A DNA stretch of 32,000 nucleotides from NCBI RefSeq assembly GCF_900184795.1, contig NZ_FXXN01000027.1:501336-533335 (forward strand), written 5' to 3'. Both the position numbers and the translations under genes were made by a program. Source of the DNA: Magnetospirillum sp. 15-1. Its GTDB lineage: Bacteria > Pseudomonadota > Alphaproteobacteria > Rhodospirillales > Magnetospirillaceae. Within the stretch, counting starts at the first letter, position 1; each line of letters opens with the position of its first letter. The notes under the pieces were generated by a model. It saw only the letters and a program-made list of their open reading frames with translations, made no database searches and had not been told where the DNA came from. Shown in pieces: positions 1 to 32,000 of this stretch.

Positions 1-392
1 ATCTTGAAGGCCGGGGCATCCAGTCCGGCCAGGAAATCCACCGCCGCCTTGTCGAAGGGCGAGGAAAAGACGATCAGCCCCAGTTCCCTGCCCCGCTCGA
101 ACAGCTTGGGGTGCCAGTCCCAGGGCGTCTGGGCCTCGGCGTAAAGATCGAACAGCTTACGCCCGGCCCACGGGCCGCCCTCGATGACGAAATCGGGGCG
201 GTCGCAATCGATGGTGATGGAATCGGGCTTCAGGGTCTGCAGTTTGACCGCGTCGGCCCCGGCGCTCGCGGCGGCCTCCAGCAGCGCCATGGCGCGGCCC
301 AGGTCGCCGTTATGGTTGGCCGACATCTCGGCGATGACGAACGGCGGATGATCGGGGCCGATGGGGCGGCCGGCGATGGAAATCTCGGTCAT
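1..392 (-). CDS. pseI: pseudaminic acid synthase (NeuB/PseI family), N-terminal part; the gene continues beyond the left edge
   Basis: Not in the ORF track because it runs off the edge. The reverse complement from the ATG at 392 reads MTEISIAGRPIGPDHPPFVIAEMSANHNGDLGRAMALLEAAASAGADAVKL, a typical NeuB/PseI N-terminus. Its ATG overlaps the pseG stop (ATGA at 389-392). Confidence 0.8.
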   Translation of the reverse strand, partial: MTEISIAGRPIGPDHPPFVIAEMSANHNGDLGRAMALLEAAASAGADAVKLQTLKPDSITIDCDRPDFVIEGGPWAGRKLFDLYAEAQTPWDWHPKLFERGRELGLIVFSSPFDKAAVDFLAGLDAPAFK

Positions 393-1363
393 GGGGCAAG
401 GCCTTTCAGGGACGGCAGGCGGCGAAGGGCGTCGGCGACGCGGGCGGCGCCCCGGCCGTCGCACAATCGGGCGGTGGCGGACGACATGGCCCGCAGATCA
501 CCGGGGGAAACGGCCAGGGCGGCGGGCAGGTCCGTCACGGCGATCAGGCGGGCGGCGCCGCTTTCGGCCACCAGACGGGCCACGTCGCGCTGATTGTCGG
601 CGATGACCAGCATCAGGGTGGGCAGGCCCAGGCAGCAGCGTTCCCAGGTGGAGGTTCCGCCGGCGCCGATGGCGAGGTCGGCCCCGGCCATCAGCCCGGC
701 CATGTCCGAGACGCCCACGTGCACGGCGGCGCGGGGCAGGGTGGCGGCCTGGGCACGCACCGCCTCCAGGTGAGGGGCCTTGGCGCCCATCACCACGTCG
801 ATGGCCAGGTCCGAGCCGGCGATGGCCTCCAGCACCGCCCCGGTGACGTTGTCGGGATCGGTGCCGCCCAGGCTGACCAGAAGGCGGCGCAAGGACCCGT
901 CGCGCCGCGCCAGGGCGGCCGGGCGGGCGGCGGCGAATTGCGGCCGCAGCAGGGCATATTCGGAGCCGGCCAGCACGATGCTGTTGTGGGGCGCCAGATC
1001 GCGGTATTCCTCCGCCCGGCGCCCGAAGGTCTGGTCGAGCAGCAGGTCGCAATGATGGCGCCGGATGGGCAGGTCATCCATGACCATCACCGCCCGGCTC
1101 ATGCTTCGGATGCGGGCTTCCTCCGCCGCGTCGATGCCGTAATGGTCGACCACCACCAGGGCGGCGCCGAAGGGCAGGCGTTCGGGCGGCAGGACCGGAT
1201 AGGGCAGCGACGGCACGAGTTCGCGGGTTCCCGCCGCCGCGACGAACAGGCATAGGGCGCCCCGCCGCGACACTTCGTCGGCCAGGGTAAGGCAGCGCGT
1301 GACGTGGCCGGTGCCGATGGCGGCGGAAGCGTCGGCGCGAAAACAGATGGTGGGCGTGACCAT
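389..1363 (-). CDS. pseG: UDP-2,4-diacetamido-2,4,6-trideoxy-beta-L-altropyranose hydrolase (PseG-like, GT28-type fold)
   Basis: Taken from ORF 389..1492. I prefer the internal ATG at 1363 (MVTPTICFRADASAAIGTGHVTRCLTLADE), a PseG-like N-terminus. The GGTDPDNVT motif is present. The gene sits in the pse cluster and is stop/start coupled to pseI. Confidence 0.7.
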   Translation of the reverse strand: MVTPTICFRADASAAIGTGHVTRCLTLADEVSRRGALCLFVAAAGTRELVPSLPYPVLPPERLPFGAALVVVDHYGIDAAEEARIRSMSRAVMVMDDLPIRRHHCDLLLDQTFGRRAEEYRDLAPHNSIVLAGSEYALLRPQFAAARPAALARRDGSLRRLLVSLGGTDPDNVTGAVLEAIAGSDLAIDVVMGAKAPHLEAVRAQAATLPRAAVHVGVSDMAGLMAGADLAIGAGGTSTWERCCLGLPTLMLVIADNQRDVARLVAESGAARLIAVTDLPAALAVSPGDLRAMSSATARLCDGRGAARVADALRRLPSLKGLAP

Positions 1364-1421
1364 GACTGGAAAACTGGCTAGACTCGTCGCTCCAGTATAG
1401 GCGGGTCGGAGGGCAGGGCAA

Positions 1422-4154
<2,733 letters not shown>

Positions 4155-4212
4155 GTGGAATGGCGGGTCCTCTTGGCCCGTTCGTCACCGTCGGGAGGCG
4201 GATGCGATGATT

Positions 4213-4331
4213 CACCACCAAGACACCAAGAACACCAAGAGGGCGCAGCCCTCGGGCTCTCTCTCCCTTTTTCGGCGACAGCCGCAAGCCGAGGGGAAAA
4301 GTCGCCTTGGTGTTCTTGGTGTCTTGGTGGT
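4213..4331. repeat. palindromic intergenic element A: 26-bp perfect inverted repeat made of three CACCAAG heptamers per arm, with a 66-nt spacer
   Basis: The left arm caccaccaagacaccaagaacaccaag (4213-4239) is the reverse complement of cttggtgttcttggtgtcttggtggt (4306-4331). The spacer has its own small hairpin, gagggc-gca-gccctc. The element lies between pseC and the next gene. Confidence 0.85.
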
Positions 4332-4379
4332 TGAGCGGCGGTGCCGCCCCACGGGGCGATTCGTTCGGGATGACAATCC

Positions 4380-5117
4380 ATGACCGCCGCAATCATCGTC
4401 CAGGCCCGCATGGGCTCCACCCGTCTGCCGGGCAAGGTTCTGAAACCCCTGGGCGGCATGACCGCCCTGGCCCAGTGTCTGCGCCGATGCAAGGCCATTC
4501 CCGGTATCGACCGGGTGGTCTGCGCCATCCCCCATGGCGATGCCGAGGCGCCGGTGGCGGCGGAAGCGGAGCGGTGCGGCGCCCTGGTGGCGCGCGGTCC
4601 TTCCGACGACGTGCTGAAACGCTATCGCATCGCGGCCGAGGCGGCGGGGGCCGATATCGTCATGCGGGTGACCAGCGACTGTCCGCTGATCGACCCCCTG
4701 CTGTGCGGGCGCCTGCTGACCAAGCTGCGGGACGAGGGGCTGGACTTCGTCTGCAACAACACCCCTCATTCCTGGCCGCACGGCCTGGACGCCGAGGCGT
4801 TCACCATGAGGCTGCTGGCCGAGGCCGACGAGCGGGCCACCGAACCCTTCGACCGCGAGCACGTCACGCCGTGGATGCGCCGTGCTCCCCACCTGAAGCG
4901 CGGCAATATCGCCCGTGATGGGGCCGATCTGTCGGAAGAGTGCCGCTGGACCCTGGACTATCCCGAGGATTACGCCTTCCTGGCGGCACTGTTCGAGCGC
5001 CTGCCGGAAGCCATCGTGCCCATGGACGACGTGCTGGCGGTGCTGGCGGCCCATCCCGAACTGGCGGAAATCAACGCCATGCGCCGGGGAGTTAGGGCCA
5101 AGCCGCCTGGGACGTAG
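4380..5117 (+). CDS. cytidylyltransferase (SpsF/PseF-like, CTP_transf_3-type); putative CMP-pseudaminic acid synthetase
   Basis: 245 aa with the N-terminus AAIIVQARMGSTRLPGKVLKPLGG, typical of SpsF/NeuA-like cytidylyltransferases. It is the last gene of the pse cluster. Confidence 0.6.
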   Translation: MTAAIIVQARMGSTRLPGKVLKPLGGMTALAQCLRRCKAIPGIDRVVCAIPHGDAEAPVAAEAERCGALVARGPSDDVLKRYRIAAEAAGADIVMRVTSDCPLIDPLLCGRLLTKLRDEGLDFVCNNTPHSWPHGLDAEAFTMRLLAEADERATEPFDREHVTPWMRRAPHLKRGNIARDGADLSEECRWTLDYPEDYAFLAALFERLPEAIVPMDDVLAVLAAHPELAEINAMRRGVRAKPPGT

Positions 5118-5155
5118 CGCTCTTTCCAAGTGCGGTGCGGGCGACCCCACCGTTC

Positions 5156-5239
5156 CACCACGAAGTCACCAAGGTTGGAAGGAACACGAAGGAGAAATCT
5201 TGTCTTCTCTCTCCTTCGTGCCTTCGAGCCTTCGTGGTG
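5156..5239. repeat. palindromic intergenic element B: nested inverted repeats built from CACGAAG/CACCAAG heptamers; possible bidirectional terminator
   Basis: The outer inverted repeat is caccacgaag (5156-5165) against cttcgtggtg (5230-5239). The inner one is cacgaaggag (5185-5194) against ctccttcgtg (5211-5220). It uses the same heptamer vocabulary as element A and lies between the convergent stops of the cytidylyltransferase gene and maeB. Confidence 0.8.
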
Positions 5240-5257
5240 AACTCCGCTCCGGCGCGC

Positions 5258-7546
5258 CTACCGCCCCTTGCCCGCGTGCATCTGGGCATCCACCGCCGCC
5301 AGGGCGGTGATGTTGATGATGTTGCGCACGGTGGCCGACGGGGTGAGCACGTGGGCCGGCTGGGCGATGCCCATCAGGATCGGCCCCACCGACAGGGCGT
5401 CGCCCGCCACCTTCAGCAGGTTGAACGAGATGTTGGCGGCGTCCAGCGTCGGCATGACCAGCAGGTTGGCCGCACCCTTCAGCTTGGAATTGGGGAAGAT
5501 GCGGGTGCGGATTTCCTCGGACAGGGCGGCGTCGCCGTGCATCTCGCCCTCGGCTTCCAGATAGGGAGCCTTCTCGCGCAGCAGGGCCAGGGCGTCGCGC
5601 TGGCGCTGGGCCGAGGCGGTGGAACGGTTGCCGAAATTGGCGTGGGACAGGAAGGCGACCTTGGGCTCGATGCCGAAGCGCCGCACCTCTTCCGAGGCCA
5701 GCAGGGTCATATCGCAAATCTGCTCGGGCGTCGGCTCGGGCGTCACGTAGGTGTCGCAGATGAAGAATGTGCCGGCCGGCATGATCAAGAGGTTCATGGC
5801 CGCCGGCACCTTGACGCCTTCGCGCGTGCCGATGACGTTGAGGATGTGCGACAGGTGCTTGTCGTAGCGGCCGATGGTGCCGCAGATCATGGCGTCCACT
5901 TCCTTGCGCTTCAGCATCAGGGTGCCGATCACCGTGTTGCGGGTGCGCACCACGGTCCGCGCGTATTCGGGGCTGACGCCCTGGCGCTCCATGATGGTGT
6001 GGTAGAGGCGCCAGTACTCGTTGAAGCGGGGATCGTCCTCGGGGTCGCACAGGTCGAAGTCCTGATCGATGCGGATGCGCAGGTCCAGGTCGTGGATGCG
6101 CTTTTCCACCACCTCGCGCCGGCCGATCAGCACGGGCCGGGCCAGGCCTTCGTCCACCACGGTCTGCACGGCGTGCAGCACGCGGCGGCCTTCGCCCTCG
6201 GTATAGACGATGCGGCGCATGTCCTGGCGGGCGCGGTCGAACACCGGCTTCATCACCAGGCCGGAGCGGAACACGAACTGGTTGAGCCGGTCCATGTAGA
6301 CGTCGAAATCGATGATCGGGCGGCGCGCCACGCCGGATTCCATGGCTGCCTTGGCGACCGCCGGGGCGATCTTGATGATCAGGCGGGAATCGAACGGCTT
6401 GGGGATCAGGTATTCCGGCCCGAAGGTCAGCGGCGCGGTGCCGTAGGCGGCGCGCACCCGCTCGTCCGACTCGGCCATGGCGAGGTTGGCCAGGGCGTAG
6501 ACGCAGGCCAGCTTCATGGAATCGTTGATCTCGGTGGCGCCCACGTCCAGGGCGCCGCGGAAGATATAGGGGAACACCAGGACGTTGTTGACCTGATTGG
6601 GGTAGTCCGAGCGGCCGGTGGCGATGATGGCGTCGGGGCGCACCGCCTTGACCTCGTCGGGAAGGATTTCCGGGGTCGGGTTGGCCAGGGCGAAGACGAT
6701 GGGCTTTTGCGCCATCTTGTCGACCATCTCGCCGGTCAGCACGCGCGGCGCGGAGAGGCCAAGGAAGATGTCGGCGCCCTCGATGACCTCGGCCAGGGTG
6801 CGCATGTCGGTCTTCTTGGCGTAGATCGACTTGTACTGGTCCATCAGCTCGGTGCGGCCCTCGTAGACCACCCCCTTGATGTCGGTGACCCAGACGTTCT
6901 CGCGCTTGACGCCCAGCTTGCACAGCAGGTTGAGGCAGGCCAGGGCGGCGGCGCCGGCGCCGGATGCCACCAGCTTGACGTCGCCGATATTCTTGCCCAC
7001 CACGCGCAGCGCGTTGACCATGGCGGCGCCCACCACGATGGCGGTGCCGTGCTGGTCGTCGTGCATGACCGGAATCCTGACCCGTTCCTGCAGCTTGCGC
7101 TCCACCTCGAAGCACTCGGGGGCCTTGATGTCTTCCAGGTTGATGGCGCCGAAGGTGGGCTCCATGGCGGCGATGATGTCGACCAGCTTGTCGGGGTCGA
7201 GTTCGGCCAGCTCCATGTCGAACACATCGATGCCGGCGAACTTCTTGAACAGGACGCCCTTGCCCTCCATCACCGGCTTGGCGGCCAGCGGGCCGATGGG
7301 GCCCAGGCCCAGCACGGCGGTGCCGTTGGTCACCACGGCCACCAGATTGCCGCGCGCCGTCACGTCGGCGGCGCTGTCCTCGTCGGCGACGATCAACTCG
7401 CAGGCGGCGGCCACGCCGGGGGAATAGGCCAGCGCCAGGTCGCGCTGGGTGGCCAGCGGCTTGGTCGGGGTGACACTGATCTTACCGGGAGTGGGCAGGC
7501 GGTGGTATTCCAGCGCCGCGTCGCGCAATTCGTCGGACATGCTCAT
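5258..7546 (-). CDS. maeB: NADP-dependent malic enzyme (malic enzyme plus C-terminal phosphotransacetylase-like domain)
   Basis: 762 aa. The N-terminus [39 protein letters not shown] and the two-domain length are characteristic of MaeB. Confidence 0.9.
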
Positions 7547-7730
7547 GGAACGTGGACCTCTAGGGTAACGTTATTTCTCGATCGGGGGCGATACCATACT
7601 CGCTTGAGGCCGCCGAGCAAAGCCTCCGATCAGTGAAATTTCGGAAAACCACAGGAAATGCAACGGCATGGCGGTATGACCAGCGCGCGGACCGAAGGTA
7701 ATAAAGTTGCGTTTATGGCCCGGAAACAAC

Positions 7731-7759
7731 CAAGCCCGCCGGGGTCGCCGGCGGGCTTG
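7731..7759 (-). terminator. GC-rich hairpin (12-bp stem, 5-nt loop), terminator-like on the minus strand
   Basis: caagcccgccgg (7731-7742) pairs with ccggcgggcttg (7748-7759). On the minus strand it is followed by GTTGTTTCC. There is no U-tract on the plus strand. No gene currently reads into it. Confidence 0.3.
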
Positions 7760-7949
7760 ATGGATGCAGATGGTGCGGCCAAGGATACCGTGAAAACCCA
7801 GAAACCCAAGGGATTCGCGCTCTTGGCCGGATTTTTCAATCGGAACATTAACGCAACAAACAGACACCAATCCACAAACACCGACACTCGTCCGCTGACT
7901 CATTGCTGTCCAAAGGGTGGCCCCTATATCCGGCAATGGAGAAACCGAT

Positions 7950-9173
7950 ATGCCGACCATTAAATTAACCGCTACCGCCGTCAAGAGTCTTGTTCCCAGC
8001 ACAACACCCATTCGCGTTTGGGATATCAACCTTCCAGGCTTCGGGGTGCGCGTCTGGCCGTCCGGCAAAAAGACCTACATGATCCAATTCCGGGACAAAT
8101 ACCGTCGCACGCGGTTCATGACCCTTGGTGACTCTCGCGTCGTCCATTTCGAGCAGGCGAAGGAGAAGGCTCGGGGAATCCTTGCCCGTAACACCTTGGG
8201 TGAGGAGATCGTCACGAAGCGGAAGGTTCCGCTCCTGACCATCGGTCAACTCATGGACCAATACATTGCGGGACGAATCGAGGAGCGGGAAACCAGAACT
8301 CTGGTCAATCTGAAATCACTGAACCGACGATATATAAAGCCACGATTTGGCAACACGCCGTATCAGGAATTGAGCCACAAGGACATCAAGGATTACCACG
8401 CCAAACTCACGAACGAGGGAAAGCCTTCCCAAGCCGACAATATGGTGAAATATCTCACCGCCATGTGGCATTGGTGCAGCCCTGAGATTATTGAAGATCG
8501 GCCATGTCCGTCGTTGAAAATAGAGTTCAATGGCTCGGAAGCACGGGAGCGCATCCTGTCTAACAAGGAGTATAGGGCGCTTTGGGCGGCCATTGATTGC
8601 CACATCCGTCAGCCAAGGGTCTACAAATACAGCGTGTGGGCTATCGAGTTCATCGTTTTGACCGGCATTAGGAAGAGTGAGGCCCTCGGCATCAAGAAAT
8701 CGGCTATCGACATGGATTCCTGCGTGATCCACGTCCAGGATAAAGGCCATTCACGAAGCAGAAAACAACGGTCAAAAGAGGTAGATATAACTGAACCAGT
8801 TAAAAATCTGCTGGAACGCATCACAGACTCAGAAAGTGAATATCTGTTCCCATCCTACCGAGACAAGGGCAAGCCCCTCAAATCAATTGATGCGGTGTGG
8901 GCACAAATCAGGAAGGATGCGGGCCTTCACTCGGAGGAAAAAGATCAAACCGTTTGGATACACGATCTTCGCCGGTCGTATATATCGTTTGGTACGGATG
9001 AAATGAATATATCGGTCAATGATGTGTCAAAGGCTGTCGGCCACAGTACCGTTGCCCTCACTGACAAATATTACAACCGGCAGAAGACGGAGAATAAGAA
9101 GAGAACAAACCAAAAAATCTCGGAAGGAATTGCCAGCATCCGGAATGCTGCCGATACAACGCAGCCTGGATAA
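7950..9173 (+). CDS. tyrosine-type site-specific integrase (P4-like, N-terminal DUF4102-type arm-binding domain)
   Basis: ORF 7917..9173 trimmed to the ATG at 7950, which has GGAG at 7938-7941. The N-terminus LTATAVKSL...WDINLPGFGVRVWPSGKKTYMIQFR is P4-integrase-like. Catalytic signatures HDLRRS and GHSTVALTDKYY are present. Confidence 0.9.
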   Translation: MPTIKLTATAVKSLVPSTTPIRVWDINLPGFGVRVWPSGKKTYMIQFRDKYRRTRFMTLGDSRVVHFEQAKEKARGILARNTLGEEIVTKRKVPLLTIGQLMDQYIAGRIEERETRTLVNLKSLNRRYIKPRFGNTPYQELSHKDIKDYHAKLTNEGKPSQADNMVKYLTAMWHWCSPEIIEDRPCPSLKIEFNGSEARERILSNKEYRALWAAIDCHIRQPRVYKYSVWAIEFIVLTGIRKSEALGIKKSAIDMDSCVIHVQDKGHSRSRKQRSKEVDITEPVKNLLERITDSESEYLFPSYRDKGKPLKSIDAVWAQIRKDAGLHSEEKDQTVWIHDLRRSYISFGTDEMNISVNDVSKAVGHSTVALTDKYYNRQKTENKKRTNQKISEGIASIRNAADTTQPG

Positions 9174-9204
9174 ATACCTCCATCATCAACTAATGGAGAT
9201 TCCC

Positions 9205-9618
9205 ATGTCCGACATCTGCGCAATCCCATCCCATCCACGGCCTGTCAGCATCGTGCTGGTTCCGATTGCCGGGATGGTGTCGGCCAGACCAGACCTGGGC
9301 CATTTCACGGCGCTTGAAGAGGTCAGGCTCTGCATGGCCGGGATGCCGATCAAGGATGCCGACATACGATTTTACGATATGCGCGACCACGGAAGTCGGA
9401 TCACCCTTGAATTCTCCGGCACCGCCATTGGCTACACTTCGATTGGCATGGCACCCGGCATCGAAATGGTGGCTCAGGCTCCAATTGAGGTCTCGACCGG
9501 TGATGTCGTCGGCATCGCCGACCGCGCCGCACTGAAACTCGGCCCAGTTATCACCATGCTTGATCCAGATGGTGACGTACTTCAAATGACCACAAACAGT
9601 TATGAGATCAATTTTTGA
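9205..9618 (+). CDS. hypothetical protein
   Basis: ORF 9019..9618 trimmed to the ATG at 9205, 7 nt after GGAG; 9193 is also possible. The composition is protein-like but no motif is recognised. Confidence 0.4.
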   Translation: MSDICAIPSHPRPVSIVLVPIAGMVSARPDLGHFTALEEVRLCMAGMPIKDADIRFYDMRDHGSRITLEFSGTAIGYTSIGMAPGIEMVAQAPIEVSTGDVVGIADRAALKLGPVITMLDPDGDVLQMTTNSYEINF

Positions 9619-9772
9619 TTTCGTAGAACTCTTCGCATTCAAAGCAGCGCAGTTTGCCGGATAAGGTCACGCAGAAAGTTATTCCACCGCAGTGCGGGCA
9701 GGTTCTGGCGTGATCATCAGGGTTTTTTGATCGATCATTTGGAAACTTTATGATTTTGCATTCACTCTCCAT
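9608..9772 (-). CDS. small zinc-ribbon protein (54 aa, CxxC-x14-CxxC)
   Basis: Not in the ORF track because it is under 60 aa. My translation is MESECKIIKFPNDRSKNPDDHARTCPHCGGITFCVTLSGKLRCFECEEFYEIKN. Its ATG at 9772 lies inside the last codons of the upstream gene (ATGGAGAGTGA). The ribbon aligns with the N-terminal ribbon of the 141-aa neighbour. Confidence 0.45.
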   Translation of the reverse strand: MESECKIIKFPNDRSKNPDDHARTCPHCGGITFCVTLSGKLRCFECEEFYEIKN

Positions 9773-10187
9773 TGATGTTTCCCGTTTCTAATTTTCGACA
9801 CTCCATTCTTATCCTCGTTAAATCAGCCTCTCGCTCGCACCACACCATGACCTCGGCATAGCCCAATCGGGAAAACACCACGTTCAGGTGAGTGGGGGTG
9901 AGTTCACCGCCGCCGTTGTCGGTCATGACGACCACACCCGCGCAGTTGGAGGTCAGTTTGCTCAAGGCGACAAACCCTTCACGGTCCATGGCAAATGATG
10001 AGTGGTGCGGAAATCGGGCGCCAAGAGCATTCATCCGTTCATCGATGTCGTGTTGTGGGTGCTCAGTTGGTGCATAAACGCATCCGCAATTTGCGCATCG
10101 GATAATATAATTGTGCATAATCAAGAAATTATATCTGCCACATGTCTGGCAGCTTATTACTATTTGGTTTTGATTGTTAATAGCCAT
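9762..10187 (-). CDS. zinc-ribbon domain protein (141 aa), function unknown
   Basis: A strong SD (GGAGGTG) lies 5 nt before the ATG at 10187. The N-terminal ribbon is SCQTCGRYNFLIMHNYIIRCANCGC (CxxC-x14-CxxC). The C-terminal ~95 aa are unrecognised. Confidence 0.65.
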   Translation of the reverse strand: MAINNQNQIVISCQTCGRYNFLIMHNYIIRCANCGCVYAPTEHPQHDIDERMNALGARFPHHSSFAMDREGFVALSKLTSNCAGVVVMTDNGGGELTPTHLNVVFSRLGYAEVMVWCEREADLTRIRMECRKLETGNINGE

Positions 10188-10250
10188 GGCATCACCTCCA
10201 TGACTATTTATGCTGCGTGAGCAGCAGCATGAAGGCCGTAGCAGGCGGGC

Positions 10251-11288
10251 CTATTGAGACAATGGCCGGGTGAAGACCTCCCAGAGATACATGGCGGCAT
10301 TCTTCACATTCAGAGATTCACGTCCCCGAGCGATCATCGCCATCCCCATGGCCTTGAGATAGATGTCTCGGCCATCATCCTCGACGAGAAGGCTTTCGTT
10401 GTAGCCATTGTCCTGGTCGATCTGAAACGACCCCTGCGAGTAGCAAATTTCCCGCCCCCGCCCAGACAGCCAAATTTTGCACCGGCCCACGCTCTTGCCA
10501 TCGACATAGACCTCGGCGGTGAATTTGTGCGGTGTCACCGGGGTATGGCGGCATTGAACGTGGGGGTGCTGGTCTCTTTCCAAAACCCCCAGCGCCTCCT
10601 GGAAATAGGTCGAAATCTCCTGCATCGCCTCGACCGCAAATTGATCCCGTTCAGCGTCTGAAATGCTCCGCTTGATCCTGGGAATGGAAATCGCGATGCC
10701 ATTTCGAACAGGAGGTGGCTCGGCAGTTTGCGGAGCCGGTTGTGGAATCGCCTCATGCGCCCAGTGAAGGGCGAACAGATTTGCCTCGCCCGCCCCCTTT
10801 GCCAATTGCTTCTTCCCGATGGAGGTGCCGCCGATATTGCGGACGTTCTCTCGGTGAAGCTGGGAGAAAAAGTGGTCAGAACACCACACCTCGTTGGGGG
10901 CAACCACCGGCTCGATCCGTGCGGCCCGATCAATCCCGCCACTGCTGACGTCGATGATCTTGCCACCCTCCTCGATCAAATTAACCTTCTGGAGATCGAG
11001 GCCGATGCGAATGGTCACCGAATCGGAAAAGCCAAGCCGTATCCAATCGGTGTTGCGAAAGCGATCCTTCACGGTGAGGGCCGCTTCGGCCATTTCGGTC
11101 CCATCCACCCCGCAGATGAAGAAGCCATCGCCGGTGTGCTTGGTGAGCAGAACCTGGAAGCGGCCCTCGATCTCGTCGAGCAGCCGATGAACGAAACGGT
11201 TCAAGTCGGTCTTCAAGCGATCATCGGTGATTTTCGATGACCCAACGATGTCGGCAAAGATGATGGGGCAAATCTGGGTGCGATTCAT
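10251..11288 (-). CDS. class III nucleotidyl cyclase (cyclase homology domain) fused to an unrecognised ~160-aa C-terminal domain
   Basis: The N-terminal ~180 aa carry the class III cyclase pattern: IIFADIVGSS (metal Asp), HTGDGFF (second Asp), TIRIGLD and GGIDRAARIEPVVAPNEVWCS. The C-terminal half (from ~IPRIKRSISDAERDQF to the end) has no motif I recognise and no TM segment. Confidence 0.75.
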   Translation of the reverse strand: MNRTQICPIIFADIVGSSKITDDRLKTDLNRFVHRLLDEIEGRFQVLLTKHTGDGFFICGVDGTEMAEAALTVKDRFRNTDWIRLGFSDSVTIRIGLDLQKVNLIEEGGKIIDVSSGGIDRAARIEPVVAPNEVWCSDHFFSQLHRENVRNIGGTSIGKKQLAKGAGEANLFALHWAHEAIPQPAPQTAEPPPVRNGIAISIPRIKRSISDAERDQFAVEAMQEISTYFQEALGVLERDQHPHVQCRHTPVTPHKFTAEVYVDGKSVGRCKIWLSGRGREICYSQGSFQIDQDNGYNESLLVEDDGRDIYLKAMGMAMIARGRESLNVKNAAMYLWEVFTRPLSQ

Positions 11289-11458
11289 GTCCGTCAGGTC
11301 ACCGGAGGTTTTGATATGCCCGCAAATTTACGCGATCCTCGGGAATCGCTCAAGATTTTGAGGTGATTTCAATCGAAACCACAAAATGCGACCCCCTCAT
11401 GACCAAAGGAGTCCTGCGAGTCACCCTCTGAGCCTGCCAAGGACAGTTGATGTGGCCT

Positions 11459-12487
11459 TCAGTGGCCTTCAGTACCCGGTGGTGCCATTGAGGATACTGA
11501 TCCTCGCATCCCAGAAACCAGCTTGGTCAACAGGGCAGCAAACTCCAAAACAGCATCAACTTTCACGACAATGCGTTGCTCTGGTTGATAGCTCTGATCC
11601 CCCGATTTTACGACGTACTTCTCATCGACGTGGCCGTCATTGTGTCCCAGCACATGGCGACGCTGGAAATAGACGTTCAGGCGGTCAATTTCTTGCTGAT
11701 CCAGATATACGGTGTAGGGGACGCCTGTGACTTTTTCCCACTCCAAGCTGCCATCCGTCAGATTCTGGAAAAGGTTTTGCCGGATACGACCCGAGTTATT
11801 GATCTGACTATAGAGGTATTTCGCCATGGTTTCGAACTGTGTCACACCACCCTTGATGGCGTCTTCAAGTAAAGTGTTTGCCAGATCAGCCGCCTGATCC
11901 TTGTCCAAGACCGCCCTGAGTGCCTCTATCGTTTCTGGTATCGTTCGTATCTTTGCGATTTTGGCGGAAAATGCCGCCTCGACGTCACGTTCACCGCAGC
12001 CTGGACAAAAATAGGCGGTCCCGATCACCGCATAGCGACACCCGCATTTTCCGCATGTAATTCTCGTCCGCATTGTTTCGGCAGCGGCAGCAGGAATCAT
12101 CACTGGCGGTGGCCTGCCAGTTTCCCGCACATCCATGGTCATCTTGAAGAACGAGTTGGACCTCTGACTACGGTTGAAATCAGAGGCTATGTCCTTGAAC
12201 ATTCGATTCAATTGAGTTGAGATCAGATGCTTCGCCTGCTCAAGAGCCATGGCCTTTGCGTGTTCTATCTGCTCTGTCGTCCACCAACTTCCTGGCGGTG
12301 CTTCATGACGACAAAACGGGCAAACCACTTGGCCTGATTGCTCGATGCGGTCCCAGTCGTCTTTCAGAATCTTGAATTGGGACAGGCAGTTTTCGTTGGG
12401 GCATTCCTTGTCGAGATAGCCATCATCATCGCCCTCGACCGGAACCGATATTTCCAGCCTGTCAGGAATATCGAAGTTGACTGGCAT
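11459..12487 (-). CDS. double zinc-ribbon protein with a C-terminal helical domain carrying an Rx4H (HEPN-like) motif; linked to hsdS
   Basis: ORF 11459..12493 trimmed to the ATG at 12487, 7 nt after GGAGG. That start is 23 nt downstream of the hsdS stop. Ribbons are CPNENC...CPFC and CGKCGCRYAVIGTAYFCPGCG. The motif FQRRHVLGHNDG is encoded at 11642-11665. Confidence 0.6.
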   Translation of the reverse strand: MPVNFDIPDRLEISVPVEGDDDGYLDKECPNENCLSQFKILKDDWDRIEQSGQVVCPFCRHEAPPGSWWTTEQIEHAKAMALEQAKHLISTQLNRMFKDIASDFNRSQRSNSFFKMTMDVRETGRPPPVMIPAAAAETMRTRITCGKCGCRYAVIGTAYFCPGCGERDVEAAFSAKIAKIRTIPETIEALRAVLDKDQAADLANTLLEDAIKGGVTQFETMAKYLYSQINNSGRIRQNLFQNLTDGSLEWEKVTGVPYTVYLDQQEIDRLNVYFQRRHVLGHNDGHVDEKYVVKSGDQSYQPEQRIVVKVDAVLEFAALLTKLVSGMRGSVSSMAPPGTEGH

Positions 12488-12510
12488 TCGCACGCCTCCA
12501 TCGCCACAAG

Positions 12511-13944
12511 CTATCGCTGCTTTCGTCCCCGCTTGGTCTTAGGTGCGGATTCCCGTGCCGCCGTGATTCGTTCCAGCAGCTTGGAGGCCGGTTCGTCGGC
12601 GGGGTCTTGCGGCACCAGCTTGCCGGTGAAGGCTTTGTCGAGGATGGATTGGTCGAGGCGGTCGATTAGTCCGGTTGCCCGCAACATCTCATGTTCCATC
12701 GTGTCGATTGCAGCCATCATCTGGGCAATGCGTTGATCAAGGACGATCTGTTCGTCATCGGGGATCAACGGTACCGCCAAATGGCTGAGTTTGGTGCCAT
12801 TGACATTGGCCTGACCAACCTGCTGGCTGACAACCGAACGAACCCAGGCACGGCCATAGGGTGAGTTGATATAAGCGGATAGAAGGGCGGGAATGATCCC
12901 AACCGCCTTCAAGCGAATCAGGTAAGAGGCGAAAGATGCCTTGGGAAGCTGGTCGCGGAAAACGGCGGACTTTCCAACCAATTCAGGACTGTTGGTGCGG
13001 TTGAACAGGATGTCACCCTGTTGCAGCAGCAATGCCGGAAATTCATCGTGATCGGCAGGAAGGTATTTCAGGTTCTCGACCTGAAGCTCACCCCGAACGA
13101 TGTTCCCCATCCGCAGGACGGGCACTCCATTCGCATCCTCATTGGTTTTTGCCGAGGTGCCGTATTGCATCTCCGTGGTCAATTGATCTACGGACGCCCA
13201 GGCCCAACCATCGGGCAACTCAATGTCTGGAAACCAATCCGCTTCCTCCGGTTCGGGGTAGTTTCGTCGCCGCGATGACGCTTGAGCCGCAAGCCAGCCG
13301 TCACGCCGGTCGGATAGCACCTTCCCGAGATGTTGTGTCGGGTTCCCAAGCGGATGCGATTCCCGCCAATCCGCCGTCAGGTCACCCCGGAATGCTGCCC
13401 CCAGCACCGCCTGCCGGTAGCGTTCGATCAGCCTGGGAATGTGGGCGAGTTCGTCCCTGGCCTGAGAGGATCGGGCAAACAGGGAATCGATCTTGGCAGC
13501 GATGCGGTGCTGTTCTGCGGTGGGGGCAATTGGCAGAGGGATGGTGTCGAGCGCCTTTTGCGTCAACTTCGGCTGCGCTGAGCCGGTCACAAACGGCGCG
13601 AGATCGATAGAGTTAAGGAATCGCTCAAGGTACTTAAGCGAGACGCCATCACATGGCTTCACAATGTGAGCGTGATTATTGACCCAGAATTTCCCCAAAG
13701 CTTGAAACGCAATTGGCGTTGAACGTGAAAGTAAGTTTGCCCCATCTTCTGCTATAAGCAGGTAGCTTCCATCAAACAGGTAACCATCCACATGATCGAT
13801 CACGCCCGAAGCCCCGAAGTATGGGAACGGGCCTTGCCGCTTTGCTCGGTCTGCACTTTTTACAGGTCTGCGGCGACCATCATGGTTCACGACGACTGAG
13901 CAAAACTGAGCTTGCCCCCACCCGCTCGGAAAATCGTCACTCAC
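12511..13944 (-). CDS. hsdS: type I restriction-modification system specificity subunit
   Basis: 477 aa with two variable target-recognition halves separated by conserved helical repeats (RYRQAVLGAAFRGDL in the centre, ILDKAFTGKLVPQD at the C-terminus). The start overlaps the hsdM stop by 4 nt. Confidence 0.9.
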   Translation of the reverse strand: MSDDFPSGWGQAQFCSVVVNHDGRRRPVKSADRAKRQGPFPYFGASGVIDHVDGYLFDGSYLLIAEDGANLLSRSTPIAFQALGKFWVNNHAHIVKPCDGVSLKYLERFLNSIDLAPFVTGSAQPKLTQKALDTIPLPIAPTAEQHRIAAKIDSLFARSSQARDELAHIPRLIERYRQAVLGAAFRGDLTADWRESHPLGNPTQHLGKVLSDRRDGWLAAQASSRRRNYPEPEEADWFPDIELPDGWAWASVDQLTTEMQYGTSAKTNEDANGVPVLRMGNIVRGELQVENLKYLPADHDEFPALLLQQGDILFNRTNSPELVGKSAVFRDQLPKASFASYLIRLKAVGIIPALLSAYINSPYGRAWVRSVVSQQVGQANVNGTKLSHLAVPLIPDDEQIVLDQRIAQMMAAIDTMEHEMLRATGLIDRLDQSILDKAFTGKLVPQDPADEPASKLLERITAARESAPKTKRGRKQR

Positions 13945-15419
13945 TCGGCAGCCTCCTCGACCTCGGCTGCGTCACCGCCAATCTCTTCGGCCAGGGCGGC
14001 GATCTCGTCCAAGGCGGCTTGCAGATGCCCCATGATGGCGGCGGCGATTTCGCCGGGTTCAGTCAGCCCGTCCTCGGGATCGGCACTGTCGTCCCGCAAC
14101 CAGGACAGGTCGAGATTGTCGTTGCGGTCGGCGATCTGCTGGCGGGTGAAGCACCGCCAACGGTCCTCGGGATCGACGAGGGTGGCGTCGCGGTTCCGAC
14201 CAAACGGGTCGTCACCGAAGACCCGCTCGAATGGGGCGAAGGTGCTGAGCAGCAGCGGACGGGTCTTGCCGAAGGCGGGCATATTGGCCCGCATGTCATA
14301 GACCCATACCGCCTGGGTGTTGGCCTTGGCGGTCTTGCCCCTGGTGAAGAAGATGACGTTGGTCTTGACCCCTTGGGCATAGAAGATGCCGGTGGGTAAC
14401 CGCAGGATGGTGTGCAGGTCGCACCAATCCATCAGCATCTGACGGAGTGCCCGGCCCGCATTGTCCTCAAACAGCACATTGTCCGGCACCACCACGGCGG
14501 CCCGGCCTCCGGGCTTCAAGGCTCGGATGATGTGTTCGACGAAAGCCAATTGCTTGTTGGACACGTCGGCGGTGACCGAGAAATCACCACGGGTCGGCCT
14601 GCCACCCCCCTTCTTGGTGCCGAAGGGGGGATTGGTGATGATGACGTTGGCTTGGCCCAGCGATTCGCCCTCATGGGACAGGGTATCGCCCTGCTGGACG
14701 CCATAGCCTGCATCGCCACCAATGCCGTGCAGCATCAGATTCATCAGGCAAAGGCGATGGGTATCGGCAACCAGTTCCAACCCGACAAAGGCGGCGTTGC
14801 GTTGGAAAAACCGCTGCTCTTCGGCCAGAGCATAGAGGTCATCGGTCTGGGCCTTGATGAAATGATCGGCGGCAACCAGAAAACCGGCGGTTCCGGCGGC
14901 GGGGTCTTGGATCACCTCGCCCGGCTGCGGCTTGATCAGACGGATGATGCAGTCGATCAGCGGACGTGGGGTGAAATACTGCCCGGCCCCGCTCTTCTTC
15001 TCGGCGGCGTTCTTTTCCAACAGCCCTTCGTACAGATTGCCCAGGCCCTCCTCACGGGCTGTGAACCAGTCGAGGCCGTCGATGGCCTCGACAATGGCCT
15101 TCAAATTGGTGGGCTTCTTCAACCGGCTTTGGGCGTCGGCGAAGATCGCCAGCACCAAGCCGCGCCCGTTGGTGCCGAGGTCGAGCAACAGGTGCTTGTA
15201 AAAGGTCAGTTGCTCCAGACCTTCCCGGCGAACCAGATCACCCCACCGTTTGCCCTCGGGCAACTGATCCTCGCGACCCGTCTCCGCCATCATCTTTAAG
15301 AACAGCAGGTAGGTCAGTTCGGTCACGTATTCGTGATACGTGATGCCGTCATCGCGGAGGATGTCGCAGAGACGCCAGAGCTTGGCGACGATATCGGTGG
15401 TGACGGTCATGACAAGCAA
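13941..15419 (-). CDS. hsdM: type I restriction-modification system N6-adenine DNA methyltransferase subunit
   Basis: It has an HsdM N-terminal domain (VAKLWRLCDILRDDGI...YVTELTYLLFLK), AdoMet motif I (DPAAGTAGFL) and motif IV (NPPFG). The track start at 15419 is TTG; the ATG at 15410 is an alternative. Confidence 0.95.
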   Translation of the reverse strand: MLVMTVTTDIVAKLWRLCDILRDDGITYHEYVTELTYLLFLKMMAETGREDQLPEGKRWGDLVRREGLEQLTFYKHLLLDLGTNGRGLVLAIFADAQSRLKKPTNLKAIVEAIDGLDWFTAREEGLGNLYEGLLEKNAAEKKSGAGQYFTPRPLIDCIIRLIKPQPGEVIQDPAAGTAGFLVAADHFIKAQTDDLYALAEEQRFFQRNAAFVGLELVADTHRLCLMNLMLHGIGGDAGYGVQQGDTLSHEGESLGQANVIITNPPFGTKKGGGRPTRGDFSVTADVSNKQLAFVEHIIRALKPGGRAAVVVPDNVLFEDNAGRALRQMLMDWCDLHTILRLPTGIFYAQGVKTNVIFFTRGKTAKANTQAVWVYDMRANMPAFGKTRPLLLSTFAPFERVFGDDPFGRNRDATLVDPEDRWRCFTRQQIADRNDNLDLSWLRDDSADPEDGLTEPGEIAAAIMGHLQAALDEIAALAEEIGGDAAEVEEAAE

Positions 15420-15501
15420 GCATCCTTCTCAAAAATAACGGCAGCGGAACACATTATGCCGCCTCACGTACCGAGCCACATCCGGATTCCCACTCAGGAA
15501 A

Positions 15502-16389
15502 TCAGACCCCTTTGATAAACCGCATCTCGTCCAAAATTACGCATCCTCCATCAATGGAGAAAACGACTTCGAGAATTTCAGAAAATGCCTGTGACCGAAT
15601 TCTGAGCACATTTGGCAATATTTCTTTGTCGCAATTATTGTAATGCAGACTTGATTCAATTTCACAATCGTGACCGGCAAGACGAATGAAGTTTGAGTTT
15701 CCATCAGGATAGACAGCAATATGCGGTCGAAGCTTGTTTCCATTGGCGTCAAAAACTTCTGGCTGACCCTTTACCCCGAACAGAAAATCAAAACACCTCA
15801 CCCCTGAAACGCGATGAGGCTTGATGCTTGCGACAACAAATAGTCCAGATTCGCTTTTCTGCTTCATCTCCCTTTTAGAAGCAGAAAGGTAAATTTCTCT
15901 TGGGTCAGATAAATTTGTCGCGGATGCATTGCCGATCAACGAAATCGTTCCATGAGACAATCCATCTGTGGGGATGGAGATCAATGCCGCAGATGATGGT
16001 GTGGTCTCCCCCCGAACGGTGTTTGTTGACAAAATAATTTTGTCATCAAGTAACACCGTTTCTATGCCGTCACGCACGATGGAAGCACGGTGAACCTCCA
16101 TTGAACTGGCGACTCCACTTTCAGAGCGAATTTCGGCCCTGAAGGGGATTTTCCCAGAGGACATTCGTTCAGCGAAATCCCGCCATGATCTGTCATCGCT
16201 TTGGCAGCATGCCTTATATTTTCGTCCACTACCGCATGGGCAGGGCATGTTGGCACTGGGTGGCTGCGGATTGTGTTCACAAGCAAGTTTCTTGGACAGT
16301 GATGCTTTTGCCATGTCCACCTGCTGGCAGCATCGCTTGTATTTTTTACCACTACCACAGTGGCATGGAGCGTTAACGCCTAAGCTCAT
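15502..16389 (-). CDS. protein with two N-terminal SEC-C metal-binding motifs and an unrecognised ~220-aa C-terminal domain
   Basis: The two motifs are CHCGSGKKYKRCC and CPCGSGRKYKACC. The ATG is 18 nt after the hsdR stop. GC is visibly lower than its neighbours: ~43% in line 15541 versus ~60% in line 17401 (hand counts). Confidence 0.7.
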   Translation of the reverse strand: MSLGVNAPCHCGSGKKYKRCCQQVDMAKASLSKKLACEHNPQPPSANMPCPCGSGRKYKACCQSDDRSWRDFAERMSSGKIPFRAEIRSESGVASSMEVHRASIVRDGIETVLLDDKIILSTNTVRGETTPSSAALISIPTDGLSHGTISLIGNASATNLSDPREIYLSASKREMKQKSESGLFVVASIKPHRVSGVRCFDFLFGVKGQPEVFDANGNKLRPHIAVYPDGNSNFIRLAGHDCEIESSLHYNNCDKEILPNVLRIRSQAFSEILEVVFSIDGGCVILDEMRFIKGV

Positions 16390-16407
16390 GCATTCCGTCA
16401 GCGGGAC

Positions 16408-19400
16408 TTAGCCCGCCTTCCTCCATATGTCCTCACGGATATCCCCGAGAATGGCTTCCAGCTTGCCGCCGAACAGCTTGTTCAGCCGTTCGAAGCCACC
16501 ATCCTGTTTGTACTGGCTGGACTCGAAGTAGTCCCGATCAACCACGACCTCCTTCGCCACGTCGTCGCCGATGCGGTTCAGCCATTTCTTCTGAACCGGT
16601 GTCCAATCGTGGCTCTTGAGAATTCGCCCCATGGCGTCCTTCACCCGGTCGGCATAGGGCCGTAACGGATCGCCCAGGGCGGCTTGACGGACATAGCCGA
16701 TGATGGAGGCCGCGATATCCTCGGACTTCGCCTGTTCCCAGGCCCGGTGCAGGGCTGCTTCAGTGAAGGACTGACCGTCGAGGATCATTCTGACCTTCCG
16801 CAAATCCTCCCGCGTCAGGTCGCGGGGCCGCTGAACCACGATGGACAGGGCCGCCACCTTGTTGACGTTATCGCGGACCCAGGCGGTGAAGGAGTCCAGA
16901 TAATCCTCGGGACGTTTCCACTTGTCACCGAATACGGGGGCGGCGGAAATCAGGTGGTCAGGGTGTTCGGAGATCGGGATGGGATCACCGGGCCGGTCTG
17001 GACGCCAATCCAGAATGGGGCCGAGCTTGGGGCGGTCTTTGAACCATGCCGCCAGATCGCCCACGGATGAATCGGCAACCCGCTTCACGGTGGATTCGGG
17101 GGGTTCCCCCGCCGCCTGCTCGTACATCTGCCGTCCCTGCTCGGACAGCAATTTGGCCCGGCGTTTCAGCTTGGTTTCGATCTGGGCACGGATGGCTTCG
17201 CGGTGGCGGTCATCGGTGACGCTGACCAATTCCTCCAGCAGCTTGGCGAAGGTGATCTTCGGTTCGACGCCGACCGGCTTCATATCTGTGAGGTCTTCGA
17301 GGGTCGGGTAAAGATCAACCGCGTCGAAAATGCGGAACACCTCCTTGCCGATTTCGTCGCATCGCCGCGTCGCCCGACCCAGCATCTGCTCGTACAGAAT
17401 GCGGCTGTTGACCCGACGCAGGAACACCAGATTGGTGATCTTGGGGACATCGACTCCGGTGGTCAGCAGATCGACGGTGACGGCAATTTTCGGCTGCGGG
17501 TCATTACGGAACGAAAGGGTGAGCGACCGGGCCTTGTCCACGCTGCCGGTGATCTTTCGCACATCGCCATCATCAACACTGCCGTAGGTGTCCTCCAACG
17601 CCTGCTTGACCTGCTCCACCACCATGTCGGCATGGGCGTCACTGGCCGCGAAGATCAGGGTTTTGTCGGGCAGGCTGGGGTCGATGTATTGCACCAGGGC
17701 CTGGGCCACGGCCTTGTTGAATTGCTCGGTGATGACCTTCTTGTTGAACTGCTCGATCTCGTAATTCAGTTCGTCGGGGGCATAGGCGGTGACGATGGTG
17801 CCGTCCGTGGTATTCAGCAGGTCGAGCTTTTCGCCCTTTTCCCACTTGATCCCCGCCACCGACAGGGCGGTTTCGATGCGGATCGGCGGTTCGTGGTCGA
17901 TCAGATAGCCGTCGATCACCGCTTCCCGGTAGCTGTACTTGTAGATCGGCTCGCCGAAGATATCGACGGTGTGCAAAGCGGGGGTGGCGGTCAGGCCGAT
18001 CTTCACCGCGTCGAAATGCTCCAGCACCCGGCGATATTTGCTGATGTAATCGGCTTGGTCGCGGAACTCCAACTCGGTGTCGGACAATTCGCGGTCAAGC
18101 AGGTAGCCTCGGTGGCATTCATCGACAACGATCAGATCGTACTGATCGACGGACGGCGTATTGGCGGGATCGTCGGCCCCCAGCACCCTGCGGGCCAGGG
18201 CTTGGATGGTGCAGACATGCACTTTGGTTTCGGCATCGGGGTCGATATCCCCCAGTCCCTTCACCCCGAACACGTCGGCAAAGGTGCGGACGCCGAAGAC
18301 CTTGGTGGTGTTGAACTCATTGGCGGTCTGGACACCCAGGATGTTGCGATCTACCACGAAGCAGACCCGCCGGAACCTCTTGGATTCCAGCAATCGGGAC
18401 AGCATGGCGATGGCAAGCTTGGTCTTTCCGGTGCCGGTCGCCATGGCGACCAGCATCTGACGGCGATCATCGGCAAGGGCTTCCTCGACCTTCTCGATGG
18501 CCTTGCGTTGGTAGGGGCGAAGGTCGAAGCCGAAATTCATGGTCATAGATTTCAAGGCGGTCTGGGCCGTTTCCCGGTCCATGGCAAGCTGGCCCCGCAA
18601 CCCATCGGGTGTCGGCCAATCCACCAGGGCACGACGGCGATTGGTGGACTTGCGAGTGTCGCGAAACCAGATGCCGGATTCCGTCTCGATTTGCTTCAGG
18701 TATTCGCGGCCATTGGTGGCGAAAACGAAGGGGATGCGATAATCGCCCCAGGGACCATCCAACCCGACACCCTGGATGGCTTTGAAGCCCTTGGCATAGC
18801 GTTCGGCCTGATCGATGGCAGCGGAGACGTTCTTTCGTTTCCGCTTGGCCTCGATCACAGCGATGCAGGTGGTGTCGATGAACAGGGCATAGTCGGCCCG
18901 GCCATCATCGGTCGGCCATTCGGCAATCGCCATGGCCTTACCTTTGGCCGGACGGGCACCCGATTGATAGGTGATGGACTGGCTATCGACATCCCAACCA
19001 CGATCACGCAGGTGGCGATCAATGATGGATCGGGTTGCCGCTTCGTCCAGGTCGATGGCGGCGGCGGCGGATTGAGCAGCGGTAAGGACCAATGCCATGG
19101 TCGCTGGGGCGGTCGGTGTTGCGGCTTGTGCGGCCTGAAGTTCCTGGACCAAGGCCGCTTGCTTGGCCTCGGCTTCGTCGAGCAGTTTGCGTAATGCCGC
19201 TTTTTCTTCGGCCTCGATGCGAATGCGATCTTCGGCGGATAGGCGGGCCTGTTCCGCCTGCTGGACCGCGACCTGGGCCTGTTCCGCCGCCGACAATGAC
19301 GCGGCATGTTGGACGCGAAGGCGTTCCAGTTCGGCGGCCAGGGCGGCTCCTGCACGCTGCGGATCGGCGGGCGGGGCAAAAGGCTTGGGCTGAAAGGTCT

Positions 19401-19779
19401 TGTTGCCGCCATAGGAACGGTGGAACCAAACCGTCAATTGCCACGCCATCTTCAGGGCGTTGAGGGCCGCCCCCTGATCGGCATAGCCGTGATGGGTGGC
19501 CTTATTACCGACGATGCGGATTTCATGGAACAACCGGGCGGCATCACGGGGAATCGCTCCCCGATCCTCCAGTCGTTCCAGCAAGTCTTTCTGGGTTTCG
19601 CGCGGATCGCCGGTTTCACGCAGTCTGGAGGCGATGGTCTGCGCCATGGCCTCACCGAACTGCCGCAACTTGATGAGGGTGGTGTTGGTGTCTTCCCGAA
19701 AATAGCGTTCGGCCAGCGTGCCGAGTCGGACAAGCTGGGTGTGTGCGGTCAGAAAACCAAAGTTGGAAGACGGCTGCAC
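16408..19779 (-). CDS. hsdR: type I restriction endonuclease subunit R with an N-terminal DUF4145/HEPN-like domain and a coiled-coil extension
   Basis: 1123 aa with a GTG start after AGAGG. It has Walker A (MATGTGKT) and a DEAD-box-type motif (VVDECHRG). The N-terminus (FGFLTAHTQLVRLGTLAERYF...IRIVGNKATHHG) is DUF4145-like. An Ala/Glu/Gln-rich coiled coil follows at about residues 145-220. Confidence 0.95.
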   Translation of the reverse strand: MQPSSNFGFLTAHTQLVRLGTLAERYFREDTNTTLIKLRQFGEAMAQTIASRLRETGDPRETQKDLLERLEDRGAIPRDAARLFHEIRIVGNKATHHGYADQGAALNALKMAWQLTVWFHRSYGGNKTFQPKPFAPPADPQRAGAALAAELERLRVQHAASLSAAEQAQVAVQQAEQARLSAEDRIRIEAEEKAALRKLLDEAEAKQAALVQELQAAQAATPTAPATMALVLTAAQSAAAAIDLDEAATRSIIDRHLRDRGWDVDSQSITYQSGARPAKGKAMAIAEWPTDDGRADYALFIDTTCIAVIEAKRKRKNVSAAIDQAERYAKGFKAIQGVGLDGPWGDYRIPFVFATNGREYLKQIETESGIWFRDTRKSTNRRRALVDWPTPDGLRGQLAMDRETAQTALKSMTMNFGFDLRPYQRKAIEKVEEALADDRRQMLVAMATGTGKTKLAIAMLSRLLESKRFRRVCFVVDRNILGVQTANEFNTTKVFGVRTFADVFGVKGLGDIDPDAETKVHVCTIQALARRVLGADDPANTPSVDQYDLIVVDECHRGYLLDRELSDTELEFRDQADYISKYRRVLEHFDAVKIGLTATPALHTVDIFGEPIYKYSYREAVIDGYLIDHEPPIRIETALSVAGIKWEKGEKLDLLNTTDGTIVTAYAPDELNYEIEQFNKKVITEQFNKAVAQALVQYIDPSLPDKTLIFAASDAHADMVVEQVKQALEDTYGSVDDGDVRKITGSVDKARSLTLSFRNDPQPKIAVTVDLLTTGVDVPKITNLVFLRRVNSRILYEQMLGRATRRCDEIGKEVFRIFDAVDLYPTLEDLTDMKPVGVEPKITFAKLLEELVSVTDDRHREAIRAQIETKLKRRAKLLSEQGRQMYEQAAGEPPESTVKRVADSSVGDLAAWFKDRPKLGPILDWRPDRPGDPIPISEHPDHLISAAPVFGDKWKRPEDYLDSFTAWVRDNVNKVAALSIVVQRPRDLTREDLRKVRMILDGQSFTEAALHRAWEQAKSEDIAASIIGYVRQAALGDPLRPYADRVKDAMGRILKSHDWTPVQKKWLNRIGDDVAKEVVVDRDYFESSQYKQDGGFERLNKLFGGKLEAILGDIREDIWRKAG

Positions 19780-19949
19780 CCCAAGCCTCTTGCACGAGAA
19801 TAGCAGGGTGAAAAAGGTACGTGCGCGTCACAACGCACGCAAGAGACATCGAGGGTGTTTCCTCGAATCACGGATGAAACGCGAAGTCTCCGGTGACATC
19901 ACCATGCAACCCAAATACCCTGGTTGGGTGGTTAACATCTTCGGTCACC

Positions 19950-20246
19950 ATGAACACCACCACCGCGACCATCACTGTCTTAACCATCAGCCCGGTCCCC
20001 AATGCAGGTAAGCTGCTGGCGCTGGCCGACGCAGCCATCGTTCTCGATGGCGTTGAGATCGTGATTCATGGGATTCAGGTGCGGGCCGACGGTAGCGGCA
20101 CCGAGGTATCGTTGCCGAAATATCGCGCCCCGGACGGATCATGGAAAACCGCTGTATCACTCCCCGATGAGGTTCGGGGACCACTCGGTGACGTGGTGAT
20201 GGCTGCCGGAATCGAAGCCGGGATTCTGAAACAGCGAGAATCCTGA
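19950..20246 (+). CDS. SpoVG-family-like small nucleic-acid-binding protein
   Basis: ORF 19893..20246 trimmed to the ATG at 19950. By eye, GKLLALADAAIVLDGVEIVIHGIQVRADGSGTEVSLPKYRAPDGSWKTAVSLPDEVRGPLGDVVMAA aligns with B. subtilis SpoVG ([47 protein letters not shown]). Confidence 0.6.
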   Translation: MNTTTATITVLTISPVPNAGKLLALADAAIVLDGVEIVIHGIQVRADGSGTEVSLPKYRAPDGSWKTAVSLPDEVRGPLGDVVMAAGIEAGILKQRES

Positions 20247-20960
20247 TTACGGGCAGCCGGTGAAAAAATGTCCCTGCCTTTGCTCATCAGTCAGAACAGG
20301 CGGCTTCCCATCTGGCGTACAGCCCGGTAACTCGGAGCGCGTTTCAGATACCCAATTCGGATCAGACGGATACTTACGCATGAGCTTGTTAATCCGCTCA
20401 ATCCCATAGTCTGCAATCTCTTTGCAGAACGCAACATCAGCCCCATCATTCATTGCATACCGCAGATCACGGTTTGCTACTTCGGCGCATTCCTGGATAG
20501 AACGAGATTCTGACATAACAACACCACGCGGGATATATTGCCCAACATCAATACTATGATCTTGGAGCCACTTCATGCTGGTTTCAGCAATACGATTGGC
20601 TTTTTCCCGGATTTTCCAGCACGCTTCACCACGTTCATGCAGATTCTTGCCGGTGGCATCCTTATTCATCACCCGGTCCCGTTCACGACGCCAAAATTCG
20701 GGGTTATCGATTTCCTTGTAGGTCAGTGGAGGAGGCAGATTGCCAGCTTGATCTGGATGACCTTGCCCGCCCCCGATCCCAAGGCGACGGGCATAGGGCG
20801 GCGGCGGATCATCAGGGCGCTCCTGAAAATATTCACTTTTATACTGAGGCGGGTTTTGTTGGGCTGAGCAGGGGGGGACGACGAGCGCCATCACGGCCAC
20901 CACCGGGATCGTAAACGCAAAGCTACAGCTTGCGAACCGCTGCTCGAAGCATCTCATCAT
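20247..20960 (-). CDS. secreted hypothetical protein (signal peptide, Pro-rich N-region, several Cys)
   Basis: The N-terminus MMRCFEQRFASCSFAFTIPVVAVMALVVPPCSA-QQ looks like a Sec signal peptide. Its 5' end overlaps the 3' end of the recombinase gene by 38 nt. Its stop abuts the SpoVG-like stop with no spacer. Confidence 0.5.
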   Translation of the reverse strand: MMRCFEQRFASCSFAFTIPVVAVMALVVPPCSAQQNPPQYKSEYFQERPDDPPPPYARRLGIGGGQGHPDQAGNLPPPLTYKEIDNPEFWRRERDRVMNKDATGKNLHERGEACWKIREKANRIAETSMKWLQDHSIDVGQYIPRGVVMSESRSIQECAEVANRDLRYAMNDGADVAFCKEIADYGIERINKLMRKYPSDPNWVSETRSELPGCTPDGKPPVLTDEQRQGHFFTGCP

Positions 20961-21510
20961 TCACCTCAATGTACCGCTGGGTGGTGGAGAGATTTCGGTG
21001 CCCCGCCAGGGTCATGATGACCTTGGCGCTGACGCCAGAATGGGCCAACCGGGTGATGAACCACCGCCGACCCGAATGGCTGCTGGCCCCATCGATTCCG
21101 GCCTCACGGTAGATGGAACCAAACAACTGGCACAGCGAGTTTGGGGTGAATGGGCCGCCGCGCTGGGTGGGCAGCAGGGGTGAGGATGCGTCTCGCCGGG
21201 TACCGTCCAACCCCGCGACATAGGCTTCCAATTCAGGACGCAATTTGGCCCCCACGAAGATCGAACGAGCTTCGCCGGACTTGGTGGTGGAGGCCCGCAA
21301 CAGGATGCGTTCCTTCACGTCATTGCGGGCACCCACGACGTCGCCCACGGTCAGAGCCGCGATTTCCCCAACCCGCAATCCACCATAGAAGCTCAGCATC
21401 AGAGCCACCCGGTTCCGAGCCGCATGCTTCATGTCCGAGATCGTGGCAAGGACGCGCCGGAACTCCCTGTCCGTCAGCACTTTGGCCTGCTTCATTCCCA
21501 CCCCCGTCAT
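20923..21510 (-). CDS. short tyrosine recombinase (catalytic domain only, ~195 aa)
   Basis: ORF 20923..21732 trimmed to the ATG at 21510; 21495 is also possible. Catalytic signatures are GLRVGE (Arg), HSGRRWF (H-x-x-R) and LAGHRNLSTTQRYI (His, Tyr). No N-terminal core-binding domain is present. The region upstream of 21510 is AT-rich and not protein-like. Confidence 0.75.
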   Translation of the reverse strand: MTGVGMKQAKVLTDREFRRVLATISDMKHAARNRVALMLSFYGGLRVGEIAALTVGDVVGARNDVKERILLRASTTKSGEARSIFVGAKLRPELEAYVAGLDGTRRDASSPLLPTQRGGPFTPNSLCQLFGSIYREAGIDGASSHSGRRWFITRLAHSGVSAKVIMTLAGHRNLSTTQRYIEVNDEMLRAAVRKL

Positions 21511-21830
21511 GATGGCCGCTCCCAAGCGAACCCGATCACCGTGAGGCTGCCAGAATACCGAAGAAAATGCACCGAAGATGATATCAGCTAGAAAGTTATG
21601 GCGCAAGTTGCGCAAGGAAAAAATCATCATATCCGGGATTGAAGGCTGCGCGTTGGCAAGTGACAACATAACTGCGCCATTCTGCAAAAATGTTAACATG
21701 GTCAATGCATTGGAATGTGACGAAATTAACATAAAAGGTGCAGGATGTGCGGTCGCCGATATCCTGCGTCCAGGATGATTACTGTGTGTTTTCCATCTCT
21801 TAATCAGGAATCCAAGCAGGGGGCTTGATC

Positions 21831-22238
21831 ATGAAAAACTCCATAGCTCTCGCAGTCATCGCGAGCCTTGTTACAACAATAACGGGCGCTTCATCAGTTT
21901 TTGCCGAGGGCGGCCCCAAGGTTGAAATCGTATCATTGACATGTACGTTTGATGTTGGATTTGAATCCGTCCGGGGAGAAATTAAGAATTTAACGGATAA
22001 GCCAATTTCTGGCGTTGGATTTGACGCAAAGTTTAAAACTGAAAGCGGCGTTGTTGTCAGCGTGTCTCCATACATTGTCGCCACGTACAACCCGATTCTT
22101 CCGGGCCAGATCAGTTCTTTTCACGGAGACCCGAAGGGCAATCCGGCAATAGCAACTGTCGAGGTAACCCCAAATAATTCTGACGGGACTCTTTCATTCA
22201 TAGGAAAAAACAAGGCTGAGTGCCGTCCGTCGCATTAG
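21831..22238 (+). CDS. small secreted protein (signal peptide plus a probable beta-sandwich, FxLYD-like impression)
   Basis: ATG at 21831; the track start at 21825 is TTG. The signal peptide is MKNSIALAVIASLVTTITGASSVFA-EG. The mature part is about 110 aa. Confidence 0.55.
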   Translation: MKNSIALAVIASLVTTITGASSVFAEGGPKVEIVSLTCTFDVGFESVRGEIKNLTDKPISGVGFDAKFKTESGVVVSVSPYIVATYNPILPGQISSFHGDPKGNPAIATVEVTPNNSDGTLSFIGKNKAECRPSH

Positions 22239-22487
22239 GTATTCTGGATGTGCCATGCTGCATGCCCATCCCTGATCAGGTAATGTCTGAAACTCAGACA
22301 TTACCCGGACGATAAGTTTGTCACTTTTCAACGGGCTATCGGCCACTCCGCCGCCCTGAATCCGGGCGGCGCTGATGGTGTCGGCCAAGTTATCCTTCGG
22401 ATAGGATTGTCCCACTTTGGTGGGCACCACAGTGGCGTCACCAGGATGGATAAATACCACCACATCCATCCATCCGAGGTGCTTCAT
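22194..22487 (-). CDS. hypothetical protein (doubtful)
   Basis: This is a track ORF only. It has no SD and overlaps the neighbouring gene's 3' end by 45 nt. Confidence 0.2.
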   Translation of the reverse strand: MKHLGWMDVVVFIHPGDATVVPTKVGQSYPKDNLADTISAARIQGGGVADSPLKSDKLIVRVMSEFQTLPDQGWACSMAHPEYLMRRTALSLVFSYE

Positions 22488-22677
22488 GCGTTTTCACGAT
22501 CTTGATCCAATTTCACCGAAGGACGCGGTGTCGGTGCCGCCGCCTTCCGTCACCGATACCATTCTGGAATTACGGCAGGCGGTAATGGCATTGCGATCAG
22601 CCTTCAAAACTATCGAGCGACTGCTCAGATATGAATCCGTGATTGTCCAGAACGATACAGAGCGCATGAGCATTTGA
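22486..22677 (+). CDS. hypothetical small protein (63 aa)
   Basis: This is the internal ATG of ORF 22417..22677, preceded by GAGGTG 5 nt upstream. The sequence is MRFHDLDPISPKDAVSVPPPSVTDTILELRQAVMALRSAFKTIERLL..., with a helical C-terminal half. Confidence 0.35.
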   Translation: MRFHDLDPISPKDAVSVPPPSVTDTILELRQAVMALRSAFKTIERLLRYESVIVQNDTERMSI

Positions 22678-23486
22678 GTTGGCACGATATAATTCAGATA
22701 TAATTGGCAGCGATACCGCACTAACACACGAACATGCGCACAGATATACTGTATATGTACGTAATTATTTATATTTTATTGTATGAAACATAAAAATTGC
22801 CGTTTCGGCGGCGTCGTTGTTATTATTTTATAAATACAAATGATGTGGTGGGTTTGTGAACTGTTCCATGTCAATCCGTGAAAGTGGATTTGTTGAGTTC
22901 ACAGCAAGTCGGAGGGTTGATGGCGTTTGGGTCGCCCGAACCGATAAAGCAAAATAAGGTGATAGGCTGTTTAATTTCACTTAGCCTGTGATGGCAAAAA
23001 CAATAGCGAAGCGTCGTGTTTCTGGACGTTGTTAATAAACAGAATGGTCTGCGGGAGAACTTCATCCAATGAGAATTGGAGCTTCCGATCCCCCGAAGAG
23101 TTTTTATCGACTTGAGGGAAAACTTAGGCAAAAGCAAACGGTAAGAGGTATTGGCATCCATTGCCATAGTGTGGAACCGGGACTGAGATTGGCACTCAGG
23201 GTTATCTTTTCAAGAGATGACAGATCAAAGGCACCTAAGCTATACGTGGACTTAATAGGTAAACCGGAGCTTGTCAGAAACCGATATTGGCAAGTTGCAA
23301 GGCCTAAATCTTAAGGATTGGATCATTTGATTCTTAAGATTAAATATGGTCTTACCGGGCAAGCGGAAGGAGTAGTATTGCCTACTGAGATAGCATTGCG
23401 CTCAATGCGTTGAATGCTCTGCCGAGAGTTAATTAAATTAAAAGATAATAAATACCACTGCGACAGCAGCAGCGTGGAGGTGGTTA

Positions 23487-23798
23487 ATGTTGGGCCTGAT
23501 AGACATATACGAGCAGGTGAAGGGGCTTGGAATCGTAAACAGTGGACGAGAGTTTGGCGCATTGATGAACAAAAGTCAAAGCTACCTATCATCATCAATT
23601 TCGCGGAAACGTAGCCCTTCAATCGAAGCACTTTTATCTCTGACCAAGAGCATCGATCAAATCATTGTCACCACCAAGGATGAGGCATCGCGATGCCGCA
23701 ATCGAAATCAGATAGAAGAATATGAGGGCGGCATCGACACACTTGAAAAACTTAAATGTGATGCATGGGATGAAATATGGCGGCGAGTGTCTTTGTAA
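23487..23798 (+). CDS. hypothetical protein, possible HTH-like segment
   Basis: A strong SD (GGAGGTG) lies 5 nt before the ATG. The segment FGALMNKSQSYLSSSISRKRSPSIEALLSL resembles Xre-type HTH phrasing, but the resemblance is weak. Confidence 0.55.
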   Translation: MLGLIDIYEQVKGLGIVNSGREFGALMNKSQSYLSSSISRKRSPSIEALLSLTKSIDQIIVTTKDEASRCRNRNQIEEYEGGIDTLEKLKCDAWDEIWRRVSL

Positions 23799-23873
23799 AA
23801 TAATTTACACCAATGTATTGACTCTCTACTATTGTGGCTACATTGTTGCTTCAGCATTGGCATGGAGGGCAAT

Positions 23874-24320
23874 ATGTCCGTACTTAATTTCAAGTTCTCT
23901 GACGCCAAGCGCCCGCTTGTTTCGGAGACCCGCCGTAAGACCGGGCGCGAGGTCGTATTGGACGGCATTCAGCACCAGTTGGCGCTGCTCAAGGACAGCA
24001 CCTACAAGATCGAACGCACGAAATATGTTCGCTCGGAATCCGGGGAAAGTCTGCGTCAGACCATTACGGCCCCGCCCCGGCCCTGGTGGTGGCAGGCTTC
24101 GGACGGTGTGTTCTTGGTCCAGATTCGCTACGGTCACAGCGTGGTGCTGGAATTGGAGGAGGGTAAACCGACTATTATCGGTACCAAGGACATCAAATCA
24201 GTGTCCGAGATTCTGACCCAGGTGGCCGATGCGGTGAAGGCGGGCAAGCTGGACAAGCAGATCGAAATGGCCCGCGAAAAGGCCAAACGCAACCGGCAGC
24301 AGGCCGATCAAGCCGCGTAA
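23874..24320 (+). CDS. hypothetical protein (148 aa)
   Basis: ORF 23832..24320 trimmed to the ATG at 23874, after GGAGGG. No motif is recognised. Confidence 0.55.
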   Translation: MSVLNFKFSDAKRPLVSETRRKTGREVVLDGIQHQLALLKDSTYKIERTKYVRSESGESLRQTITAPPRPWWWQASDGVFLVQIRYGHSVVLELEEGKPTIIGTKDIKSVSEILTQVADAVKAGKLDKQIEMAREKAKRNRQQADQAA

Positions 24321-24356
24321 CGCATTCTCTGGGATGGCGAGATGACGTACTTACCT

Positions 24357-25628
24357 TCACTCTGCGTCATCATCACCGCCATCCCCATCGCCGATTTCCA
24401 TGTAGTTATCGGCCAGCCATGCAATCACGAGATCAATGTAGGTTTCGTCATCTGCCTCGGGGTAGTCGGATAGCTTCCGGTCGCCAACACGGCGCAGGAG
24501 GATGCCGTTACTCCACCCCATATCCGGCAAGATGAAGGGATATTGCTCCTCAATCGCGATGCGTTCGGGATTCCGTCTGCGGACTCTCCGCTTCAGAAGG
24601 TCTTCATCAAAGCCCCGGCGTAGATACCGCTTCAGCCGATCTTTGAGGCTGATCCCGGTAACGTCCTCACTATCACCACCATCGTCATCGCCCAAGCTGG
24701 CAACGGCATCCTCGGTACTGGCCGTCAACTCGGTGAAGGTCGTGTCAGTGCCAAACCGAGCCTGCACATCCTTGTCGTCCAGGATGCGTTTGACCAATCG
24801 CCAAGACCGTGCCGAATAGGGTGCCATCTTGGGCCTGGGATCATGCGGTAAGGAGTTGGCCTTCTTCCATTCGTCTTCAATGGACGACAAAGAGAGGGTC
24901 CGAAGTTGGTCACGAGCGTTGTCCTCGAAAAGTTCCTTCCCGTAAAGCCAATGGCAGACGCGGGCGTACCGGCGGAGCTTGTCCTTGACGGTTCGTTTCT
25001 TATACGCGGTGTTCATCCGTCGCCCCGCATCGGCGAAGGCATAATCAACCGCCCAGGTGAACTCCGGTATTTGCGTGTCGTTCTTGGGGCGACGGACCTT
25101 CGCCATTCTGGCTCGATGCTCGAAGGTATTCCGGTCAAACAGCGCCAGCAGAACGATCTTGTACACGGACATAATCCGGTCGATTGAATCGGCATCGCTA
25201 TCGCCAGAAATGGCAATGGTGGGGATGATGTAGGTTGCCGCATGGTCCAGCGCGGTCCCCCACTCGATCTCAGGGTCAACAGGCTTGTGGCGCGGTTCGT
25301 CCTCCTCGAATGTCTCGTGCGAGACATTTTCGGGTTCGGGTTCGGGTTCGGGTTCTGGGGCCGGTTCGGGTACGGGTTCGGGGGGCGGTGCGGTGTCAGG
25401 CTCTGGTTCCGATACCTGCGTCTGTTGGTCGGCCTGAGCCGCCACAAACTTGTCCCATTGCTGCTTGTCCCAATCCAGGACGCAATAGGTCTTGATGTTG
25501 CGAGTGTCCGCTTTGGTTAGGCTCCGCACATCCACTGTGCCTGCCTTGATTCGCAGCAGCAGTTCGGTGGTGTCTTCGTCCTCAACATCCTTGGCTCGGT
25601 GGATGAGCGTATCGATAACGGGTCTCAT
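24357..25628 (-). CDS. hypothetical protein with an (E/P)-rich linker and an acidic C-terminus
   Basis: 423 aa. The start ATG overlaps the upstream stop (ATGA at 25625-25628). The linker is EPEPDTAPPPEPVPEPAPEPEPEPEPEN and the C-terminus is GDGDGGDDDAE. Confidence 0.6.
   Translation of the reverse strand: MRPVIDTLIHRAKDVEDEDTTELLLRIKAGTVDVRSLTKADTRNIKTYCVLDWDKQQWDKFVAAQADQQTQVSEPEPDTAPPPEPVPEPAPEPEPEPEPENVSHETFEEDEPRHKPVDPEIEWGTALDHAATYIIPTIAISGDSDADSIDRIMSVYKIVLLALFDRNTFEHRARMAKVRRPKNDTQIPEFTWAVDYAFADAGRRMNTAYKKRTVKDKLRRYARVCHWLYGKELFEDNARDQLRTLSLSSIEDEWKKANSLPHDPRPKMAPYSARSWRLVKRILDDKDVQARFGTDTTFTELTASTEDAVASLGDDDGGDSEDVTGISLKDRLKRYLRRGFDEDLLKRRVRRRNPERIAIEEQYPFILPDMGWSNGILLRRVGDRKLSDYPEADDETYIDLVIAWLADNYMEIGDGDGGDDDAE
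25332..25355. repeat. perfect 4x GGGTTC hexamer tandem repeat, degenerate copies to ~25405, inside a CDS
   Basis: It reads gggttcgggttcgggttcgggttc and then decays (tggggccggttcgggtacgggttcgggg...). On the minus strand it encodes the (EP)n linker. Confidence 0.9.
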
Positions 25629-25834
25629 CGTTTGCCCCCATTTGTCATGTTGACCTCATCCAACGTCGCGACCAATTGATCAGCGATACGCTGAAGCGGA
25701 TTCGGCAGTCGCCGTCCGCGATCCACCGTGTTGAGGATGTTCACCATCTTGAATCTCGTTGCTCCCTTTAAGCCGGGTGCAGCGATGATCTTGGAGATGG
25801 CGATGCGTAGTTTTTCGATTTTTTCAGCTTTCAT
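25625..25834 (-). CDS. hypothetical small protein (69 aa)
   Basis: ORF 25625..25879 trimmed to the ATG at 25834 (MKAEKIEKLRIAISKI...). It overlaps the upstream gene by 11 nt and the downstream gene by 4 nt. Confidence 0.5.
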   Translation of the reverse strand: MKAEKIEKLRIAISKIIAAPGLKGATRFKMVNILNTVDRGRRLPNPLQRIADQLVATLDEVNMTNGGKR

Positions 25835-26912
25835 GGCTGTTTTCCTTCGGGTTGAGTTTCGGTGGTGGGGGCAGCGCATCCCATGTTGCCGCCAGGATCA
25901 CCTGCCGAGCTTCAGGTGCCGGATGTTTGATGTAGCCATCCAATACCTCGGCCAATGTCGCGCTCTCGTGGTCGCCAAGGCCGACCGCATTGCACCAAGA
26001 CTCCACCCCGTATCGGCAAGCGCCCACGGCATAGGCATCCTGTTTGGTAACGGTTCGATCCGGGCATGCTGCGACCCGCTTACGGAGGGCCTTTACGCGA
26101 GCGCCATGCTTGTCCCGAGGAGTTTGTTTGGCGATCCTGGCTTTCCTCGCCACGCCGGTAATGGCAGCCGCCATCGTGTCTGCGTGGTAGTATTGGCCGT
26201 CATGTGCGGCGATGAAGCCATCGACGGCCCTGACCGAGAAGCCACGACCTTGGAAGATCCATTTGGCCTGCCAGACCGTCACATCATCGCGTGGCGTATC
26301 CATGGGCGAAGCATCCAGGGTCATCATCCCGTCGCACACCTTCAATTCGGCAGGTACACGGATGCGCCAGTTTTCGGGGGCACTGATGACGGTATGTGTG
26401 CTGGTTCCGATCCATTGGCCTGAGCGGTGGTTGGTCTGGTATTGCGACACACCGACCAACGTTGGACTGGTCACCAATTCCACCTGCTCCGATCCCCACC
26501 GGCGCGAGGTCGCATAGGTGCGTAGATAGGTTCTCAGGACAATATTTCGTCGGATATCACGCAGGCGCTCTTGTACCGTGCCCTCAAACAGAACGAGGCG
26601 GCTTGTCCGGTTATGATTGTTTGATCGGCAAGGCATACGCCCGAAGCGCCGAACCAGACGATTCCTCTCTGCATTTTTCCGGGCTTCAACAAGTTCCCTC
26701 CAGGCTGCCTCCACGTCGGCAAGTAGGGAAAGTTTTAATCCACGTTCACGCAGCGCCTCCTTGATCGCCTTCTTTGTCGGCGGGCTACCACCGGGAAGTG
26801 TCACTGCGATCCTAAAGGCATCCGTGACTACCCGGACTTTCTTCGGCAACTGCGTACTCAGCGGCACAGATGGACTGGTGTCCATGGTCGCGGTCGAGAT
26901 CATTGTGTTCAT
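25824..26912 (-). CDS. hypothetical protein (~362 aa)
   Basis: ORF 25824..26936 has a GTG start. I prefer the ATG at 26912, downstream of GGAGG (26924-26928). No motif is recognised. Confidence 0.6.
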   Translation of the reverse strand: MNTMISTATMDTSPSVPLSTQLPKKVRVVTDAFRIAVTLPGGSPPTKKAIKEALRERGLKLSLLADVEAAWRELVEARKNAERNRLVRRFGRMPCRSNNHNRTSRLVLFEGTVQERLRDIRRNIVLRTYLRTYATSRRWGSEQVELVTSPTLVGVSQYQTNHRSGQWIGTSTHTVISAPENWRIRVPAELKVCDGMMTLDASPMDTPRDDVTVWQAKWIFQGRGFSVRAVDGFIAAHDGQYYHADTMAAAITGVARKARIAKQTPRDKHGARVKALRKRVAACPDRTVTKQDAYAVGACRYGVESWCNAVGLGDHESATLAEVLDGYIKHPAPEARQVILAATWDALPPPPKLNPKENSHES

Positions 26913-26991
26913 CGCGAACAAGCCTCCTCTGTTCACGCCGAGGCGGGATTGCCGCGACGTGTTGAAATCGGATTTTTGGTTGAGTTGTCGG

Positions 26992-27414
26992 CTAGGCCGT
27001 GTGCGCCCGATGCGCCTCGGTCAGCACAGTAACGGCCTGGGCGATGGTCATCCGCCCACTCCAAAGATTGGGGGCAATCTGGTGAAGTGCGGGCGAGCAG
27101 CCCTTACTCACCAGCATGCACAACGCCGCATGAAGATAAGGATTCAGTTGGCTGACCTGGATCGCCCAGGAAACCTTCGCGTATTCCTTTTGCCCGGCCC
27201 TCGTCATTGCGTAAGCAATATCAGCCGCAGCGGCGTCAAAGCCGGTGTTGATGACACACCCGTGCTCCCACATGGGAAAGCGCATGCGACTGGCAAACTT
27301 GATAAACTCGGGTACCAGATCGGCAACTTCCTCGTCATCGACGGTAAAAACCGAACCATCCCCGAAGGTGATGTCGATGCGCTCAGGATGATGCTTAATC
27401 TTCCACGCTCCCAT
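26992..27414 (-). CDS. hypothetical protein (140 aa)
   Basis: A strong SD (GAGGAGG) lies about 6 nt before the ATG at 27414. It is the first gene of the minus-strand ORFan operon. Confidence 0.6.
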   Translation of the reverse strand: MGAWKIKHHPERIDITFGDGSVFTVDDEEVADLVPEFIKFASRMRFPMWEHGCVINTGFDAAAADIAYAMTRAGQKEYAKVSWAIQVSQLNPYLHAALCMLVSKGCSPALHQIAPNLWSGRMTIAQAVTVLTEAHRAHTA

Positions 27415-27492
27415 GGCTGCCTCCTCTAACTCATTGATGCTGCATTCAAATCAGCGTCAACAGAGCTTAAGGCCCAGAGCGGATTTCGCGAG

Positions 27493-28416
27493 GTGGCACA
27501 CACTAATTCGATGCTGACATATCTGAGTCAGGCGGAAACTCTGGGAATTCTGGCCGCGAACAATGGTAAAGTTGTTCTCACGGTGGAGGCTGGATGGATG
27601 TTGGCTAAACCCTGTGCGGTGTTCCTTTGGACTCACAAAGGGCTGGGCCGAGAACGCATAACAAGCGACACCCCATTAGAGGTTGCGCTCGCCGAATCGA
27701 AGACAATGCGCGTGCAGTATGAAGCTGCACAGAGGTATGCACTGTCTAATGGATTAAAAATCGATAAGCCTTTCATGTTCGAGGAGACAGGGCACCTCCC
27801 AACAGATAGGGCTTTCCCAACAATGAGGAGGGCAATTTCTTGGTGCAAGGCTAACAGTGCCACACTGATAATTCATGCATTAAGGAGCTATCCAGGGAGG
27901 GGGTTTACATCAATTAACATGGGTATATTTATGAAACATTTTGAACGTAACAATCCAGATGTAAGGATCGTCTGGATTAACCCAAGTCCAGAAGAGGAGG
28001 GATTGCGAGAGCATTTTGATGAGTGCAGGAGAGCCGAAAAGCTCAGGAGAAAAAACAGGCGAATATCCATAAAACTAAGAAGATTGGTTGCCGATGATAA
28101 GTTTATTCCATATCTAGCATTAGGCGGGCATGATCAAAGTGAAGCGAGAGAGCGAGGGCGGGCCACTCAATCGGAATCAGCCCGATTAAAGGCCCTGCAT
28201 ATACTTCAGGAGCTATCTTTAATTCTAAGATCGCCCTCTTTAGCGGATTATAGCGATATAGCAGTATCATTGAATATTATTATGCAGAGCGATGAGCGAG
28301 TTAGCCCTCCAAGGGCTAAAAGGTGGACCGAGGCCGGGCTGCGACGGTACCTAAAATATCATAAGAATTTATGGGGGTTAGTGGGGTTTTCTCCCCCACA
28401 AAGTCCGTTCAAGTAG
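27493..28416 (+). CDS. hypothetical protein; weak resemblance to recombinase-family proteins
   Basis: 307 aa with low GC. The track start is GTG; the ATG at 27511 is an alternative. The C-terminal PRAKRWTEAGLRRYL resembles the RG..W....V..IL phrase of resolvase-family proteins. No convincing catalytic Ser context is present (TMRVQY instead of Y-x-RVS). Confidence 0.45.
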   Translation: MAHTNSMLTYLSQAETLGILAANNGKVVLTVEAGWMLAKPCAVFLWTHKGLGRERITSDTPLEVALAESKTMRVQYEAAQRYALSNGLKIDKPFMFEETGHLPTDRAFPTMRRAISWCKANSATLIIHALRSYPGRGFTSINMGIFMKHFERNNPDVRIVWINPSPEEEGLREHFDECRRAEKLRRKNRRISIKLRRLVADDKFIPYLALGGHDQSEARERGRATQSESARLKALHILQELSLILRSPSLADYSDIAVSLNIIMQSDERVSPPRAKRWTEAGLRRYLKYHKNLWGLVGFSPPQSPFK

Positions 28417-28468
28417 GGCACGTCCTCGGCACTACCATTATCAGCGGACTTTATTGCCCCATTTGGGT

Positions 28469-29059
28469 TTATTCAGGTCTATTGGCTGCCGTTCGATTTG
28501 GGGCCTGACTCAATTGGAGCGCCCGATAGACAGATGCCCGACCAATACCCAGCCGAGCGGCAATCTCGGACGCACCAACACCTTGCGCCTTCAACCGCAA
28601 CACCTCCTCGGCCTGCGCCATAGCGGTCGGCTTCCGTCCCTTGTACTTCCCCTGAGCCTTGGCCTTGGCGACACCCTCACGCTGGCGTTCGAGCATGATC
28701 TCGCGTTCCCAGCAGCTTATGCCGCCCAATAGGGTCAACATGAGCTTTCCCGTGGGCGTGCTGGTGTCGATCCCCATGTTCATGATACGCAAGCTGACCC
28801 CCTTCTTGCCCAGCACGTCGAGGATCGACAGCAGGTGGGGGACTGACCGCGCAAGCCTCGACAGATCGGTAACCAAAGCCGTGTCGCCCTCGCGGACAAA
28901 ATCGAGCAGCGCAGCAAGCTGCTCACGAGCGACGACATCAACCGATGACACCTGCTCCTGGAAAATCTTTTCGCATCCTGCCGCCATCAGGTCTCGGACC
29001 TGGGCCTCAATGGATGCCTTCTGATCCAACGTGGATGTCCTCGCGTATCCGACCAACAT
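28469..29059 (-). CDS. serine recombinase (resolvase/DNA invertase, Hin/Pin/Tn3-resolvase family)
   Basis: ORF 28469..29080 trimmed to the ATG at 29059. MLVGYARTSTLDQ carries the catalytic Ser context. DLSRLARS and GGISCWEREIMLERQREG are present, as is a C-terminal HTH (GASEIAARLGIGRASVYRAL). Confidence 0.9.
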   Translation of the reverse strand: MLVGYARTSTLDQKASIEAQVRDLMAAGCEKIFQEQVSSVDVVAREQLAALLDFVREGDTALVTDLSRLARSVPHLLSILDVLGKKGVSLRIMNMGIDTSTPTGKLMLTLLGGISCWEREIMLERQREGVAKAKAQGKYKGRKPTAMAQAEEVLRLKAQGVGASEIAARLGIGRASVYRALQLSQAPNRTAANRPE

Positions 29060-29077
29060 GACAGCCTCGAATTGTAC

Positions 29078-29141
29078 CAATAGACATTAAAGGCATTATA
29101 GATAATTTGTCTCAAAAGTCAAAAAGCTGTCTATTGAGACA
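29078..29141. promoter_or_regulatory. res-like cluster of TGTCT/AGACA half-sites directly upstream of the serine recombinase gene
   Basis: caatagaca (29078-29086) pairs with tgtctattg (29128-29136). tgtctcaa (29108-29115) pairs with ttgagaca (29134-29141). The half-site shape resembles TGTCY-type resolvase binding sites. Confidence 0.45.
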
Positions 29142-29299
29142 CGAGGGTGACGCTGCTGGAATGCCTCAGATGACCCTGCCTCAATGAGATGGAGGGGCAG
29201 CGTGTGCCGCGCCGATCATGGCACAAGAGGGGTCTCGTTATAGTTGATTTATGACTGCGCCAAGCTAGAATGCTTGTTGCGTATAAGCGGAGGAACGGC

Positions 29300-30301
29300 A
29301 TGGCATTCTTGTTCTGCAATATCGGTTGGATGAGCCGATATGAGGGCTTAAGTGGGCAGCCAGATAAGATCGTTGGCGGCGGTGCCCATGTCGTTCTGAA
29401 TGAATCCGGACATGAAGTCTGCAACTTTGTCAAATGTGACAACGGAAGTGTTTATGGACATGTCGAGACCATAAAAGGGGATGTCGATAGGTCCATTAAC
29501 ATTGCGAGGCTTGGTGCCGATACCGATGCAGATTTCATTGATAGCGTTGATATCATATGGACGGCAACAGACCCGGTTGAAGGTAGTCGCCGTGTAATTG
29601 GTTGGTATCGTAACGCTACAGTTTACCGCGAGCGTCAGGTATTTGATGCCTTTCCCTCTCGCCAACACAAGAGGGATGATATTACAACATTCCGGATTGT
29701 CGCGGCATGCGCTAACGTTTATTTGTTGCCATTAGAAGCGCGAAGAATTGCGTTAAAATCTGGTTCCGCAGGTTGGATGGGGCATGCCCAGTGGTGGTAT
29801 CCGGATGAAGCTATTCCCGAGATTTCATTGTTTCTAAAAAGCGTCAAGGCGCTAATGGATGGAAGCAAGAGATACTGCATTGAGCTTTCATCGGAAGAGG
29901 AGCTAAATACATCTGTCGATGTTCTTGCAAAGGCAAGAGTCGGGCAGGATAAATTCCGGCGTGGACTTATTAAAAGATGGGGGAAATGCTCGGTTACCGG
30001 CTGTGGGGCGATCAATTTGTTAGTTGCATCCCACATAAAGCCATGGCGTCACTCTACGGACGTCGAGCGCCTTGATATCGACAATGGTCTGCTTCTATCC
30101 CCAAACCTAGATGCCGCATTTGATGCTGGACTTATTTGCTTCGACGACAATGGAAACATAATAATATCGCAAAAGATTGAGAAAGAAGCCTGCATTGCCC
30201 TTGGCTTATCAGGCAGCATGTCGATTGGGAAGCGGCTAAACGCTGCGCAAAGAGAGTACATTCGGTCCCACCGAGAGCTTCATCGTGAAAATTTTCAATA
30301 G
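29300..30301 (+). CDS. HNH endonuclease (HNH_2-type C-terminal domain) with an unrecognised ~230-aa N-terminal domain
   Basis: ORF 29270..30301 trimmed to the ATG at 29300, after GGAGGA. The C-terminus GQDKFRRGLIKRWGKCSVTGCGAINLLVASHIKPW...NGLLLSPNLDAAFDAGLICFDDNG matches the GQxxFR...AAHIkP...NGllL...FD pattern of HNH_2 restriction-type nucleases. Confidence 0.8.
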   Translation: MAFLFCNIGWMSRYEGLSGQPDKIVGGGAHVVLNESGHEVCNFVKCDNGSVYGHVETIKGDVDRSINIARLGADTDADFIDSVDIIWTATDPVEGSRRVIGWYRNATVYRERQVFDAFPSRQHKRDDITTFRIVAACANVYLLPLEARRIALKSGSAGWMGHAQWWYPDEAIPEISLFLKSVKALMDGSKRYCIELSSEEELNTSVDVLAKARVGQDKFRRGLIKRWGKCSVTGCGAINLLVASHIKPWRHSTDVERLDIDNGLLLSPNLDAAFDAGLICFDDNGNIIISQKIEKEACIALGLSGSMSIGKRLNAAQREYIRSHRELHRENFQ

Positions 30302-30311
30302 TAATTTCGTC

Positions 30312-31085
30312 TTAACACGAAAATCTATCTGGAAGAGCAAGTAAGAGATAATCAGCAACCAGATCGCTTGTTGTTATCGGCTTTATTCTGATGTCCCCGC
30401 CTCTAGGTCTGTCAAGAATGATGCCAAACCGAGCGTTTCCTCCAATCGTAAGAGCAAGCAGACCGCGTAGCTTATATTGTGTAAGGCCAAAAACACCAAA
30501 AAGATGCTTGTCTGGCAACGTATCCCAAAAAGCCTCTGCATGGCGCTTCGAGATGAAGAGCGGTATTTCAACGGGGCTTCCCTTCGGGAGCGCATACATG
30601 GTTCCCGTACCCTCCATTGTATTTTCAGAAAGTTCTGCAATATACCAGAACGGCTCTCCAATACAGTGGCCCTGGGGAATAAAGTTCGTCGTTATGTGGG
30701 AGATTAGCAAATCATTTAGTGACGGGATTTTATCTGCCGTCAACAGCAGCACCCCCAGGCGGGACGCCACTAAATGAGCGCCAGATTGATAGCCGCTTCT
30801 TGAGATAAAAACGCCAACAACCTCCTGCCCTATATTCTTAATCTTTTGATGAAATTCAAGCACCCTTCCCTGGTCAACAGGTGCTTTCCAGTCCTTGCAT
30901 TCAATTGCAACTCTGTGCCTGAACCCGGCATGAATGAACTCATAATAAACATCAACTTCATATGTCTCTCCGGACGGAAGTTTAAATACCGTTCTCCGGG
31001 AGACCTGTATATTTTCTCCTTTTAAATTAAGTATTGTTGAATAAACAAAGTGAACATAGTCCTCAAAAGCATCTCCGGCCCCCAT
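30312..31085 (-). CDS. restriction endonuclease-fold (PD-(D/E)xK, Mrr-like) protein with an unrecognised C-terminal domain
   Basis: ORF 30312..31214 trimmed to the ATG at 31085, after GAGGGGGA. YEVDVYYEF...RVAIECKDW fits a D...E-x-K nuclease core as in Mrr_cat. The C-terminal ~130 aa are unknown. Confidence 0.65.
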   Translation of the reverse strand: MGAGDAFEDYVHFVYSTILNLKGENIQVSRRTVFKLPSGETYEVDVYYEFIHAGFRHRVAIECKDWKAPVDQGRVLEFHQKIKNIGQEVVGVFISRSGYQSGAHLVASRLGVLLLTADKIPSLNDLLISHITTNFIPQGHCIGEPFWYIAELSENTMEGTGTMYALPKGSPVEIPLFISKRHAEAFWDTLPDKHLFGVFGLTQYKLRGLLALTIGGNARFGIILDRPRGGDIRIKPITTSDLVADYLLLALPDRFSC

Positions 31086-31098
31086 TCTATTCCCCCTC

Positions 31099-31605
31099 TC
31101 ACCCCCGAAGCGTCTGGAGTCTCTCGTTGAGCAACTTGCGTGGTAGCCGAATCTTCGGATCAGATGCCAATCGCTCCAGCCCAGCCAGCATAGCCTCCTT
31201 CGATACGACGGCATGCTCGATCATCAAGTCGATGAGCCAAATCAGGCCATGAACCTCAATGGACTTGCTCTCGGCCACTCGGCGCAGGCGGCGGTCCCCC
31301 GTCATCAAAATACATTGGCGCACTTCGGCGAGGGTCAGGGCGAAGCAGTCCTGGCGCGACAATTCCGCACGAAACTCGCTGGTGTAGGCAAATGCTGTCG
31401 TGACGCCCTTTCCGTCCAGCGCCCCTTCCTTGAAACCCAGTGCCAGCAATTGGTCGGCAGTGTAGGAGCCAAGGTCCAATAGCTCCTCCGCCACCATCAC
31501 ATCGGGAATGACGAATTCAAAAGGCAGCAGCAGGGCCGCCTCAACCAAGCCGGTCTTCGCAAGGTCCATCAGGACCGAGCTATCACTGATGACGATCCGG
31601 GCCAT
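31099..31605 (-). CDS. PIN-domain protein (DUF3368/COG2405-like), putative toxin
   Basis: RIVISDSSVLMDLAKTGLVEAALLLPFEFVIPDVMVAEEL matches the DUF3368-type PIN N-terminus. MTGDRRL supplies a distal acidic residue. Its start overlaps the upstream gene by 23 nt. Confidence 0.65.
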   Translation of the reverse strand: MARIVISDSSVLMDLAKTGLVEAALLLPFEFVIPDVMVAEELLDLGSYTADQLLALGFKEGALDGKGVTTAFAYTSEFRAELSRQDCFALTLAEVRQCILMTGDRRLRRVAESKSIEVHGLIWLIDLMIEHAVVSKEAMLAGLERLASDPKIRLPRKLLNERLQTLRG

Positions 31606-32000
31606 TGATCAACCCCACCATCGCGGCCTCGATCTGTCGAACGGGGATTTGAAGCAGTTCTGCCGCCTTCGTTTGATTGATGAGGTCTTCGGCCAAGGCT
31701 CGATAGCAAAGCCGTTGGAACCGCTTTGGCTTCTCAAACTCTCCCCGCTGATCCGGCATTTCCAGAGGTTTCGGTTCGTTGGAACGCCAAGTCCGTCCGA
31801 TGGTCTGAAAAATCCTGATGAGATAGTCGTTGCTGATAATGCCGAGGTCGCGGCATCGCACCACGAAAGCAGCCGCGCTGACGCGGTAAAGGCGCTTGGT
31901 CGCCACGACCTCTTCCACCCCGAAACGATGGCGAGAGTGGCCGACTTCCTGCAAAACATGCTGCGGAGGCTGGAGCAGTGCCCCGGCGAACCTATTGGCT
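31583..32000 (-). CDS. ImmA/IrrE-family (COG2856-like) protein, C-terminal part; the gene continues beyond the right edge
   Basis: The frame is open to the window edge. The reverse complement of 31940-32000 reads ANRFAGALLQPPQHVLQEV, matching the E-x-AN-x-FA-x-x-LL-x-P motif that follows HExxH in ImmA/IrrE proteins. The track ORF start at 31954 is only an internal Met. Confidence 0.55.
   Translation of the reverse strand, partial: ANRFAGALLQPPQHVLQEVGHSRHRFGVEEVVATKRLYRVSAAAFVVRCRDLGIISNDYLIRIFQTIGRTWRSNEPKPLEMPDQRGEFEKPKRFQRLCYRALAEDLINQTKAAELLQIPVRQIEAAMVGLINGPDRHQ

What the first reader, a model, noticed from the sequence alone, without database searches (positions are those of the whole stretch)
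9608..11288. Class III cyclase fused to an unknown domain, followed by two zinc-ribbon genes: candidate non-canonical nucleotide-signalling defence module
Seen in sequence:
- The 345-aa protein has a complete-looking cyclase homology domain (FADIVGSS, GDGF, RIGL, GGIDRAARIE..VWCS).
- That domain is followed by ~160 aa that match nothing I recognise. There is no TM helix and no cNMP-binding, TIR or SAVED signature.
- A 141-aa gene follows 63 nt downstream on the same strand, with a strong SD. A 54-aa gene then starts inside the stop region of the 141-aa gene.
- Both downstream proteins carry the same CxxC-x14-CxxC ribbon.
- The trio has its own 170-bp upstream gap and sits directly after a type I R-M operon inside an integrase-bounded island.

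Established knowledge: stand-alone class III cyclases act as signal generators in Pycsar anti-phage systems. In those systems the partner effector carries a cNMP-binding domain fused to TM or TIR modules.

Inference: no such effector is present here. The unknown C-terminal domain and/or the zinc-ribbon proteins would have to be the sensor or effector, which makes this a different architecture from described Pycsar loci.
Basis: partly seen in the sequence, partly recalled or inferred. Interest (0 to 1): 0.8.

Follow-up and report, generated by a model that had tools for sequence, protein, structure and literature searches.

The report
Solo cyclase fused to Y4lF domain
One gene in a mobile defence island encodes a nucleotide cyclase tethered to the widespread, uncharacterised 'Y4lF' domain, which in other bacteria carries TIR, nucleosidase or protease heads; it therefore looks like a one-protein infection sensor with a cyclase output, and the two zinc-ribbon genes beside it are local passengers rather than partners.

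Summary
The sequence observations hold. All three genes lie on the minus strand.

- **Cyclase:** the 345-aa protein (WP_096704063.1, Magnetospirillum sp. 15-1) has a genuine class III cyclase domain. Both metal-binding Asp residues and the catalytic Arg are invariant across the family.
- **C-terminal domain:** the "unknown" domain is Pfam PF27176 (Y4lF). This is a large family (at least 621 clusters at E ≤ 1e-10) and the domain is almost always C-terminal. The N-terminal head is interchangeable: TIR is commonest, then class III cyclase, then PNP, SEFIR, CHAT, GGDEF and DUF4062. TIR–Y4lF proteins match PADLOC's ThsB model PDLC00420 end to end. Our protein matches only that model's C-terminal half.
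- **The trio is not a module.** None of eight other cyclase–Y4lF loci has the zinc-ribbon genes. DNA homology to the closest relatives (85%) covers only the ORF plus about 100 nt upstream and stops at the stop codon.
- **Context:** no cNMP-binding effector is linked anywhere. Neighbours are defence genes: type I R-M, HEC-05, HEC-07, Lamassu LmuB, a TIR protein and PDC-M14A.

Best reading: a self-contained single-gene sensor–output protein, probably for defence, with Y4lF as the trigger-sensing or oligomerising module. It is a new variant of a known kind and has not been tested experimentally.

The parts
10251..11288 (-). Cyclase-Y4lF gene (345 aa; WP_096704063.1, annotated 'hypothetical protein', Magnetospirillum sp. 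15-1). This is the whole functional unit proposed here.
   Evidence: ORF. 100% match. Eight full-length homologues at 40-88% identity. 85% DNA identity to L004/L008, confined to this ORF plus its 5' region.
10749..11288 (-). Residues 1-180: class III nucleotidyl cyclase catalytic domain. Metal-binding residues D13 and D54, adenine-type pair K50 and D113, D121 at the canonical Asn position, transition-state R124.
   Evidence: Foldseek against PDB at E about 1e-10, TM-score up to 0.82 normalised to the target. Family profile against PDB cyclases at E=2.9e-15. D13, D54 and R124 invariant in 18 family members. Residue mapping taken from the 3mr7 alignment plus textbook knowledge of class III cyclases.
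10680..10748 (-). Residues 181-203: Pro-rich linker predicted to be disordered.
   Evidence: pLDDT below 50 for residues 181-203. Poorly conserved in alignments A1 and A6.
10254..10679 (-). Residues 204-345: Y4lF domain (Pfam PF27176). One long helix, a six-stranded antiparallel sheet and a C-terminal helix. Proposed sensor or oligomerisation module.
   Evidence: Precomputed Pfam hit. PADLOC PDLC00420 positions 173-315, E=1.9e-22. Domain-only AF2 model with pLDDT 94.4. No significant structural neighbour in PDB or BFVD. At least 621 clusters at E ≤ 1e-10.
11289..11390 (-). Conserved 5' region of the cassette, with a weak sigma-70-like promoter: -35 TTGAGC (11353-11348), 17-nt spacer, -10 TAAATT (11330-11325).
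   Evidence: 85% DNA identity to L004/L008 begins at 11390. Three-way alignment. The hexamers match 8 of 12 positions, below the scan tool's threshold, so promoter function is an inference.
11390..11413 (-). Terminator-like hairpin followed by a T-run, after the upstream 344-aa gene. It marks the upstream boundary of the cassette.
   Evidence: It coincides with the start of DNA homology to L004/L008.
9762..10187 (-). Neighbouring 141-aa gene: an N-terminal zinc ribbon plus a C-terminal domain of about 90 aa carrying a TDNGGGELTP motif. Possibly co-transcribed here, but lineage-specific and not a conserved partner.
   Evidence: No matches in plasmids, PHROGs, viral contigs or metagenomes.
9608..9772 (-). 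Neighbouring 54-aa zinc-ribbon ORF that overlaps the 141-aa gene by 11 nt. Weakly supported as a gene and not conserved near any homologue.
   Evidence: Zn_ribbon_IS1595 E=0.0012, below the cut-off. phrog_24897 E=5.5e-5. Weak codon-position GC pattern. Absent from L004.

Best explanation
The feature is one self-contained gene, not a trio. It encodes a two-domain protein. An N-terminal class III nucleotidyl cyclase, most likely an adenylyl cyclase, is joined by a disordered linker to a C-terminal Y4lF domain.

Y4lF is the constant module of a large family of proteins carried on mobile elements and in defence islands. The N-terminal head of this family is interchangeable: TIR is by far the commonest, then class III cyclase, then PNP, SEFIR, CHAT, GGDEF and DUF4062. 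All of these heads are enzymes that become active only when brought together as dimers or oligomers.

Proposed mechanism (inferred):
1. Y4lF senses an infection-associated trigger, either a phage protein or a small molecule.
2. Y4lF then self-associates or changes conformation.
3. This brings two cyclase domains into the head-to-tail dimer that forms the class III active sites.
4. ATP is converted to cAMP and pyrophosphate.
5. The physiological output is either an abortive-infection-like ATP drain or cAMP flood, or a second messenger read by unlinked host receptors.

What is shown: the domain identities, conservation of the catalytic core, the domain-swap pattern, the single-gene cassette structure, the defence-island context, and the absence of a conserved partner or linked receptor.

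What is inferred: the sensing role of Y4lF, activation by oligomerisation, the nucleotide used, and the defence phenotype.
For: **Cyclase domain**
- Cyclase fold and profile matches.
- D13, D54, R124 and E126 are invariant in 18 cyclase-Y4lF proteins.
- K50 and D113, the adenine-type pair, are kept in the close subfamily.
- The nearest cyclase-domain relatives (47-52% identity) are REC-cyclase response regulators next to a hybrid histidine kinase. This clade is therefore a regulated signalling output.

**Y4lF family**
- 1000 representatives at E ≤ 1e-3 and 621 at E ≤ 1e-10. The domain is C-terminal in nearly all of the top 150.
- N-terminal heads in the top 150: TIR_2 60, Guanylate_cyc 10 by Pfam (about 15 by phmmer), PNP_UDP_1 3, SEFIR 2, CAP12-PCTIR TIR 2, and GGDEF, CHAT, Peptidase_C25 and DUF4062 once each.
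- TIR-Y4lF proteins match PADLOC ThsB model PDLC00420 end to end, at E from 1e-101 to 1e-163.
- Cyclase-Y4lF (L002) and TIR-Y4lF (L009, L022) share the same optional partner of about 165 aa. The two heads therefore work in the same genetic system.

**Single-gene cassette**
- 85% DNA identity to L004/L008 covers only 10250-11390.
- The 5' region is conserved.
- The genes on both sides differ in every locus.

**Defence context**
- Window: type I R-M plus PDC-M14A.
- L001: type I R-M plus HEC-05/GmrSD. L004/L008: hsdS plus HEC-07 (E=2e-173). L006: LmuB (E=2e-104). L002: a TIR protein plus PIN. L007: Tn7-like cargo.
- TIR-Y4lF on plasmids sits next to AbiEii, methyltransferases, a PLD anti-phage protein, a reverse transcriptase, HipA, CHAT and Fic.

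**Precedent**
- Single proteins with an N-terminal effector and a C-terminal sensor: Vulcan, Vesta VstA, Evangelion and Metis MisA.
Against: - There is no experimental evidence for any Y4lF protein, and a full-text search found no literature on it.
- The Y4lF fold has no significant structural neighbour. The best PDB hit has E=0.034 and all TM-scores are below 0.4, with only faint SRPBCC/START-like hits. Its sensing role rests on architecture alone.
- The canonical ribose-contacting Asn is Asp in this protein. That position varies across the family (D/E/N/T/V/I), and the base-specifying positions also vary. Activity and product are therefore uncertain.
- All cyclases known in phage defence are signal generators paired with a linked receptor, and none is linked here. 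A cyclase acting as the terminal effector has no precedent that I know of.
- One homologue (L003) sits alone among glycolysis and Calvin-cycle genes.
- About a third of the Y4lF loci examined carry a partner of about 160 aa, so the family is not always single-gene.
- In this window no terminator separates the cyclase gene from the 141-aa gene. A local accessory role for the small genes cannot be excluded.
Confidence: 0.5

Rival explanations
1. Signal generator with an unlinked receptor (a Pycsar- or Thoeris-like logic in trans). Y4lF senses infection, the cyclase makes cAMP or another cNMP, and a receptor encoded elsewhere (a CRP/FNR-type regulator or another cNMP-binding protein) executes the response. 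This overlaps with the best explanation and differs only in the final step.
For: - The nearest cyclase relatives are REC-regulated signalling cyclases.
- TIR-Y4lF is filed by PADLOC as ThsB, the signal-generating component of Thoeris.
- GGDEF also occurs as a head.
- Every cyclase known in phage defence is a signal generator (my own knowledge).
Against: - No cNMP-binding, SAVED, CARF, SLOG or Macro protein lies next to any of the nine cyclase-Y4lF loci.
- No ThsA lies within 5-6 kb of any of the 13 TIR-Y4lF loci.
- A horizontally mobile single-gene cassette that depends on a host-encoded receptor would be fragile.
- Most of the other heads (PNP, SEFIR, DUF4062, CHAT) are terminal effectors.
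Confidence: 0.25
2. One reading: a three-gene operon in which the 141-aa and 54-aa zinc-ribbon proteins act as sensor, effector or antitoxin for the cyclase.
For: - The three genes share a strand, with a 63-nt gap and then an 11-nt overlap. The 141-aa gene has a strong Shine-Dalgarno sequence, and no terminator lies between the genes.
- A relative of the 141-aa protein's C-terminal domain lies two genes downstream of the 88%-identical homologue in L004.
Against: - The zinc ribbons are absent from all eight other loci. L004's relative lacks the ribbon and is only 37% identical, although the cyclases are 88% identical.
- DNA homology stops at the cyclase stop codon.
- The only database homologue of the 141-aa protein is a paralogue on a different contig of the same genome. 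No second cyclase-Y4lF from that genome appeared in the search.
- No hits in PADLOC, PHROGs, plasmids, viral contigs or metagenomes.
- The 54-aa ORF has weak coding signals.
Confidence: 0.1
3. Not a defence gene: an ordinary cAMP-signalling protein, possibly serving the mobile element, in which Y4lF binds a metabolite and tunes cAMP-dependent regulation (for example element maintenance or host physiology).
For: - L003 has a housekeeping neighbourhood.
- The cyclase clade is shared with two-component regulators.
- Faint SRPBCC-like (ligand-binding) structural hits.
- The namesake y4lF lies on a symbiosis plasmid among non-defence genes.
Against: - The repertoire of heads (TIR, PNP, SEFIR, DUF4062, CHAT, CAP12-type TIR) is that of conflict systems, not housekeeping signalling.
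- Defence genes are immediate neighbours in most loci.
- The gene behaves like a cassette inside the variable slot downstream of hsdS in four related islands.
Confidence: 0.15

Closest known systems
TIR-Y4lF proteins (PADLOC model PDLC00420 'ThsB1|ThsB'; namesake Y4lF, WP_010875294.1, of plasmid pNGR234a)
   Same: - Homologous C-terminal Y4lF domain (E=1.9e-22 to the PADLOC model; 29-34% identity by tblastn).
- Same overall size (about 320-345 aa) and same order of head, linker and Y4lF.
- Same contexts (mobile elements, defence genes).
- In some loci the same optional partner of about 165 aa.
   Different: - The head is a class III cyclase instead of a TIR domain, so the chemistry is NTP cyclisation rather than NAD+ cleavage or ADPR-derived signalling.
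- None of the 13 TIR-Y4lF loci examined has a ThsA, so even the 'ThsB' label is untested for this clade.
Pycsar (PycC cyclase plus an effector with a cNMP-binding domain)
   Same: A stand-alone class III-type cyclase in a defence island, presumed to be switched on by infection.
   Different: - No PycC model in PADLOC matches.
- The solved uridylate cyclase 8jsz is only a borderline profile hit (E=0.009), against 3e-15 for ordinary adenylyl cyclases.
- The specificity residues are adenine-type.
- No adjacent cNMP-binding effector in any locus.
- It carries a C-terminal Y4lF domain.
Single-protein sensor-effector defence systems (Vulcan NIR-HEAT, Evangelion DUF4062-AUX, bSEFIR, DSR2, Vesta VstA, Metis MisA)
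   Same: - One polypeptide with an N-terminal enzymatic head and a C-terminal recognition module.
- Heads are swapped between systems.
- Located in defence islands or on plasmids.
   Different: - In those systems the head degrades NAD+.
- Here the head is a cyclase and the C-terminal module is an unrelated small alpha/beta domain with no known ligand.
REC-cyclase response regulators (P0010-P0014)
   Same: Closest cyclase-domain sequences (47-52% identity), with the same conserved core motifs.
   Different: - The regulatory domain is an N-terminal phospho-receiver next to a histidine kinase.
- They have Gln at the position of K50.
- Their context is housekeeping signalling.

Membership tests
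Class III nucleotidyl cyclase (Pfam PF00211) | Cyclase-homology-domain fold (beta-alpha-beta-beta-alpha-beta palm) | tested here: met
   AF2 model, then Foldseek: Rv1900c, Ma1120, 3mr7, CyaB and GC-A at E about 1e-10, TM-score 0.7-0.82 normalised to the target.
Class III nucleotidyl cyclase (Pfam PF00211) | Significant sequence or profile similarity | tested here: met
   The single sequence is below the Pfam cut-off (E=0.037, 14.1 bits against 21.9). The family profile hits 45 PDB cyclases, the best at 2.9e-15. Ten family members hit PF00211 at E ≤ 1e-3.
Class III nucleotidyl cyclase (Pfam PF00211) | Two metal-binding Asp residues and the transition-state Arg | tested here: met
   D13, D54 and R124 are invariant in 18 cyclase-Y4lF proteins. 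They align to the corresponding residues of 3mr7.
Class III nucleotidyl cyclase (Pfam PF00211) | Transition-state/ribose Asn (the N-x-x-x-R motif) | tested here: not met
   Asp121 occupies the Asn position (GIDRAAR against AVNVAAR in 3mr7). The position is D/E/N/T/V/I across the family.
Class III nucleotidyl cyclase (Pfam PF00211) | Cyclase activity and identity of the product | not testable with these tools
   Needs enzymology and LC-MS.
Y4lF domain family (Pfam PF27176) | Match to the family model, with the domain at the C-terminus | tested here: met
   Precomputed PF27176 hit on this protein and all full-length homologues. A profile of the domain retrieves 621 clusters at E ≤ 1e-10. The local Pfam copy lacks this model.
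Thoeris ThsB (PADLOC PDLC00420) | N-terminal TIR domain | tested here: not met
   Only model positions 173-315 of 319 match, and residues 1-180 are a cyclase. Genuine TIR-Y4lF proteins match positions 1-318.
Thoeris ThsB (PADLOC PDLC00420) | Adjacent ThsA effector (SIR2-SLOG or Macro-TM) | tested here: not met
   None in the window or in any homologue locus.
Pycsar | PycC-type cyclase | tested here: not met
   No PADLOC PycC hit at E ≤ 1. The uridylate cyclase 8jsz is matched at E=0.0089 over 54 residues only.
Pycsar | Neighbouring effector with a cNMP-binding domain fused to TM or TIR | tested here: not met
   No PF00027 or equivalent in the window's neighbours or in eight homologue loci.
Any named PADLOC system | A complete set of system genes | tested here: not met
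   The only hits are the partial ThsB match, and PDC-M14A on the upstream gene. DefenseFinder was not available.

The most novel reading that the evidence does not exclude
Y4lF is a general infection-sensing, self-associating module that can drive any oligomerisation-activated enzyme. The cyclase-Y4lF version is a complete one-protein anti-phage system whose lethal or arresting output is nucleotide cyclisation itself (ATP drain, cAMP flood or both). That would be an effector chemistry not yet described in bacterial immunity. It would also show that the clade PADLOC calls 'ThsB' is in fact a separate family that does not depend on ThsA.
Probability: 0.25. Interest if true: 0.8.

Novelty: new variant of a known kind. 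Interest (0 to 1): 0.6.

Why it matters
- **A new sensor module to study.** If the reading is right, Y4lF is an unstudied and very common module of prokaryotic conflict systems (hundreds to thousands of sequence clusters). Finding its trigger would explain a whole family at once, including the TIR proteins that current tools label as ThsB even though the loci examined here have no ThsA.
- **A convenient experimental handle.** The cyclase version gives an output (cNMP) that is easy to measure. It also tests whether a nucleotide cyclase can be a terminal immune effector rather than only a signal generator.
- **A smaller construct to clone.** The work shows that the unit to clone is a single 1.15-kb cassette, not the three-gene fragment.

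Tried and rejected
- **Zinc-ribbon genes as partners: rejected.** Eight homologue loci were compared all-against-all, and DNA homology has sharp boundaries. The 141-aa protein gave only one paralogue in 5.8 billion proteins. It gave nothing in plasmids, PHROGs, viral contigs or metagenome contigs. Its paralogue's locus could not be fetched.
- **Structural identification of Y4lF: no result.** Foldseek against PDB and BFVD with a high-confidence domain model found nothing significant. In the full-length search, cyclase hits filled the list.
- **More genomic contexts: little gained.** The genome-contig scan returned only two loci already known, and the source genome is not in that collection. A first attempt failed because the alignment was too diverse. 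The metagenome scan found only REC-cyclases and distant cyclases. The phage collection gave no match.
- **Bulk PADLOC scan of 56 neighbours: uninformative.** R-M models dominated the summary. It was replaced by a targeted scan of the immediate neighbours.
- **Link between the 141-aa protein and the recurrent ~160-aa Y4lF partner: rejected** (hhalign probability 0.06).
- **Literature:** no paper mentions Y4lF or PDC-M14. The Thoeris papers read did not describe this ThsB clade.
- **Other checks:** no Rfam family in or around the locus and no tRNA at the island edge.
- **Unresolved:** which of the two antisense ORFs at 9174-9618 is real.
Full report
**1. What is in the sequence**

The reported interval holds three ORFs, all on the minus strand: 345 aa (10251-11288), 141 aa (9762-10187) and 54 aa (9608-9772).

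- The stated distances are right. There is a 63-nt gap and then an 11-nt overlap, and 170 nt lie upstream of the first gene.
- The 141-aa gene has a GGAGGTGA ribosome-binding site.
- Both small proteins carry CxxC-x14-CxxC.
- Upstream on the same strand lie a 344-aa double zinc-ribbon protein that matches PADLOC candidate PDC-M14A (E=4.6e-15), then hsdS, hsdM, a SEC-C-motif protein and hsdR.
- A tyrosine integrase (7917-9173, +) sits at the junction with high-GC core DNA (malic enzyme gene). A second integrase lies at 20923-21732.
- GC falls from about 0.67 to 0.45-0.6 at about 7.7 kb and stays low to the end of the window. That stretch also encodes a resolvase, an HNH_2 protein and an Mrr-type nuclease.
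- The 345-aa protein is identical to WP_096704063.1, a 'hypothetical protein' of Magnetospirillum sp. 15-1.
- The two small ORFs are not present as called proteins in the 15-billion-protein collection.

**2. The cyclase domain is real**

- The single sequence is only a sub-threshold Pfam hit (PF00211, E=0.037).
- An AlphaFold2 model (mean pLDDT 84.7, linker residues 181-203 disordered) superposes on solved class III cyclases. These include Rv1900c, Ma1120, 3mr7, CyaB and GC-A, at E about 1e-10 and TM-score up to 0.82 normalised to the target.
- A profile of 18 family members hits 45 PDB cyclases, the best at 2.9e-15.
- In that 18-sequence alignment the two metal-binding aspartates (D13, D54), the transition-state arginine (R124) and E126 are invariant.
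- In the close subfamily, the positions that specify adenine in canonical enzymes are Lys50 and Asp113. This mapping comes from the 3mr7 alignments plus textbook knowledge of the KTIGD and D-x-x-G-x-x-x-N-x-x-x-R motifs.
- The canonical Asn is replaced by Asp121, and this position varies across the family. That is a caveat on activity.
- The closest cyclase-domain sequences outside the family (47-52% identity) are REC-cyclase response regulators. One of them lies next to a large hybrid histidine kinase. The domain therefore comes from a clade of regulated, signal-producing cyclases.
- PADLOC's Pycsar cyclase models do not match. The solved uridylate cyclase is only a borderline hit (E=0.009).

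**3. The 'unknown' C-terminal domain**

Residues 204-345 are Pfam PF27176, named Y4lF after a gene of the symbiosis plasmid pNGR234a. The local Pfam copy lacks this model, which is why one search did not show it.

- The same residues match positions 173-315 of the 319-position PADLOC model PDLC00420 ('ThsB1|ThsB'), E=1.9e-22.
- Five TIR-Y4lF proteins, including Y4lF itself, match that model end to end at E from 1e-101 to 1e-163. The PADLOC model therefore is the TIR-Y4lF family, and our protein shares only its C-terminal half.
- A profile of the domain, searched against 1.84 billion representative proteins, found 1000 proteins at E ≤ 1e-3 and 621 at E ≤ 1e-10. The domain is C-terminal in nearly all of the best 150.
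- Pfam scanning of those 150 gave these N-terminal heads: TIR_2 in 60, Guanylate_cyc in 10, PNP_UDP_1 in 3, SEFIR in 2, CAP12/Pycsar-type TIR in 2, ThsB_TIR in 2, and GGDEF, CHAT, Peptidase_C25, DUF4062 and DUF2513 once each. A phmmer search with our own cyclase domain raises the cyclase count to about 15 full-length proteins.
- Many of the short entries are truncated TIR or cyclase proteins. A few appear to be stand-alone Y4lF proteins. None has an N-terminal transmembrane extension.
- A domain-only AlphaFold2 model is very confident (pLDDT 94.4). It consists of one long helix, a six-stranded antiparallel sheet and a C-terminal helix.
- Foldseek finds no significant neighbour in the PDB (best E=0.034, TM below 0.4, with a scatter of SRPBCC/START/Aha1 and E2-like hits) or among viral models.
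- No paper in the searchable library mentions Y4lF.

**4. The trio is not a conserved unit**

I retrieved eight other cyclase-Y4lF loci (L001-L008; 40-88% identity) and compared all ORFs against each other.

- None has a zinc-ribbon gene beside the cyclase gene.
- Only L004 (88% identical cyclase) has a relative of the 141-aa protein. It is a 107-aa protein that lacks the ribbon, is 37% identical over the C-terminal 92 residues, and lies two genes downstream behind an unrelated 112-aa gene.
- DNA comparison is decisive. The window is 85% identical to L004 and L008 only across 10250-11390. That is the ORF plus about 100 nt of 5' sequence, and the homology stops at the stop codon.
- The conserved 5' segment starts at the terminator-like hairpin of the upstream gene (11413-11390). 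It contains a weak promoter-like pair of hexamers, TTGAGC-17 nt-TAAATT.
- The upstream neighbours differ too: PDC-M14A here, HEC-07 with or without a 152-aa gene in L004/L008, and GmrSD/HEC-05 plus two other genes in L001.
- The 141-aa protein has a single homologue among 5.8 billion proteins. It is a 77% paralogue (WP_141400424.1) on a different contig of the same genome. No second cyclase-Y4lF from that genome appeared.
- The 141-aa protein has no hits in PADLOC, PHROGs, plasmids, viral contigs or metagenome contigs.
- In this window the small genes may be co-transcribed with the cyclase gene, because no terminator was found between them. They are nonetheless lineage-specific neighbours.

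**5. Context supports a conflict role**

Immediate neighbours of cyclase-Y4lF genes:

| Locus | Neighbours |
|---|---|
| Window | Type I R-M, PDC-M14A |
| L001 | Type I R-M, HEC-05/GmrSD |
| L004, L008 | hsdS, HEC-07 (E=2e-173) |
| L006 | Lamassu LmuB (E=2e-104), a methyltransferase |
| L002 | A TIR protein (PDC-S66), PIN |
| L007 | Tn7-like TniB/TniQ |
| L005 | A PIN_12 gene and SrfB/virulence-factor-type genes |
| L003 | Central-metabolism genes only |

- Thirteen TIR-Y4lF loci (L009, L012-L015, L021-L028) show the same picture. Their neighbours include AbiEii, methyltransferases, a PLD-type anti-phage protein, an HTH-reverse transcriptase operon, HipA, CHAT proteins, Fic, IS elements and integrases.
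- None of those 13 loci has a ThsA within 5-6 kb.
- No cNMP-binding, SAVED or similar receptor is linked to any cyclase-Y4lF gene.
- A divergent partner protein of about 155-170 aa recurs next to Y4lF genes in seven loci, one with a cyclase head and six with TIR heads. The two heads therefore serve the same genetic system.
- That partner is absent from the window and unrelated to the 141-aa protein.

**6. Mechanism**

The shown facts are these:
- a catalytically plausible class III cyclase;
- a flexible linker;
- a constant C-terminal module shared with TIR, PNP, SEFIR, DUF4062, CHAT and GGDEF heads;
- single-gene cassette behaviour;
- defence-island context;
- no linked receptor.

The heads have one thing in common (established knowledge). 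TIR domains, class III cyclases, GGDEF domains, caspase-like proteases and PNP enzymes are all active only as dimers or higher oligomers.

The most economical inference is that Y4lF senses a trigger and drives self-association. This assembles the head-to-tail cyclase dimer and switches on ATP-to-cAMP conversion.

Whether the consequence is an ATP drain or cAMP flood (the effector reading), or a message to unlinked receptors (the signalling reading), cannot be decided here. I put about 0.5 on the overall single-protein sensor-output defence reading and split the last step roughly evenly.

Recent single-protein systems with an N-terminal effector and a C-terminal recognition domain provide the architectural precedent. 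Examples are Vulcan, Vesta VstA, Evangelion and Metis MisA.

**7. Comparison and novelty**

- The protein is a member of the class III cyclase superfamily and of the Y4lF family.
- It is not a ThsB, because it has no TIR domain and no ThsA.
- It is not a Pycsar system, because it has no PycC-type cyclase and no cNMP-binding effector.
- It works most like a single-chain sensor-effector defence protein.
- The cyclase-Y4lF architecture exists in at least about 15 sequence clusters. It is unannotated and absent from the literature searched.
- I rate it a new variant of a known kind, with interest 0.6. The domain-swap family it led to is a good experimental target.

Noticed in passing
L002:5502-5990, L009:6243-6758, L022:4889-5401, L014:5449-5934, L028:2135-2599, L021:6474-6980, L025:6473-6979: A divergent family of proteins of about 155-170 aa recurs immediately next to Y4lF-domain genes: upstream, downstream or convergent. 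It occurs with both cyclase and TIR heads. It has no Pfam or PADLOC match and is absent from the window.
   Followed up: partly
L021:4246-6423 and L025:4246-6423: An HTH regulator, a reverse transcriptase and a TIR-Y4lF gene form a tight operon on two Roseobacteraceae plasmids. This may be an RT-associated variant of the family.
   Followed up: no
window 11459-12493 (-): A 344-aa protein with two zinc ribbons matches PADLOC candidate PDC-M14A over residues 14-169. Its C-terminal half contains RRHVLGH, an Rx5H motif that may be HEPN-like. It is a separate defence candidate wedged between hsdS and the cyclase cassette.
   Followed up: partly
window 12511-19779 (-): The type I R-M operon has a 295-aa SEC-C-motif protein (15502-16389) inserted between hsdM and hsdR. 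HsdR carries an N-terminal DUF4145 and a C-terminal EcoEI_R_C domain. The slot downstream of hsdS holds different defence candidates in related islands: PDC-M14A here, HEC-05 in L001 and HEC-07 in L004/L008.
   Followed up: partly
window 9174-9618: Two fully overlapping antisense ORFs (199 aa on +, 150 aa on -) lie between the integrase and the 54-aa ORF. Both show a coding-like codon-position GC pattern and neither has any homologue or family hit. Which one is real, if either, is unresolved.
   Followed up: partly
window 28469-31214: The low-GC island continues to the end of the window with a serine resolvase (28469-29080, -), an HNH_2 endonuclease protein (29270-30301, +) and an Mrr_cat restriction-type nuclease (30312-31214, -). 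No tRNA gene marks the island edge.
   Followed up: no
L016:5605-10714: The nearest relatives of the cyclase domain are REC-cyclase response regulators encoded next to a 1354-aa hybrid histidine kinase (Reg_prop/Y_Y_Y/HATPase_c/Hpt). These have Gln where the window protein has the adenine-specifying Lys50.
   Followed up: partly
window 10680-10700 and Y4lF family members: A short basic motif directly precedes the Y4lF domain across the family, whatever the N-terminal head. It reads IPRIKR in the window protein, and PKIKK or SSNLR[IV][KR][KR] elsewhere. Its role is unknown.
   Followed up: no
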